Source of the DNA: Planctomycetota bacterium
GTDB taxonomy: Bacteria > Planctomycetota > Planctomycetia > JALXBF01
DNA length: 64,000 nucleotides
Assembly (NCBI GenBank): GCA_026991575.1
Contig: JALXBF010000183.1
Span: 1-64,000, forward strand
Reading direction: 5' to 3'
Of the stretch, positions 1-64,000 are shown piece by piece. The translations under genes were made by a program, and so were the position numbers. The notes under the pieces are model-generated. The model did not search any database. It was given only the letters and a program-made list of their open reading frames with translations, and was not told the DNA's origin. The stretch's first letter is position 1. Each line of letters starts with the position of its first letter.

Positions 1-288
1 CACCGCACCGGCGGACCGGCGACGGTGAGTGAGTATCACATCAGCGACGATCGGCTCGTGCCCACGCTCGACCTGGAGCTCGGTGCCGGCTACCACCTTG
101 GCCACGGCTGGGCCATCTCCGCAGGGTACCTCTACTCGATCTGGTTTAATGTGGCTGGTCCGGAGGACCTGGTCGCCGAGCTTCGCAGCGGTTCGTACTA
201 TGGCAATGTAGAGGACGAGCTGTCCTGGGACGGCTTCTTCCTGCGGCTGGAGTACGGCCGCTTCCGCGGCACCGCTGTCGGTGACTGA
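1..288 (+). CDS. C-terminal fragment of a probable outer-membrane beta-barrel protein (Lpg1974/BBP7-like), truncated by the window edge
   Basis: The frame is open from base 1. It has alternating amphipathic strands (LDLELGAGY, WAISAGYLYSIWFN, WDGFFLRLEY) typical of planctomycete beta-barrels. Confidence 0.5.
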   Translation, partial: HRTGGPATVSEYHISDDRLVPTLDLELGAGYHLGHGWAISAGYLYSIWFNVAGPEDLVAELRSGSYYGNVEDELSWDGFFLRLEYGRFRGTAVGD

Positions 289-1684
289 AGCGATGCGCGG
301 TATACGAAGTTGGCGAGTCCCCGCCGCGACCGCGGCGCTGGTGGCCCTCAGCACGCTCTCTGTCGCCCTGGTGGCCGGCTGCGCGAAGGAACCGGACGAG
401 CCGCCCAGCCGACCAGCGGCAGGCGCCGTCGTGCGCGTCTCTGTGCTCGATAGCCCACAGGCAGAAAGCTTCCTGGAGTTGCATGTGCCGGACTGGCAGG
501 TGCAGTCGGGCGGTCGGGTGGAGATGCAGGAGGAGGCCGAGGGGGGAGCTGATCTGTACATCGCGCCTCTCGGCGAGCTGGGTCGGTTGGCTGCGCGGTT
601 CATGTTGGCGGAGTTGCCCGCGGACGTTTATGAGCCGGACCCAAACGCGCCGCGCGACTGGCCCGAGGCCGTGCGCGACCACCTCTGGTACTGGGGGCCG
701 ACGCGGTGTGTCGTGCCGTTGTCCGTGCGCACCTACGTGCTGGCATATTGCCCGGACCGGCTGCCCCGATCGCTGCGTGAGCGCGTAGAACAGATCAGCA
801 CGTGGCGCGAACTGGATGAACTCGTGGCAAAGCTGCCGGGCGAAGGCCCCGGCCTGCTGGTTCCCAGCATAACGGTCGCGGTGCTGCTCCGCGCAGCAAC
901 GTACGCACGGTCGCCGCAAAGTTTTGCGTTCCTGATCGAACCGTGGCAGGGGGAAGTGCTTGTCGACGCCCCCCCGGTTGTGAAGGCAATGAGCGAGTGG
1001 CTCGGAGTGCGGAAGCAGATCGCGGTAGGGGGAGCCTCCGATTTGGTCGCCGGAAAGGCCCCCTTGGCCATCGTTGCGACTGATTCGGTTCGCCCGCTAC
1101 TGACGGAGCAGACGGGCATCACCGCGCGGTTCGCGCCACTGCCTGGATCCATGGACTACTACGACCATGCCGCGGGACAGTGGCGGCAAGTTGCAGGTGA
1201 CGAAGGACCGCACCGCGTAGCATTCTTCGATGGCATCGTGGCCATTGTGCCGGATGGCATCGACAACATCGACGCAGCGCAGTCGCTAGTACGATTCCTG
1301 GTTTCTCCAGAGACCAGCCTGGCCGGCGTGGTGGACCCGCAAGTTGGACTGGGACCGTTCCGGCTGAGTCACTTCCGAAGGACGGGGCAGTGGTCAGCCG
1401 CAGGATGGGACGTGACGAAACTGGGTAGCTACTTTGCGGCAGTCCAGACCACGCTGGCCAATCGCGTTGCAGTCGAGACGCTGCAGGTGCGCAACGCGCG
1501 AGAACTGGCCGGATTGCTGCAGGAGGCCGTCGAGGAGCTGTGGCAGGGGAAGGCGGAGTCCGTGGGCGACCGGCTCAAGGCGCTGCACGCTGCCTGGCGA
1601 GAGGCGATCGACCGGGCGGGCCGAGAACATGTCGTGGAAGACTACCGACGCAGCGTTGGACTGGTCGGCATTGTTTCCCAGTAG
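281..1684 (+). CDS. ABC-type extracellular solute-binding lipoprotein (sugar-binding family)
   Basis: Signal peptide with lipobox (VAGC). Segments such as VPLSVRTYVLAY, TWRELDEL, FAPLPGS and AAQSLVRFLVSPE match family-1 solute-binding proteins. Confidence 0.65.
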   Translation: MTEAMRGIRSWRVPAATAALVALSTLSVALVAGCAKEPDEPPSRPAAGAVVRVSVLDSPQAESFLELHVPDWQVQSGGRVEMQEEAEGGADLYIAPLGELGRLAARFMLAELPADVYEPDPNAPRDWPEAVRDHLWYWGPTRCVVPLSVRTYVLAYCPDRLPRSLRERVEQISTWRELDELVAKLPGEGPGLLVPSITVAVLLRAATYARSPQSFAFLIEPWQGEVLVDAPPVVKAMSEWLGVRKQIAVGGASDLVAGKAPLAIVATDSVRPLLTEQTGITARFAPLPGSMDYYDHAAGQWRQVAGDEGPHRVAFFDGIVAIVPDGIDNIDAAQSLVRFLVSPETSLAGVVDPQVGLGPFRLSHFRRTGQWSAAGWDVTKLGSYFAAVQTTLANRVAVETLQVRNARELAGLLQEAVEELWQGKAESVGDRLKALHAAWREAIDRAGREHVVEDYRRSVGLVGIVSQ

Positions 1685-2036
1685 GCCATCTTCGGCCTAA
1701 CGCGCGGGCAGCCGTTCCTTGGGTAATTTGCATGGTGGTCATGCTGCTGCCCGGTCAATCGCCATCAGTACGCCCAGTTGCCCTGGCCATAGCGAAGTGG
1801 GCGATCGAGGATGGTCAGCCCTCTTCGGGGGGTTCCGCGGTCGACACGCTCAGGTACCGAGCCTGGGGCGAGGCGTGGGCGATCGGCATCGGTGGTGCCT
1901 GCCCGTAGGGCACGCTTCGGGCCGAGAACAGGGGGCCCCGACGGCGCCCTCTGGAACGGGGCGGTTGCCGTGTCGCGGGGGCACCGGCTGGTTTCGTTGA
2001 CGGCTTCGATCATGCTGCTTATGATGAGGTGACGTT

Positions 2037-2109
2037 GGGGCGGTAGCTCAGCTGGGAGAGCGCCAGAATCGCACTCTGGAGGTCGGGGGTTCGACTCCCC
2101 TCCGCTCCA
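2037..2109 (+). tRNA. tRNA-Ala(CGC)
   Basis: 73-nt cloverleaf GGGGCGG...CCGCTCCA with the G3:U70 Ala identity pair. Anticodon stem CCAGA/TCTGG with loop ATCGCAC, and a GGTTCGA T-loop. CCA is not encoded. Confidence 0.97.
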
Positions 2110-2431
2110 CTTGCCTTTCCCGAGCGAAACCGGTCTGCGACAGGTCTGCCGTTTGGCTGTAGTGCAATCGCGGCAGCTTCCTGCGGGGCGGAGGCTGCTG
2201 CACACGTTACACCTGGCCGTGTGCTTGGGCCGCGGTTCGCCCGGCGCCGCAGCGCAGCTTCCCGAGAACATTTAGGTTTCCCTCAGCACGCGGACGATAG
2301 TCCTAGTAGGTTACCGCATAACGTGTGGCCGCGGTTCCGCCGTGCCCCTCTGACTGCGTGGGATCTTCCGCCGGGTGCCGGCCAGGCACTGGAGTATTCT
2401 GCCAGCCACGTAACGAGGCAGGGATGCAAGA

Positions 2432-4000
2432 ATGAGGACGATCAACCTGACACATTTGTTGGCCATGAGCTGCGTGGGGAGTGCCCTGGCGCTCTCCAAC
2501 GCGTTCCTGATTGCCGGAGAGAGCGGTCCTGAGACCGGCGCGTCGGCCGAGGCCGCCCCTAGGTCGATCAGTGCCATCCTTGAGCAGTTGCCAGACCGCG
2601 ACGCGAAGGCCATCGCGTACGAGGCTGCCGACGGCCAGAGTCAGTCGGAGGCCAAGCCGGCAGACGGGGCAGAAGCCGAGACGACAGCCGCCGAGACGGT
2701 CGAGCCGGTCAGCACGTTTGACCCGTTCGGCGACCCCGCATGGAGCCACTGGGACCTCGGTTGGCTAACGCTCGATTTCGGCGCCCAGTGGCGTTACCGG
2801 TTCCATTATGAGGACAATCTGCGGCTGAACGGTCAGGATGACTCGTTCCTGCTGCGACGGACCCGCCTGTGGACCGACGTGAACATCGGCGGCCTGCTGC
2901 TGGGTCGGTTGGAGGTCATCGATGCAATATCGCATTTCGAAGACCTACCGCCTCGCTTCATTGACGAGAACCGTTGGGACCTGCTGAACGCATGGGGCGA
3001 GGTGACGATCTGGAATCCGAATCCGGAAACGCGGATAGCGTTTCGCGCAGGGCGGCAGGAGTTGCTCTACGGTTCACAACGGCTGATCTCGCCACTGGAC
3101 TGGGCCAACACGCGTCGGACGTTTGAGGGCTACCGGCTGTACGGCACATATGGCCCATTCAGCCTGGATCTGTTCTGGGTCCGCCCGTTCCCGCCCCAGC
3201 AGCACGTGAACCTTGACCATAACCTGGACAACTCGGACCAGAGCCAGGAATTCAGCGGGATCTGGGGAAGCTACAAGGGTGAGAACTGCATCGTCGACAT
3301 CTACTTCCTGCGGCTCAAAGAGCAGGACAATATTGTCTACGGTCGCTCCGAGGTGCCGGGCGACTGGGACGTGAACACGATCGGTGGTCGCTGGACCGGC
3401 AACTGGGGCAACTGGTTGTATGACTTTGAGGGCGGGGTGCAGTTCGGTGACTACGCGGACCTGAACTGGCAGGACGCTGGCTTCTGGACGGCCGGTTTGG
3501 GTTATCGCTGCAGTGACTGGCTGTGGCAGCCGGAATTCTGGGTGTTCTACGACTGGGCGTCCGGTGACGAGGATCCGTTCGACGGCGAGCGAAACACGGC
3601 ATTCCAGTACTTCCCCTTCGGACACTACTACCTGGGATGGGCCGATCTGGTGGGCCGCCAAAACATCAAGGACTGGAACTTCCGCCTGTCGGCCAAGCCG
3701 CTGGAGAACGTGGTTCTGACCGCCTGGTACCACATTTACCGGCTTGAAGAGGCTCGCGATGCCCTGTACAACGCAGCCGGTGTGCCAATCCGCCGCGACA
3801 TCACCGGTGCTGCGGGCAAGGACGTGGGTCAGGAGCTTGACCTGACGATCCTTTGGAACGTGTTCCCGGGCCACACCTTGTTGTTTGGCTACAGCCGGTT
3901 CTATGCTGGTGATTTTCTGGCCAACACCGGTAACGGCGACGACGCCGACTTCTTCTACACCCAGTGGGTGATCGAGTGGCCGGGAATTGCTAGGCACTGA
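2432..4000 (+). CDS. Alginate export (AlgE-like) outer-membrane beta-barrel protein
   Basis: Signal peptide. Motifs RAGRQELLYGSQRLISPLDWANTRRTFEG, YDWASGD, GHYYLGWADLVGRQNI and VGQELDL are typical of the alginate export family. Confidence 0.85.
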   Translation: MRTINLTHLLAMSCVGSALALSNAFLIAGESGPETGASAEAAPRSISAILEQLPDRDAKAIAYEAADGQSQSEAKPADGAEAETTAAETVEPVSTFDPFGDPAWSHWDLGWLTLDFGAQWRYRFHYEDNLRLNGQDDSFLLRRTRLWTDVNIGGLLLGRLEVIDAISHFEDLPPRFIDENRWDLLNAWGEVTIWNPNPETRIAFRAGRQELLYGSQRLISPLDWANTRRTFEGYRLYGTYGPFSLDLFWVRPFPPQQHVNLDHNLDNSDQSQEFSGIWGSYKGENCIVDIYFLRLKEQDNIVYGRSEVPGDWDVNTIGGRWTGNWGNWLYDFEGGVQFGDYADLNWQDAGFWTAGLGYRCSDWLWQPEFWVFYDWASGDEDPFDGERNTAFQYFPFGHYYLGWADLVGRQNIKDWNFRLSAKPLENVVLTAWYHIYRLEEARDALYNAAGVPIRRDITGAAGKDVGQELDLTILWNVFPGHTLLFGYSRFYAGDFLANTGNGDDADFFYTQWVIEWPGIARH

Positions 4001-4033
4001 CCAACCGTGTCGTCGGCCAGGGCAAAGCAAAAC

Positions 4034-4065
4034 GGCGAGGCCGGATCATCGGCCTCGCCTTCTTT
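4034..4065. terminator. Probable bidirectional intrinsic terminator between the porin gene and the cmr operon
   Basis: Perfect 10-bp stem GGCGAGGCCG/CGGCCTCGCC with a 6-nt loop. TTCTTT follows on + and an A-rich tract precedes it. It lies between convergent genes. Confidence 0.75.
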
Positions 4066-4110
4066 CATTCATGCGTTGCCGTCACTGCCACTGCGGCGAC
4101 GGTGGCCGGC

Positions 4111-6111
4111 TCAGTCGGTCTGCTCCTGCGTGCCGGCTGCCAGGCCGAGCAGATAGTTGCGGTACTTCTGCAATAGGCCACGGCTGGCCGGAAGCGAGGG
4201 CAACTCCGGAGCAGGGAAGAACGACGCTGTTACGGAGTAGCCTTCAGGCGTCTGGTTCAGATGGAAACAGACCGGCGCTGCATGGCGGCGGGTGCGTTGG
4301 ACGTGTTTGCCCGGATGGAACAGGAGATCGCCCCGCACCACCAGCTTCCGCGGCATGCCAAGACCGCGGCGTTCGTCCTTGGGAATGCTTCGGGCGAACC
4401 GGCGCATGCGATCGCCCAGGCTGTTTAGCGCCGCCCAGACCTGGTTCTTCCCCAACGGCACGGTGACGGGAGCCAGAGGCGGCTCGCTGCGCAGTGCCGC
4501 GGCAAAGGAAGCGGACTGAACCTTGGCGTCATCGTAGTGGCGCGGGGGAAAACCACACTGACGTCGCAGCCTGGCAGCTAGCTCCCCGGCCGACTCCAAC
4601 GACAAGTCAGCCAGGGGTTCCGCGCACGCCAACGAGCCAAAGCCCTTCCGCGCCTTGGCGCCGATGCCGCCGTAGGTAGCCAGCAGCCAGAGCGCAAGCT
4701 TGAACTGTTCCAGCACGTCTGTGGCGCTCAGCTGCCAGCGTCGCCGAAGCGTAGCGGCTTCGAACGATGTCGGCTGGGCCAGAGCGATGATCCGCCATCG
4801 CGCACCGCTAGGCAGGTACCATCGTCTTCGGTTCGCCTGTTCCGCGAGCCCGTACGTGATATAGGCCAGGCCTGGTTGTTCGCCGGGCTTGGGTGACTCC
4901 AGCTCATACTGGCGAACGATCGCGGCGCGATCGAACAGCTCCGGGTCGGGCACGTCGACCCGCTCGATTCTGAGACTGATCGGACTGGCGAGTTCGACAC
5001 TGCCCCAGATGGAGCTCTCCAACGCTTTCAGCTGCTGGCGCGTAAGGTAGCCGGCGTGCAGGGTACGCCACCACCACCGCAGCAACCCGCGGAGTGAGTT
5101 GCCGCGGAGATCGCAGCCGGCGGGATCGGATGGCTCGGCACCACCGAGGAAGGCAGGGCTGACGAGCATCAGCTCCAGTTCCATGCTCGCCAGCTTCTCA
5201 CTGGCCAGGTCGACCGGTGCGGCAACGGAGCTGGCCTCTGTGTCCATTCGACCGTAGCCGGATGCGGTCTTGGCGCCGACCCCCAGGTGGGCGAGCGCTT
5301 CGATGAGCCACTGGCGCGCCAGTTCGACGTGCTGCTGCGGTACGGCCGGGTGCCGGGGCGCGACGCCAAAAAGGAATTCCGTGCCTGCCGGCACGGCCGG
5401 GAAGTAAACCGGCTGCGGTTGGTCCCAATCTCCCGGCGGATCATTGCCCTGGTAGTAGTGGGGATAGTGGGTGTTGACGATGTCTAGCTGGATTTGCCGG
5501 AGGTTGACCGGCCACGCTTCAACGAAGACGACGTTGCCTGCTGCCGCGTTACTGGCACCGTCGCCTTGGCCGGTTGGGACCGTGCCGAAGATCGCGTCGA
5601 TTAGTGCCTGAGCCTGCGCGCGATCTGGCTGACGAGGTTTCCAGATGTTTTCCGCGTACCGGCGGGTCATGCCCTTCAGCGCTGTGCCCGGAATGTAAGG
5701 GGTTCCCCACACCGGATGCAGTGCGATGCCACCGTTTTCGAGCGACGTGGTGCGGGACAGGTGCAGGCAAAGCGGGGAGCTGGTGGCGGCCACGAACGAC
5801 TGCGCGCCTAGGTCTCGCAGCAGCACGCGGTGCCGCTCGATGATGCGCTCCCAGGCAAGACGCTCCCAGGCTGCCTTTGCGTCCTCGGCGGCAAAGCGGA
5901 TGATTTCCCGCTGTATCCGCTGGTCGAAGCGGCTTGGCGCCAGTTTCATGTACTTGTCGAACAGCAGTCCCCCGTTTGCCTCGCGGCGATGTCGCTGCAC
6001 CAGCCGCGCGGTGCTGCGGGGCAGTGGCAGGAGGCGTTCCTGGCGATCGGCCAATTGCTGTGGGCCCCGGCGGGCGGTTTGAAGGTTCCGCGGCCTGCGT
6101 TCGCGTGCCAC
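4111..6111 (-). CDS. cmr6: Type III-B CRISPR RAMP fusion protein Cmr6-Cmr1
   Basis: N-half has Cmr6 motifs (HPVWGTPYIPGTALKG, LDIVNTHY, PGDWDQPQPVYF, G-loop LGVGAKTASGYG). C-half has Cmr1 motifs (LVSPAFLGGA, SLRGLLRWWWR, ESSIWGS, YGGIGAKARKGFGSL). Start placed at GTG 6111 after an AAGGAG RBS. Confidence 0.9.
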   Translation of the reverse strand: MARERRPRNLQTARRGPQQLADRQERLLPLPRSTARLVQRHRREANGGLLFDKYMKLAPSRFDQRIQREIIRFAAEDAKAAWERLAWERIIERHRVLLRDLGAQSFVAATSSPLCLHLSRTTSLENGGIALHPVWGTPYIPGTALKGMTRRYAENIWKPRQPDRAQAQALIDAIFGTVPTGQGDGASNAAAGNVVFVEAWPVNLRQIQLDIVNTHYPHYYQGNDPPGDWDQPQPVYFPAVPAGTEFLFGVAPRHPAVPQQHVELARQWLIEALAHLGVGAKTASGYGRMDTEASSVAAPVDLASEKLASMELELMLVSPAFLGGAEPSDPAGCDLRGNSLRGLLRWWWRTLHAGYLTRQQLKALESSIWGSVELASPISLRIERVDVPDPELFDRAAIVRQYELESPKPGEQPGLAYITYGLAEQANRRRWYLPSGARWRIIALAQPTSFEAATLRRRWQLSATDVLEQFKLALWLLATYGGIGAKARKGFGSLACAEPLADLSLESAGELAARLRRQCGFPPRHYDDAKVQSASFAAALRSEPPLAPVTVPLGKNQVWAALNSLGDRMRRFARSIPKDERRGLGMPRKLVVRGDLLFHPGKHVQRTRRHAAPVCFHLNQTPEGYSVTASFFPAPELPSLPASRGLLQKYRNYLLGLAAGTQEQTD

Positions 6112-6184
6112 CGTCTCACTCCTTCGCTCGCCTAGAGTCGCTGTGTCCGAGACCAGGGCGTGGCGTGCGGTTGCGGTCCGTTGG

Positions 6185-6601
6185 CTAGGCGCTGCCCGTG
6201 TCCGATTGCGTAAAGCCCTCCGCTTCCACAAAGCGGGCAAGCCACTGGCTGTAAGCGATCGCCTCGGCCGTGGCCAGTCGAAGGAAGTCAGCGTCCCGTT
6301 CGATGATTGCCTCCAGCAGGGCGTCCGGTCCGGTCGCTTCCTGGCCAGCACGGCGGGCAAGCACCCATTCGGACAGTGCCTGCCGCAAATCCTTGGCGGT
6401 TCCTTTTGCCTTCAAGAACGCCAACGTCTGGCCTAATCCCGAGCACAGGATCCGGGCGGGCAGCCGTTTGGCCTCTCTACCAAACTCTTTCTGAACCGCT
6501 TCTGATGCTGATTCCTTGAGCCGCTGGACCACAGACCAGGCGTGTGCGGCCCGGCGCTGATCCAGCGTTTGCAGCCTGGTCTGTTTCGTGTCGCTTGCCA
6601 T
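6185..6601 (-). CDS. cmr5: Type III-B small subunit Cmr5 (Cas11)
   Basis: TLDQRRAAHAW, KRLPARILCSGLGQTLAFLKAK and ATAEAIAYSQWLARF match Cmr5. It sits between cmr4 and cmr6. Confidence 0.92.
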   Translation of the reverse strand: MASDTKQTRLQTLDQRRAAHAWSVVQRLKESASEAVQKEFGREAKRLPARILCSGLGQTLAFLKAKGTAKDLRQALSEWVLARRAGQEATGPDALLEAIIERDADFLRLATAEAIAYSQWLARFVEAEGFTQSDTGSA

Positions 6602-6629
6602 CGCACGCTCTCCGTCGCTGGCTGAACAG

Positions 6630-7550
6630 CTAGCTGATCAGGCGCACCGTGCAGAACCCCTTGCCAACGGTTTCGTCACCACCGACCTGCAACACGGGGG
6701 GTAGCTTTTCCTTCAGGTAGCCGAGAACCTGCGAGGCCCCCCACTGCTGGGCGGCCTTGTCCCGGGTCCTGTTTGCGATCAGTACCGAGTAGAGCACGGT
6801 CTCGGCCGGCAGGAACTCCTCATAGAAAAGGCCGCCTTCGGAGGCCGTCTTACTGTCGGCTTCCAGCCGGATCCGCGCCGTGATTTCGGTGCTGTACTGC
6901 ACGAAGTGGCTGAAGTCGTCGTCGTGGAGGATGACCAGGTGGCTTGCCATCCGCTGGCTGCTGAGTTGATCAGTGGCGATGTGCTGGGCGAACCAGCGGC
7001 CCAGTGCGTCGCAAGTTCCCACACGCTGGAACTCGAATTCTTCCAACACCACCGAGTCGACGCCACCACCAGAGACCACCACATCCCCGCTGGCGGCCAA
7101 GGCCTGGTTGCGATCCGGCTCTCTTTCTAGCGGCGGTGGGTTCAGTTGCAGGCCGGACCAGCTGATGTCCTGGCTCAGCCGTTCCAGCGCCGTCGGGCAC
7201 GTGACCCAGGCGAACACGCCCCTGAGAGAGCGGACCGGGAAAGCCAGGACGCGGGCGTCGGTGACGCTGACCGCGCCGGCGTGCAGGCGAGATTCCTGGG
7301 GGCGGTCCGGGCCAAAAACGGCGGTCAACTCAGCATCTTGACCCGGCTGCGCGCCGGAGCGGCGTCGGCAGGCGTCGCGCAGAACCCCCTTGATCGCCGA
7401 GCCCGCTATCATGGGCCAGCCGGTGAAGCGTTCACGTTGCACGGGCAGATCTACCAGGCCCAGGGCCGTTCCGGTGCCCGGATGCAAGGGCGTGCGTGCG
7501 TGGAGCACAAGCAGCCCGCTGCGTACCGTTTCCTCAAAGGCCACACTCAT
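6630..7550 (-). CDS. cmr4: Type III-B backbone RAMP Cmr4 (Cas7)
   Basis: TPLHPGTG...VDLPVQRERFTGWP (catalytic Asp retained), DARVLAFPVRSLRGVFAWVTCP, GLFYEEFLPAETVLY and G-loop QVGGDETVGKG. Confidence 0.96.
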   Translation of the reverse strand: MSVAFEETVRSGLLVLHARTPLHPGTGTALGLVDLPVQRERFTGWPMIAGSAIKGVLRDACRRRSGAQPGQDAELTAVFGPDRPQESRLHAGAVSVTDARVLAFPVRSLRGVFAWVTCPTALERLSQDISWSGLQLNPPPLEREPDRNQALAASGDVVVSGGGVDSVVLEEFEFQRVGTCDALGRWFAQHIATDQLSSQRMASHLVILHDDDFSHFVQYSTEITARIRLEADSKTASEGGLFYEEFLPAETVLYSVLIANRTRDKAAQQWGASQVLGYLKEKLPPVLQVGGDETVGKGFCTVRLIS

Positions 7551-8749
7551 GAGCCTTTCTCCTCCGTCGTGTTTTCTTGGTCATCGCCTTCTTCTCGGGG
7601 TGGCTCCAGGAGGATCAGCCTCCTTCGGCCCCGCAACCAACAGCCCCAGCCGCTGAAGCGCTCGTCCGGAGAGGAGTGTAGCGGATTGGGTAGTAGCGGC
7701 CGGATGGCGTCCGGTGTGAAATACACGGCACCGGCCGCTGCTGCCAACCGGGTCGGCTTCGGAGCACGCAGGGCGTAGTTCCAACCCGAGATGGCGAGGG
7801 TCTCACGCACGAAGCGTGCGCCGAGTCCCAGGTCGGGGACCAGGCCAAGCTGTTCATCGAGAACGAACGTGGGCGTGGTGAACAGCATCAGCGGCACGAA
7901 CCCGTCCGGCAAATCGGTCGGCTCGATATCTGACCATGCAATGGCCCGCTCCAGCAAATGCACGCGAACATAGCGCCGGCCCCCGCCCAGCGGCAGCAGC
8001 TTCAAACTGCGCACCGCGTCATCGAGTGCCTTCTCTGCGGCTGTCGTCAGCGACACGTAGAGGCCCACGCCTGGTCGGAAGGACAGGTACTGCCGAGCGT
8101 AGAGCAGTCCGTGGGCTGAGGAGGCTGTGGCCGGGTCGATGGCAGTACCGACCCGCGTGTCGAGACGATACAGGTCCTCAGGCCGTACGAGGTGCTCTTC
8201 TGAGACTTCCTCGTCACGTAAGTACCGTGCCAGGCCCTCCAGCGTGATGTATTCCCGGCAAGGCTGGACCTTGCCGGCACCGCGGACAGGATGGTAAGCG
8301 AAGTCTTGGTCGGTCGGTTCCTTGAACCACTCCTTGTAGGAGTAGATCGGCTGTGCCCGCACCAGTCGGCGTCGACCGCGGTGCTCACGCCAGAACAGGT
8401 CGTGCGGCGCCGGAACGAACACTTCGATTTCCCCGGACCGTCGCCGTCGGGCGAGCCACGGGCCGCGGACGACCGTGCAAGAGAACGGTTCTCGGAGCGA
8501 CTCTTGCAGCGATGACTCGACCGCACGCTCTAGCATCAGACCGCGACGCAAGCCGTCGGCGATCTTGTCGAAGTCGGCATCCAGGTAGGTCAACAGAGCG
8601 GTAAGCAGGGCGCCGGTAACGGGCTGTGGCGTGGGCAACAGCGTGTCACTCCGTTCCACGATAGCCGATGGCCGGCCATCGCCGAAGCGGAGCACATCCA
8701 GTGGTTCCAGAAATAGGGCGTATTCCCTGGTCTCGAGCGCCTGTCTCAT
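7547..8749 (-). CDS. cmr3: Type III-B Cmr3 (Cas5 group)
   Basis: FLEPLDVLRFGDGRP, RVGTAID, GLLY, LPLGGGRR, ISGWN...PKP...AAGAVY and SGWG. The ATG overlaps the cas10 stop codon (ATGA). Confidence 0.9.
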   Translation of the reverse strand: MRQALETREYALFLEPLDVLRFGDGRPSAIVERSDTLLPTPQPVTGALLTALLTYLDADFDKIADGLRRGLMLERAVESSLQESLREPFSCTVVRGPWLARRRRSGEIEVFVPAPHDLFWREHRGRRRLVRAQPIYSYKEWFKEPTDQDFAYHPVRGAGKVQPCREYITLEGLARYLRDEEVSEEHLVRPEDLYRLDTRVGTAIDPATASSAHGLLYARQYLSFRPGVGLYVSLTTAAEKALDDAVRSLKLLPLGGGRRYVRVHLLERAIAWSDIEPTDLPDGFVPLMLFTTPTFVLDEQLGLVPDLGLGARFVRETLAISGWNYALRAPKPTRLAAAAGAVYFTPDAIRPLLPNPLHSSPDERFSGWGCWLRGRRRLILLEPPREEGDDQENTTEEKGS

Positions 8750-11394
8750 TCCATGGCTCCGGCGGTCGTGCGGCACAAGAACGACGCTGTCTGGAGCAGA
8801 GTCGTGAACTCGCGGCATAGGACCTGCTCGGGCAGCTCTGGCCGTCTTGAGCGGAACGCCTGGGCGAAGGCCGAGAAATTCTGGCTGATCGCCTCGCCCC
8901 CGCCGAACCGCTCGATCGTTGCTTCAGAGCTGCGGTTGAGCTGGCGCTTCAGTTCGGCCAGGAACGCGTCGCTGCCGGCGGCCGAGAGTGAGTCGAGCAG
9001 GGCCGCGGTGTGGTGCACCCAGCGGTCCGATGCCCCGCCCGCGAAAGCCGCGAGCCAGTGCTGGAAAGTCGGTACGAATGGCCACGGACAACAGGCCTGG
9101 GTCCATTCCCCCGAGCGGCGGCAGACAGCCACGGCCAGCAGATCGCGGCCGTTGGCTTTCGCATACTGCTCAGCTTGGCGTGCCGCGGCCAGCGCAGCGC
9201 GCAGTGGTTGTTTGTGGTGTACGAACGCGATGCCTGCACTAAGCGTCATCGCCTCACCCGGGCCGATTTGCCCGTCCCCAAACAGCTCCGCGCTGAAGCC
9301 GCGACGCAGCGCGGCGGCGCAACTGGCCGCACTGGTTGTGGGCAAAAGAACCAGTGTGTCATCGCCGCCGGCGTATACCAAGAAACCGTCATGCTCCGGG
9401 ACCGTTGGCAGCACGGCGTGAACGGCATAGTTGCTCAGTGCCTGGCTGAGCGCGTTGTGCATCGGCGCCGTCAGCGGGGCCGGCTCCTGGAGGCCTTGCC
9501 GGCCGAGTTCGTCCTTCTGGAGTTGTTCAATTACGGACTCGTGCACAAGCTGCTCGGTCCGCGGCCCACGCACCCCTTGCAGCCACAGGCCGAGCTCATC
9601 GCCGTCAGCCTTCAGGATCGCATAGTAGAGGGGGGGCATCCCCAACCGCTCATCGGATCGGGCGCGAACAATCTCCTGAAACAGCTCCTCCGGACACGCC
9701 GGCTCATCCGGGTCAAAGTTCGGTGTCGGCCAATGCAACCACTCGCCGCTCCAGTAGCCGTACCGCTGCCAGCTCTGTTCAGGGTCCAGCGCGTAGCCCA
9801 GCTCGCGTGCCCTCCGCAACCACGGCCGAGCAGCGATGGTGGCCACATCCGGAATCCGACTCGGTTCCCCATCCAGCCCCAGACGCTCTTGAAAGAACAG
9901 CTGAGCGTACCGTTTCAGAAGGTCGGGGGCGCAGAGCCGGTCGCGGCGGTTTAGTCGGATACCTTTGGGCGGCGGGGCAGCCTGAAGGTGCTGCCAGAAC
10001 CGCCGCGATTCGTCATAGTCGCGCGGACCAATCTGGCTGTCCACCCCACAAAGGGTGCACTTCGGAGGTGCTACGAGGATGCCCCCGCCGCAGAGCCGCA
10101 ACGCCGGGGTATTCTGAGCCTCCTGAAAAACCACGTGCAGGCCGTCCAGCCACCAGCCGGTCCGTAAGGAGTACAGCGCTTCGGTTACTTCCGGGCGCAC
10201 GATCTCCGCGTTGTCTAACCGCTGCCGTAACGCCCGACACGGGATCTCGTCCTCGGCGTCTCCCCATAGGACCTTTGCCGACCGTGTCACGTCCACTAGG
10301 CGACGCAGCCGCAGGTTTGCACTGGTTAACGGCCACGGGTCGCACGGCTGTTCAAAGAACTCGTCCCACCTGCCGCGGAATTCCGGCGGCAAGTGAGGTT
10401 CCCAGTGCTTGCCGAGTTGGTCCCACAGATCGCCCCATTTTGGTTGTCGGCCAAACACGGCGAGCAGGCTCTCGACCGGACCGACGAACACTGCGGTATT
10501 CGGCAACGCTGAGACTCGCAGGGCATCGGCCGAGGGCTCAGCCACATCTGTAAGCCCTGCGCTGGTGCGGAGCCAATGGTCGACCCAAGGATTGCCACGC
10601 AGTGCCGGCGAGATGACTGCGGCCGGCCCCACCATATCCACGAGCCCGCAGACACGTTCAAACAACATCCATGCACTCAGCATGCTCGCCGACCAGAGGT
10701 CGCGCACGGTTCGACTGGATGCCAGGTACCGCTGAACCCCGCGCACTGTAAGAAGCACAATGCGGAGGTTGTTAAGGAGCTCTACAGCGCGGCCATCTCC
10801 TTCGTTCCCGTCCTCTCGTTGGTTGCTCCCCTGGGCATCCTCGCTTTGGCTTTGATCTGCCCCGTCGTCGGACTCTTCCTGCTCGTCCCCTTCCTGCCGG
10901 AGCAGAGCATAGGCCGCGAGGATACCGGCGCAGCTGTCCAGGGCCGACCAGAGTCCGAGCGAAGGTAGACGAGCATCGGCCGGTAGAGACCGATAGGCTG
11001 GGGACAGTTGGCCGAGCCGCTCGGGGAGGAGCCGCCACAGCGCAAGGGCACGCTTCTTCGGGTCGTCGTGGCGGCCGACCAGGTCACGGATCACGCCGCA
11101 GACGCGATCTGGATCCGGGGCCGGCATCTCGATTGCGAACGGGCGGCCACTGAGCGGGTGCCGGAGCTCGGCGGCACCCTGCAGCCCGAACGGCGGTGCC
11201 AGCTCCAAGCCGTAGTCCGACAAGAGCCAATCGTACAGCCCACGGATTAGTGCCCGTTCCGACGGCGGGCACTCGATTCCAGCCGCTGCCAGGTAGCGTT
11301 CGGCCCGCTCTTCGGCACGCGCTTCGTCCGGATCGAGCACGCGGTCGAAGGGCAGCGCAAGGTACGTCGCTGCAAGCTGGTCCCAAACGGACAT
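8746..11394 (-). CDS. cas10: Type III-B large subunit Cas10/Cmr2 with intact Palm2 cyclase motif and no recognisable HD nuclease motif
   Basis: PADAR, VQRYLASSRTVRDLWSAS, Zn-finger CTLCG...RLCAPDLLKR, YYAILKADGDELG, LVYAGGDDTL and SAGIAFVHHKQPL. Start placed at ATG 11394 after an AGGAGG RBS. Confidence 0.95.
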   Translation of the reverse strand: MSVWDQLAATYLALPFDRVLDPDEARAEERAERYLAAAGIECPPSERALIRGLYDWLLSDYGLELAPPFGLQGAAELRHPLSGRPFAIEMPAPDPDRVCGVIRDLVGRHDDPKKRALALWRLLPERLGQLSPAYRSLPADARLPSLGLWSALDSCAGILAAYALLRQEGDEQEESDDGADQSQSEDAQGSNQREDGNEGDGRAVELLNNLRIVLLTVRGVQRYLASSRTVRDLWSASMLSAWMLFERVCGLVDMVGPAAVISPALRGNPWVDHWLRTSAGLTDVAEPSADALRVSALPNTAVFVGPVESLLAVFGRQPKWGDLWDQLGKHWEPHLPPEFRGRWDEFFEQPCDPWPLTSANLRLRRLVDVTRSAKVLWGDAEDEIPCRALRQRLDNAEIVRPEVTEALYSLRTGWWLDGLHVVFQEAQNTPALRLCGGGILVAPPKCTLCGVDSQIGPRDYDESRRFWQHLQAAPPPKGIRLNRRDRLCAPDLLKRYAQLFFQERLGLDGEPSRIPDVATIAARPWLRRARELGYALDPEQSWQRYGYWSGEWLHWPTPNFDPDEPACPEELFQEIVRARSDERLGMPPLYYAILKADGDELGLWLQGVRGPRTEQLVHESVIEQLQKDELGRQGLQEPAPLTAPMHNALSQALSNYAVHAVLPTVPEHDGFLVYAGGDDTLVLLPTTSAASCAAALRRGFSAELFGDGQIGPGEAMTLSAGIAFVHHKQPLRAALAAARQAEQYAKANGRDLLAVAVCRRSGEWTQACCPWPFVPTFQHWLAAFAGGASDRWVHHTAALLDSLSAAGSDAFLAELKRQLNRSSEATIERFGGGEAISQNFSAFAQAFRSRRPELPEQVLCREFTTLLQTASFLCRTTAGAME

Positions 11395-11802
11395 CCAGTA
11401 GGCCTCCTGTCCGCTGTCCAACCCAGGGACGCGGGGGGGTATGCCATCTGACCAACCACCTGGCGTTTCCGAATGCCGGCTTGCGGCTGGCCACGGAAGC
11501 GAGATCCACCCGGGCGGTCCCAGGGCCCGACGCCGCCAGCCATGCTAAGTTGGGCCATTGCGGGCCCCGGCCGCCGTCGCCGCTCGACTGTTCTTTCCGC
11601 TTTGCCCGCAAGACACAAAGGAACCGGATCGGAAACGCTACCATGATTCTGCCTGCTGCAGAGCACGCCGGCTCTGCCCAAAAGGGATTGGCATTATACC
11701 CCACGCTACGCCCGCGGTCGCGCTGCGGGGAGACAGCAGGCTAACCGGTGGGCGGTCAGCTGGCCGGTATGATCTTAGGCGGAGTTGGCGTAGCGAGACG
11801 GC

Positions 11803-12909
11803 GTGATGAAGTACGTTGAGGAGTTTCGCAACCCGGAGCTTGCCCGGCGACTGGTGCGGGCGATACACCAGATCGAGGGCGGACCATGGACCATCATGGA
11901 AGTCTGCGGCGGTCAGACCCACGGCCTGGTACGCGCCGGGATTCCCGAGCTGCTGCGCGGGAAGGTGCGGTTGATCCACGGACCGGGCTGCCCGGTGTGC
12001 GTTACCCCCGTGGCGATGATCGACCGAGCGATCGCGTTGGCGTGTCGGCCCGACGTGACGTTGTGCTCATTCGGCGACATGCTCCGGGTACCGGGCAGTC
12101 GCAGCAGCCTGCTGCATGCCCGGTCGCGAGGGGCTGACGTCCGCATCGTTTACTCGCCGCTTGATGCTGCCCGACTTGCCGAGCGACTGCCTGAACGCGA
12201 GATTGTCTTCTTCGCGGTCGGGTTCGAGACGACGGCGCCAGCTACGGCGCTGGCTGTGCAGTATGCGTCGGCGCGCGGCCTGGAGAACTTCTCCGTGCTC
12301 TGCTGCCACGTGCTTGTCCTGCCCGCAATGGAAATGCTCTTGCAGGCGAAGAACTGCTCGATCCAGGCGTTTCTGGCAGCGGGCCACGTTTGCACGGTGA
12401 CCGGCTACGAGGGATACCACGACCTGGCCCGCCGCTACCGCGTGCCGATCGTGGTGACGGGCTTTGAGCCGCTTGATCTGCTGGAGGGAATCTGGTTGGC
12501 ATGCCGCATGCTGCACGGGCAGGTCTACGAAGTACGCAACCAGTACCGCCGCTCCGTCCGCCGTGGGGGCAATCCCGCAGCCTGGCAGCGCGCCATGACC
12601 GTGTACGAGGTCTGCGACCGGGTCTGGCGTGGCCTGGGGCGGATCGAACGCAGCGGGCTACGGCTCCGGGACGAGTACCGCCGGTACGACGCAGAGGCCA
12701 AGTTCACGTTCGACGGAGAAAGCGGGGCCGAGGATCCCCGCTGCCGAGCCGGCGAAGTACTGCAAGGGGCACTTCGGCCGGATGAGTGCGAGGCGTTTGG
12801 CAAGGAGTGCACCCCGGAACATCCGCTTGGCGCCCCGATGGTGTCTGCCGAGGGGGCCTGTGCGGCGTACTGGCAGTACGGCCGCCGGCCGCGCGCTGTG
12901 AGAGGCTGA
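11803..12909 (+). CDS. hypD: [NiFe]-hydrogenase maturation protein HypD
   Basis: MEVCGGQTH, GPGCPVC, GFETTAP, and a C-terminal FeS motif with PMVSAEGACAAY. Confidence 0.97.
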   Translation: MMKYVEEFRNPELARRLVRAIHQIEGGPWTIMEVCGGQTHGLVRAGIPELLRGKVRLIHGPGCPVCVTPVAMIDRAIALACRPDVTLCSFGDMLRVPGSRSSLLHARSRGADVRIVYSPLDAARLAERLPEREIVFFAVGFETTAPATALAVQYASARGLENFSVLCCHVLVLPAMEMLLQAKNCSIQAFLAAGHVCTVTGYEGYHDLARRYRVPIVVTGFEPLDLLEGIWLACRMLHGQVYEVRNQYRRSVRRGGNPAAWQRAMTVYEVCDRVWRGLGRIERSGLRLRDEYRRYDAEAKFTFDGESGAEDPRCRAGEVLQGALRPDECEAFGKECTPEHPLGAPMVSAEGACAAYWQYGRRPRAVRG

Positions 12910-14249
12910 TGGCAGGCCAGCGTTTGAGGGCAACAAAGATGCAGAGCGTATTGTGGCGCGCATGCTTTGCCGTCGTGGCGATGGTCGCCGGCCGGGCAGC
13001 TGCCCAGCAATTGCCGCCTGTCAACTACGACGAGGACAAAGTTCCCGCTTACGAACTGCCCGACCCGTTGCGGTGCGCCGACGGCTCGCCGGTCCGTACC
13101 GCCAAGGACTGGTTCCAGAAGCGGCGGCCCGAGATCCTGGCGCTGTTTCGCCGCGAAGTGTACGGCAAGGCTCCGGGCAAGCCGACACGAATGCGCTTTG
13201 AGGTGATGGAACGATCCGACAACGCACTGGACGGACTGGCGATCCGAAAACAAGTGCGGCTCATTTTCGATGCACGCTTCCCCGACCGGGCCATGGAGAT
13301 CCTGCTCTACCTGCCGCGTGCCGCCGAGCAGCCGGTGCCGGTTTTCCTGGCGTTGAATTTCCGGGGCAACCACTCGATTCACCCTGACCCGGCGATTCGC
13401 ATCACGACCAGCTGGATGCGGCCGCGCCGTGACGGCACGGTGCGCGGGAACCGGGCTACCGAAAGGGGACGCGGGGCGGCACGATCGCGCTGGCCGGTGG
13501 AGTTCGTTCTTCGCAGAGGCTACGGCATCGTCACGGCTTACTACGGTGACATCGACCCGGACTTCGACGATGGCTTCCGCAACGGAGTGCACGGCATCTT
13601 CGGCCCACCACCTGACCGTCGGCCGCCGGATGCATGGGGATCGATCAGCGCGTGGGCATGGGGCCTGAGTCGCATCATGGACTATCTGGAGACAGACCGG
13701 TCCGTCGACTCGAAACGCGTCGCTCTGCTGGGGCATTCCCGGTTGGGGAAGACGGCGTTGTGGGCCGGTGCTCAGGACGAGCGATTCGCGCTGGTGATCT
13801 CGAACAACTCCGGCTGTGGCGGTGCAGCCCTGAGCCGGCGACGGTTCGGCGAGACGGTTGCTCGAATCAACCGTGCATTTCCCCACTGGTTCTGTGCCAA
13901 CTTCAAGAAGTACAACGAGAACGAAGCGGCGTTGCCCGTCGATCAGCACATGCTAATTGCCCTCATCGCACCGCGGCCGGTGTACGTTGCCAGTGCCGTC
14001 GAGGACCGCTGGGCAGATCCCTACGGTGAGTTTCTTGCGTTGAAGCACGCCGACCCGGTGTGGCGCCTACTGGGCGGTACCGGGCTACTGATGCGCCGCT
14101 GGCCTCCGCTGGATACGCCCATACTCGGCCATCTCGGCTACCACGTGCGGAGCGGTAAGCACGACGTGACGTGGTACGACTGGGCGCAGTATTTGGACTT
14201 CGCCGACAAGCACTTCGCTCACAGTGACGTTCGGCCTATGCCGCGCTAG
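12909..14249 (+). CDS. Secreted carbohydrate esterase, CE15 glucuronoyl-esterase-like
   Basis: Signal peptide. NYDEDKVPAYELPDPL, AWAWGLSR, nucleophile motif GHSRLGK, SGCGGAALSRR, LPVDQHMLIALIAPRP and DRWADP. Confidence 0.88.
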   Translation: MAGQRLRATKMQSVLWRACFAVVAMVAGRAAAQQLPPVNYDEDKVPAYELPDPLRCADGSPVRTAKDWFQKRRPEILALFRREVYGKAPGKPTRMRFEVMERSDNALDGLAIRKQVRLIFDARFPDRAMEILLYLPRAAEQPVPVFLALNFRGNHSIHPDPAIRITTSWMRPRRDGTVRGNRATERGRGAARSRWPVEFVLRRGYGIVTAYYGDIDPDFDDGFRNGVHGIFGPPPDRRPPDAWGSISAWAWGLSRIMDYLETDRSVDSKRVALLGHSRLGKTALWAGAQDERFALVISNNSGCGGAALSRRRFGETVARINRAFPHWFCANFKKYNENEAALPVDQHMLIALIAPRPVYVASAVEDRWADPYGEFLALKHADPVWRLLGGTGLLMRRWPPLDTPILGHLGYHVRSGKHDVTWYDWAQYLDFADKHFAHSDVRPMPR

Positions 14250-14260
14250 GTCTGCCGGAG

Positions 14261-14716
14261 CTAGCTGGGCTTGTACCGTAGCACCAGCGCTGCGCCGACT
14301 GCAGCCATGACCATGCCCACGTAAAACCAGATCTCCGGGGCCGACTTCGGCCGGTGCCACGCCATACTGACCAGTGCGTTCACGATGGGGGCACCGGCGA
14401 AGACCAAGGGGGCCACCACAATCGGGCTGCCGCCGAGCTTCAGGGCGAGGATCACACACAGGGCGCCGGCTGCCCCAAGCACCCCGGCAATCGTCGCAAA
14501 CACCACACCTCGGCTCTGGAACTCCACCGGCTCTACACCCGCCAGCAGCAGCAAGACCGGAACGAGCACTGCGGTGAGGAAATAAGCGCCACCCACGCAG
14601 AGAAATGCCCGAATCGGGCCCCGCCCCAGCGCGATCTGACCTTCATGGATGAACGGCACATACGCTCCCCAGGACAAGATGGCTCCCAATACGAACGCCA
14701 ACCAGGCCAGCTTCAT
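14261..14716 (-). CDS. Small multi-pass membrane protein (DMT/EamA-like)
   Basis: About five hydrophobic helices, with LSWGAY and VAPLVFAGAPIVNALVS. Confidence 0.65.
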   Translation of the reverse strand: MKLAWLAFVLGAILSWGAYVPFIHEGQIALGRGPIRAFLCVGGAYFLTAVLVPVLLLLAGVEPVEFQSRGVVFATIAGVLGAAGALCVILALKLGGSPIVVAPLVFAGAPIVNALVSMAWHRPKSAPEIWFYVGMVMAAVGAALVLRYKPS

Positions 14717-14907
14717 CGGTTGCCTCCCAATTCAGACCGGTTCGGCCGTATCGATCAGTGGCACTAGCAGTCCTTGTGCCGGCGGTGGTCACGAAACCGC
14801 CGCGGGGCGAGCGTGGTATCATACGAAACGATGCATTCTGGTCTTTGGCCGTCTCAAGAGCACAGTGGATTCTGGTTGTTCAGCCGTTGTGCCAGTTGGA
14901 GGTCCTC

Positions 14908-16302
14908 ATGCGGTTTGCCCAGTGGGTTTGTGTCATGCTCTCCGTCGCGTCGATCGTAGCGGCAGCGGGCGCGGTCGCGCCTGCGTCCGATGGCGAAGGC
15001 AAGTTCAGGCGAGCCGATTCGCTCACGGCGCTGGATCGCTACGTGGCCGCTCCGGACGACAGCTACGGCTGGAAGGTGGTGCAGACCACTTCCAACGCCG
15101 CCGGCCAGGTGACCTACATTGAGCTCACGTCACAGACGTGGCGCGGCATCGTATGGAAACACCAGATGTTTGTCTGCATTCCGAAGCAGCGTGCTGCGAA
15201 GGATACCGCTCTGCTTTTCATCACCGGCGGCAGCAACAACAGTCGCGTGTCGTTGCAGGATGCGATGATTGGCCTGTTGCTAGCACGGGTGGCTAGGGAG
15301 CCGGTGATCGTACTTCGGCAGGTTCCGAACCAGCCGCTGCTGGGCGGTCGAAAGGAAGACGATCTCATCGCCGAGACGTTCGTGCACTTCATGAACTCGG
15401 GGGACCAGAGCTGGCCGCTGTTGCTGCCGATGGTTAAGAGTGCCGTGCGGGCCATGGACGCCACGCAGGAGTATTTCCAGAAGGAGAAGGGTGAGTCGAT
15501 CACGAAGTTCGTTGTCACTGGCGCCAGCAAACGCGGCTGGACGACCTGGCTGACCGGCGCGGTTGACCGGCGGGTCAAGGCGATTTGTCCGATGGTCATC
15601 GACACGCTCAACTTCTACAAGCAGCTTCCCAACCAGCTGCGTGTCTGGGGGGAGTACAGCGAGCAGATTCGCGACTACACCTCGCGCGGATTGATCGAAC
15701 AGCTCCGGACCCCACGGGGGCGGATCTTGACCGGGATCGTCGATCCGTACAGTTATCGGGAACGCTACACGCTGCCGAAGCTGATCATCAACGGCACGAA
15801 TGACCGGTACTGGGTTGTCGATGCGCTGAACCATTACTGGGACGACCTTCCGGAACCGAAGTACGCCCTGTACCTGCCCAACGCCGGGCACGGTCTGGAA
15901 CACCACCGCGAGTACGCGGTCAACGGTGTGGCAGCATTCGTGCGTCATGTTGCCGAGGGGCATCCTCTGCCAAAGATTTCCTGGCGATTCGAGTACACCG
16001 ACGGTGGCCTGAGGCTGGAGGTGACCGCGGACCAACCGCTCGTTAACGCTCAGGCCTGGGTTGCGTACGTGAAGGACCTGGACTTCCGAGTTGCTCGATG
16101 GGAGTCTCGACCGATGAAGGACGCCGGCCACGGCAAATGGGTCATTGAGGTGCCGGAGCGGCCCGGGCTTAACGGTGCTGTCTTTGGCGATCTGACGTTC
16201 AAGATGGCGGACCTCCAGTACCATCTCTCCACGCTCATTGGTCGGGTGCCCCAGCTGAGCCTGCCCGAGGGGACCGAGCAGGCGGCCGCCGTGGGGCGGT
16301 AG
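14908..16302 (+). CDS. PhoPQ-activated pathogenicity-related (PqaA-like) alpha/beta-hydrolase
   Basis: Signal peptide after a GGAGG RBS. ELTSQTW, QVPNQPL, EDDLIA, PMVKSAVRAMD, GASKRGWTTWL, DPYSY and LPNAGH. Confidence 0.88.
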   Translation: MRFAQWVCVMLSVASIVAAAGAVAPASDGEGKFRRADSLTALDRYVAAPDDSYGWKVVQTTSNAAGQVTYIELTSQTWRGIVWKHQMFVCIPKQRAAKDTALLFITGGSNNSRVSLQDAMIGLLLARVAREPVIVLRQVPNQPLLGGRKEDDLIAETFVHFMNSGDQSWPLLLPMVKSAVRAMDATQEYFQKEKGESITKFVVTGASKRGWTTWLTGAVDRRVKAICPMVIDTLNFYKQLPNQLRVWGEYSEQIRDYTSRGLIEQLRTPRGRILTGIVDPYSYRERYTLPKLIINGTNDRYWVVDALNHYWDDLPEPKYALYLPNAGHGLEHHREYAVNGVAAFVRHVAEGHPLPKISWRFEYTDGGLRLEVTADQPLVNAQAWVAYVKDLDFRVARWESRPMKDAGHGKWVIEVPERPGLNGAVFGDLTFKMADLQYHLSTLIGRVPQLSLPEGTEQAAAVGR

Positions 16303-16337
16303 CCAGGCTGGGGATTCCCGGGTACAGGACCGCGCTG

Positions 16338-16377
16338 GCCCCGGTGGCGCGACGGGGACCACCGGGGCTTTTCTTTT
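16338..16377 (+). terminator. Rho-independent terminator
   Basis: Stem GCCCCGGTGG/CCACCGGGGC followed by TTTTCTTTT, 35 bp after the stop codon. Confidence 0.85.
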
Positions 16378-16708
16378 GGGGAAGGCCGGGGTTGACTTGC
16401 TGGGGCTGTGGCGTGTGCTCGCGATCGCTGGCTGGATGGCGCTGTAGATTGGTGAGCGGCTAGCGTCTGGGGACTGTGGCTTGCGTGGGTGCCGCCAGGG
16501 GACACCCGCGCGTCGACCGGTGGTGGCGGATGGGAGCGACGTGCGGTTTCGGGTGCGGGACGGCTTGTTCCAGGGGGGAGCGGGGCGTACGATTAAATAG
16601 ATCAGTGGTCGCTGATGCGTTGGGCCGCGCCCGCCTTGGAGTGTGGTTCTTGCCGCAGAGGGGTCTGCGTGTGCTTCCCTGCCGCTGAAACCCATGACGA
16701 GGGCAGCC

Positions 16709-18340
16709 ATGATGGCCGGTGATGCTATGCCCACCGAAGCCGTTCTGCCGCGCCGCTTGCCGTTGCTGCGCGCGAGTCGCACACTCCGTGCCTCGATCGC
16801 GGTCGTGCTGCTGACGGGGCTGTGGTGGTATGCGGCTCGTGACAAACGCGCCTTGCCCGAGGCCCAATACGTGTTGCACACCGTCTCCCGGGTCGATTTG
16901 CCGATTACCGTGGTCGAGCGCGGCAGGCTTGAGAGTCAGCAGGTGATCGAGTTGAAGTGCGAAGTGGAGACCATGCCCGGGCAGCGCGGTGTGCGCATCG
17001 TGTACATCGTGCCCAATGGGTCCAAGGTCAAGGCGGGGCAGCTGCTTGTGGAATTCGACTCGGCACCAATCGAGGAGGCTCTCGACCGCGCGTACGTCGA
17101 CTACGAACGGGCGAAGGCGCGGAAACTGCAAGCAGATGCAGCATACGAGAACATGGAAATCCAGGCGCAGATCGCGCTGGAGCTTGCCAAGCTCACACTG
17201 GAAAAGGCACAGATGCGGCTGCGGCAGTTCGAGGACAAGGAAGGCGGGACGTTTGCCATCGACCTGCAGGAGGCTGAGCTCCGGGTACAGGAGGCACGCA
17301 ACAAGCTGGTCGAAGCCCAGGCCCGCTTGCTGCTGGAAAAGACCAAGCTCGAAGGAATCCGCATGCTCTACCGGCTGGGTTATCGCGGCAAGGGGGACTT
17401 GGACCAGGCAACGTTCCAGTATCTGCAGGCCGAGGATGGCTTGGTGCGCGCGACCAACTCGCTGCGCACGGCCGAGGCGGCGTTGCGCAAGTTGAAGCAG
17501 TACGACTACCCGCTGCAAAAGCTGGAATTGACCACCGACGTGGAGAACGCCCGCCGGAAGCTGGAGCAGGTGCGTAAGCAGAACGCGGCTGATCTTGCCC
17601 GGCTGAAGGCCGACCGCGATGCGGCGGCTCGGGAGTTGGCCAAGATGGAAGAGCGACTGAAGAAGTACCGCAGGTTGCTTGAGAAATGCAAGATCTACTC
17701 GCCCTGCGACGGCGTCGCGGTCTACTCGCGGGAACGCACGCCCTGGGGGCGCTATGTCGGAGAAGGGGAACTGGTGCACGAACGGATGACCGTAATCACT
17801 ATCCCTGACCTGACACACATGCAAGTGGACGTGGACATCCACGAAGCGGTGCTCGATCAGGTACAGCCCGGTCAGCCGTGCACGATTACGGTGGACGCGG
17901 TTCCGGACCGTGTGTTCAAGGGGACGGTTAAATCGGTGGCGACAATGCCGTCACGCGACCGTCGCTGGTATGCCCGCGACGTGAACAAGTACGAGACGAT
18001 CGTCACGATTGACGAGGAAGTCTCGGGGCTGAATCCGGGCATGACGGCGTCCGTGGAGATCTTGGTCGACAAGATTGAGGACACGATTGCGGTGCCGATC
18101 CAGGCGGTGCTGGAGGTTGATGACCAGGCGTGGTGCTTTGTGGTTGATGCGCAGGGGCGGATCGAGCGGCGCAAGGTGGAGCTCGGTGCTGATAACGACA
18201 AGCTGGTCCAGATTCTCTCGGGGCTTGAGGAGGGCGAGCAGATAGTGCTGAACCCGCGCGATCTGCCTGCGGAGCTGCTGCCCGAGGAGCAACAGGACCA
18301 GCGTCCCGTCAGGTCGTTGCCATTGGCCAGGCTACCGTGA
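16709..18340 (+). CDS. Efflux periplasmic adaptor subunit (MacA/HlyD-like)
   Basis: N-terminal TM, IVPNGSKVKAGQLLVEFD, a long coiled coil, IYSPCDG, LNPGMTASVEI and ILSGLEEGEQIV. Start is uncertain. Confidence 0.88.
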   Translation: MMAGDAMPTEAVLPRRLPLLRASRTLRASIAVVLLTGLWWYAARDKRALPEAQYVLHTVSRVDLPITVVERGRLESQQVIELKCEVETMPGQRGVRIVYIVPNGSKVKAGQLLVEFDSAPIEEALDRAYVDYERAKARKLQADAAYENMEIQAQIALELAKLTLEKAQMRLRQFEDKEGGTFAIDLQEAELRVQEARNKLVEAQARLLLEKTKLEGIRMLYRLGYRGKGDLDQATFQYLQAEDGLVRATNSLRTAEAALRKLKQYDYPLQKLELTTDVENARRKLEQVRKQNAADLARLKADRDAAARELAKMEERLKKYRRLLEKCKIYSPCDGVAVYSRERTPWGRYVGEGELVHERMTVITIPDLTHMQVDVDIHEAVLDQVQPGQPCTITVDAVPDRVFKGTVKSVATMPSRDRRWYARDVNKYETIVTIDEEVSGLNPGMTASVEILVDKIEDTIAVPIQAVLEVDDQAWCFVVDAQGRIERRKVELGADNDKLVQILSGLEEGEQIVLNPRDLPAELLPEEQQDQRPVRSLPLARLP

Positions 18341-19644
18341 TCGACGCACGTATCTGGCTGCTCACAATCCGGCTCGGGCTCAAGAACCTCCTGCTGAACA
18401 AGCTCCGCAGCCTCCTGACCATGCTCGGCGTTGTGCTGGGCGTTGCCTCAGTCATCGCCATGCTGGCCATCGGGGAGGGCTCCAAGCGGGAGGCGATTGA
18501 GCAGATCCGCCGGCTCGGTGCGCGTAACATCATCGTCAGTAGCATCAAGCCAGGCTCGCGCGTCGAAGATGAACAGCCCGAGTCAACCGGTGAACAAAGC
18601 ATTGAGCTGGTCGCCGAGTACGGCTTGACCTTCGAAGACTACGAACGCTTCCTGAGCACCATTCCCACGCTGGAGCGGGCCGTACCCGTGATCCAGCTCC
18701 GCCGCGACGTCATGCGGCGGCAGCGGATCCTGGACAACGCCCGTGTGCTCGGCGTTACGCCTGAGTACTTTTCCGTGCGCAAGCTCAGACTGTACCGCGG
18801 CCGGCTCATTGTCGACCGTGATCTCAGGCAGCGCGCCAACGTTGCGGTGCTTGGGCCCACTGCCGCCCTGCGACTCTTCGCCCACCGCGATCCGCTTAAT
18901 GGCGTGATCTACATCGGATCGGACGCGTACCGGGTCGTGGGAGTGCTCCATTCCGTGCGTGGCACAGCCCCTGTGACAACCCGCACCGTGGCCGAAGAGG
19001 ACCGACGGATCTACATTCCCATTACCGCAGCGCGGTACCGATTCGGCGAGCTCCAGGTTGTGCGGGCGTCGGGCAGTATCGAGTTTGAGAAGGTCCAGCT
19101 TCACCAGGTTATCCTGACATGCCGATCGATGGAGTTGGTGGAACCCACGGCGACGATGGTCCAGGAGCTCCTGGAACGCAGCCACAAGGACCAACGCGAT
19201 TACGAAGTGCAGGTACCGCTGGAGCTACTCCGGCGGGCCGAGCGTGAGAAGCGGATCTGGAACCTCGTGCTCGGCTCCATCGCAGGGATCTCACTGCTGG
19301 TCGGCGGCATCGGCATCATGAACATCATGTTGGCCACCATCACGGAGCGCACTCGGGAAATCGGTATCCGTCGTGCACTCGGTGCCAAGCGCCGCCACAT
19401 CATGCTGCAGTTCCTGGTCGAAACGTTGGTGCTCTCCTGCATCGGAGGACTGGTTGGTGTAGTCCTGGGCGTGGCGATCCCGCTTTGGGTACAGCATGCC
19501 GTGGGGATTCGCGTGCACATCACTGCCTGGTCGATCGCCCTTGCGTTCGGCATATCCGCGCTGGTAGGCGTTACCTTCGGGTTATATCCGGCACGTCGGG
19601 CTGCGATGATGGACCCGATCGAAGCGCTGCGCCATGTCGGTTGA
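18337..19644 (+). CDS. ABC transporter permease (MacB/FtsX-like), no ATPase domain
   Basis: KLRSLLTMLGVVLGV, ISLLVGGIGIMNIMLATITERTREIGIRRALGA and GLYPARRAAMMDPIEALR. Confidence 0.93.
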   Translation: MIDARIWLLTIRLGLKNLLLNKLRSLLTMLGVVLGVASVIAMLAIGEGSKREAIEQIRRLGARNIIVSSIKPGSRVEDEQPESTGEQSIELVAEYGLTFEDYERFLSTIPTLERAVPVIQLRRDVMRRQRILDNARVLGVTPEYFSVRKLRLYRGRLIVDRDLRQRANVAVLGPTAALRLFAHRDPLNGVIYIGSDAYRVVGVLHSVRGTAPVTTRTVAEEDRRIYIPITAARYRFGELQVVRASGSIEFEKVQLHQVILTCRSMELVEPTATMVQELLERSHKDQRDYEVQVPLELLRRAEREKRIWNLVLGSIAGISLLVGGIGIMNIMLATITERTREIGIRRALGAKRRHIMLQFLVETLVLSCIGGLVGVVLGVAIPLWVQHAVGIRVHITAWSIALAFGISALVGVTFGLYPARRAAMMDPIEALRHVG

Positions 19645-20145
19645 AGCACGGCTTGCGCTGCTTCGGCAGCGTCGGAACGGATGGTCCCCTGGAACGTGGT
19701 TTCGCGCAGCAGGCAGGGCACTGGGGATAGGGAATCTGGCCACTGCCTCGGCCAGGTGAACTTCCCGCCAACTACGTTCCGCGGCAGGATCGACCGTTAG
19801 ACCCGCGTTGTCGAGCCGACGGCGGTGATTTACCCGTTCAGCCACCGGCTACCTGACAAACGTAGCGTCGGAGGCATCCAGCCCCAGTTGCTCTTGCGGA
19901 CTTCCGCCGGGTGGTTTATCAGTGCTGCCGTTGCCCGTCAGTGGAGGTACTGTCTGCCGGGCGGGCGGTTGGCCAGGCGCCCGCCACCGGCTTGTCACCT
20001 CGCCGGAAGCGGAGGCAAGCGGCGGAGGAACTCAGCATCCATGGAGCTGGTGGTCACAGCGCCATGCGCAGCACCGGCGGTCGGCGCCTGCGCCGGCCAG
20101 GAGCCGGCAGGTGGCCCGGAGTGGACACGGCCAAGGGGCCGTGTT

Positions 20146-23100
20146 GTGAACGTCCTGCTCGTCACGGTGCTTCTCTGGGCTGCAGGCTGCTCGCGTGCCT
20201 TCTACCGCCTACGTGCGGACCGCGAAGCAAGCCAGATCCTTCAGGAGGTCACTGCCGAGAAGTCGTGGGAAGTTCCCCCCGACTTCAGCATCGATCCGCC
20301 TCCGGAATCTCGCCTCTACCTGGGTGGTGATCCCGATCGTCCGCCACTGCCGCCGCCTTATCCCCAGCTCTACGCGTACACGCTGCCCGTTGGCTCTTCG
20401 AGCATACCACGCCCAGAGCAGCAGCCCCCGGGTCACAAGCCGGATCGCCAGCAGCCCCCCGAACCGGCACCGCGAGAGCTGTTGCCCCCGCCAGCTCCCG
20501 AGAGCGACACGGCCCGGCCGGCGGTCTACTTATCGTTTGCAGCTCCAGCCCCACGGGGCGTCAAGCCCGCTGTGCTCCAACAGCCACTGCCGCAGGGTGA
20601 TCCGCCGCAAGAGCCAGCACAAGGAGGCCGTCCCAGCGCCGGTCCACAGCGCTCGCCGCAAGTCACACAGCGTCAGCTTCAGCAGGAGCGCGTGCGTCGT
20701 GAAATCACCGCCCAGCTCTTCATAGCCCCGCTGCCGTCGGAGGCCTGGCACGCTCTTCCACGCAGCTGCCTGATGCGCATGCTTGAGTTCCGTACCGCAA
20801 GAGAGGAATACCAACGCACGTTCCGGTCACCGCCGCCTGCAGAGCTCCGCGACCCCTCTCCCCGACTCGCGTTCGAGCAACTGTTCCAACTTGCGCTATT
20901 GAACAGCCGCGAGTACCAGGCCCAGAAGGAGCAGCTCTACCGGGCGGCGTTGGCCGTGAGTCTGGCGCGCTTTGACTACGATCTGAAATTCACCCCGACG
21001 GCCAACGGCACAACGGTTGACTACCTGCATTTTCGCTCAGGCGGTACAACCGTGAACACGCTTCGGCTGCCAACCCGGCTTGCCCTGCAGAAGCTACTCT
21101 GGAGCGGCGGGGACCTGCTTGCTCGGCTGGCCAACGATATCGTGCTCACGTTCAACGGGCCTCGCGGCTTCGAGTCGGACGTCAGCTCGCAGTTGCTATT
21201 GCAGTTAAGCCAGGCTGTGTTTCAGCGCGATATTGTCCTGGAGCCGTTGATTCAAGCGGAGCGGAATCTGGTGTACGCGGCGCGCGATTATCTCCGCTTC
21301 CGGCGGCGGTTCTTCGTTCAGGTTGCCACAGAGTACTATGAGCTATTGCGGGCGTACCGGCAGGTGGAAATCGACGCGCAGAACTATTTCTCACTTGTGC
21401 GGGCCTTTGAGCAGGCGCTGGCCGAGGAGCAGGCAGGTCTGCAGTCGCGGATCCAGGTGGAGCAGATCGAACAGTCCATGCTGCAAGGGCGCAGCAGCCT
21501 GATCCGCACGTGCAACCAGCTGGACAACGCCATCGATGCGTTCAAGCTGACGCTAGGCTTGCCCACCGAACAGCCGCTGAACTTGGACCTCGAGGAGCTC
21601 CGCCGGTTGACCGAGGAGGACGAAATCGAGGTGGCACGCGAGCGGGCCCGCCGGGCCGCCCGCTGGCTGGAACAGCAACTCGACCAGCGCCTGCCGGACC
21701 AAGCCGCCCTGGTCAATGCCAGCGCGATGCTTGCCCAACGTATCCGCGACTGGCTCCAGCTGCGCCGCCAGCGCGGTGAGCCGGTGGAGCTGCTGGAACG
21801 GATCGAGCACCACCTGGTCCGGCTTCAGGTGGAACAGGCCAGGTTCACCGCGCTCCAGCTCCACGCGAACTTGCACCAGCTCGTGGCGACGACCGAGTTT
21901 GTGGTACCCCCAGAGCTCGTCGTCCAGCGGGCGATCGACTACCTGGAAGCCTCCCTCGAGCTAGGCGAGCGCCAGATGCGCGCCGCGGAGTTGGCGGGCC
22001 TCGACCCTAAGCAGCTCAAGTCGCTGCGTGGCATGGTTGACCGGCTGGCTGAGGAGCTTGCACGCCTCCGCGGCCGCTTCTCGGAGGCCATCGGCCAGGC
22101 AGACCTGGCCGCCATCGAACAACTCCGTGACGACGCCGAACGCATCGCCCGCAGTGCTGAGCAGTTGGTCGCTCGGCTGGACCGTGCCATCGGGCTGGAT
22201 CCCGCTGAAGAGCCCCAACAGCGTCGGCAGCGAATCGGCCAGCTCGTCAACGACGTGCACGAGGCGGCCCGGCGGCTTCTGGACGAGGCCGGCCACGGTC
22301 TTGTGCCCGTTGAGATTACCATGGACAACGCGATGCTGACGGCGCTGTTCAACAGGTTGGACTTGATGAACGAGCGCGGCCGTGTGGCTGACGCCCGCCG
22401 CGATATCAAGTACGCTGCCGACGACCTCCGTTCCGTCCTCAACCTGCAGGCAACCCAGTTGATCAGGACCAAGGCCGACAGACCGTTTGGCTTCACGTTC
22501 GACGAAAGCAGCACCCAGCTTCGTCTGATCCTGGATCTGCCGCTGAACCGCAAGCAGCAGCGAAACCAGTACCGCGAGGCACTCATCGACTACTACGCTG
22601 CCGTGAGGCGGCTGATGGAGCGGGAGGATTCGGTGAAGCTGTCCGTGCGACGGCAGCTCCGGAATCTGGCACTGGCGCGTGCTCTCTACGAAATCAGCGT
22701 CGCCAGCGCCGCGCTGGCCGCTGAACGAGTCGTGAACACAAGGATGCAACTCGCGCTGGGGTTGCCCGGCGTGGCGGCACGCGACTTCCTGGAAGCCCAG
22801 GACGCGTACCGGAGAGCCTTGTCAGCTGTGGCCGATAACCGCATCGGTTACATTACGGACCGCATGCAGTTCTTCCTCGACCTGGAGCTGATCGAGTTGG
22901 ACCAGCGGGGTATGTGGCCTCAGTTCAAAGAGATGAACTACCAGCCTACGCCGGTACTCGACTGGCCTGATGATGCGCTGCCGGTGTACGGTACGATTCC
23001 CGAGTTCCTCTGGCTTTCCGAGGAGCTGCGGGCCACGGAACGAGCCGGTTACCCGCCGTTCCGCCATGCCGACTGGCACATGCTACCGGAGGGCGACCCG

Positions 23101-23151
23101 ACGCAGTCAGACGCCGAGCCGGTAGGTGAGAATGATGAGCCGTTCCGCTGA
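20146..23151 (+). CDS. Large TolC-family outer-membrane lipoprotein
   Basis: Lipobox AAGC. ALLNSREYQAQKEQLY, EPLIQAERNLVYAAR, LDLPLNRKQQRNQYR and RDFLEAQ. It follows adaptor and permease genes. Start is uncertain (ORF open from 19825). Confidence 0.75.
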   Translation: MNVLLVTVLLWAAGCSRAFYRLRADREASQILQEVTAEKSWEVPPDFSIDPPPESRLYLGGDPDRPPLPPPYPQLYAYTLPVGSSSIPRPEQQPPGHKPDRQQPPEPAPRELLPPPAPESDTARPAVYLSFAAPAPRGVKPAVLQQPLPQGDPPQEPAQGGRPSAGPQRSPQVTQRQLQQERVRREITAQLFIAPLPSEAWHALPRSCLMRMLEFRTAREEYQRTFRSPPPAELRDPSPRLAFEQLFQLALLNSREYQAQKEQLYRAALAVSLARFDYDLKFTPTANGTTVDYLHFRSGGTTVNTLRLPTRLALQKLLWSGGDLLARLANDIVLTFNGPRGFESDVSSQLLLQLSQAVFQRDIVLEPLIQAERNLVYAARDYLRFRRRFFVQVATEYYELLRAYRQVEIDAQNYFSLVRAFEQALAEEQAGLQSRIQVEQIEQSMLQGRSSLIRTCNQLDNAIDAFKLTLGLPTEQPLNLDLEELRRLTEEDEIEVARERARRAARWLEQQLDQRLPDQAALVNASAMLAQRIRDWLQLRRQRGEPVELLERIEHHLVRLQVEQARFTALQLHANLHQLVATTEFVVPPELVVQRAIDYLEASLELGERQMRAAELAGLDPKQLKSLRGMVDRLAEELARLRGRFSEAIGQADLAAIEQLRDDAERIARSAEQLVARLDRAIGLDPAEEPQQRRQRIGQLVNDVHEAARRLLDEAGHGLVPVEITMDNAMLTALFNRLDLMNERGRVADARRDIKYAADDLRSVLNLQATQLIRTKADRPFGFTFDESSTQLRLILDLPLNRKQQRNQYREALIDYYAAVRRLMEREDSVKLSVRRQLRNLALARALYEISVASAALAAERVVNTRMQLALGLPGVAARDFLEAQDAYRRALSAVADNRIGYITDRMQFFLDLELIELDQRGMWPQFKEMNYQPTPVLDWPDDALPVYGTIPEFLWLSEELRATERAGYPPFRHADWHMLPEGDPTQSDAEPVGENDEPFR

Positions 23152-24649
23152 AGCAACGGTCTACACGATCGGACACTCGACTCGCCGCTGGGAAGAGTTC
23201 CTGGAATTACTTCGCGAGTACCGGATCCGTTGTCTCATTGACGTACGCCGCTTCCCCGGGTCCAGGCGTCATCCTCATTTTGACCGCCAGCAGCTGCGCG
23301 CGGCGCTAGCCCAGGCCGGCATCGCGTACGAACACCGCGAGGAATTGGGTGGTCGTCGGACCCAACGGCTGCCTGATTCGCCCAACGCCGGCTGGCGCGT
23401 GGCTGGGTTCAATGCCTACGCCGATCACCTGCGCGGCACCGAACCGCAGAACGCGTTGCGGCAGGTACTAGAGCAGGCACGGCACGAGACCGTAGCACTC
23501 ATGTGTGCGGAGGCAGTGCCATGGCGGTGCCATCGGCAAATCCTAGCCGACCAGCTTGTGGCCTGGGGGGCGCGTGTGTGCCATATCATCGGGCCCGGAC
23601 AGCTTCAGGTGCACACACTTAGCGCGCATGCCCGAGTCGGTGCCGATGGCCTCGTCTACTACCCGGCGCAGCCCGAACTCCCGTTTGATCCACCGGCCGA
23701 TGATCCCGCAGGCGATTGTGACCGCCAGGGGGTGCCACCGTCGACCGAGGCAAGGGCAACCGATGGTGGCAACGAACCGACGGCCACTGTCGTTGCTGAC
23801 CCGGCATGGGAAGAGTTGGCCGACCGTCTTATCGGCCAGATCACGCTTGTGGTCGGGCGGGTCGGATCGGGAAAAAGTAGCTTCATCCGCTGGTTGGCCG
23901 AGCGGTGGCACGAACGGGGAGCACGGTTTGCCGTGTTGAGCTGTGACATGGGGCAGCCGCTGATCGGTCCGCCGGGTGCGATGTGGGCAAGCCTTGGTCC
24001 GCCCGACGCCATCTGGAAGGGCTGGTTTATCGGAGACAACTCACCAGTGGGAAACCTGGTGCCCGCCGTCACCGGGGCAGGACGGCTGGTGCGGGAGTTG
24101 ACCGCTGCAGGGGCCGACACCGTGCTGATCGACACAACCGGGCTGGTCGATGGCGGCTTAGGCCGGATGCTGAAGCTGCACAAAGCGGTGGCTGCGGGTG
24201 CGACGGCGGTCGTGGCCCTTGGGGAGGATGCCGCCATTGCTCAGATTACGGCGTTGCTTGAAGCCGCCGGACTGCGTTGCCACCGCCTGCCTCGCTCGCC
24301 GCACGCGCGCGACCGCGACTGGGAGGAGCGGCGTCGCTTCCGCGAGCAGCGGTTCCGCGCTTACTTTGAGCAGGCCGTGTTGACACTGTATCCGGCCGAA
24401 GCGGTCATCACCATGCACTGGGAGCCGGGGCTGTCTCCAGCTGCGGCCTCCCTGGCACCAGGCCGGCTGTGCGGGCTGCTGGACGAGCGATTCTTCTGCC
24501 TGGGCCTCGGGATCATCGAATGCCTTGCCCCCACGGGCGTCTTTGTCCGCAGTCGGGTGTCAGCCCCTGACCGTGTTGCCCACGTGATCTTGGGGCGGTT
24601 GCAGGTCACACCAGACGGCCGTGAGCTGGGGCGGATTAAGCCGTCGTGA
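23132..24649 (+). CDS. DUF488 domain fused to a Clp1/Grc3-type P-loop polynucleotide 5'-kinase
   Basis: N-terminus has [21 protein letters not shown] and [14 protein letters not shown] (DUF488). C-terminus has Walker [27 protein letters not shown] and [14 protein letters not shown] (Clp1 family). Confidence 0.8.
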
Positions 24650-27600
24650 CGTCCTGGTTCGGCTGCGCGGTTTCAACGAGCGTGAACTCGAGCAAGACGC
24701 TGTCCAGCCACTCGCTGCCCTCCTCAAGCACACGGTCGACGGCGTGCAGTCGGAACACATCGTCGTTGAGGGTGGCGAACCGGTCGGCGGGAATGCCATG
24801 GCGCTCAGGCTCGAACCAGCGGAACGCCTCCCCCGATAATGGATTGGCCTCATCGAAGGACAACAGAATGAACGGTTGCTGACTCGGGTCGTTGTCCGGA
24901 TTCTGTTGCCGCGCTTCTTCGAAGGTGCCGCCGACGACGTAGTAGAAGCCGTACGTGGCACCTGCGTCCAACGTCACGGTCTTGCGGGCACCGGGGCCAG
25001 CTCCGGAACTGAACAGCACGCTTCGAGCGGCGTTGGCCACTTTGTCGAGATAACCGTCATCGCCCGGCTTCGTGCCGTCCAGCGTGCCGTCAGGCCCATC
25101 GACCTTGAAGATGCCGATTTCGCCGGTGACCTCCCCGTTCCCGTCGTGGGGGCGTGCCAGGCGAGCGCGGAGCCGGGCGGTTCCTCCGGCCGGCCCGGGG
25201 GCTCGCACGGATCCTCGAGCGGGTGCGAGGGTTCCGCCTGGTGTGACCTCCACTACCATGTCGTTGAAGTCTCGGTCACCGCCCCCGAACAGATCCTCCC
25301 AGAAGTATTGGCCAGCGCCGGTGTACGGGTCCACAGTCTGCCGTACGTGATCGACACCGTCCGGATTGGCGCCGGGCACGGAGAAGAAAGCCAACGGGCC
25401 TCGGCCTGGCCGATTGTCCGGATTGGCCTCCAGCCACTGCTCAACCGAGGCATTCTGGATCAGGTAAAGGACCAGGTGCGAGCCGGCGGGCACCCTGATG
25501 GTGCGCGTTGCGCCGACCTGGTCCGACGGCCGGAACAGTGTCTGTCGCCGATCGCTACGCAGCAGTTTCTCGGCGTATCCCTCATCACCGGGCCGAGTGC
25601 CGTCGATCGCTCCCCCTGGACCGTCGACAACAACGACACCGACCTCATTGGCATAGGCCGCAATGCGGTGGCTCAACCGGAAGCTCAACTGGGTCTCATC
25701 ACCGGGGTCGCCCGGCACCACATAGGTGCGGCTGAAGTCCGGCGCCCAGACCAGCTGTAGCGGCTCGGCATCGGGCGACTGTTGACCGTTGTCCACGACG
25801 AACGCCGTCAGCTCGTTGACTCCCAGCCGCAGCGGGTGCCGGGCCGGGTTGAGCCGCAACTGGTAGATGCCATCAGAAACCTCGCGCGCAAGCCCGATAT
25901 CCGTGCCGTTTAGCTTCACGTGCACCTGCTTGCCCGGAGCGGCCTGCAGCCGAACGACCGGGCGCGGGTGCCTCGTGTAGCCGTCCACGTTCGACTGACC
26001 GGTGTCCGTCTCCTCAGTCAGGCCCACGCTTGACGGTGCCTCCGGCAGCGGACCAACCTGAACGGTGACCGTGGCTATCCCGCTGGTATCGACCCCGCCG
26101 TTGTCGGTGCCCCCGTCGTCACGCACACGATAGGTGAAGGTGTCCGTGCCGACGAAGCCAGCCTCGGGCGTGTAGGTCAGCGTACCAGTGGCCGGATCGA
26201 AGTCGCTGATCGTGCCATGGGCAGGCTGGTCGACGAGCTCGTAGGTGAGCGTTTGGTTTGCGTCCGGATCGCCGTCATCACCGACCAACTGCACACTGAC
26301 CGGCTCATCGCTCTGTGTGCTCACCTGCAGGTCCTGAGCGGTTGGGGCGTCGTTGACCGGGGTGATCGTCAGCAGGAAACGCTGGGTGTCGAACTGGTTC
26401 CGGTGGTCCAAGGGCAGGCCAGAGCGTGCCGTTTGATCGCGGACACCGACCAGCAGCTGGACCACGCCGGTCACGTCCTCCCTGGGCGTAAGCGTGATGG
26501 TCGCGGTGCCGTCCTGGTTGTTGACGATGCTCACATCCACAGCCGAGGAAGGTTGGAATGTGAATGGATCCCGCACCACGAACGTGAGCTCGTCGTTCTC
26601 CAGATCGGTTGCTGAGACCGTGAACTGCACGGGCTGCTCTTCGAGCGTCTGCTGGTCTGAGACCGGGCCAAGGAACGGAGGGTCGTTGACCGTGTCGGCT
26701 AGCACGCGGACGTTGAACCGGCGGAAGTCCGTGTTGCCCTGCGGGTCGCTCACCGTTACCTCGACCGTCACGTCGCCGGTGAAGCCGTCCTCGGGACTGA
26801 GCATCAGCACGCCGCGGCCCGGGTCGGTGACGATGGAGGCGTCCGTGATGGTGACCGCACTGAGCGGCCTGTCGTTGGCGTCGGTCGGCGTGGTGATGAT
26901 CTTCTGGTAGATGTCAAAACCGCTGACCAGTTGGCCGAAGATGGTGTGTTGGAAGTTCAGATGCTGGGGGGGCAGCTGGCTCGGGCTGGCCTGCATGTTC
27001 AGGCTGAGATTCGTGTCCGTAATGAAGAACTGAGAATCGTTGGTGTCATCGCCGGCATTTGCCATCGCAAGCTGGCCGAAGCCCGTGAAGGTCAGCTCAG
27101 GCCGGAACTCATCATCAAAACGCACACCGCTGCCACCGGTCCCGTCTCCGTTCGGGTCACCGCCCTGGATCATGAAGTCATCGATGATGCGGTGGAAGGT
27201 GAGGCCGTCGTAGAAGCCGGATTGGACCAACTGAATGATGCGACCCGTGGTGTTCGGCACGAGCGATTCGAACAGGTAAAACAGCATAGTGCCTGCAAAC
27301 GGATTCCCTTCGTCGTCCGTGCCGGACACATCCAGTCGCAGCAGCCGGTCACCGCGCAGCACGGTGGCCTGCAGTCGGCTATCGGAAGTGGTGACGGTAT
27401 AGTTCAACGCATCTCCCTGGGGGTCGGTGGCGTTGAGCGGGACAAAGAGCGGTTTGCCTGAAGCAGCCGTGAGGTTACCGATCGGCTGGAGGAACGGATC
27501 GTTCGGTCCGGGAATCACTTCATAGGAAAGTACGATCTGGTCGCCGTCGTCCAGCATGTAGCTGTCATAGTCGAAGTTCGGAGCCCAGTTCACGTACATC

Positions 27601-27980
27601 AGGATCCGATGGTCAGAGTCGACCTGATTGCCCATGAGCTCGTTGGCCGTGAACGTGGCATCCGGGTTATTGCCGGCGTTGCCGGCATTGGTTCTCCAGA
27701 CGGTGAAGAAGTCGCCCAGTGTGGGGTAGCTGGTCGACGGCTGGCCATCGAGCGGATGGTAGTGAAGCACGCCATCATCGTCATGCGTGTGCGGGTTGGC
27801 GATGATAGCCGTGTCAGTGACGCCGATGTCGGTCGGGATGGCGATGGGGGTATCGTTGACAAAAATGCTCAGGTGCTGGTGGACGTGGTCGCCGAGCTGG
27901 TAATCAGGACCGTGCAGCAGGACGCGGGCCTCAAGCTGTTCGAGCGTGGGTTGGACGCGACGATGACGCCGTCTGAGCAT
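24636..27980 (-). CDS. Exported multidomain cyclophilin-type peptidyl-prolyl isomerase with Ig/cadherin-like repeats and a DUF4114-like C-terminal region
   Basis: Leader [10 protein letters not shown]. Cyclophilin motifs [39 protein letters not shown] and HTIFGQ. Repeats VNDPP/VNDAP and [15 protein letters not shown], then [14 protein letters not shown]. Confidence 0.85.
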
Positions 27981-28177
27981 GGATGATCTACTCCCGTACC
28001 GGCGAACGTGGTGTTGACCAGGGCGGTGCGCCGGCGCACCGTGCTTCCCCAGCCGTGTTGCCCTATGGCGACAGAGTGGCCCTGGAGGATGCGACTGTGA
28101 CAAGGCCTACTGGCCAGAGTCCGCGGGCTCTGCCGCTGTCGACCGTGCCGGCGGCGGACTCAGCCCAAAGGAGAGCA

Positions 28178-28193
28178 CGCAACTCTTATGCCA
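28178..28193 (-). promoter_or_regulatory. Sigma-54 (-24/-12) promoter candidate for the cyclophilin gene
   Basis: The minus strand reads TGGCAT-AAGAG-TTGCG (GG-N10-GC), about 200 bp upstream of the start. Confidence 0.6.
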
Positions 28194-28498
28194 TGCCCGG
28201 CAAACTCCGGCCGTGCCGGTGGGATGCGACCGGTCGCGGGTCAGCGATCGCGGCCGACGTTCTGTACGCCAGCAGCACCGGCGACTGGACCACCAGCAAG
28301 GTGCATGTGGCTTCGTGCATGAGATGCTCCGGACGAGCGGCGGCGGCAGTGTTGGGGACTATGCGGTACTGGAGGCGGGCTTGCGCTGGCCACGCATGCA
28401 GCGGCCGGCTCGGCCTGGCCCGCTAACACGTGGCTCGACGCCTAGCCTGTTGCCGCGTGGCCCGGTAGCGCGTGTGCAAGAGCTCAGAGGGACGCTCG

Positions 28499-30619
28499 TC
28501 AGTTGCTTTCGCGAGCCACAAGCACCTCCTGGATGACGCCTTCCAGGATCTGATCGCCGTGATGTTCGACGATTCGTTCGATCTGGTCGCGCGACAGGCC
28601 GGCCTGCTGCGCTTGACGGACCAAGTCCGCTGCCCGTGCAAAGTAGCGTTTCCTGGCGGCGGGGTCGTCGAGTTGCCGTGCCACGGATGCAAAGCAGCGG
28701 GCCGTCTCAATGAACCACTCCGGACTGACCGATCCGGGAGGGTAGCGCTGCAGGAGGGCAAGGGCTCTTTCGGCGTCGGCTAGCGCGGCATCGAGGTTGC
28801 GCACCGAGGTTTTCGATGTGCTGTAGACCAGCGAGCGTGCGATGTACGCGTAGAACTGGGTCGGATCCAGCTCGATCGCTCGGGTGTATTCGGCTACGGC
28901 TTCAGCATCGCGGTCCATGCTTGCCAGCGCAGCGCCTATGTAGTAGTGGGCGATGGCGGGGTTCTCGTAGCCGAGCTCTAGCGCCTTTCGCATCGCCTCA
29001 ACCGCCTTCGCATAGTCCTGCGCACTGTAAGCCTCGGCACCGCGGGCGAACCACTCCGGGGCCGTCTGCGGCTCGTCCTGCTTGAGGCCGTACCATGTGG
29101 CCAGCCCAATTGCTGCCACGGTTGCCGCACCCACTGCAGACAGCGCCAGCCGCCGTCGGTTCCGCCACAAGAACCGCTTGCTACGCAGAAGTGGGCTACG
29201 GCGTGGGTAGCCGGGAATGATTCGGTCGGCCAGGAACTCATCCAGCGCTGAGACAAGCTCCTCGGCCGTGCTGAGCCGGTGTTCGGGGTCGGCGGCCAGA
29301 CACTTTAATAGCAAATAGTCCAGGTCGGGGGGCACAGCCGGGTTACGGCGGCGGAGCGGCTCGGGTCGGCGCAGACGGCTGTCCAGCAGGGTCGCCAGTA
29401 GCCGGTCGCGGTCGTCGATTGGCTCTGGCGTGCCAAAGGGTAGGGCCCCCGTCAGTAGTTCGTAGAACGTAGCTGCCAAACTGAACAGATCTGATCGCGG
29501 GCCGACGCCGGGCCGCTCCGCTGCAGGCGCCTCGCGCCCGCGGCGCAGTGCCTCGATCTGCTCGGGCGGCATGTACGGCAACGTGCCACCGATCACCAGC
29601 GTCTGATGGCCGTCGTCCATGAGGTTGGTCCACGAGAGGTTGAAGTCGACCAGGAGAGGTTGCCCGTCTGCGGTAATCAGGAGGTTGGAAGGCTTCAGGT
29701 CCAGGTGCAGGATGTTCCTCTTGTGGGCATGGCCCAGGGCCGAGGCGGCGTGGCGCATGAGCCAGGCGGTGGCGTAGACGAAATCACGCTCGGCCGGGAA
29801 CCGGTCCGTCCAAGAGGGCACGTGGCTGGGGGCAGGCAAGTCCTTAAGCCGAGCTTCCGCGCCGGTCAGCCAGGCTGATGCGGTACGCGGAAAACGATTG
29901 CCACCGGCCCACGCGGTTGCGACTGTGGCCATCGACACGGCCGCCTGGTAGGGCATGCAGATTGCGGTCAGCCCGGTCGCTTCATCACGGTGGACGCTGT
30001 AGATTGGGACAATGTTCGGATGGGCCAGCCGCGCGAGCGTCTCGTGTTCGTGTGTTGGCCCGGAGGTGATCTTCACGACCACGAGCCGGTTGGCCAAGGA
30101 GCTTTGCCGAGCCAGGTACACGCGGGCGAATGCCCCCTGGCCGAGCAGCTTCACGAGTTCAAAGTCGAGGAACCGCTCACCGGGTTCCGGCAGCCATGAT
30201 CCCGATCGGGCCAACCAGGACAAGGCCGATGGGTTGCTGGCCAGCATGCTGTGCAGGCAGAACAGACGGGCGAGCGAGTTCTGCAGCGACGGGAAGCGTT
30301 GGGCGTAATCATCCAGGCCTGGCGTCTCACCCCGTGCCTTCCGGGCACAGTACTCGGCGTAGACAAGGTCTGCCAGCAGCTCGGGGTCTTCGCGCAAAAC
30401 AGGGAACCGCTCCAGGTACTGCTCCAGCCGTACCGGTTCGCCGTGGGCAATGCGTTCGCGCAGTTCCCGGGCCACCGCACCCGCCAGGGTGGCAGCCGAT
30501 GGCGATGGCGTGCGGGCTAGTAGCTCCGAAAGCCGCTCCCGGACGGGCGTTGCCGACCAGCTATCGGACGTCCTGACCGATTGGCCCGAACGCCTACTTG
30601 CGTCACTCGGCTGCATCAC
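28499..30619 (-). CDS. Hanks-type Ser/Thr protein kinase with a TM helix and C-terminal TPR repeats
   Basis: LGQGAFARVY, VVVK, HLDLKPSN, DFN (in place of DFG), GTLPYMPPEQ and SDLFSL. TM LALSAVGAATVAAIGLATWYGL, then TPR helices. Confidence 0.92.
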   Translation of the reverse strand: MMQPSDASRRSGQSVRTSDSWSATPVRERLSELLARTPSPSAATLAGAVARELRERIAHGEPVRLEQYLERFPVLREDPELLADLVYAEYCARKARGETPGLDDYAQRFPSLQNSLARLFCLHSMLASNPSALSWLARSGSWLPEPGERFLDFELVKLLGQGAFARVYLARQSSLANRLVVVKITSGPTHEHETLARLAHPNIVPIYSVHRDEATGLTAICMPYQAAVSMATVATAWAGGNRFPRTASAWLTGAEARLKDLPAPSHVPSWTDRFPAERDFVYATAWLMRHAASALGHAHKRNILHLDLKPSNLLITADGQPLLVDFNLSWTNLMDDGHQTLVIGGTLPYMPPEQIEALRRGREAPAAERPGVGPRSDLFSLAATFYELLTGALPFGTPEPIDDRDRLLATLLDSRLRRPEPLRRRNPAVPPDLDYLLLKCLAADPEHRLSTAEELVSALDEFLADRIIPGYPRRSPLLRSKRFLWRNRRRLALSAVGAATVAAIGLATWYGLKQDEPQTAPEWFARGAEAYSAQDYAKAVEAMRKALELGYENPAIAHYYIGAALASMDRDAEAVAEYTRAIELDPTQFYAYIARSLVYSTSKTSVRNLDAALADAERALALLQRYPPGSVSPEWFIETARCFASVARQLDDPAARKRYFARAADLVRQAQQAGLSRDQIERIVEHHGDQILEGVIQEVLVARESN

Positions 30620-31202
30620 GTTGCTGCTTCAGTTCCTGCTGAGCGGAGCTAACCACACGCCGAGCGGTTCGCTCATCTAGCCCGAGTTGCTCGGCAATCT
30701 CTACAAAGGTGTATCCCTGTGCTCGCAGCATCAGGATCTGCCGGTGTACCTGCTTGCGCCGTCGTAACAGCTGCTCGAATTCCTCGCGGGCTGCCACGAC
30801 ACGGCTCGGCGTCGGATCGGCTGCGTCCAGTGCAGGGCCCGTCTGTTCCTCGTCTCCATCGACCGGAACCTCCAGTTCCATGTTTTTTTTCTGGCTCCCC
30901 AGGTGGCGACGGACCTCGTCGATCACCTTGCCACGGGCTACCACCGCCAGGAACTGAGCGAACCGTTCCGGGCTTGCAAAGTCGACCTCGCCCCGGGCTA
31001 GCTTGCCAAAGACATCCCCCCACACCGACTGGACAAAATCCATCGAGTCAAACCGGGTGCGAAGGCGATCGGGCAGCTTCATCCGTACGATCCGCCGTAC
31101 GTGTGGCTCAAATTGCGCCACCAACTCCTTGGCCGCTTCCTCATCGCCCTGCCGTGCCTTTTCGATGAGTCGTTGCAGAATCTCCCGGTTCGGCCCGCTC
31201 AT
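30603..31202 (-). CDS. ECF sigma-70 factor of the kinase-associated planctomycete type
   Basis: GDEEAAKELV, DSMDFVQSVW, linker DPTPSRVV and region-4 HTH GYTFVEIAEQLGLDERTARR. GGAGG RBS. Overlaps the kinase start. Confidence 0.9.
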   Translation of the reverse strand: MSGPNREILQRLIEKARQGDEEAAKELVAQFEPHVRRIVRMKLPDRLRTRFDSMDFVQSVWGDVFGKLARGEVDFASPERFAQFLAVVARGKVIDEVRRHLGSQKKNMELEVPVDGDEEQTGPALDAADPTPSRVVAAREEFEQLLRRRKQVHRQILMLRAQGYTFVEIAEQLGLDERTARRVVSSAQQELKQQRDAAE

Positions 31203-31549
31203 GCACGCCCAACCTCCGGTACTTCGCCAACGTGCCGCTTCCACCCCGAAACTCATCCCTTAGTGTACCAGAACAGCCGACACGGTTCGAAGGGGCCGGC
31301 AACACGGCACGCTGGCAAATTAGCCAAGCCCTACTGGCCGCACCGGCAGCAGCAACGATGCCGACTGCGGCAACAGGTGTCGGACGCGCGACGTAGAGCA
31401 GGGGGGCCAGACCGGGCGCAACAGCAGCGGCCGGAGCCGACGCTCCGGCCGCCGCTCGGGCGGGTCGTGAGGCGGCGGTTGGTGTGGTTGCTATGGTGCG
31501 ACGTCAGACCGCTCACGACCCGTAGCTCGACACGCCAGGCGGGCGCGTG

Positions 31550-31789
31550 TTAGGGAGTGCTGGAGCCGCTGTCGCTCGTGCTGGTGTCGGTGCCGCCGTC
31601 CGTGGTCGAACTATCGCCGCTGTCACCGCCACCACTGCTGGGCGGCGGCGGAGGATCGGGCCACGGCATCGGATATGGCACCGCTCCCGGCAGAACGCGG
31701 CCACCGAGTTGCTCCATGTGCAGGAGTGGACGCTTGGGCCGCCGCACACGACTGCGGTCGCGGCCAAAGATCAAGTCGAATAAGGACAT
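31550..31789 (-). CDS. 79-aa microprotein with a planctomycete export-type leader and a Pro/Ser/Gly/Asp-rich tail
   Basis: GGGGGA RBS. Basic leader ending HMEQLGGRVLP resembles the LEQLE.RVLL leaders of two neighbouring genes. Confidence 0.6.
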   Translation of the reverse strand: MSLFDLIFGRDRSRVRRPKRPLLHMEQLGGRVLPGAVPYPMPWPDPPPPPSSGGGDSGDSSTTDGGTDTSTSDSGSSTP

Positions 31790-32244
31790 GTGAGTCCCCC
31801 CTAGAACGAACACACCAACAGACCGACATGCAGGGAACGTCTCTGGGGTCGAGCTGCAAACCGGCGCCGAGATGCAACCAGTCCCCCGTTCGGCCGGCGT
31901 CCGCGAATGACGTGCTTTTCACCGGCCACTGAAACGTACCATCTCCTTCGCCCCAGAGCGGCCGCGTCCGCAGAAATCACACCGCTACAACTGTGACGGC
32001 ACTTCCAACCGGACCCCAGGCACCCCGATCACTGCGGAAATCGCTCAAGTGGGTCGTCCGATTGACCCGCGGTCGCCAACCCCCGATCCTGTGATCCAGT
32101 CCACGATCCGGGCCGATCGCCTTCTCCCTCTTGCGTTAGCGGTATGCTGGATCCGGTCCCAGCGGGTCCCCCGCTCTCAAAGCGAGCGCGACGACCGGTG
32201 CGCTGCATGCGTCGTGTCGGATGGCTGGTACCAAGAAGGGATAA

Positions 32245-33669
32245 GTGATGCTAACCGTAGATGACCGGACCGTGGCTTGCCTTCGGGAGCTCCACGGGGC
32301 GTACGAGGCGCAAGAGGCGACAGGAAAGACCCGGGGCTACATCGCTGCTCACGCCGTCTCGTTACTCGGCCCACTGTCGCCTTGGTGGCTCACCTTGCAT
32401 GCACTCCGTCTTGCTCGCGACGCCCGGCCCGATCTTGTCCCCGAGCGGTACCTGGATACCGCTGCTGAGCCGACCGGACAGCCGGGACTCTGCTTCACAC
32501 TGTTCGCCTGGTGTTGCGAGTTGAAGCCGGCGCCCGGTGACCAGACACTGCTGCGGCCATCCGTGGTGCTTCCGGTGCGCTGGCGCCGAGGCCATCGGCA
32601 CGATCGGACGCTGCCGGCGGGATTGCTGGACGTGGCCGACCGTGTTCGCCGCTTGATGAACGCGGATGATTTCGGGCTGACCTGGCCTGACCGGCTCACA
32701 GGCCTTGATGCATCCGGCCTGTCGGCCACAGCCGATTCCGCGTTCGTCGCACTTGCTGCCGGCCTGCTTCTGGCGAAACACTCCGGCGAGGGCCGACCCA
32801 ATCCAAGGGTCTGGGCGACCGGTGCCTGGGACGAGCAGGACCGGGAGGTGGACCGGGTCGAGCAGGTGGAAGCCAAGATCCAAACGTGCATCCAATTCGG
32901 AGCCGAACGGATCTTCGTGCCTGCTGACGACGCGCGGCGGGCACGACGCTACGTGCGTAAGTTGGCACGCGATCCGGACATCATCCAACCGCTTCCGGTA
33001 CAGGCCGACCTGGACCGAGTAGTCGGCACGGTTGCCGTCGAGTTCTGGCTGGAGCCTCCGGTGGATGCACGGCTCAATCTGCTCATCTCCTATTACAACT
33101 TCCTGGCACGCTACGGCCGACACCGCCTGACGGACTTTGCCCTGAAACGGCTCATCAATGCAAGGGCCCAGCGTTGCAGGGAGCGGTTACCTGAGAGCCT
33201 GAAGTTACTGCCAGATCGTAATCCGGTGCTCGTCACAACGCTCAGTCTGGCTCCCGACCTGATCGAGTTGGCACAGGCTGTGTTTCGGCCCAGGCACGTC
33301 GTGTTGATCTACCTGCCTCGGGACCCAGGGCCGCGCAAGCGCTATGGCAGGCTGATCGAGCAGTGGAAAAACCGGGTTTCGGTCGACGAGTACGCGTTCG
33401 AGCCAGACGATACGCAACGACCTGACCGCTGGGCTAAAGGCCTGTACGAGCACCTGACCACCAAGTTCGCGAACGCGCCGATCCTGGTCGACCACACGCC
33501 TGGGCCGAAGCCGGTATCTGTGGGACTGCTAGTGGCTGCGCCACCCGGCGTGCATCACATCTACTTGGACCACCGGTACACGGCTGACTCGGTGCCGGAG
33601 CCGTTGCCGGTGGGTTACGTGGATTTCTCTCAGTTCCTGGCAGGGCGAACCATCGGTGGCCGGCCCTAG
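32245..33669 (+). CDS. Putative Lon-type (S16) protease domain fused to a C-terminal CARF domain
   Basis: ADS165AFVALAAGLL...VWATG...VEQVEAK211IQTCIQFGAERIFVP parallels the Lon Ser-Lys domain. VLVTTLSLAPDLI...RPRHVVLIY...ILVDHTPGPKPVS matches CARF motifs I and II. No AAA+ module. Confidence 0.75.
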   Translation: MMLTVDDRTVACLRELHGAYEAQEATGKTRGYIAAHAVSLLGPLSPWWLTLHALRLARDARPDLVPERYLDTAAEPTGQPGLCFTLFAWCCELKPAPGDQTLLRPSVVLPVRWRRGHRHDRTLPAGLLDVADRVRRLMNADDFGLTWPDRLTGLDASGLSATADSAFVALAAGLLLAKHSGEGRPNPRVWATGAWDEQDREVDRVEQVEAKIQTCIQFGAERIFVPADDARRARRYVRKLARDPDIIQPLPVQADLDRVVGTVAVEFWLEPPVDARLNLLISYYNFLARYGRHRLTDFALKRLINARAQRCRERLPESLKLLPDRNPVLVTTLSLAPDLIELAQAVFRPRHVVLIYLPRDPGPRKRYGRLIEQWKNRVSVDEYAFEPDDTQRPDRWAKGLYEHLTTKFANAPILVDHTPGPKPVSVGLLVAAPPGVHHIYLDHRYTADSVPEPLPVGYVDFSQFLAGRTIGGRP

Positions 33670-33699
33670 CACGCCCCGAGGCAACCGGTCACTGCGCTG

Positions 33700-36600
33700 C
33701 TACAGGCTACCGAGCAAGTCGGCAATTGCCTCGTCGACCGTCAGCTCATAGTCACCGCGCTGGCCGGCATGCCCTTCGACCCGGACCCAATAGCGGCCGG
33801 CGGACAGCTCCAGCACCATGTCGTACCGGTAGGTGGGATCGGCGGCCTCTGCTGTGGCCAGCCGGCCCAGCACGCTGCCGTCGGCTGCAATCACGGTCAA
33901 GACCGAATCGAAGCCCAGCGTTCGGTTGTCGACCTTGATGCGATACGTCCCGTTCGCAGTGACCTCAAAGCTGAACATGTCCCGGTCGCGTGCCCGCTCG
34001 ATCCGTCCGGCGCCAATCCATAGCACCCGGGTGCCGAACGGCACACGTTCCATCCGTGTCGCGCGTGCGCGTGAGCCGGCATGGTCGTCGCGAGCGGGCT
34101 TCAGATACTGGGCCGATAGCACGTAATCACCCACTGTGTTACGCTGGCCGCGTACGAGAATTCGGTACTGCCGCCCTTGCCGGACGGTGAACTCCACATG
34201 GCTATCCAGCGTGCCACCATAGTTGCCGTTCCGGGCGACCGTGCGCTTTCCGAGTTTGACCACGATCATCGGGTCCAGCGGGCTCTGTGGTGTCGTCACG
34301 TCGATTGCCACGCGGCCATTCTTGACCGCTCGGAACGCATACCAGTCCCTGTCAGTCGGCTCCTCAATGCGGCTGCGTAGGACGACGGGCTCATCGCCGA
34401 CGGGCAACCGGTGTGCCTGACCCGGACGGTCACCGACATCGTCGGCCAATTCAGGGATCTCCGTACCGGCTCCGGCCGGAGGCGGATCGAAATTTCCAAC
34501 GACCGGTTCGGACCGGCGATCGCCAAAGCGGTAGAAAATATCCTGATCGACCAGCGGGATGCCGGGGGTACCGGTCGGAGGTGGTTCGAACTGGCCGTCA
34601 CGGTCAACGTCCAGGAACCATTCTGCCTCGCGCTCCTGTGGGTTGATCTTGAAGATGCCGATCTTCGCCTGGCCGCGCGCGTTCCAGTCTGCTGCTACAG
34701 GCCGCTTCCGTCCGCCCACCGGGGGCGATTCTGCGATGACCAGGTCGCCCGCGTTCCGCTGGAAGTTGTCATCCAGGTCGAGCAGCCACCGGTTTACTGG
34801 TGTTGTGCCCGGCTGGTACGTCCGGTACACACCGACATCGCCGTCGCCATCACCATCCCAATCCCCGGCAACCGGGTGGCCTGCCATGTTCGTGGCGATC
34901 TGCTCACCGGCATCCAGCGTCATGTTACCGTTCAGATCCAGCCACCATGTCTTGTTAAAGTACAGCCCCACTTCGTCCACGCCGTCGCCGTTCCAGTCCG
35001 CGGCGATCGGCTGCGCGTTGACGTTGCCGAAGGTGAAGACGGCATCGCCGCCGTCCAGTGTGCCGTTGCCGTTGACGTCCAGCTCGAACATGTACGTGCC
35101 AGCGCGCAGGCCGTAGACGCCGATTTCATCAAAGCCATCGCCGTCCCAGTCGCCCGTAACCGGCCAGTCTCCCGGCTGCCCGAATCGCCAGACGATGTCC
35201 CGATTCGTGGCGTCCCGGTTGTCCGGGTCAAAGATGCCGTTACCGTTGAGGTCTACGAACCAGAGCCTGTCGTTGAAGACGGCGATCTCGGGCCGTGAGT
35301 CTACGGTGAACCGCCCGACAAAATCTTCACCTGGCACGCCGTCGCCCGAAGGCAGCACCTCGGCAGCGGTTCCAGGGCCGGTCGCCTGCACATCGCCGTC
35401 CAACCGGTTACCAGCTCGATCCGCGAGGCGGTCCGTGATTGTCAGCGTGAAGCGGTCGTCGGGCAGAGGTGTGGCGAAGACCAGGCGAACGGTCGTGCGC
35501 GCGATGTCACCGGCAACGGTTGCGTCGAGAAACAGCACGTCTGTGATCAGGATATGCCCGTTGGCGTCGCCAACGAGGCGGTAGTTGCCGGGTGTCGTGG
35601 CCAGCACCGGGTTGACCGCCGGATACACGAAGCCCACCGCGCCGTTGACCCGCACCGGCTCATCCTCGAACGTGATGTCAATCGCTTGAGTCAGGGGCGT
35701 CGGGCCAAAGGTCGGGGCCAGCGGCTTGGGCGTGAAGACCGGCACGTTCGGCCCACCCGACAGCGGCACGTACTCGATGTTCGTCACCCGTGGCCCGCGG
35801 GTGTCCACGAAGATCTCCAGTGACTGCGGGCTACTAACGTTGCCGGCCAAGTCCTCGGCCGTGACGAAGATGGTCCGCAGGCCGTCCTGCGGGAAGTAGC
35901 TCGGGTCGTTCAGGTCGATTTCGGTGCGGAATTCCCAGAGTCCGCGCGGGAACTGATCAGACCCATCGGTCGGAACCGCGACCGTCTCACCGAGGAACAG
36001 GTCGCTGCCTGGGTCGAGCAGCCCGTCGCCGTTCAGGTCCGCATACACGCGCACGATGGCATTCGCTTCGGCAACACCCCACCAGGTCGGCGTCGTGTCG
36101 GCCGTGATTCTGTCGACGAACGTGTCCGGCTGATCAACGATGCCGGTGTCGGAATCCGGGTGCAGGCCATCATTCGCCACCGACGGCTCACCGAACGCAA
36201 CCGGCGGAGCAACCGTATCGACGAAGATCTCCAGCGACTCGCTTCTCGGACCGAATCCGCGACGTGTCGGATCGGCCGGGTCGGTCATTTCGACACGGGC
36301 AGAAATGAAATGGCTCCCGTCGGGCAGGTCGAGACCGGCTCCGTTGAGCGCGTTGTCGAAATCAAACACATAGACACCCGGAACCGCGCTCGGCTGGGCA
36401 AAGCCGACCGGTTCCTGTGGGTCGATGCCCGGCACCTGTGGGTCGCCCTCCACAAAGACCGCGACGCGATAGCCTGGGGTCGTGTCTGCCGGGTCAATCG
36501 ACGGGTTGAACGGAATCGGAATCACCTCATCCGGGGGATCTTGCGGGCCCGGATTGCCGGGCAGATCCTGCAGCAGGATGGCGTCGTCCAGGCGGAGGAC

Positions 36601-39600
36601 GATGGTCGGTGAGTTGTCGCAAGTGACGTTGTCCGTTTGGTTCCTGCCCGTGTCGCTGTTCAGAGCCGACGGTGGATCATCGGTGCAGTCGTAGTTCGGG
36701 TCGGTTGGCAGATCGTCGAGTTCCAGATCGTATGGCGTGGGGGGGAGGTCGTTGATGATGGTCAAGTCATAGGCGTTTACGACCGGTGATGTCGGGCTTC
36801 CGGCCGGAGCCCCGAAGACTCTCACGTAGTACGTCTCGCCAGCCACGACCGGAATCCGCACCCGCTCGTCATCATCTGTGTCGTTGGTCCCGAACAGCGG
36901 CCCGTTGCCGGCGATGAGGGTGCCGTCCTCGTCGTAGATCTCCAGCTGCAGATCACCGCCAGCCGGGAGTAATGCCGGGTCAAACTGGCGGAAATACGCC
37001 TGCACGTCGAGGGTCCCCGTCTGGTAAGCAACCACACGGAACCAGTCCTCATCGGCCGGCACGAAGCGGTGCTCTCCCCAGTTCGGGAAGATAACAAGAT
37101 TCGACACGTTGATCCGTTCACCCGAACCCAGGAAAGCGGCTGTTGCCCGGAACTGGTTCGGTTCGTACAGGTCCGGGCCCGCGATCAGCAGGTTGTTGTC
37201 TCGGCCGACGCCCGGGTCAGTGATCGGCGAGACGACCTCGATGTCGCGGTAACTGATATCCGGCATCGCAACCGCGTTGCGGTAGACCCGAACGCGACCC
37301 TGGTCCGCGTCGCGGCCGCGGTACAGCACGACGAAATCGCTTGCTGGCAGGGGGGCACCGCCCGCCTGGGCCACGACCAGCGCATCGCTCGCTCCCGGGG
37401 GACCACCGTCGACAGAAACCGAGCGGTTGTACGGCTGACCGTCGGTCGAGGTGGCCGCTGCCGGAGCCGGGATGACCAGGACGGTGTCATTGCCAAGACC
37501 AGCTTCGATCGAGACATGTTCTACCGTATCCGCGAGCTGGACCGGTTTTAGCACCGTGCCCGCTGCGTTTTCCACGGAGACCACTCGTGCTGGGCTGTCC
37601 ACAGTGATCACGTCGTGATTGTTCGTGCCGGACACGACAACGGTGTCGGCCACGGCGTCCAGCAGATCGACGGTGAACGTCCCTGGAATGGCATCGAACC
37701 GGAAGCTTGTCACAAGGCCATCCAGTGTGAACCGCCCGCCGTCAGCGGCATGTGGGCGATACCGTAGTGTGTCGTCGATTACCTCCCGGCCCAGGACCGT
37801 GAGCGTGTCGGCGCCTCCGCCTCCGTCGATCTGGACCGACTCGATGCCGGCAAACGATATCGTGGAACCCACGCCGCTGATTGTTTGAACGTCCAGGTCA
37901 ACGCTGATGGCATCCGCTCCAGCGGTCCCGATCACCTCCAGGCTGTCGCTTTGCCCAGGACCACCACCGTCGACGACAAGGTCCAGGCCGCCGGTGGGGT
38001 AGGCCGCGAGGCTGTCGTCGCCGTCGAGCAGTTCGAAGGTGACCGGGCTGAGCTGATGCAGCACGACGTTTGCTCGGCCCGCGGTCGTGACCACCGAGCC
38101 ACTGATGGCCATTGCGTCCGACTGGTCGGTGCCACGCAGTGTCGCGGTGCCGCCTGTGGCAGGTCCCGCAAGATGTAGCGCCTTCGGCGGCATGGTGCCT
38201 CCGGTCAGTCCGCGGTACCGGATCTCCAGGCCGTCTGCCCACAGCGTGCCACGGTCGGTGGCCACGTCGGGCGCGTGGAGATACTGTTCAGCTTCGGTGA
38301 TCCACAGGTTTGCGGTCGGCCCGGCCACATCGATGGCCAGTGTTTCGGTGCCGATGAACGCCACGGGCGGCTGCGCAATGCCGGCAATCCGGTTGACGCT
38401 GCGGTCGATGGTCACCGCCGCTGCCACACCCGTTGCCTGTAGCGTGTCGGAGCCGGCCTTCAGATCGATGGTGAGCAGGTCGTCGGAGTCCAGCCCGATC
38501 AGCTCGATCGTCGGGCCGACACCGGTGAGCTCGATCCCGGTGCCGACGAGATCCACGGTCAGCACGTCGTCGCTGCCTGTTCCGAGCACGCGCGCGGTCT
38601 GACTGGTCCCCGTGCCGAAGTCGGCAACAATCGTGCGCAAAGCAGTAGTGGTGATGTCCTGCATGACCAGCCCGTCGTCACCAGCATCCAAATCGAGATT
38701 GAGGTCTTCGACACCCGCTAACGTGACGTCCGTTCCATCGACTGTCACCGTGGCGACAGTTCCGTTGGCGCCTAGCACCACCGCTTGGTTACCGCCATCG
38801 CCGACCATCCGGGCCTGGTCTTCGCCGTCTCCCCCGATGAAGTAGTCGGCAGCGTCACCACGCCCCCAGTGCAGGAGATCGGGACCGGCACCCCCGTTGA
38901 AGACGTCTGCGGCACCACCCGACCAGAAATGATCCTCTCCGTCTCCTGCGTCGAACTCAATCGGCGTGCTGGTCACGTTGATCGCATCAACGAGGTCCTT
39001 GCCCGGGCCGGTGCGGATTGTGATCCGGTTCAGGCCCGTTGCGACCACGTCCTGCATGAAGCGAACACGATCGTTGGGCGAGTCGAGTGGGTCGTCATTG
39101 GAGGCCAGGTCAAGAGCCAAGTTGGTAACGTCGTAGAACTCGAGCGTCTCGAACGCCACGCCGCCGCTCGTTCCTGTGATCTTATTCGACGTGTTGGATA
39201 CCTTGACGATCTGGATATCGTCGTTGCTGTTTGGGCTGATGAAAGTAAACTCGGCGAAGCCGCTGATTACGATCGGCTCAAGGTCCTGGAAACGTATGCT
39301 GCCACCGTCCATCTGCAGGGTGCCCGCGCCGGTGACGGCCGGATCGGGCAGATAGCTGCCCACTGACGAGCTACCGATCAGGATGATCCTGTCGCCCCCA
39401 AGGCTGTCGCCGCGCCCGTCGAAATCAATGCCACCTACAGGAATGGACTGCCCGGCGCTGTTGTCCACGACTAACCAATCGGCGTCATCAGACCCGGTGA
39501 TGATCAGCCGCTCGACGGCATCGTATAGTAGCGTCCGGGAAAGCTGGCCATCTAGGAACACCTCCAGCATGGGGCCGTTACGGCGAATCAAGAACTCGTC

Positions 39601-41091
39601 GAAGTCGTTGCCGCCGGTATTGGTGCCGTCACCGTAGAGGTCGTCCGCGGAGATGTAGATATCGGACTTGCCAAAGCTGAGTGCGGCGACTCTCGTCTGC
39701 CAGCCACTGCCTGGGCTGTCGATGTACTGGGTCGTGTACCAGAACGTACGGCCATCGGCCGGATCGACGGTCATGCTGCTGTAGTCACCCCAGCGCGGAT
39801 TACCACTCTGCCAACCGCCTCCGGTCACAATCGTGTGCTCGCCGTCGGGCAGCGCACCGAGTGGATCGCCCGGCTGTCTACCGGCGTAGCGGATGCTTGG
39901 ATAGACAGTCTTGCTCGAGACGCTGTAGCCCAGTGCGATTTCGCCCAACTCATTGATGGCCGTCGATCCCATCCAGTGGTGTTCGTCATCGGGGGCGTAT
40001 GTACCTTCCTGGTACACGGTCCAGGTGGGCGTTCCGGAACGGCGCAGTTCGAACCAGCGGATGCCGGCTTGTTCCTCCGCAGTGCCGCCGTCGTAATCCG
40101 GCGTACTGTCCTCGTTGGCATCGACCGTGAAGCTGCCCACCAGCGCCTCATAGCCGTCGAACACCCGGTAGGTGACTCGGTAGTGCATGTAGTGGGGAAG
40201 GGCGTCGATCTGTTGGGACGTGCCCGGCTGCTCGATGTCCTCGCGGCCAGGGTCACCGAGCCAGTAGTCAAACTCCTGAATCGGCACGACCTGAGCCAGC
40301 GTGTAGGTCGAGTTAGCTGGCGTGACGAAGTCGACGTCGAACTGCCAGATCTCAAGGAAATCGGCGTTCGGGTCAGCCGACCCAGGGTTCGTCACTTCGT
40401 CGTCGACCTGTCGCACGAAAATGCCTGGCGTGCCGGGCGGTGGAGGGGCACCGTCAAGATCAACAGGCATGATGTGGTTGCGAGCCCAATTAGGCAGATC
40501 GACACCAGATCGCCGCACCATCTTGGCAGGGTTGCCCTGGAGCATGGCGGAGCGCTCCAGGGCATAGACCGGGTTGTCGCCCTCGTTGGTGCCGATGTAG
40601 TACGCGTCCGGCCACACGGCAAGCTTGGGATAGTCGGGGAAATTGGGCGTCTCGAACTCGTATGCGTACCAGTCGTCCGGATCGGACGTGGGCACGCCGG
40701 TCTTGGACACGTATACACAGAGTGCATTGTCGACGGCGTCGTCGACAAACTCCAGCAGCACCCAGCGGTCAGCGAGGTGGTCGTACGCGACGATCGGATC
40801 ACCTCTGCCGTTAGCGCAGTCAGACCCAGGGGGAGCAAGTGAGTCGAGCAGGAACGTGTCGAGCGTGGTTCCGTCTTTCTGGTAGATGGCCACGCGCGTG
40901 CCGCCCGCTGCGTTGGTGGCCTGCACGTAATGGTTCGGGCCGACATCGCCAACGGTGTCCGACGGCCGTGCGCCAGTGAAGCCGATCCCGTCGAAGTTGA
41001 CTAACGGCGTGGCGAAGGCAAGCAGTACGCGCTCTTCGAGCTGCTCCAGCCGAGTGAGACGGCGGGCTCCACGGCGCTTGGCGATGCGCAT
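33700..41091 (-). CDS. Giant (2463 aa) exported surface protein with Ca-binding Gly/Asp repeats, Ig-like, FG-GAP-like and PPC-like domains
   Basis: Leader LEQLEERVLL, an N-terminal beta-rich domain (DVGPNHYVQ, FPDYPK, RWGDYS), GGAGPD/GGDGED repeats, GDWDGDG repeats and C-terminal DRDWYAF/DRDMFSF modules. Confidence 0.8.
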   Translation of the reverse strand: MRIAKRRGARRLTRLEQLEERVLLAFATPLVNFDGIGFTGARPSDTVGDVGPNHYVQATNAAGGTRVAIYQKDGTTLDTFLLDSLAPPGSDCANGRGDPIVAYDHLADRWVLLEFVDDAVDNALCVYVSKTGVPTSDPDDWYAYEFETPNFPDYPKLAVWPDAYYIGTNEGDNPVYALERSAMLQGNPAKMVRRSGVDLPNWARNHIMPVDLDGAPPPPGTPGIFVRQVDDEVTNPGSADPNADFLEIWQFDVDFVTPANSTYTLAQVVPIQEFDYWLGDPGREDIEQPGTSQQIDALPHYMHYRVTYRVFDGYEALVGSFTVDANEDSTPDYDGGTAEEQAGIRWFELRRSGTPTWTVYQEGTYAPDDEHHWMGSTAINELGEIALGYSVSSKTVYPSIRYAGRQPGDPLGALPDGEHTIVTGGGWQSGNPRWGDYSSMTVDPADGRTFWYTTQYIDSPGSGWQTRVAALSFGKSDIYISADDLYGDGTNTGGNDFDEFLIRRNGPMLEVFLDGQLSRTLLYDAVERLIITGSDDADWLVVDNSAGQSIPVGGIDFDGRGDSLGGDRIILIGSSSVGSYLPDPAVTGAGTLQMDGGSIRFQDLEPIVISGFAEFTFISPNSNDDIQIVKVSNTSNKITGTSGGVAFETLEFYDVTNLALDLASNDDPLDSPNDRVRFMQDVVATGLNRITIRTGPGKDLVDAINVTSTPIEFDAGDGEDHFWSGGAADVFNGGAGPDLLHWGRGDAADYFIGGDGEDQARMVGDGGNQAVVLGANGTVATVTVDGTDVTLAGVEDLNLDLDAGDDGLVMQDITTTALRTIVADFGTGTSQTARVLGTGSDDVLTVDLVGTGIELTGVGPTIELIGLDSDDLLTIDLKAGSDTLQATGVAAAVTIDRSVNRIAGIAQPPVAFIGTETLAIDVAGPTANLWITEAEQYLHAPDVATDRGTLWADGLEIRYRGLTGGTMPPKALHLAGPATGGTATLRGTDQSDAMAISGSVVTTAGRANVVLHQLSPVTFELLDGDDSLAAYPTGGLDLVVDGGGPGQSDSLEVIGTAGADAISVDLDVQTISGVGSTISFAGIESVQIDGGGGADTLTVLGREVIDDTLRYRPHAADGGRFTLDGLVTSFRFDAIPGTFTVDLLDAVADTVVVSGTNNHDVITVDSPARVVSVENAAGTVLKPVQLADTVEHVSIEAGLGNDTVLVIPAPAAATSTDGQPYNRSVSVDGGPPGASDALVVAQAGGAPLPASDFVVLYRGRDADQGRVRVYRNAVAMPDISYRDIEVVSPITDPGVGRDNNLLIAGPDLYEPNQFRATAAFLGSGERINVSNLVIFPNWGEHRFVPADEDWFRVVAYQTGTLDVQAYFRQFDPALLPAGGDLQLEIYDEDGTLIAGNGPLFGTNDTDDDERVRIPVVAGETYYVRVFGAPAGSPTSPVVNAYDLTIINDLPPTPYDLELDDLPTDPNYDCTDDPPSALNSDTGRNQTDNVTCDNSPTIVLRLDDAILLQDLPGNPGPQDPPDEVIPIPFNPSIDPADTTPGYRVAVFVEGDPQVPGIDPQEPVGFAQPSAVPGVYVFDFDNALNGAGLDLPDGSHFISARVEMTDPADPTRRGFGPRSESLEIFVDTVAPPVAFGEPSVANDGLHPDSDTGIVDQPDTFVDRITADTTPTWWGVAEANAIVRVYADLNGDGLLDPGSDLFLGETVAVPTDGSDQFPRGLWEFRTEIDLNDPSYFPQDGLRTIFVTAEDLAGNVSSPQSLEIFVDTRGPRVTNIEYVPLSGGPNVPVFTPKPLAPTFGPTPLTQAIDITFEDEPVRVNGAVGFVYPAVNPVLATTPGNYRLVGDANGHILITDVLFLDATVAGDIARTTVRLVFATPLPDDRFTLTITDRLADRAGNRLDGDVQATGPGTAAEVLPSGDGVPGEDFVGRFTVDSRPEIAVFNDRLWFVDLNGNGIFDPDNRDATNRDIVWRFGQPGDWPVTGDWDGDGFDEIGVYGLRAGTYMFELDVNGNGTLDGGDAVFTFGNVNAQPIAADWNGDGVDEVGLYFNKTWWLDLNGNMTLDAGEQIATNMAGHPVAGDWDGDGDGDVGVYRTYQPGTTPVNRWLLDLDDNFQRNAGDLVIAESPPVGGRKRPVAADWNARGQAKIGIFKINPQEREAEWFLDVDRDGQFEPPPTGTPGIPLVDQDIFYRFGDRRSEPVVGNFDPPPAGAGTEIPELADDVGDRPGQAHRLPVGDEPVVLRSRIEEPTDRDWYAFRAVKNGRVAIDVTTPQSPLDPMIVVKLGKRTVARNGNYGGTLDSHVEFTVRQGRQYRILVRGQRNTVGDYVLSAQYLKPARDDHAGSRARATRMERVPFGTRVLWIGAGRIERARDRDMFSFEVTANGTYRIKVDNRTLGFDSVLTVIAADGSVLGRLATAEAADPTYRYDMVLELSAGRYWVRVEGHAGQRGDYELTVDEAIADLLGSL

Positions 41092-41661
41092 AAAGCACCC
41101 CCGGCGTCAAGCCAGAGTTGGACTGTGTGTTGGACACCGCACTGCGGTCAGGATGACAGGTATTGCGGTGTGGTTGTCGCAGCTAGCAGAGTGCGGGTCG
41201 CAGAGGTGGCTTCGGAGTCGCGCGCTACCGAGACCAGTTCTTGACCCAATCTGCTGGAGCCGCCATCGCACCGGCAACACCAACAGCCGAAACCTTAACT
41301 GATTGCACCCGCACTGTCAACCCCTTTTGCGACACGCCACTGCGCCCGACCGTCGCAATTTGGCAAGAGTTCACGAGGCCCATCGTTCCTGACTGGCCCA
41401 CCCATGGGCTCGCGATCAGCACGCCTGCTCGGCTCCTGCGTCGTCGGGGACAGCCACCCGCCGATCAGACAATGGCGACCAGTTCAGGGTTATCGCCGCC
41501 AAGATGTCGGCACCAAGGCGCACCGCACGGGAAAGAGTTGCGTATCGCGGGGTAGTGGCGTGAACCTGTCTCCCAGCCATCCCCGCCTGCACGTTCCCAG
41601 CTACGGCGCGGTGACCGGAAGCTCAAGCGGTCGCATTCCTGCAGTTCGACGGGGGTCAAAG

Positions 41662-41734
<73 letters not shown>

Positions 41735-42034
41735 GTGAGTCAGCGGCAACGCAGATCACTGTCATCTTATGCCCCACGGCCCACATGGCAAGCACCCGAG
41801 CCGGCGGTCATCCGCTGGAGTCTTCAGACCCATCCCGATCCGTCCCCCCTCGAACGCCAGGTACGGATGAGACCGACGGTGGTCTCCCCGTTAGGCTGCT
41901 CGATGGCCCGGGATTGCGGTCCAACTAGCCATACGATTCCGCTGTAGCAGGAGCCTTGCACCCGAGACTGGCCATGCCTGCTGGCGGGGCCGCGCGGCCA
42001 ACGGGACGCATGTGGGCGGAGCGGGCGTGGCGGG

Positions 42035-44101
42035 CTAGCTCTCGTCGTCTCCGCTCTTCTTCTGCTCCGGTGCCGCTCGCACGGGCTCCGTTGAGCTGTT
42101 TGGCGAAAGCTGCCGGCCGTCACCCTCGACCGCACTGCCGTCGTTGGCGACCGGCTTGTTCGCGTCGCTTGGCTTCGCAGATGCAGGCGGCTGCTTGCCC
42201 TCGGCCCGAGCCTTCATGATCTCATACAGCCGCAGGCCGATCTTGTCCTTAGGCGCTAGCTGCTTCAGGTAACCGAGCTCCCGGGCGGCCTCTTTCGGGT
42301 AACCAAGGAACCCGTAGTGGTAGCCAACCAGGAACCGAAGAGCCGGGTCGTTAGGGTTCTGCTGGATTGCTTTCTCCAGTGCCCTGAGGTGCTTGGTGTA
42401 GTCCTCCGGTTTGCCGTACAGTTCGCGCCAGTTGGCGACGACCACGTTCCAGTTCTTCTCTTCCAGAAGCGCCAGCCCGGCCTGAACCGCTCCGGCCGCC
42501 TCCCGGTACTTGCCGGTGGCAAACAGGGCCTGTCCCATCAACAGGAGCAACAGCCCGTTTTGTGGGTCTTCGACCAGGGCGTGCCGCCACAGCCGGGCAG
42601 CCCGTTCGTAGTTGCCCTGGCGAAATGCCTCTTCGGCCAGCGCTGCGAACTCATCCAGCAGCTCTCGGTCCCCCTCGGTCGTTGCCGACTCCGACGCACC
42701 AGCTGGTGGAGGCGGGTTGTCGGTCGATGGTGGGACAGCACGTGGTGCTTCAGCCTGCGGCTGTTGCTGTTGAGGCGGCAGGGTCGATGCGACCGTTGAG
42801 CCGTCGACGTTGTAGGTTGCGGCCGAAGGGGGAGCCCAGATGTTGTAGACGTTCGTGTATGTCACCGGGCCCAGCACGTACGGCCACAGGACTACCGGAG
42901 CCGGCACCGCGTAGGGCACGCACCACAGCGGCGCGTGCGCTCCCAACGCGATGGCAACGGACACCGACCAATCCTCGCCCACGTACCCGTAGTAGCCGTA
43001 AGTGAACGGGTCGTAGTACCAGCTCCATGGCCAGGCGTGGTGGTAGTAGTGGTAGGGTACGTAGTGCGGGTAGTAGCCGCGGTGGTAACCCAAGTAGAAG
43101 CTTCGGTAAGGGTAATACCAGTCACCAACGGCAAAGCCGAAGTAGAAGTGGTCCCGGTCCTTGTGCCGGTTATGCCTTGCCTCGTGGTGCTCGTCGCGGT
43201 GGCGGTCTACCCGGTGCGCAGCCGAACCCGAAGCGGCATGCCAGCGCCGTTCGGGACGTCCGGCTTCCCGTCGCTGCCGTTCGGCCTCGCGCCTGCGCAG
43301 GATGCTCAGAACCGACGGATTCGTGATTCGCCGCAAGTTGCCCTCGGGTGTAATGCGGTAGAACCGGTCGCGGCGGTGATCGTGCATGACCGTGGGCGAG
43401 TGTCGGTGGAAGAAGCTGTTCCGTGCCCGGTGAGCTTCGGGTCGGTCACCGAGCCGCAGTCTGGATAAGGTGCCGTCGCGTGTTGGGATGCGTTCGATGT
43501 CGCGTGTGCTCAGCCGGCGCAGCCGCGACAGCGATTCATCTCGACGTCGATCACTGCGCCGCTGGGGGCTGGCAGCTTGCCGCTCATGGCCCGCATGGCT
43601 GGCAGCACGCCGCAGCGCCGGGTTCACGCCATGACGCTCCAGGAAACTGGGCCGCGACGCGGCGCGAGCCGGAAGCTGGCGAGCGTCACCGCCGGGGCGG
43701 GCCTTCAGCTGCCGGGACGCTCCGGGTACCTGGCGCTTGCCGAGAGCTGCCGCCGCCGGCCGCTTCCGGACTGAGGCCCGGTCCGCGGGCCGTTTCCCGA
43801 GCGCGGCCGGTGGGTGCGATGGCCGCGTCGGCAGGGTTGCCCTTGGTCTTGCCGCGGGCCGAGACCGCGGCACTCGCGCTCGCGCAGCCGGCGCGGCCCG
43901 GCGTGGCCCGATGCGTGGCATGCTGCGGCGAATCGGGGTCCGCTGAATCCGTGCCGGTCCAGTGATCCGTGGTGCAGGGCGAGCACGTCGACTGCGCTTG
44001 CCATCGGCGCCGGCCGACAACGCCGACAAGCCAATGACGACAAACCCCAGGAGCAAGACGACGACGGAGCGAATCGACCGGATGTGGATCGCTGGCATCA
44101 T
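42035..44101 (-). CDS. Exported protein with Arg-rich and Tyr/His/Trp-rich low-complexity regions and a C-terminal TPR domain
   Basis: GGAGG RBS and signal peptide. TPR helices AEEAFRQGNYERAA, GQALFATGKYREAA and LRFLVGYHYGFLG. Confidence 0.75.
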   Translation of the reverse strand: MMPAIHIRSIRSVVVLLLGFVVIGLSALSAGADGKRSRRARPAPRITGPARIQRTPIRRSMPRIGPRRAAPAARARVPRSRPAARPRATLPTRPSHPPAALGKRPADRASVRKRPAAAALGKRQVPGASRQLKARPGGDARQLPARAASRPSFLERHGVNPALRRAASHAGHERQAASPQRRSDRRRDESLSRLRRLSTRDIERIPTRDGTLSRLRLGDRPEAHRARNSFFHRHSPTVMHDHRRDRFYRITPEGNLRRITNPSVLSILRRREAERQRREAGRPERRWHAASGSAAHRVDRHRDEHHEARHNRHKDRDHFYFGFAVGDWYYPYRSFYLGYHRGYYPHYVPYHYYHHAWPWSWYYDPFTYGYYGYVGEDWSVSVAIALGAHAPLWCVPYAVPAPVVLWPYVLGPVTYTNVYNIWAPPSAATYNVDGSTVASTLPPQQQQPQAEAPRAVPPSTDNPPPPAGASESATTEGDRELLDEFAALAEEAFRQGNYERAARLWRHALVEDPQNGLLLLLMGQALFATGKYREAAGAVQAGLALLEEKNWNVVVANWRELYGKPEDYTKHLRALEKAIQQNPNDPALRFLVGYHYGFLGYPKEAARELGYLKQLAPKDKIGLRLYEIMKARAEGKQPPASAKPSDANKPVANDGSAVEGDGRQLSPNSSTEPVRAAPEQKKSGDDES

Positions 44102-44161
44102 AAATCCTCCCCATGCGGGGAATGTGTACTCTTTTCCGTTACCCGTAGTAATGCTATCGGG

Positions 44162-44177
44162 TGCAAACCAGGTGCCA
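44162..44177 (-). promoter_or_regulatory. Sigma-54 (-24/-12) promoter candidate for the TPR gene
   Basis: The minus strand reads TGGCAC-CTGGT-TTGCA, a consensus match about 60 bp upstream of the start. Confidence 0.75.
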
Positions 44178-44473
44178 TACTGCGCCGACCGATGGGGCAA
44201 GTTCCGGACGTGCTGCCGGTTCACGGGGTTGCATCGATCATCCGGCAACCGCCGCTGCCAGCGGTACGCACTTAACCCGATGGGCCGCCGCTGCCGGGAC
44301 GATCCACCGTTCACCGCGTGAGGCCAACAGCCGCGCTGCGCGTGGGCTCGTCGTGCCGGGTGGAGCCGATGGTCCTGGGAAACCGCCGCGAGCGTCGCGG
44401 CGAGCGTATCCTGCGCGCGGCGCTGCGCCCTCAGTTAGACTACCGCCAACGCGTCACAGGAGGAGCCTTCCCA

Positions 44474-45331
44474 ATGAAGATCGGGATCGATTCCTATTCC
44501 TATCATCGATACTTTGGCGAGGTGTATCCGAAGATCCAGAAGCGGGCGCCTCGCAAGCGGTCGGTGTGGTGGTTCTTGGAAAGGGCCCGCGAGCTGGGCG
44601 TCGACGGCGTTTCGTTGGAGAGTTGCTTCTTGGAGCCGCTGTCGAGCCGGTTGGCGCGGCGTCTTCGGCGGTACCTCGATGAGCACGGGCTGGAGTGCGT
44701 CTGGGCCTGGGGTCATCCGACTGGTTTGAAGTCCGGCACGGACCGAGCGGCGCTGGCTGAGCTGATTGAGCACATCGCGGTGGCTCGGGAGCTTGGCGCG
44801 CGTGTGATGAGGATCGTCGGGGGCAGTCGCTTCACCACGCCGCCTAGCTGGTCGCAGCACAAGCGAAAGCTGGTCGCAGCGCTGCGTCGTGCGGTGCGGG
44901 CTGCCGAGCAAGCGGACGTGGTGCTGGCGCTTGAGAATCACATCGACCTCACTGCCGACCAGATGCTGGAAGTGCTCGATGCGGTTGGTTCTCCGTACTT
45001 GGGGGTCTGTCTGGACACGGCAAACAACATTCGCATGTTCGAGGATCCGATCGAGGTGGTGCGGAAGCTGGCACCGTGGGCCCGTGCGACGCACCTGAAG
45101 GACGTCAAGCCGTGGCGGGGCAGTCCGCGAGAGTTTTCGTTCTGGGCAAGCGTTCCGCTGGGCGAGGGGATCATCGGTATTGCGGACGTGGTTCGCTTGC
45201 TGAAGCAGGCACGATACAGCGGGCTGCTTGCGATCGAGATCGACTTCTTGCATCCGGACTATGTGGACGAGGACGAGGCGGTCGCGCGGAGCGTTGCCTA
45301 CTTGCGCGAGCTGCTGGGCCGGGGCGGCTGA
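44474..45331 (+). CDS. Sugar phosphate isomerase/epimerase family TIM-barrel protein (AP endonuclease 2 family)
   Basis: LALENH, VCLDTAN, THLKD, PLGEGII and LAIE metal-binding motifs. AGGAG RBS. Confidence 0.88.
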   Translation: MKIGIDSYSYHRYFGEVYPKIQKRAPRKRSVWWFLERARELGVDGVSLESCFLEPLSSRLARRLRRYLDEHGLECVWAWGHPTGLKSGTDRAALAELIEHIAVARELGARVMRIVGGSRFTTPPSWSQHKRKLVAALRRAVRAAEQADVVLALENHIDLTADQMLEVLDAVGSPYLGVCLDTANNIRMFEDPIEVVRKLAPWARATHLKDVKPWRGSPREFSFWASVPLGEGIIGIADVVRLLKQARYSGLLAIEIDFLHPDYVDEDEAVARSVAYLRELLGRGG

Positions 45332-45432
45332 CCGGCGTTGCATTTTCGCACGCGAATTGCCGATATGGATGGTGGTGACGGTCGTAACGGAAAGCTGCCC
45401 AGCAACGTCCGAGGACACAGCGAGGAGCGCCC

Positions 45433-46830
45433 TTGAACGTGCAGTTTCGCAAGGTCCACTGCGTGGGCGTAGGGGGGGCCGGAGTTGGTGCCGTAGCGGA
45501 ACTCCTGTGTCGTTCCGGTTGCCAGGTGAGTGGCTCGGACAGCGCGGTGGAGGGGGCGCCGGAGCGGCTGCGCCAGCTTGGGGTGCAGCTGTTCCAGGGG
45601 CATGCGGCGGAACACGTGCCCGAGGACGCGGACTGCGTCGTCTACAGCCCGGCGGTGCCGCTCGACAACATCGAGCTCCTGACGGCGCGTAGCCGGGGCA
45701 TTCCCACCTACTCACTGCCGCAACTGCTGGGCCTGTTGATGCGCCAGAGCTACGGCGTCGCGGTTAGCGGCACACATGGCAAGACGACGACGGCCGCGAT
45801 GCTGGGACGGATATTGGATGCTGCTGGGCTAGACCCGACGGTTGTTGTGGGGGGGACGGTGCTGGATTGGGGATCCCCGGTTCGGCTCGGCCGCGGCCGG
45901 ATCGTGCTGGTCGAGGCCTGTGAGTATGCCCGTAGCTTTCTGGAGCTGGCACCACGTGCCGCAGCGATTCTGAACATTGACGCGGACCATCTTGACTGGT
46001 ATGGGCACCTGGATTCGCTAGCGCAGGCGTATCGTGACTTTGCGGACCTCGTGCTTCCGCATGGCTATCTGCTGGTGCACGGAGATAGCGTTCTGGTGAG
46101 GCGGCTGGGGTTGGCGGAGCGGCGCGGATGCGAGCTGTTCGGGACCAACTCCGCCTGTCACTGGCGCTACGAACTCTGTGCTCAGGAGCACGGCTGCTAT
46201 CAGTTTCGCGTTTTCCGACGTGGCCGGTTCCATTGCCACGTGGCGCTTGGTGTTCCCGGCAAGCACAACGTGGCCAACGCGGTGGCGGCCCTGGCACTGG
46301 CCCAGCGGCTGGGCGTGCCAACCCGCACGGCTGTAGCGACCCTGGCCGACTTCTCCAGTTGCGCACGCCGGCTACAATTCGTTGGCTTTCGCCAGGGTGT
46401 TGCGCTCTATGACGACTACGCGCACCATCCAACCGCCGTTGCTGCCACGCTTGAGACGCTGCGGGAGTTGGCTCCACGCAGCCGCCTCTGGTGTGTCTTT
46501 CAACCGCACCAGCTCTGGCGCACGCGGCAACTGGCCGAGGAGTTCGCCCGCGCGCTGGCCCTGGCGGACGTCACCGTGATCCTGCCGGTGTATCCGGCAC
46601 GGGAACGCGTTCCCGGATCGCTCTGCGCCGTGGCCAGCCAGAAGCTGGTCACGCTCTGCCGGGCACTGGGCAGCGACGCGGTCTTCGCGCCGGACATGCC
46701 TGCAGCCGCTACAATCGTCGCCAGCCAAGCAGCGGCCGGGGATGCCGTCGTGACCATGGGAGCCGGCGACGTATGGAAGGTCCGCGATGTCCTTAGTCAA
46801 GGAATTCAGCACCATCGTCAAGCAGGATGA
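45433..46830 (+). CDS. murC: UDP-N-acetylmuramate--L-alanine ligase
   Basis: GVGGAG, VSGSD, GTHGKTTT, VEACEY, NIDADHLD, DDYAHHPT and FQPH. Confidence 0.93.
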   Translation: MNVQFRKVHCVGVGGAGVGAVAELLCRSGCQVSGSDSAVEGAPERLRQLGVQLFQGHAAEHVPEDADCVVYSPAVPLDNIELLTARSRGIPTYSLPQLLGLLMRQSYGVAVSGTHGKTTTAAMLGRILDAAGLDPTVVVGGTVLDWGSPVRLGRGRIVLVEACEYARSFLELAPRAAAILNIDADHLDWYGHLDSLAQAYRDFADLVLPHGYLLVHGDSVLVRRLGLAERRGCELFGTNSACHWRYELCAQEHGCYQFRVFRRGRFHCHVALGVPGKHNVANAVAALALAQRLGVPTRTAVATLADFSSCARRLQFVGFRQGVALYDDYAHHPTAVAATLETLRELAPRSRLWCVFQPHQLWRTRQLAEEFARALALADVTVILPVYPARERVPGSLCAVASQKLVTLCRALGSDAVFAPDMPAAATIVASQAAAGDAVVTMGAGDVWKVRDVLSQGIQHHRQAG

Positions 46831-47665
46831 ACCGCTCGCGCCGTACACCTACCTGAAGATCGGCGGTCCTGCCCGCTACTTTGCCGAACCAACCACCGTC
46901 GAGCAGCTCCGGGCGCTGTTGGTCCGGGCGCGGAACGAGGGACTGGCCGTGTATGTGCTCGGCGGCGGTTCCAACGTTCTGGTCCGCGACGAGGGGGTCA
47001 ACGGTCTGGTCATCCGTACCACAGCGCCGGCGTTCCGCACCATCGACGTACGCGACAACCTGGTCTCGGCCGGCGCAGGCACGAGCCTGTGGTCCACGAT
47101 CCGTGCTGCTGCGGAGCGTCGGCTCGCCGGGCTCGAACTCTTAGCTGGGATTCCCGGCACTGTTGGCGGTGCCGTGCGTATGAATGCCGGCGGACGGTTC
47201 GGTGATATCGGCCAGTTCACCCAGTCGGTCACCGTGATGGACTGGGACGGTGAGATTCATGTTCTCGAGCGGGCGGACTTGAACTTCGAATACCGCGACA
47301 GCGGCATCGATGAGCCGATCATTCTCTCAGCTACCTTTGCCCTAGAGGAAGACGATCCGGTGGCAATCGCTCGCCGCATGAAGAAGGTCTGGATCACCAA
47401 GAAGGCGACCCAGCCGTTGACGTTTCAGTCCGCCGGCTGCATTTTCAAGAATGTGCGCGGCCTGTCTGCCGGGGCGCTCATCGAACAGGCCGGGCTCAAG
47501 GGCTACCGTGTCGGCTCTGCTGAAGTGAGCGAACGGCACGCCAACTTCATCATTGCTCACCCCGGCTGCACAGCCCGCGACGTGCTCCGCCTCATTGATC
47601 TGATCCGTGAACGGGTTAAGGCGAAGTTCGGGGTTGAGCTGGAACTGGAGATCAAGATTTGGTAG
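46787..47665 (+). CDS. murB: UDP-N-acetylenolpyruvoylglucosamine reductase
   Basis: KIGGPA, LGGGSNVL, GIPGTVGGAVRMNAG, SAGCIFKN, VSERHANF and LELEI. Confidence 0.96.
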   Translation: MSLVKEFSTIVKQDEPLAPYTYLKIGGPARYFAEPTTVEQLRALLVRARNEGLAVYVLGGGSNVLVRDEGVNGLVIRTTAPAFRTIDVRDNLVSAGAGTSLWSTIRAAAERRLAGLELLAGIPGTVGGAVRMNAGGRFGDIGQFTQSVTVMDWDGEIHVLERADLNFEYRDSGIDEPIILSATFALEEDDPVAIARRMKKVWITKKATQPLTFQSAGCIFKNVRGLSAGALIEQAGLKGYRVGSAEVSERHANFIIAHPGCTARDVLRLIDLIRERVKAKFGVELELEIKIW

Positions 47666-47784
47666 CTCTTCTGCCGCGGCGGGCACGATCGAGACGCTGT
47701 CCGGGACGGTCGCTCCGGCCAGCGGCCCCGCGCCTCTGAAGGACGATCACGTAGCTTGTTGCTACCAGACAGGGATGTTCTGCC

Positions 47785-48753
47785 ATGAACCAGGCGTATG
47801 CCGGCGGCCATGGACATCAGCCCCTGCGTATCGCGGTGTTGCTGGGCGGTAACTCCGCTGAACGTGAGGTCAGCCGCGAGAGCGGCCAGTGCGTTGCCGA
47901 GGCGCTTCGCTCGCTGGGCCACTCCGTCGTGCTGTTGGATCCGGCCGAGTGCGCCCTGCGGAGTTTTCCGTGGAGCGAGGTCGACGTGGCGTTCATCGCG
48001 CTGCACGGTGGCAGCGGCGAGGACGGCACGGTGCAGGCGCTGCTAGCCCGGCTCGGCGTGCCCTACACCGGCAGCAGTCCCGAAGCATGCCGTATGGCCC
48101 TCTCGAAACGGCTCAGCAAAGAACGTTTCCGGGCCGCCGGCCTGGTTTGCCCCCCTTGCATCGTACTCACTCCCGACCTTCCCCGCCGCGACGTCGAGCG
48201 AGCAGTTCAGATGCTTGGCTATCCGGTTGTGATCAAACCGGACCGGCAGGGCTCGAGCGTGGGGGTGTCGGTGGTCCACGAGCCGGCCGACCTCGAACCG
48301 GCTCTGACCGCCGCTGCCCGTTTCGACCCGGTGGTGATCGCCGAACGGTACATTGCCGGACGTGAGCTGACGGTGGCACTGCTGGGACTGCGCACCTTGC
48401 CGCCCGTGGAGATCCTGTACTACGGCGATTGCTTCAGCTACCACGCCAAGTACCATGACAGTGACACGCAGTATGAGGTGCCCGCGAACCTGAGCCCACG
48501 GGCGGTCGAGCGTGTCCGAGACGCAGCGCGGCGTGCTGTGCTCGCGCTGGGCTGTAGTGGCCTGACACGTGTCGATCTGCGGCTGGATGACGAGGACCAA
48601 CCGTGGCTGCTGGAGTTAAACGCCGTCCCGGGTCTTACTGCGCACAGCCTGGCTCCGCTGGCTGCTCGGGCGGCCGGTATGAGCATGGCCGAGCTTTGTC
48701 AGTGGATGGTGTGCGACGCGCTATGCCGTGGGCGGGTACGTCGAGCTGCCTAA
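47785..48753 (+). CDS. ddl: D-alanine--D-alanine ligase
   Basis: GGNSAEREVS, LHGGSGEDGTVQ, GSSVG, YHAKY, RVDLR and LELNAVPGLT. Confidence 0.95.
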   Translation: MNQAYAGGHGHQPLRIAVLLGGNSAEREVSRESGQCVAEALRSLGHSVVLLDPAECALRSFPWSEVDVAFIALHGGSGEDGTVQALLARLGVPYTGSSPEACRMALSKRLSKERFRAAGLVCPPCIVLTPDLPRRDVERAVQMLGYPVVIKPDRQGSSVGVSVVHEPADLEPALTAAARFDPVVIAERYIAGRELTVALLGLRTLPPVEILYYGDCFSYHAKYHDSDTQYEVPANLSPRAVERVRDAARRAVLALGCSGLTRVDLRLDDEDQPWLLELNAVPGLTAHSLAPLAARAAGMSMAELCQWMVCDALCRGRVRRAA

Positions 48754-48899
48754 GCGGCGCGTGAAGCCGTGGCGCGTGGGGGGGCGGAGGCGCGGCCAGC
48801 GAGGGGCGCGGTGCCGGTCGATTCTCGCCCGCCGCGCCACCGCCCGGGCCATCGGGGGGGGCACCGCGCCCACCAACTTGAACAGTACGTCCGAACACG

Positions 48900-49919
48900 A
48901 TGAGTCTTCCCCGACGCTACGCAAGCCGCCGCCCGGCCAAGCTGCAACTGGCCCACGTGCCAACGCCACTGGAAGAGCACGCCCGGATTCGCACCGGGCT
49001 GTGGGTCAAACGCGACGACTGTACGGGCATCGAGTGGAGCGGAAACAAGATCCGCAAGCTCGCGTATCTGGTCTCCGACGCGCTCATCTCGGGCTGTGAC
49101 ACGCTGGTTACGGTCGGCGCCATCCAGAGCAATCACGCACGGGCCACTGCTGCCGTCGCAGCCCGTCTTGGCCTGCGCTGCGTGCTGATCCTCAGTGGCA
49201 AAGGCTCCGGGGAGACGTGGCGCCTCGGCAACGCGCTCATCGACCGAATCTACGGCGTCGAGCTGGTCCGCGTTGGTGACGACCGCCAGCTGCTTCCAGC
49301 AATGCGCGACGTCTGTGACAAGCTTACCCGTCAGGGGCACCGCCCCTACGCAATTCCGATAGGGGGGACCTGCCCGCTGGCAGCTTGGGGCTACATCGAC
49401 GCGGCCGAGGAACTGTACGATCAGGTCAAACAGCTTGAGCTGCCGGTGCACCGGTTGGTCTGCGCTGCGGGTTCGCTTGGGACGCTGATCGGCCTAGCAT
49501 GCGGGGCACACATGCTGAGCTGGGACGTGCGGGTAACCGGCATCAGCATCAGCTCGACACTGGAGAAGAAACTGGCCTATCTGGAGCGGAGCCTGCGGGA
49601 GACCTGCCAGTTCCTGGCAATCGATTACGATGCGGTGCGGGCTCGTGTTGAACTCTACGACTACGCCGGCGCCGGTTACGGAAAGGCCACACCTGAGGAG
49701 CTGAACTTCCTCGTCCGCGTAGCCCGCGCTACCGGCCTGCTGCTCGATCCGGTTTACACGGCCAAGGCACTGTTCGGTTTCCTGGATCTGTGCCGCCAGC
49801 AACTGGTCGATCCCGAGGAAAACGTCGTTTTCTTCCATACCGGAGGACTGCCCGGGCTGCTAGCCTTCGGAGACGAGCTGGATGCCTGGCTTGAGCCTGT
49901 GCCTGGTCTACCTGAGTGA
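48900..49919 (+). CDS. D-cysteine desulfhydrase / ACC deaminase family PLP enzyme
   Basis: PTPLE, VKRDD...GNKIRKL, GAIQSNHAR, LLDPVYTAKA and FFHTGG. Confidence 0.9.
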   Translation: MSLPRRYASRRPAKLQLAHVPTPLEEHARIRTGLWVKRDDCTGIEWSGNKIRKLAYLVSDALISGCDTLVTVGAIQSNHARATAAVAARLGLRCVLILSGKGSGETWRLGNALIDRIYGVELVRVGDDRQLLPAMRDVCDKLTRQGHRPYAIPIGGTCPLAAWGYIDAAEELYDQVKQLELPVHRLVCAAGSLGTLIGLACGAHMLSWDVRVTGISISSTLEKKLAYLERSLRETCQFLAIDYDAVRARVELYDYAGAGYGKATPEELNFLVRVARATGLLLDPVYTAKALFGFLDLCRQQLVDPEENVVFFHTGGLPGLLAFGDELDAWLEPVPGLPE

Positions 49920-50207
49920 CGGCAGCAGCGCCGGTCGTTGCGGCGGGACTAGCAGCATGACATGACGAAGGGCTTAGCCTCGCGGCCCCGAGTGGCAGCT
50001 GTGACCTGTACCGCCTGGCGGGCCGCTGGGGGGCCTGGCCAGGTCGTGCCACCGGGCAGCCAGCGCGAGCGACGCGGTCAGGCGAGCCGTTGTCACCGGC
50101 AGATCCGGACTGCGCGACGTGTTGCCAGGCGGTTGCGGTTGCCAACCGTTAGGTGCTTGGCCGATCGAAAAGAGGGATTCTGCCCACCGGACGTTGGATG
50201 AGCTTGC

Positions 50208-51110
50208 ATGGGCAAGAGGACGGCCAAGATCTTTGGACCGCTTGCGCGCATCATCCCGACGCTCTGCTCAGCTACCAGCCTGCGCCGCGGGGCGCTGGCT
50301 GCTGGATCGCTCGCAGCGGTTGCGGCAGTCTGGTACGGCCTCGCCTGCGCGCGGGATTACGCGCGAGCCACACTGCAGACCGATTGGGATCGGATCCGCC
50401 TGACCGAACAACCCGGCTGGATTGCCGTACCCCTCAAGGAACGCATCCTGGCACGTAGCACGTTGCCGCGTCGGTTCTCGGTGCTGGAGCCCGGCATAGC
50501 AAAGCGGCTGGCGCGTGCATTCGCACTGGAGCCGTGGATCAAGCGCGTGGTGCGCGTACGGCTGTTCCGATCGGGTGAGGTGGTCGTGGAGGTCGAGTAC
50601 CGCGAGCCGGTAGCAGTCGTCCAGCAAGGGAACAAGCTGGTGCCGGTGGATGCAGAAGCTGTTGTGCTGCCAGTCGGCGAGGTGACTGCCTGGCAGGTAT
50701 ACCCGCGCGTCGTTGTGGGGCGGTCCGCTCGAGCGCCATCACCGGGGTTGTCTTGGGAAAGCGAGGCTGTGCGGGCAGCTGCGGCACTGGCTGCCTTTCT
50801 GGCACCGTACCAGCACAAACTCCAGGTGATCCTCATCGACGCGACCCGCTACCGCGGTGACGCTCCTCCGACCGGCCCGATCGTGCTGGAGACACGCGGG
50901 GGGTCGCGTATCGTGTGGGGCCGCCCCCCGGGGACCAGCTATCCCGGCGAGCTGGCCGCCGAACAGAAACTGCAACGACTTCTCGATTACGTCGACCAGT
51001 TTGGTTCATTAGAGGCTCCTAGTGGTCCGTACGAGATCGACGTGACCCGCTGGACGGGCATGTCCCGCCGCCTTCGTTCGGTGACGCCCTGGCAACCGGT
51101 CGAGCCTTGA
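50208..51110 (+). CDS. ftsQ: Divergent FtsQ/DivIB-like bitopic membrane protein
   Basis: Single TM, then POTRA-end motif PWIKRVVRV...VEVEYREPVAVV...VDAEAVVLP. It sits downstream of murC-murB-ddl. Confidence 0.6.
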   Translation: MGKRTAKIFGPLARIIPTLCSATSLRRGALAAGSLAAVAAVWYGLACARDYARATLQTDWDRIRLTEQPGWIAVPLKERILARSTLPRRFSVLEPGIAKRLARAFALEPWIKRVVRVRLFRSGEVVVEVEYREPVAVVQQGNKLVPVDAEAVVLPVGEVTAWQVYPRVVVGRSARAPSPGLSWESEAVRAAAALAAFLAPYQHKLQVILIDATRYRGDAPPTGPIVLETRGGSRIVWGRPPGTSYPGELAAEQKLQRLLDYVDQFGSLEAPSGPYEIDVTRWTGMSRRLRSVTPWQPVEP

Positions 51111-51546
51111 AGGCGGCTGGGCCCCTGTGGCACTTCGGCCTCGGCAGCGCTCGAGTGTCCACGGCTGCGTGGTGGCTTTTCCCGGTAGAACTCCGCGCAC
51201 GAGGGCTGCACCTGTTTTCGCGGGCGGAACTCCTGCCCCCGCGCACGCTTTGCCCGTTGATCCCTTGCCGCGTTGGCAGAAGGAGCAGGGACTACGATAT
51301 AGTGGTGGATCGGATGACTTGCTGACCGTTGTGGGAGTGGGCGGCACGTGGTGCCGTCGGGCCAATGCCTGCCGGTGTCGGTTGTGGGCGCTGCGGTCGA
51401 TGAGGTGGCCAGCAGCTGATGGTGCTGTCGGGGGTGGCCGGGCGGTCGGTCGACGGTCTAGCTGGGATCAGGGCAGGGAACGTTGAGCATTGGCAGGGCG
51501 GCGGTCGGGCCGATGTCGTCAACGACTGCACTCGGGAGCCGGATCG

Positions 51547-51918
51547 ATGGACGAGGATTCGGTGGAACAGCTCAAGAGGCTTTTCTTGCCGCGGACGTTT
51601 GCCAGCAGCCGAACGTGGACGCCGCCGGTAGATGTGTATCGCACGCCAGTAGGCTGGGCGGTGAAGCTGGATGTTGCCGGCGTGCGGCTGGAGGACATCT
51701 CCTGGCAGATTGAGGGGAACCGGCTGGTGGTGCAGGGGGTCAGACGGGACATATGCGTGCGTCGCGGCTGGCAGGTGTATCAGATGGAGATCGCGTACGC
51801 GCGCTTTCGCCGGACGGTGGAGCTGCCCTGCGATGTCAGCCAAGCGACGGTACGCGTGGAGCAATACGAAGGCATGGTCGTGTTGATCCTGGAGTGCACG
51901 CGCGAGGCGGAAGGATGA
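51547..51918 (+). CDS. Hsp20/alpha-crystallin small heat-shock protein
   Basis: WTPPVDVY, LDVAGV, MEIAYARFRRTVELP and YEGMVVL. Its stop overlaps the lon ATG. Confidence 0.88.
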   Translation: MDEDSVEQLKRLFLPRTFASSRTWTPPVDVYRTPVGWAVKLDVAGVRLEDISWQIEGNRLVVQGVRRDICVRRGWQVYQMEIAYARFRRTVELPCDVSQATVRVEQYEGMVVLILECTREAEG

Positions 51919-54314
51919 GCAACGAAACCGGTGCGGAACGAAGCCAGCAAGAGCGGAGCCCCAGCGCGCTGGAGCCCGGTGCTCAGATGACGCTCCCGTT
52001 GCTGGCCGTGAAGAACACGGTGCTGTTCCCCTACCTGTTTCTGCCGCTGTCGGTCGGACGTGCCAAATCGGTTGCTGCGGTGGAGCAGGCAGTGGCCAGC
52101 GAAGACAAGACGCTGGTCGTTGTGAGCCAGAAGAGTCCGGACGTGGAGACGCCCGGACCGGACGACCTGCACCGCGTTGGGACTCGGGCAGTGATCAAGA
52201 AGCTGTCCCGCGCCGATGGCAGCATGGAGCTACTGGTCCAGGGGATTGATCGTGTGCGGATCCTGGCGTTTACCCGCGAGGAGCCATATCTGGAGGCGCG
52301 CGTCGAGCTGCTGCCAGTGCCGGCGGGCGAAGGCCCTGAGGTGGATGCCCTGTATCGGGAAGTCGAGGCGGCGGCACGGCGCATCGTGGAGCTGTCCCAA
52401 CCGGAGGTCCAGCAGCATCTGATCCAGATCATCCAGCAGGCACCGAGCCGTATCTGGCTCGTGTACATGCTCGGCTCGATGCTCACGCTGGACACGGACA
52501 AAGAGCAGGCGCTTCTGGAGGCGGATACGCTGAAGGACGCCCTGGAGCTGCTGCTGCGGTACCTGAACGAGGAGATTCAGATCCTTGAGCTACGCCGCAA
52601 GATCGCTGAGCGTGCACGCTCGGAGATGACCAAGGAGCAGCGCGAATACATGTTGCGCCAGCAGCTGCGGGCGATCCAAGAAGAACTGGGCGAGACTGCG
52701 CCGGAACTGGAGGACCTGCGCAAGCGAATTGCCGAGGCAGACTTACCGGAGAACGTGCGGACCGAAGCCGAGCGCGAGCTGAGCCGACTGGAACGGATCC
52801 CTACCGCCTCACCCGAGTACCAGGTCGTGCGCACCTACCTGGAGCTGATTGTTGAGCTTCCCTGGAACAAATCCACTCAGGACAACCTCGACATTGAGCA
52901 CGCGCGGCGGGTTCTCGACGAGGACCATCACGACCTGGAGCGCGTCAAGGAACGGATCCTGGAGCACCTTGCCGTCATGCGGCTCAACCCACAGGCGCAT
53001 GGCCCCATTCTCTGTTTCGTCGGGCCCCCTGGTGTGGGGAAGACTTCGCTCGGACAGTCAATTGCGCGTGCGCTGGGGCGGAAGTTCGAACGAATGAGCC
53101 TTGGAGGGCTACACGACGAGGCCGAGTTGCGCGGTCACCGCCGCACGTACGTCGGAGCGATGCCCGGTCGTATCATCCAGGCAATCCGGCGGGCCGGAGT
53201 CAACAACCCGCTGCTTATGCTCGATGAAGTGGACAAGCTCGGTCGTGACTTCCGCGGAGACCCGGCGGCTGCTTTGCTGGAGATCCTCGATCCGGCCCAG
53301 AACCACTCCTTCCGCGATAACTACCTCGACCTGCCGTTCGATCTGTCCCGAGTGTTCTTCATCTGCACGGCGAACACGTTGGACACGATCCCGCGACCGC
53401 TGCTTGACCGGATGGAAGTGCTTCGGCTGGCGGGCTACACGCCAGAGGAGAAGCTGGTCATTGCCCGCCGCTACCTCATCCCGCGCCAGCTTAAGGAGAC
53501 CGGCTTGCCAGCGGAACTGGTGGAGCTGCCCGATGAGACAATCCGGGCAATCATCATGCGATACACGCGTGAGGCCGGGGTGCGCGAGCTGGAGCGGACT
53601 ATTGGCCGGGTGTTTCGCCGCGTGGCGGTAAAGGTCGCCGAAGGGCGACGCGAGCGGACGGTCGTTCGTCCGGAGGACTTGACCGAGTACCTGGGGCCGG
53701 AGCGGTTCGCCCCAGAGCAGCTGCGCCGGAAGCTGCCGCCGGGCGTGGTACCGGGATTAGCGTGGACGGAGTACGGGGGCGAAGTGCTTTACGTGGAGGC
53801 GGTGTTGCTGCCGGAATCGGAGGGCGTGCGGCTGACCGGCTCGCTAGGCGAAGTGATGAAGGAGTCGGCGTATGCGGCGTACAGCTACGTCTGGTCGCGT
53901 GCGGAACGGTACGGCCTTGATCCACGGCAGCTCAAACGCAGCGGTGTCCACATCCACGTGCCTGCTGGTGCGGTGCCGAAGGATGGCCCGTCGGCCGGCG
54001 TTGCCATGCTCACCGCCATTGTCTCTGTGCTGACCGCAGTGCCCGCGGACCCACTGACAGCAATGACCGGCGAAATTACCCTGAGCGGCCTGGTGCTCCC
54101 GGTGGGAGGGATCAAGGAGAAAGTGTTGGCCGCGCACCGCGTGGGGATGAAGCGGGTGCTGCTGCCCGAGCAAAACCGATCCGATCTGGAGGAGATCCCA
54201 CAGGAGGTACAGGAGGCGATCGAGTTTGTCTTTGTCTCCGAAGTCGAAGATGCGTTGCGCGTGGCATTGCCGGGACTGGCCGACAGACTGACCGTGGCCG
54301 GTGCACAGCCGTAG
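51915..54314 (+). CDS. lon: ATP-dependent Lon protease (LonA)
   Basis: LON N-domain, Walker A GPPGVGKTS, LDEVDK, PKDGPSAG (catalytic Ser) and VGGIKEK (catalytic Lys, 43 residues later). Confidence 0.97.
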   Translation: MSNETGAERSQQERSPSALEPGAQMTLPLLAVKNTVLFPYLFLPLSVGRAKSVAAVEQAVASEDKTLVVVSQKSPDVETPGPDDLHRVGTRAVIKKLSRADGSMELLVQGIDRVRILAFTREEPYLEARVELLPVPAGEGPEVDALYREVEAAARRIVELSQPEVQQHLIQIIQQAPSRIWLVYMLGSMLTLDTDKEQALLEADTLKDALELLLRYLNEEIQILELRRKIAERARSEMTKEQREYMLRQQLRAIQEELGETAPELEDLRKRIAEADLPENVRTEAERELSRLERIPTASPEYQVVRTYLELIVELPWNKSTQDNLDIEHARRVLDEDHHDLERVKERILEHLAVMRLNPQAHGPILCFVGPPGVGKTSLGQSIARALGRKFERMSLGGLHDEAELRGHRRTYVGAMPGRIIQAIRRAGVNNPLLMLDEVDKLGRDFRGDPAAALLEILDPAQNHSFRDNYLDLPFDLSRVFFICTANTLDTIPRPLLDRMEVLRLAGYTPEEKLVIARRYLIPRQLKETGLPAELVELPDETIRAIIMRYTREAGVRELERTIGRVFRRVAVKVAEGRRERTVVRPEDLTEYLGPERFAPEQLRRKLPPGVVPGLAWTEYGGEVLYVEAVLLPESEGVRLTGSLGEVMKESAYAAYSYVWSRAERYGLDPRQLKRSGVHIHVPAGAVPKDGPSAGVAMLTAIVSVLTAVPADPLTAMTGEITLSGLVLPVGGIKEKVLAAHRVGMKRVLLPEQNRSDLEEIPQEVQEAIEFVFVSEVEDALRVALPGLADRLTVAGAQP

Positions 54315-55242
54315 CAGCGGCTCGGATGCACGCGCACGCGGCGGTCCCAGCCCGGGCAACACCGTAACCGGACGGGGGCAGAACGTGCCCGGGCGGACGC
54401 AAGCGTCTGCTCGAAAGGGAGCTGCAGTGGGACGGCGCCGTCAGCAGGCCTCGGGCTGCCAGCATGGACGGCAGGGTCAGGAGGCGGTGGCCTCATGCGG
54501 CGAGCTTGCACAAGCCATCGCCGGCGTTTTCAAAAGCCTTCGGGACAGGGTCCGACGTGCAGCGAGCAGTTCTCCCTTCCGTGCTCCAGCGGCTCGCCTG
54601 CCCGTGGCCAGCAGGCGGGTATCACAGCACGATGGCTGCACGTAATGCCTTGCACAGGATAGCGGCAACGGTCGAGCCTCACCGCCTCCCGCGGCATCCC
54701 CGGTGAGTCGGAGGCCGGCGGTGGCGCCGGGAGGAGCTTCCCCGTTGGCCATGCCCCCCCATTGTGACCCGTGCACTACCGGGGACGGTACGGCTGGGCA
54801 TACCAAACCGTACGGGCCTGCGCGTTCTCCGCGGAAGGTTCGGCCACGCAACGTGGCCTGGGGAGCGAGAGTACCCGGTGGACGGCTTGCCGTAGTCTCG
54901 AACGCCAGCTCAGGACGGGAAGAACGCACCTGTGTGGCTACGGGGGCAGTAGTCGAGCAATCCTGCGTTCGGGGGGCTCCCGCGAGGGCTGGTTCAGCGG
55001 GGTTCTCCGGGGACAGTGTGCATTGGCCCAGCCCGGCCGAAAACGGTCAATGCATGCAGTCCCTGCCCGGAGTTCCGGCGACTCATCCCGCCGTCCTGTC
55101 CGCAGGAGCTCGAGCGCACTGGCTCCTCGAGGCGCGTCTGCGGGGGGATCGACTTGGGGCGGGCCAGCAGCTACAATGAGTGGCCCTGCCGTAGCACGGG
55201 TGCGGTGGGGGCAGAAGACCAGAGGACCGAGGAAGGGACGCT

Positions 55243-55983
55243 ATGTTTCCCATCCGAGACACCATTCCACATCGGCGGCCGCCGCTGGCCATGTGGGGAA
55301 TCATTTTGTTGAATGGCCTGGTGTTCTTTCTTGAGCTTTCGCTGCCGCCGGCGGAGCTCGAACGGCTTTTTCGGATGGCAGGGGTGGTGCCAGCGCGACT
55401 AGCCGAGCCTTTCCTTGTCGGCAATCCAGTATTGTTCTTGCAAAGGCTGCCTGCCTATCTGACGCTGCTTACGTGCATGTTCCTGCACGGTGGATGGTTC
55501 CATTTCATTTCGAACATGTGGGCGCTGTGGATCTTCGGGGACAATGTCGAGGACCGCATGGGCTCGGTCCGGTTCGTGGCTTTCTACGTTCTGACCGGAA
55601 TCATCGCCAGCATCGTACACGTGTTGATGGATCCGACTTCGACGGTGCCTGTGGTAGGAGCTTCCGGGGCCATTAGCGGGGTAATGGGAGCGTATATGCT
55701 GTTTTTCCCAACCTCGCGTGTGGTGACTTTGGTGCCGGTCTGGATTTTTCCTTTCTTTTTCGAGGTGCCTGCCGCAGTGTTCATGCTTGTGTGGTTTCTG
55801 ATCCAGCTGCAAAGCGGCCTTTGGTCGCTGGTTGCACCTGAGTTGGTGGGCGGCGTGGCCTGGTGGGCGCACGTGGGTGGTTTTGTCGCCGGTTTGGCCC
55901 TGTGCAAGTTCTTCCAGCTGCCCACGGGCTACTGTCGCAGGTGTGAGCTGGATGAGGGGGTTTGGGAATCGGCCTGGACGTAG
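55243..55983 (+). CDS. Rhomboid family intramembrane serine protease
   Basis: MFLHGGWFHFISNM, GDNVEDRMG, VGASGAISG and AWWAHVGGF. Confidence 0.94.
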   Translation: MFPIRDTIPHRRPPLAMWGIILLNGLVFFLELSLPPAELERLFRMAGVVPARLAEPFLVGNPVLFLQRLPAYLTLLTCMFLHGGWFHFISNMWALWIFGDNVEDRMGSVRFVAFYVLTGIIASIVHVLMDPTSTVPVVGASGAISGVMGAYMLFFPTSRVVTLVPVWIFPFFFEVPAAVFMLVWFLIQLQSGLWSLVAPELVGGVAWWAHVGGFVAGLALCKFFQLPTGYCRRCELDEGVWESAWT

Positions 55984-56005
55984 ACCGACCGACCGGAGGA
56001 AGCAG

Positions 56006-56836
56006 ATGAGCGGCGCGGATCTGATCTGGGGGTTCTTCTTACTCGCGATGCTTCAGCCGCTGTTCCGCCAGCGGATGTTGGAGGCTGCCCGGCAGCGGTT
56101 GATTGCCAAAATCGAGAAAGAACGCGGCTCACGGGTCATCTTGCTGGTACATCGTCAGGAGACGATGAGCCTGCTGGGGTTTCCCGTCTTCCGATACATC
56201 GATATCCACGACTCCGAGGAAGTTATCCGCGCAATCCACCTGACCGATCCGGACCTCCCGATCGACTTGATCCTGCACACGCCTGGCGGACTGGTCTTGG
56301 CGTCACTTCAGATTGCCCGGGCCATCAAGAAGCACCGGGGCAAGGTGACGGTGTTCGTACCGCACTATGCGATGTCCGGCGGGACGCTCATTTCGCTTGC
56401 GGCCGATCAAATCGTGATGAGCCCGCATGCGGTGTTGGGACCGGTTGATCCCCAACTCGGCCAGTATCCGGCCGCCAGCGTGCTGGAGGTCGTTCGAAAG
56501 AAGCCGATCGACAAGGTGGACGACCAGACGTTACTACTGGCGGACCAGGCCGAAAAGGCGATTAATCAGGTGCGCACCGCGGTTGCCGAGTTGCTTGAGG
56601 GCAAGTTGCCGCCGGAGAAGGTCAACGAGTTGGCAAAGTTGCTATCGGAAGGGACCTGGACGCATGATTACCCGATCACGTTCGAGAAGGCCAGGGAGTT
56701 GGGGCTACCGGTCAGCGATGAGATGCCGGACCTGGTCCTGCAACTGATGGCGCTTTACCCTCAGCCGGTGCGCCAACAGCCTACGGTCGAATACCTGCCC
56801 ATGCCTCGGCATCGAGAGGCGCAGCGAACCCGCTGA
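56006..56836 (+). CDS. SDH-family ClpP-fold serine protease
   Basis: HRQET, LHTPGGLVLA, PHYAMSGGTLI, LGPVDPQ and WTHDYPI. GGAGG RBS. Confidence 0.9.
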   Translation: MSGADLIWGFFLLAMLQPLFRQRMLEAARQRLIAKIEKERGSRVILLVHRQETMSLLGFPVFRYIDIHDSEEVIRAIHLTDPDLPIDLILHTPGGLVLASLQIARAIKKHRGKVTVFVPHYAMSGGTLISLAADQIVMSPHAVLGPVDPQLGQYPAASVLEVVRKKPIDKVDDQTLLLADQAEKAINQVRTAVAELLEGKLPPEKVNELAKLLSEGTWTHDYPITFEKARELGLPVSDEMPDLVLQLMALYPQPVRQQPTVEYLPMPRHREAQRTR

Positions 56837-56865
56837 GCGGGCCAGCGTGCAGGTTACCTGGGCGT

Positions 56866-58269
56866 TCAGGACAGGTTGTACTCTTTGATCTTGCGCTGCA
56901 GCGTCCGAAGGCTGATGCCTAGCAGGCGGGCGGCCTCGGTACGTTTCCCTTTGGTGAACTCGAGCGTGCGTCGGATTGCTTCCCGCTCTAGCTCATCCAT
57001 CGTCATGCCCGGACGGAAGATATCGTTTCCGACACTGTGGGTGGAGCGGATGTGTTCTGGCAGGTCGGACACCTCGATGCGGTCGCCTTTGCAAAAGACG
57101 ATCACGCCTTCTAGCGTGTTGCGCAACTCACGCACATTGCCGGGCCATGGATACCGCATCAACACCTTCATCGCTTCCGGGCTTACTTTCAAGGGGGGAC
57201 GACCAGCATCGTCGCAAATCTCACGGACGAAGTGGTCGACCAGCAACGGGATATCCTCGATCCGCTCACGCAGCGGAGGCAGGTAGATCTCGGCGACACG
57301 TAATCGATAGTAAAGGTCCTCGCGGAACTTTCCTTCCTTGACCCGCTCAGCGAGGTCCCGGTTGGTAGCGGCCACCAGGCGCACGTCGACGGCGATCTCC
57401 TGAGTGCTCCCAACCGGCATGATGCGCCGGGTCTCGACAGCACGTAGCAGCTTGGCCTGGGCTCCCGGTGGCAGCTCGCTAACCTCGTCAATGAACAACG
57501 TGCCGCCGTCGGCTGCCTGGAACAGCCCCTTCTTCCTGGCTACTGCTCCGGTGAATGCGCCACGCTCGTGACCAAACAGCTCGCTCTCCAGCAACGACTC
57601 CGGAATGGCCGGGCAGTTGACCGGGATGAACGGCCGGTCAGCACGATCACTGTTGGCGTGGATTGCCCGGGCAACCAACTCCTTGCCTGTGCCACTCTCC
57701 CCGGTAATCAGGACCGTTGCCCGCGTGGGAGCCACGAGCTTGATCTGCTCAAAGACGCGCTGCATGGCCGGCGAGCAGCCCACGAGCATTCCGAAGCGGG
57801 CTTGCTGCTGGACCTGGTCCCGTAGGGCGGCCAACTCCAGTGCGGTAGCCCTCTCGCGCAGACCCCGCCGGACCCGCTCGACGAGCTCGTCCAAGTTGAC
57901 CGGTTTGGTCAAATAGTCCAGTGCACCTTCGCGCAACGCGGCCACCGCCGTGTCGACCGTCGCATGCCCGGTGATCAGGATCACCCCGATGTGAGGCGCG
58001 TTCTCCTGGACGTAGCGGAGCAGATCCAGACCGCTGCCGTCGGGCAACACCAGATCCGTGACGATCAGCCCAACCCTGTCAGGGAGCTCGGCCACCGCTG
58101 CCTTGTAGCTGTCCGCCACGACAACGTCGAATCCTTCCAACTCAAGAAACTCGGCGATGCTTTCCCTGCTGGTCGGATCGTCCTCGACCAGCAGCAGCTT
58201 CCAGTTGCGCGGGATGCCATCGGCCGCGCGTGCCTTCTGTTCAGCCGGTTCGGTGTGATCCAACGTCAT
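56866..58269 (-). CDS. Sigma-54-dependent NtrC-family response regulator
   Basis: Receiver domain (LLVEDD, TDLVLP, TKP), GESGTGKE, GAFTGA, FREDLYYRL, WPGNVREL and a Fis-type HTH. Confidence 0.96.
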   Translation of the reverse strand: MTLDHTEPAEQKARAADGIPRNWKLLLVEDDPTSRESIAEFLELEGFDVVVADSYKAAVAELPDRVGLIVTDLVLPDGSGLDLLRYVQENAPHIGVILITGHATVDTAVAALREGALDYLTKPVNLDELVERVRRGLRERATALELAALRDQVQQQARFGMLVGCSPAMQRVFEQIKLVAPTRATVLITGESGTGKELVARAIHANSDRADRPFIPVNCPAIPESLLESELFGHERGAFTGAVARKKGLFQAADGGTLFIDEVSELPPGAQAKLLRAVETRRIMPVGSTQEIAVDVRLVAATNRDLAERVKEGKFREDLYYRLRVAEIYLPPLRERIEDIPLLVDHFVREICDDAGRPPLKVSPEAMKVLMRYPWPGNVRELRNTLEGVIVFCKGDRIEVSDLPEHIRSTHSVGNDIFRPGMTMDELEREAIRRTLEFTKGKRTEAARLLGISLRTLQRKIKEYNLS

Positions 58270-58994
58270 CGGTTAGCCGGTTGCTCCGCTGCTTGTGTCA
58301 TCACTTGCCCGGCCACGGGCAACCATAGCCGGAAGATCGTACCACGGCCTTCTTCGCTTTGCACCTCGATCCGTCCGCCCATCTCGTCGACCGCTTGCCG
58401 AACGATGGCCAGTCCCAGACCCGTACCTCCCGGCTTGGTGGAGAAGAACGGCTCGAAGATCTTTTCCTGGATCTCCTTTTTCATGCCCTGACCCGTATCC
58501 TGGACTTCCACGAGCACACCCTCATCGCATGCAGGCCGGATGCGCACCGTGAGGCGGCCACCGTCAGGCATGGCTTGCTTGGCATTCAGCACCAGGTTGA
58601 GCAGCACGCTACGCAGCCGATCGCGGTCGGCCCGCACCGGCGGTACATCGGGGGATATGTCCTGTACCACCTCCACCCGGCTTTGCTGCAGGTCCAAGGA
58701 CACGAAGTCGAGCACTTCGGAAGCGATCTGGCAAACGTCAACCGGTTGAAGCGTACTGCGATTCGGGCGGGCGTACGTCAAGAAACTGTGGAACAGGCTG
58801 TCCAGGTCCACGATCAACCGATCCAGCGTGGCCGTGTGCCGTTCGATCCCCTGAGCGTTCGAGGCGACCTTCTTCTTCAGCAAGGCAAGCTGGGCACGCA
58901 TAGCGTTAAGTATGTTGCGTGCCTCGTGCACGAGCTTGGGCGCAAGTTCCTTAAGGCTGTCGTCACGGCCCACTTGGCCTATGGTGTCCGTCAT
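58266..58994 (-). CDS. Short cytoplasmic histidine kinase without a sensor domain
   Basis: H-box VHEARN, N-box NLVLNA, DTGQGM, FEPFFSTK and GTGLGL. Only about 20 aa precede the H-box. Confidence 0.9.
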   Translation of the reverse strand: MTDTIGQVGRDDSLKELAPKLVHEARNILNAMRAQLALLKKKVASNAQGIERHTATLDRLIVDLDSLFHSFLTYARPNRSTLQPVDVCQIASEVLDFVSLDLQQSRVEVVQDISPDVPPVRADRDRLRSVLLNLVLNAKQAMPDGGRLTVRIRPACDEGVLVEVQDTGQGMKKEIQEKIFEPFFSTKPGGTGLGLAIVRQAVDEMGGRIEVQSEEGRGTIFRLWLPVAGQVMTQAAEQPANR

Positions 58995-59186
58995 CGGTAA
59001 CTGCTCTCACGCGGTGGCGCCAACTCGGACCACCAAGTCCAATCCCCATTCTAGAAGCGATAGCAGTGCTACCGCGTTCCCACCAGGTGCCAGGCAGCAC
59101 GGAAGACGAGCGGCTGCAGGTTGCTCATGGGCACGGCTACGTTTCCCTTGCTAAAGAACCTGCCGGGCAGCGACGTCCTGTGGCGG

Positions 59187-59594
59187 TCAACTCTGGCTCT
59201 CCTGGGCAAGCAGCTCCCGGACCAGCAATTGGGCGATCGCTTCCAGCTGGTGGCCATACACGGTGATGTATCGGGTAACCCCCGACAACATCAACTCCTG
59301 TAGCAGGCAGCCCCGCGTGGCTTGTTCCCGGACGAGAGCGATTACCGGGAGATGTCCCCCAAGGACGTGGCGCAGATGTCTGACCCACGCCAGCTGAGCG
59401 GCGGCAACCGGGGCGTCGATATGGATGATGGCACCGTCCAGGTCGGTGAACGCCGCACTGAGCGAATCAGGATGCTCGCCAATCGGTACACGGCTAACGA
59501 TCTGGACTTCACAGCCGAAGCTACTCAGCCGGCTGCAGAGGTGCGCCGCTACAGTCGTCTTGGGATCGCACAACAGCAGGATGCGTCGTTTCAT
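59187..59594 (-). CDS. Hypothetical protein, possibly a degenerate receiver domain
   Basis: GGAG RBS. RILLLCD...LDGAIIHID...LPVIAL...GVTRYI follows the (beta/alpha)5 receiver pattern but lacks the canonical Asp and Lys. Confidence 0.5.
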   Translation of the reverse strand: MKRRILLLCDPKTTVAAHLCSRLSSFGCEVQIVSRVPIGEHPDSLSAAFTDLDGAIIHIDAPVAAAQLAWVRHLRHVLGGHLPVIALVREQATRGCLLQELMLSGVTRYITVYGHQLEAIAQLLVRELLAQESQS

Positions 59595-59826
59595 CGTTCT
59601 CCGTGCATATTGCGCCTGGCACACGGACTGCGAGCGGCCGCGGCCCCCGTGCGGACCCGGTGCGTAACACGCCCCTTGAGCGCCTCTAGCGGTAGGCCTA
59701 TCGGCTCCCGGCTGTTGCTGGCCATGACGTCTTGTTTGGACCCAGCGACTACTACCAGCCATTTCCCGACGACGCGTCGGCGTGCGGTGTCCTGGTAGCT
59801 TGCCCTTGCCGGCTGCCCAAATGCAA

Positions 59827-59851
59827 GAGGCGCAGGGCGTCCCTGCGCCTC
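59827..59851 (-). terminator. Hairpin terminator downstream of the triple hsp20 operon
   Basis: Perfect 11-bp stem GAGGCGCAGGG/CCCTGCGCCTC. The minus strand continues TTGCATTT. Confidence 0.6.
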
Positions 59852-59904
59852 CGGTGATTGCTTGGGCGACGGCGACCGTTCTTCGTTGCCGGCTCCGGAT
59901 CGGC

Positions 59905-60378
59905 TTACTCGGCCTTGACCAGGACCTTGCGTCCGCGGGCCTCTTCGGGCTTCTTCTTCACGTGAACCTCCAGCACGCCCCTGTGGTAACGGGCCTCTGC
60001 CTGTTCTGGATCAATTCCTGGCGGAAGCGTGATCACGCGGCGAACCACGCCGTAGCGGCGATACTCACCGGTGCCACGCTTTGCTTCCTCGCGCCGTTCG
60101 GCCCGTACCGTGAGCAGGTTTCCGGAGAGCCGGACATCGAAATCCTCCGGCTCAAAGCCCGGGGCGTCAATACGGACCACCACCTCATCGTCGCGGTCCT
60201 CCAGGTCAAGGCCCCAGCGCCAGTCAAACCACGGTCCGACCAGCTCGCGCCGTTCCAGGAACCGGCCGAAGAGCCGGTCGATTTCGTCGCGAAGACGCAC
60301 CAGCGGTTCTAGTTCGGTTGCCACCGGCTCGTGAGCCTTCTGACTACGCCGCCTTCTCCACGGAACCAGCGCAAACAT
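59905..60378 (-). CDS. Hsp20 small heat-shock protein
   Basis: LRDEIDRLF, IDAPGFEPEDFDV, ITLPPGID and ARYHRGVLEV. GGAGG RBS. Confidence 0.93.
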   Translation of the reverse strand: MFALVPWRRRRSQKAHEPVATELEPLVRLRDEIDRLFGRFLERRELVGPWFDWRWGLDLEDRDDEVVVRIDAPGFEPEDFDVRLSGNLLTVRAERREEAKRGTGEYRRYGVVRRVITLPPGIDPEQAEARYHRGVLEVHVKKKPEEARGRKVLVKAE

Positions 60379-60483
60379 GGCTCACCTCCCGTGCGCTCGC
60401 ACGTGCTACTGCACGCTGCTTAGAGCACCCCGTCATCAGAGCCCCTCCTGGGCCGACGTGCTCCTGCGTGGTAGCCGCACGGA

Positions 60484-60879
60484 TCAGCCGGTCTTAACCG
60501 GGATCCGGCGCGGCTTGGCCTCAGCGGCCTTTGGCAGGTGCACGATCAGCACGCCGTCTCGATACTCGGCGTGGATCTTATCAGGGTCGACGTCCTCGTA
60601 CACGACGAACGTGCGGACGTAGTCGCCCACGCCGTATTCGCGGAACAGGTAGTCTCGCTGCTCGTCAGCCTCATCCACCCGGCCGTGCACGGTCAGCTCA
60701 CCGTTCTCGAAGCGGATATCGATCTTTTCCGGGTCGAGGCCGGGCATGTCTGCGTAGATCCGCAGTTCTTCGTCCGTCTCCAGGATGTCGACCAGCGGCG
60801 TGTAGGCAACACCGCCACGGGTGCGCTCAGGCATGAGCACACCACTTGTTGGAACCTTCGTCGCCAGTTCCCGTGCCAT
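60484..60879 (-). CDS. Hsp20 small heat-shock protein
   Basis: YTPLVDILET, ADMPG, REYGVGDYVRTF and AEYRDGVLIVHLPK. AGGAGG RBS. Confidence 0.93.
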   Translation of the reverse strand: MARELATKVPTSGVLMPERTRGGVAYTPLVDILETDEELRIYADMPGLDPEKIDIRFENGELTVHGRVDEADEQRDYLFREYGVGDYVRTFVVYEDVDPDKIHAEYRDGVLIVHLPKAAEAKPRRIPVKTG

Positions 60880-60977
60880 GGCTGTCTCCCTCCTTTTTCG
60901 GTCTGTAGTGTCCCGACCGACGGTTCCCGGCCCGGGCTCTTCGCCCGGGCCCAACGGCGTTCGATCCAGCCGGCCGA

Positions 60978-61451
60978 TCACTCGGCCTTCACCGGGATCT
61001 TCCGGGCACGAGCCGACTCGGCCTTCGGCAGCCGAATTCGCAGCAGACCGTTGTGCAGCGTAGCCTCGACCTTCTCTGCGTCGACCTCAACCGGCAAGGT
61101 AATCACCCGCGTGAACGACCCGAACATACGCTCACGCCGGTGCCAGGTTCCCTTTTCGACCTGCGGAGCTTTCCGCTCGCCGCGAATCGTCAGCTGGTTA
61201 TCCCGGGTCACGTAGATCTCAATGTCCTCAAGCGCCATGCCCGGGAGCTCAGCCTCCACGTAGAGCGCCTCGTCGTCCTCCCAGATGTTCAGCGGCGGAA
61301 AGCCCGCGCTGAGCCGTGGCCACGCCGCACTCTCGAACAGATCCAGGCCGAAGTCGCGGAAGATCCGGTTCACCTCACGCTGCAGGCGATTCATCTCCTG
61401 CCAGACGTCAGGCAGCGTGCCGCTGAATGGCTCCCAACGCGTCAGATACAT
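60978..61451 (-). CDS. Hsp20 small heat-shock protein
   Basis: FPPLNIWED, AELPG, RRERMFGSFTRVITLP and NGLLRIRLPK. GGAGG RBS. Confidence 0.95.
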   Translation of the reverse strand: MYLTRWEPFSGTLPDVWQEMNRLQREVNRIFRDFGLDLFESAAWPRLSAGFPPLNIWEDDEALYVEAELPGMALEDIEIYVTRDNQLTIRGERKAPQVEKGTWHRRERMFGSFTRVITLPVEVDAEKVEATLHNGLLRIRLPKAESARARKIPVKAE

Positions 61452-61526
61452 GGCTCCACCTCCCGTCTGAGAACCGACACCCCAACGGAACTGCCACCGA
61501 CCACCGACTGCTCGCCCGGTGAATCT

Positions 61527-61543
61527 TGCAACGTGCGTGCCAG
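61527..61543 (-). promoter_or_regulatory. Sigma-54 (-24/-12) promoter of the hsp20 operon
   Basis: The minus strand reads CTGGCACG-CACG-TTGCA, a consensus match about 75 bp upstream of the first hsp20 start. Confidence 0.85.
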
Positions 61544-61770
61544 ACCGGGGCCGAGAGGGTTGCGGTATGTCCGTGTAAGTGTTTTCCTGGAAATAGGTTG
61601 CGTGAGGAACGCGCCGCGGGCCCGTGCGGACGGTGGAAGTAACGCGAGCGTTGGTGACAAGCTGTCTGGCATCGTGTCAGTTTGTCGGCGCGAACAGGGC
61701 TACTCCGGCGCGATAGGATGCTGTAGAGCTGGCCGCTGTCGTCGTTAGTGTGGCCGTTCGGGGATTGGGT

Positions 61771-62010
61771 ATGACAGACGGATTGCCCGGCGAACTTGGC
61801 AAGTTGTTGATCGGAGTCGGCCTGGTGCTGGTTCTGCTCGGCCTAGTCTTTCTGGCAGCCGGGCGCCTAGGTCTGGGACGGCTGCCCGGCGACATCATCT
61901 GGCGCCGAGACAACGTCACGATCTACTTTCCTATCATGACGTCGCTGATCCTCAGCCTGCTGCTGACGCTGCTGCTGTGGATCATGCAGAGCTTCTCGGG
62001 GCGTTCCTAG
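61771..62010 (+). CDS. DUF2905 family small membrane protein
   Basis: GKLLIGVG...LGRLPGDI...IYFPIMTSLILSLLLTLLL. Confidence 0.88.
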   Translation: MTDGLPGELGKLLIGVGLVLVLLGLVFLAAGRLGLGRLPGDIIWRRDNVTIYFPIMTSLILSLLLTLLLWIMQSFSGRS

Positions 62011-62160
62011 CCGTCCGGGAACAGGCTCCGGTGGCGTGCTGACCCGCCGGTGCTGCTTAACGTCGTTGGCGGTTTGCCGCGCGCCATGTCTCTCAGAGCG
62101 TGTGTCCACGAACCGCGCCGGGCAACCGTGCCTCTGCGCCGGTTCTCAGCGCTGTGCGGG

Positions 62161-63168
62161 TCAGGCAGCGTGCTTGCGCTGCCATTCAAGCCACTGAGCG
62201 CCAGCTTTCGGGTCGCTGAGGTGGCGCGCCATGTCGAGAAAAGCGGCGAAATAGCTTGGGAACACGGGGCCGGAGGAGGGGGCATTGTTGCCAGCGGGGT
62301 ACACCAACGGGTAGGCCGCCGCCGTCTTGTTTTCCGGGATCGTTGCGTACCGGTGGTGGACGCCGTGGAGCGAGATGTTAAACCAGGTAAAGTCGACGAG
62401 CTTACCGAAGAGGGAGTGGTGTACCACCGTGCGGGTCGCCTCTACCGGACCGTTTGCCAGTAGGCCAAGATGCTCAACGTACTTGCGCAGGGACTGTATG
62501 TTCGCTGCCAGCATCGCGGGTACGAGGTAGCAGGATGCCAAGTAGAGCCAGGCGTCTAATGCGGCAGTGACCACCAGGATGCCGGCCCATGCCAGCGCGA
62601 TCAGAGCCAGTTCGACGGCGATCCGACGACGCACCTTGTGGTTACGGATCAGGCTGCCCGGACGCAGGTACGCCCGAAGGAACAGGACCGGTGTGTAGAT
62701 CAGCCCGAACGTCAACTCGACGAACGCCACCAGGCGACGGAACCAGCGGGCGGTGCCTGGGATGGTGAACGGCCACATCTCCTCGTCCTTCTCCGAGTTG
62801 ATGTAGGCATGGTGCAGGTGGTGCGCTGCGCGGTACAGTGAGATCGGGACGAAGGCGAACGTGCCGATGAGCTGGCCAACGACCTCGTTCAGCCAGCGCG
62901 GTGGCGCAAGCGTGTAGTGCGAGCACTCGTGGAAGGCCATCAGGTGGCCGTGCATCAGATGACCAAGCACCAGCCAGAGGGGGACGACGGCCCACCAGAT
63001 GCCTTCGTAAGTGAGGTAGCCTAGCAGGGCAACTAGGCCGAGGAACAGGACGGCCATCACGAGCCACTGGTAGAACGGGGCCCAGCTCTTGCGATGCAGT
63101 TCGATCAAGTAATGGCGGCGTTCTTCGTTGGAGAGGTTCAGGGGCACGGTAGCCGGTGCACTGTGCAT
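62161..63168 (-). CDS. Membrane fatty acid desaturase family protein
   Basis: Three His boxes (HECSH, HHLHH, HGVHH) and TM helices. GGAGG RBS before ATG 63168. Confidence 0.9.
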   Translation of the reverse strand: MHSAPATVPLNLSNEERRHYLIELHRKSWAPFYQWLVMAVLFLGLVALLGYLTYEGIWWAVVPLWLVLGHLMHGHLMAFHECSHYTLAPPRWLNEVVGQLIGTFAFVPISLYRAAHHLHHAYINSEKDEEMWPFTIPGTARWFRRLVAFVELTFGLIYTPVLFLRAYLRPGSLIRNHKVRRRIAVELALIALAWAGILVVTAALDAWLYLASCYLVPAMLAANIQSLRKYVEHLGLLANGPVEATRTVVHHSLFGKLVDFTWFNISLHGVHHRYATIPENKTAAAYPLVYPAGNNAPSSGPVFPSYFAAFLDMARHLSDPKAGAQWLEWQRKHAA

Positions 63169-63715
63169 CGGTGTTCCTCCCATCATCGCGGGGTGGGCGA
63201 CGCCGGGTCACGTGCTGCTTGACCACGTACCCCTTGATCGGCGTCAGGCGGTCCAGAGCGGCAAACACTATGGCCAGGCGAGCGTCCCTGGTGAAGAGGC
63301 TAGCATTCGTGTCCCCTCCGTGCTCACTTACCAATTCTTTCGGCAGTAATCGCGGGGGGCAAGAGCTTTCTCCGGGGCTTCATCGGCCCCGCGGGTCGGT
63401 GATCCGGGCTGCGTCTGCTCGGAGCACACCGCAAGAGCGGCGCGCGCCGAGGCGCCCCCAGGTGGGCTGGGCAGGCCGCGAGTGCCGCTGTGGGGGGTTC
63501 CTCCACAACCGACAGGCAGCGCGTGTCTTGGCTTACCGGCTCGGGGGATTCGCAGACGAAGTTCGCCGTTGTTTGTGGTCCGCCTGGGCGCGCTTGTGAG
63601 AAGCTGCAGACACGATGCACCCTGCTGTATGCGAGTCCCCCTCGCCCGAACACGCCACGAGGTTGTCGAATGTCTCGCGGTCAGGAGCTGCTGTCTGCTC
63701 TTGGTTTCTCCACGG

Positions 63716-63748
63716 AAAAAACGGCGGCGGTCTCAAGAACCGCCGCCG
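63716..63748 (-). terminator. Rho-independent terminator (minus strand)
   Basis: Stem CGGCGGCGGT/ACCGCCGCCG followed on the minus strand by T6. It lies about 33 bp downstream of the stop at 63782. Confidence 0.8.
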
Positions 63749-63781
63749 CGAGACGCGATGGACGTGGCGTGGGTGTGCGTG

Positions 63782-64000
63782 CTACGCGAGTCGATCGGCC
63801 AGGCGGCGCAGGAGCCTGGCCAGCGCCCTACGGAACGTCACGCTCTTGGCAGCAGTTCCCCCGAGTGTCGCCCCAGCCGAGGCCGTTACCAGCAAGGCCG
63901 TCTCTGGTCCAGCTGCATCAGACTCCTCGGCCGCGCCAGCGACGGCGGCGAGGTCCTCTGCGCTGCCACCTTCGGCTGCCAACCGCCGCTCAAGCACCTG
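63782..64000 (-). CDS. C-terminal fragment of an unidentified gene, truncated by the window edge
   Basis: The frame is open to the window end and is followed by a clear terminator. No recognisable motif. Confidence 0.45.
   Translation of the reverse strand, partial: QVLERRLAAEGGSAEDLAAVAGAAEESDAAGPETALLVTASAGATLGGTAAKSVTFRRALARLLRRLADRLA

Follow-up and report, generated by a model that had tools for sequence, protein, structure and literature searches.

A solo CARF-Lon gene of a Planctomycetota bacterium and its comparison with the CalpL/CalpT/CalpS system: a predicted protease answering to type III CRISPR signalling

The closest described counterpart of the protein presented here is CalpL, an ATPase-less Lon protease with a Ser-Lys catalytic pair, linked to type III CRISPR, which carries a SAVED4 sensor for cyclic oligoadenylate (cOA) and acts as cA4-driven filaments of monomers. 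The genes of CalpT (MazF plus DUF2080) and CalpS adjoin that of CalpL, and CCaCalpL cleaves CCaCalpT within 202-LAAA, between A204 and A205, yielding fragments of 24 and 11 kDa. By analogy, SAVED-CHAT and Craspase may be set beside it, since in these too recognition of a CRISPR target leads to a specific cut, sometimes with release of a sigma factor, but their proteases are caspase-like (CHAT or TPR-CHAT) and not Lon, and in the type III-E Craspase-Csx30-RpoE system it is the binding of RNA, and not cOA, that activates Craspase. To our knowledge, the cOA-activated proteases characterised so far all sense through SAVED domains. Enzymes combining a CARF sensor with a Lon protease have reportedly been predicted in the CARF census, from which we take the name CARF-Lon to come. 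A 2022 review (PMC9704534) devotes a section to 'CARF-Lon effectors' and gives the family as predicted only.

A gene of this kind lies in the window, i.e. the whole stretch of 64,000 nucleotides analysed:

32248..33669 (alternative 32245..33669), + strand: CARF-Lon gene, unbroken open reading frame, product P0001 of 473-474 amino acids

The frame 32245-33669 (+) is free of interruption and gives 474 residues when read from GTG 32245. ATG 32248 is nevertheless the likely start by sequence comparison, with the GTG as alternative, since the database copy (P0002) has 473 residues and the first Met of the homologues aligns with residue 2. The product matches the PADLOC profile PDLC01981, 'CARF_m2--CARF_LON', with an E-value of 6e-77 and 257.8 bits, residues 23-454 covering profile positions 11-399 of 408, that is, nearly its full length, and an exhaustive search with a cut-off of E <= 1e-3 retrieved 410 cluster representatives, whose length is almost always 420-500 amino acids. 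Judged by these matches, the protein is a member of the already catalogued CARF-Lon family and, taken by itself, an ordinary one. The preliminary description had stated that it knew of no characterised example, and none was found in the literature searched; the novelty it ascribed to the protein was overrated, because the architecture is already catalogued in PADLOC and treated in PMC9704534.

The AlphaFold2 model (pLDDT 95.5, pTM 0.91) presents a Lon S16-type domain and a single Csm6-like CARF domain joined by a helical linker (residues 271-325), with no AAA+ module. The parts discussed below, together with the LonA of the window used for comparison, are as follows:

32245..32469, + strand: N-terminal helical region, residues ~1-75 (AlphaFold2 helices, VIA overlays)
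32470..33054, + strand: Lon (S16) proteolytic domain, residues ~76-270 (VIA and profile matches)
32737..32739, + strand: codon of Ser165, predicted nucleophile
32875..32877, + strand: codon of Lys211, predicted general base
33220..33645, + strand: single CARF domain, residues ~326-467 (VIA, PADLOC)
33490..33510, + strand: D416-H-T-P-G-P-K422, predicted CARF ligand-site motif (homologue alignments)
51753-54314: LonA of the window (Pfam AAA, Lon_lid, Lon_C)

The N-terminal helices of the model (7-21, 27-48, 51-60 and 67-74) superpose in VIA on those lying ahead of the protease domain in structures of full-length Lon, the alignments to 3k1j_B, 7fd4_A and 3m6a_A starting at model residues 10-13. 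The protease domain itself is close to that of A. fulgidus LonB (1z0e_A, VIA Z 14.2, 178 residues aligned, rmsd 3.1) and to 6on2_A (Z 14.1), and the family profile finds 1z0e with an E-value of 4.5e-10; over the LonB and LonA structures compared (MEROPS S16; PDB 1z0e, 6on2, 1rr9) the Z values range from 12.9 to 14.2, and Ser, Thr and Lys align. The preliminary description had placed a Lon-like stretch upon the LonA of the same window by eye, and the profile of 79 homologues reproduces this placement over residues 163-260 (hhalign probability 70.5%, E 3.9e-5), setting Ser165 on LonA S747, which is the Ser of GPSAG, Thr192 on the Thr of MTG and Lys211 on LonA K790, with the same Ser-Lys spacings that it had counted, 46 residues in CARF-Lon versus 43 in LonA. 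Ser165 and Lys211 occur without exception in 79/79 aligned homologues. In model and alignments, the domain is of the Lon S16 fold and bears a predicted Ser165-Lys211 catalytic pair. The absence of an AAA+ module was likewise borne out, there being 0 Pfam families at E <= 0.1 and no strict Walker A (GxxxxGK[ST]) in a motif scan of CARF-Lon. A loose AxxxxGKT at residues 22-29 is not kept among homologues. LonA and LonB differ from CARF-Lon in having an AAA+ unfoldase and an N-terminal substrate-binding domain, both absent here, and in being controlled by ATP hydrolysis, whereas control in CARF-Lon would lie with a nucleotide signal.

Concerning the sensor, the C-terminal CARF fold with a D-x-T-x-G-x-K motif proposed in the preliminary description is found at the expected place. 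Its best structural match is T. thermophilus Csm6 (5fsh_A, VIA Z 14.5 over model residues 271-467, 182 aligned, rmsd 3.4), followed by cA4-bound Cam1 (8t65_A, Z 13.9, model residues 305-466) and cA4-bound Can2 (7bdv_A, Z 13.0); the family profile matches T. thermophilus Csm6 with an E-value of 3.4e-13, and PADLOC CARF models cover residues 306-453. The motif at 416-422 aligns with DLTSGTK of that Csm6 (5fsh, 8jbb, 8jh1). D416 and G420 are invariant in 79/79 homologues, at least 90% of which retain T418, and K422 is nearly invariant only when the 14 closest homologues are aligned; this last position corresponds to K137 of Csm6 and, in the profile alignment, is an Ala in 8jbc, a chain deposited as the Csm6 K137A mutant. 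The ligand predicted from these comparisons is a cyclic oligoadenylate, most likely cA4, because the nearest CARF structures among the VIA matches listed (TtCsm6, Cam1, Can2, Csa3 and Can1) are cA4 binders, and because one relative is fused to a Crn2-type domain, Crn2 being a cA4-cleaving enzyme according to the literature.

The resemblance to Csm6 ends with the sensor. Csm6 carries a C-terminal HEPN RNase, whereas in CARF-Lon the effector is a Lon protease situated N-terminal to the CARF domain; the PADLOC Csx1/Csm6 and CARF_HEPN models match the CARF part only (residues 326-453, the first ~100-150 model positions), those of Csx1/Csm6 being restricted to residues 329-432, and no C-terminal HEPN domain is present, the chain of the model stopping 7 residues past the CARF domain. 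CalpL differs in turn by its sensor, which is SAVED4 and consists of two CARF-like lobes fused in a single chain, while that of CARF-Lon is one Csm6-type CARF domain. A second CARF-like lobe was not found, and a sensor of ~140 residues (326-467) that matches single CARF domains leaves no room for one. With one CARF domain per chain a homodimer is expected, in place of the filaments of CalpL. CalpL chains were absent among the 60 profile matches, the Foldseek rows and the 50 VIA entries listed, and kinship between the two Lon domains is compatible with this.

The kinship with Csm6 also raises the question whether the protein might be no protease at all, the CARF domain serving as a cOA sink or as a ring nuclease that damps signalling. 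T. thermophilus Csm6, the closest CARF structure, breaks down its own activator, and the literature speaks of CARF effectors that are self-limiting; moreover, the Foldseek matches listed include RadA (5lkq, 8rxc), whose Lon-like domain is not proteolytic. However, the invariance of Ser165 and Lys211, together with the conservation of Thr192, is hard to explain without catalysis, and the relative that carries an additional Crn2-type ring nuclease domain suggests that the CARF domain alone is not a ring nuclease. This alternative is hardly credible.

As to a source of cOA, the window contains a complete type III-B cmr operon (4111-11421, including Cas10), 21 kb from the CARF-Lon gene:

8746..11421, - strand: cas10/cmr2, presumed source of cyclic oligoadenylate (TIGR02577, E 9.5e-52; Cmr2_N and Cas10-Cmr2_palm2 in Pfam)
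7547-8818, - strand: cmr3 (NCBIfam/PADLOC)
6630-7550, - strand: cmr4 (NCBIfam/PADLOC)
6185-6601, - strand: cmr5 (NCBIfam/PADLOC)
4111-6360, - strand: open reading frame with both Cmr6 and Cmr1 matches (NCBIfam/PADLOC)

The cas10/cmr2 translation retains the GGDD cyclase motif ('YAGGDD'), and the same genome has a III-D operon on contig C32 as well as CRISPR arrays distributed over 4 contigs. For the homologues the tie to type III CRISPR, as the preliminary description had expected, is strong. In a class sample of 401 genomes, Cas10 occurs in 23/28 holders of CARF-Lon versus 25/373 non-holders, an association which a Fisher test overstates since these genomes are related and not independent, and in a phylum sample it occurs in 4/5 holders of a full-length CARF-Lon versus 30/401 overall. 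The CARF-Lon gene lies less than 10 kb from cas10 on one contig in 6 of the 28 class-sample holders. Direct fusions also exist, one to a III-D Cas10 (genome G135) and one to a Crn2/STIV_B116-type domain (G210, Pfam E 3.4e-20), and a further copy adjoins a Csx1/Csm6 gene (G082). A sensor that responds to some ligand other than the Cas10 product, in a protein independent of CRISPR, would agree with the location of the window's gene outside a cas operon and with the 5/28 class-sample holders in which Cas10 was not matched at the threshold applied; the co-occurrence just described, the Cas10 and Crn2-type fusions and a ligand motif shared with cA4-binding Csm6 all speak against it, and we regard it as quite improbable.

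The genes next to CARF-Lon in its relatives bring the family closer to CalpL. In 20/30 class-sampled copies, and at further loci, an open reading frame for a partner-like protein of ~400 amino acids lies directly upstream on the same strand; among the 10/30 that lack it there, at least one lies where its contig ends, and in one the partner follows downstream. In one protein of 853 amino acids (P0022) partner and protease are fused, the partner HMM matching residues 4-359 with an E-value of 7e-53. The partner is laid out as a helical N-domain, a flexible linker in which (L/V/I/M)-A-A-x is conserved, and a small C-domain of beta structure with ~110-120 amino acids. The Ala-Ala motif is aligned in 14/18 partners, is displaced by one residue in 2 more, and falls within residues 270-307 of the partner model, a linker predicted with low confidence. 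Ahead of the partner there is often an ECF-like sigma gene, and an additional 'middle' gene of ~250 amino acids is frequent. The dedicated adjacent partner, the frequent sigma-like gene and the Ala-rich (L/V)AAx linker motif followed by a C-terminal domain of that size recall CalpL/T/S and CalpT in particular; on the other hand, neither Pfam nor PADLOC matched the partner at the thresholds applied, its N-domain is all-helical, and the middle gene is a difference from CalpL/T/S. A Foldseek search with the partner gave no match at E <= 1e-3, and in VIA the Z values went no higher than 8.5, reached with helical bundles of a generic kind. With no recognisable fold or family, an 'anti-sigma' role would be read from gene position only. 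The sigma-like assignment itself is borderline by profile comparison: TIGR02937 matches 5/6 type-1 proteins scanned at 28-44 bits versus a cut-off of 42.9, the sixth has a weak CAS_III-E_sigma match only, one module protein weakly matches (E 8.3e-10) the NCBIfam 'type III-E CRISPR-associated RpoE-like sigma factor', and the version beside the closest relatives of the window's CARF-Lon has no family match.

Contact between protease and partner was modelled for the sister genus G405, whose CARF-Lon (497 aa) and upstream partner (416 aa) reach a complex score of 0.56 (0.56, 0.50 and 0.58 in the runs; control <=0.00), with at least 48% of contacts shared and a partner pLDDT of at least 72. The mark applied to this score is met by 116/157 solved complexes and 2/215 mismatched pairs, figures that are rough with own alignments as used here, and values up to 0.60 comprise only 18/157 solved complexes but both passing mismatches, so that the G405 pair falls in the range where both mismatches passed. 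The rating attached to this score is 'weak support', and we do not take it as evidence of contact.

Taken together, these comparisons make it probable, in our view, that the window's protein is a stand-alone, soluble, ATPase-less Ser-Lys protease whose CARF domain senses type III cOA and which cuts a distant substrate site-specifically. For cOA binding, dimerisation, activation, proteolysis and the substrate of CARF-Lon we infer the following course. The signal would come from the type III systems of the genome, i.e. the III-B Cmr complex 21 kb off and the III-D locus on another contig; two CARF domains would pair round one cA4, and the cA4-bound pair would turn the protease on, which would then make one specific cut and not degrade proteins generally. 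In most relatives the likely substrate would be the protein encoded immediately upstream, and a cut of this ~400-aa partner at its Ala-Ala linker, with a sigma-like gene nearby, would parallel the cutting of CalpT at LAA|A by CalpL, which frees CalpS. The alternative of a promiscuous protease, activated by cOA to degrade many host proteins until growth stops (abortive infection) and having no dedicated substrate, is one of two speculations offered for CARF-Lon in PMC9704534; it accords with a window copy that has no adjoining partner gene and with the little sequence specificity that a passage of the literature ascribes to classical Lon. Against it, a dedicated upstream partner with an Ala-rich linker motif accompanies 20/30 relatives, CARF-Lon has no unfoldase module to feed substrates, and CalpL, the only characterised cOA-Lon protease, cuts site-specifically. 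Promiscuous degradation is, hence, unlikely.

The window's copy departs both from CalpL and from most of its relatives in being solo. Homologues of the partner, the middle protein and the module sigma-like protein are found nowhere in the window, tblastn of the upstream gap of 1 kb brought to light no trace of a former partner gene, and the surroundings are unrelated housekeeping genes; the substrate of this CARF-Lon, if active, must therefore be encoded elsewhere. It should be noted that the preliminary description mentioned neither the partner and sigma-like genes usually adjacent in the family nor their absence beside this copy. A GC content of 0.63-0.66, even over 31-41 kb, means that composition gives no sign of recent transfer, and scanning with consensus motifs identified neither a promoter nor a terminator near the gene. 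The nearest genes upstream are:

30603-31256, - strand: ECF sigma factor, nearest upstream gene (Pfam, NCBIfam)
28499-30619, - strand: Ser-Thr kinase paired with the ECF sigma factor

These might themselves be the target, CARF-Lon cutting for instance the kinase or the product of an 80-aa open reading frame upstream of the sigma gene, with a local, CalpS-like output. That the nearest upstream gene encodes an ECF sigma factor is suggestive, as sigma-like genes often accompany the CARF-Lon family and, with 22 ECF-type matches in the 4.96-Mb genome, chance adjacency is, by a rough estimate, ~1 in 100. Yet the sigma gene is divergent from CARF-Lon, is of the ordinary planctomycete kinase-paired type and does not belong to the module sigma-like family, the HMM search giving values above E 1e-3. 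The pair is present in the sister genus G405 as well (contig C412, 67% and 57% identity), where both CARF-Lon and the adjoining giant gene are missing from the interval that the sigma gene and the homologue of window 41404-41928 delimit; the pair hence exists without the protease. A local target of this kind is highly unlikely.

For the reading preferred here, cleavage of a distant substrate, candidates may be sought in the rest of the genome, which holds two type III systems, three CARF-Lon paralogues (one solo, two with partners) and six partner-like proteins, encoded at C115 50860-52140, C117 4808-5851, C32 13289-14863, C96 35077-36318, C115 19585-20808 and C34 23629-24906. Among the partner-like genes that lack a protease, one closes the III-D operon (C32), one adjoins an RT-Cas1/CRISPR array (C96) and one adjoins a CARF-HEPN gene (C117), and the proteins of these CRISPR-linked loci would be the candidate substrates of the window's copy, if it is active. 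One may go further and tentatively suppose, although we hold it to be doubtful, that the solo protein is a trans-acting hub which, on cA4 from III-B and III-D, cuts the conserved (L/V)AAx linkers of all three. Were this so, one sensor protease would feed several outputs, including sigma-like transcription factors, in a variant of the CalpL/T/S switch that is built on CARF and serves several substrates. With its two type III systems, its paralogues and partner-like proteins, and a clear candidate cut site, the genome offers a compact test bed for asking whether CARF dimers can gate a Lon protease and whether CRISPR signalling reprograms transcription in Planctomycetes.

A final point concerns the searches that started from CARF-Lon alone. 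The single sequence matched 0 families in Pfam (at E <= 0.1) and NCBIfam, phmmer against the PDB gave chance matches only (best E 0.028, to eL18), and a word-indexed database search returned one relative only. A back-translated PxVWATGAW pattern hit 33 loci over the genome contigs, of which only 2 were true relatives. A metagenome scan with the single protein found no relatives, and with a two-sequence alignment it found 9 loci.

The gene for the CARF-Lon candidate is an uninterrupted ORF on the plus strand, running from GTG 32245 or ATG 32248 to 33669, with ATG 32248 being the likelier start, since the database copy of the protein has 473 aa and homologues start at a Met aligned with residue 2. 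The protein shows no match in Pfam and NCBIfam at E <= 0.1, and a single-sequence search of the PDB yields chance matches only. The preliminary description allowed that the architecture might be uncatalogued; this is contradicted by PADLOC, whose model PDLC01981 ('CARF_m2--CARF_LON') matches nearly the full length (residues 23-454, model positions 11-399 of 408, E 6e-77), while several of its CARF models (Csx1/Csm6, CARF_2M, Can1) cover only residues 306-453. An exhaustive search of 1.84 billion representatives gave 410 homologous clusters at E <= 1e-3, nearly all with a representative 420-500 aa long; of these, 235 reach E <= 1e-10 and 13 reach E <= 1e-30.

Alignment of 79 of the 410 cluster representatives shows W113, S165, K211, D416 and G420 to be invariant and T418 conserved in at least 90% of the sequences. 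The derived family profile matches many LonB/LonA proteolytic domains (1z0e, E 4.5e-10, profile 151-254) as well as the Csm6 CARF domain from T. thermophilus (5fsh, E 3.4e-13, profile 279-451). AlphaFold2 predicts the structure with confidence (mean pLDDT 95.5, pTM 0.91), and structural alignment of the model places residues 45-291 on A. fulgidus LonB (Z 14.2, 178 aligned, rmsd 3.1) and residues 271-467 on the Csm6 CARF (Z 14.5, 182 aligned, rmsd 3.4), followed by cA4-bound Cam1 (Z 13.9), cA4-bound Can2 (13.0), Csa3 (12.7) and Can1 (12.2); the Foldseek ranking is consistent with this. In the same alignments, the N-terminal helices (residues 7-74) overlay the helices in front of the protease domain of full-length Lon structures.

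Concerning the catalytic residues, profile-profile comparison with the LonA of the window (51753-54314; probability 70.5%, E 3.9e-5) aligns Ser165 with the Ser of GPSAG, Thr192 with the Thr of MTG, and Lys211 with the Lys sited 43 residues beyond the LonA Ser, which we take, by E. coli Lon numbering, to be the catalytic one. In the C-terminal domain, D416-H-T-P-G-P-K422 aligns with DLTSGTK of Csm6, the position of K422 being Ala in the Csm6 chain deposited as a K137A mutant. The Pfam scan finds no AAA+ module and there is no strict Walker A motif. The Lon proteolytic domain, the CARF fold with its D-x-T-x-G-x-K motif and the lack of an AAA+ module, all first proposed from the sequence, are thus borne out.

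The association with type III CRISPR systems was surveyed in two samples of 401 genomes each. At phylum level a full-length homologue occurs in 5 genomes, 4 of which have a Cmr2-type Cas10 match (30/401 overall), the fifth being a genome 75% complete. At class level the family is found in 28 genomes, Cas10 in 48 and both in 23, i.e. Cas10 accompanies 23/28 holders versus 25/373 non-holders (odds ratio 64). The p-value exaggerates the association, because the genomes are related and the two samples overlap, but the effect size is plain despite this. In 6 of the 28 class-sample holders the gene lies at most 10 kb from cas10 on the same contig.

Direct links come from three relatives. One genome, G210, encodes a 690-aa CARF-Lon protein (locus L029, its contig C12, 9191-11263, plus strand) with a C-terminal STIV_B116-like domain (residues 587-682) of the Crn2/AcrIII-1 ring-nuclease family (Pfam E 3.4e-20), between a divergent III-D cas10 operon and a Cas6-RT-Cas1 fusion gene. 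In another genome, G135 (L032, its contig C1, 7528-10884, minus strand), the first gene of a III-D effector operon encodes 1118 aa with a CARF-Lon unit (PDLC01981, E 1.4e-25, residues 155-539) N-terminal to a III-D Cas10 (residues 564-1038, three best models combined), so that a single chain would unite the maker of the signal and the protease that senses it. In a third (G082) the gene is followed by a Csx1/Csm6 gene. The proposed tie to type III CRISPR is hence upheld, and cA4 is the most likely ligand, given that the nearest CARF structures bind it and that a Crn2 fusion exists.

The window itself carries a complete type III-B effector operon, 21 kb from the CARF-Lon gene:

Type III-B effector operon (cmr) in the window
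8746-11421, minus strand, cas10/cmr2, GGDD kept
7547-8818, minus strand, cmr3
6630-7550, minus strand, cmr4
6185-6601, minus strand, cmr5
4111-6360, minus strand, one ORF of 749 aa with matches to Cmr6 (residues 193-373) and Cmr1 (400-580)

As both matches share this last ORF, cmr6 and cmr1 appear to be joined. The operon (4111-11421) stands isolated, with housekeeping genes on either side, and no CRISPR array, cas6 or cas1/2 occurs within the 64 kb. Outside the window the source genome has four arrays with a single 37-nt repeat, a type III-D operon (contig C32), RT and Cas1 adjoining one of the arrays (C96) and a CARF-HEPN gene (C117).

In the literature, the review PMC9704534 has a section on 'CARF-Lon effectors', which are bioinformatically predicted and for which cleavage of an essential target or promiscuous cleavage is speculated; the portion of the 2024 effector survey PMC11229360 covered here does not list them. 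CalpL was 'originally termed Lon-CARF', yet carries a SAVED4 domain (CalpL preprint). In the full-text literature searched there is no characterised CARF-Lon enzyme, in agreement with the earlier note, which knew of none; the supplements of the CARF census paper may bear on the partner genes described below. Overall, the Lon-CARF observation is confirmed and its interpretation supported, novelty of architecture aside, and the window gene adds a solo member to an uncharacterised family whose proteins are probably cA4-gated proteases.

Most relatives are not solo. The source genome has two further CARF-Lon paralogues, both on contig C115; in front of one of them lie a gene for an ECF-like sigma factor and a gene of unknown family encoding 407 aa. 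In G330 and a Gemmataceae genome, counterparts of these two genes (the partner being ~365 aa there), separated by a 256-aa gene, lie upstream of the homologue. HMMs of these neighbours recover the set, with minor variations, at further loci, the full complement being sigma-like (235-354 aa), middle (~250 aa), partner (360-445 aa) and CARF-Lon genes. Loci of the window protein's nearest relatives (G771, G667 and the sister genus, G405) are among them. Thirty unselected copies were taken from the class sample with flanks of 1.5 kb; 20 have a partner-like ORF directly upstream on the same strand. Among the other 10 are the window's copy, a copy lying at a contig edge, another whose flank is only 864 nt long, and the paralogue on C115 that has its partner two genes downstream. 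A single metagenomic protein (P0022, 853 aa) joins a full partner (residues 4-359) to CARF-Lon (410-833), either as a natural fusion or through a sequencing error causing read-through.

The partner is matched by neither Pfam nor PADLOC at the thresholds applied. In its model (pLDDT 82.4) the N-domain is helical and the C-domain (307-412) beta, joined by a linker (270-307) of low confidence; there is no convincing structural relative. Inside the linker, an 18-sequence alignment reveals an (L/V/I/M)-A-A-x motif, with Ala-Ala in register in 14 and one residue off in 2 more. According to the preprint 10.1101/2024.05.08.593097, CCaCalpL cleaves CCaCalpT at 202-LAAA, between A204 and A205, into fragments of 24.3 and 10.9 kDa. 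The partner resembles CalpT in motif, motif position and fragment size, and mainly on this analogy it may be read as a candidate CARF-Lon substrate. Of the six type-1 sigma-like proteins scanned, five score 28-44 bits against the ECF superfamily model, whose cut-off is 42.9 bits, and the version beside the nearest relatives of the window protein matches no family.

No homologue of partner, middle or sigma-like gene occurs anywhere in the window, nor any remnant in the 1-kb gap that precedes the CARF-Lon gene. The upstream neighbour, divergently oriented, is an ECF sigma gene of the usual planctomycete kind, and after it comes a gene for a Ser/Thr kinase with TPR repeats. The sister genus keeps this pair (67% and 57% identity), but at the syntenic site there (L116), from the sigma gene to the homologue of window 41404-41928, both the CARF-Lon gene and the adjacent 2463-aa gene are missing; adjacency to the sigma gene is therefore specific to this lineage and probably fortuitous. 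Composition around the gene does not indicate recent transfer.

The 2463-aa gene (33700-41091, minus strand), convergent with CARF-Lon, encodes Big_13 and C-terminal PPC domains. Just upstream of the sigma gene lies an 80-aa ORF (31550-31792, minus strand), its ATG preceded by a purine-rich stretch. Its product is basic at the N-terminus, carries a tail rich in Pro, Ser, Gly, Asp and Thr, and matches no family. A 507-aa protein (23126-24649, plus strand) combines DUF488 (residues 22-144) with a Clp1-type P-loop domain (244-416) and has a homologue in the sister genus, in syntenic position. At 55243-56836 (plus strand) a gene for a rhomboid protease precedes one for an SDH-type ClpP-like protease. 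This pair recurs directly behind CARF-Lon in a Gemmataceae genome (L061, 10968-12787, plus strand), and such pairing is probably common in planctomycetes.

More than the gene itself, it is the CalpL-like partner logic of the family that is of interest, together with the unusual surplus of partner-like proteins in this genome, six versus three CARF-Lon proteases. Four have no adjacent protease, three of them in CRISPR-linked loci:

Partner-like proteins of the source genome without an adjacent protease
C32, 13289-14863, end of the III-D operon
C96, 35077-36318, near RT-Cas1 and array
C117, 4808-5851, beside the CARF-HEPN gene
C34, 23629-24906, contig end, without the Ala-Ala motif

We hypothesize that the solo CARF-Lon acts in trans on some of these unpaired proteins. 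A sigma-like gene matching the C34 protein is located at a contig end as well, on C12 of the source genome (7995-8729); since each sits at a contig end, C12 and C34 may be contiguous.
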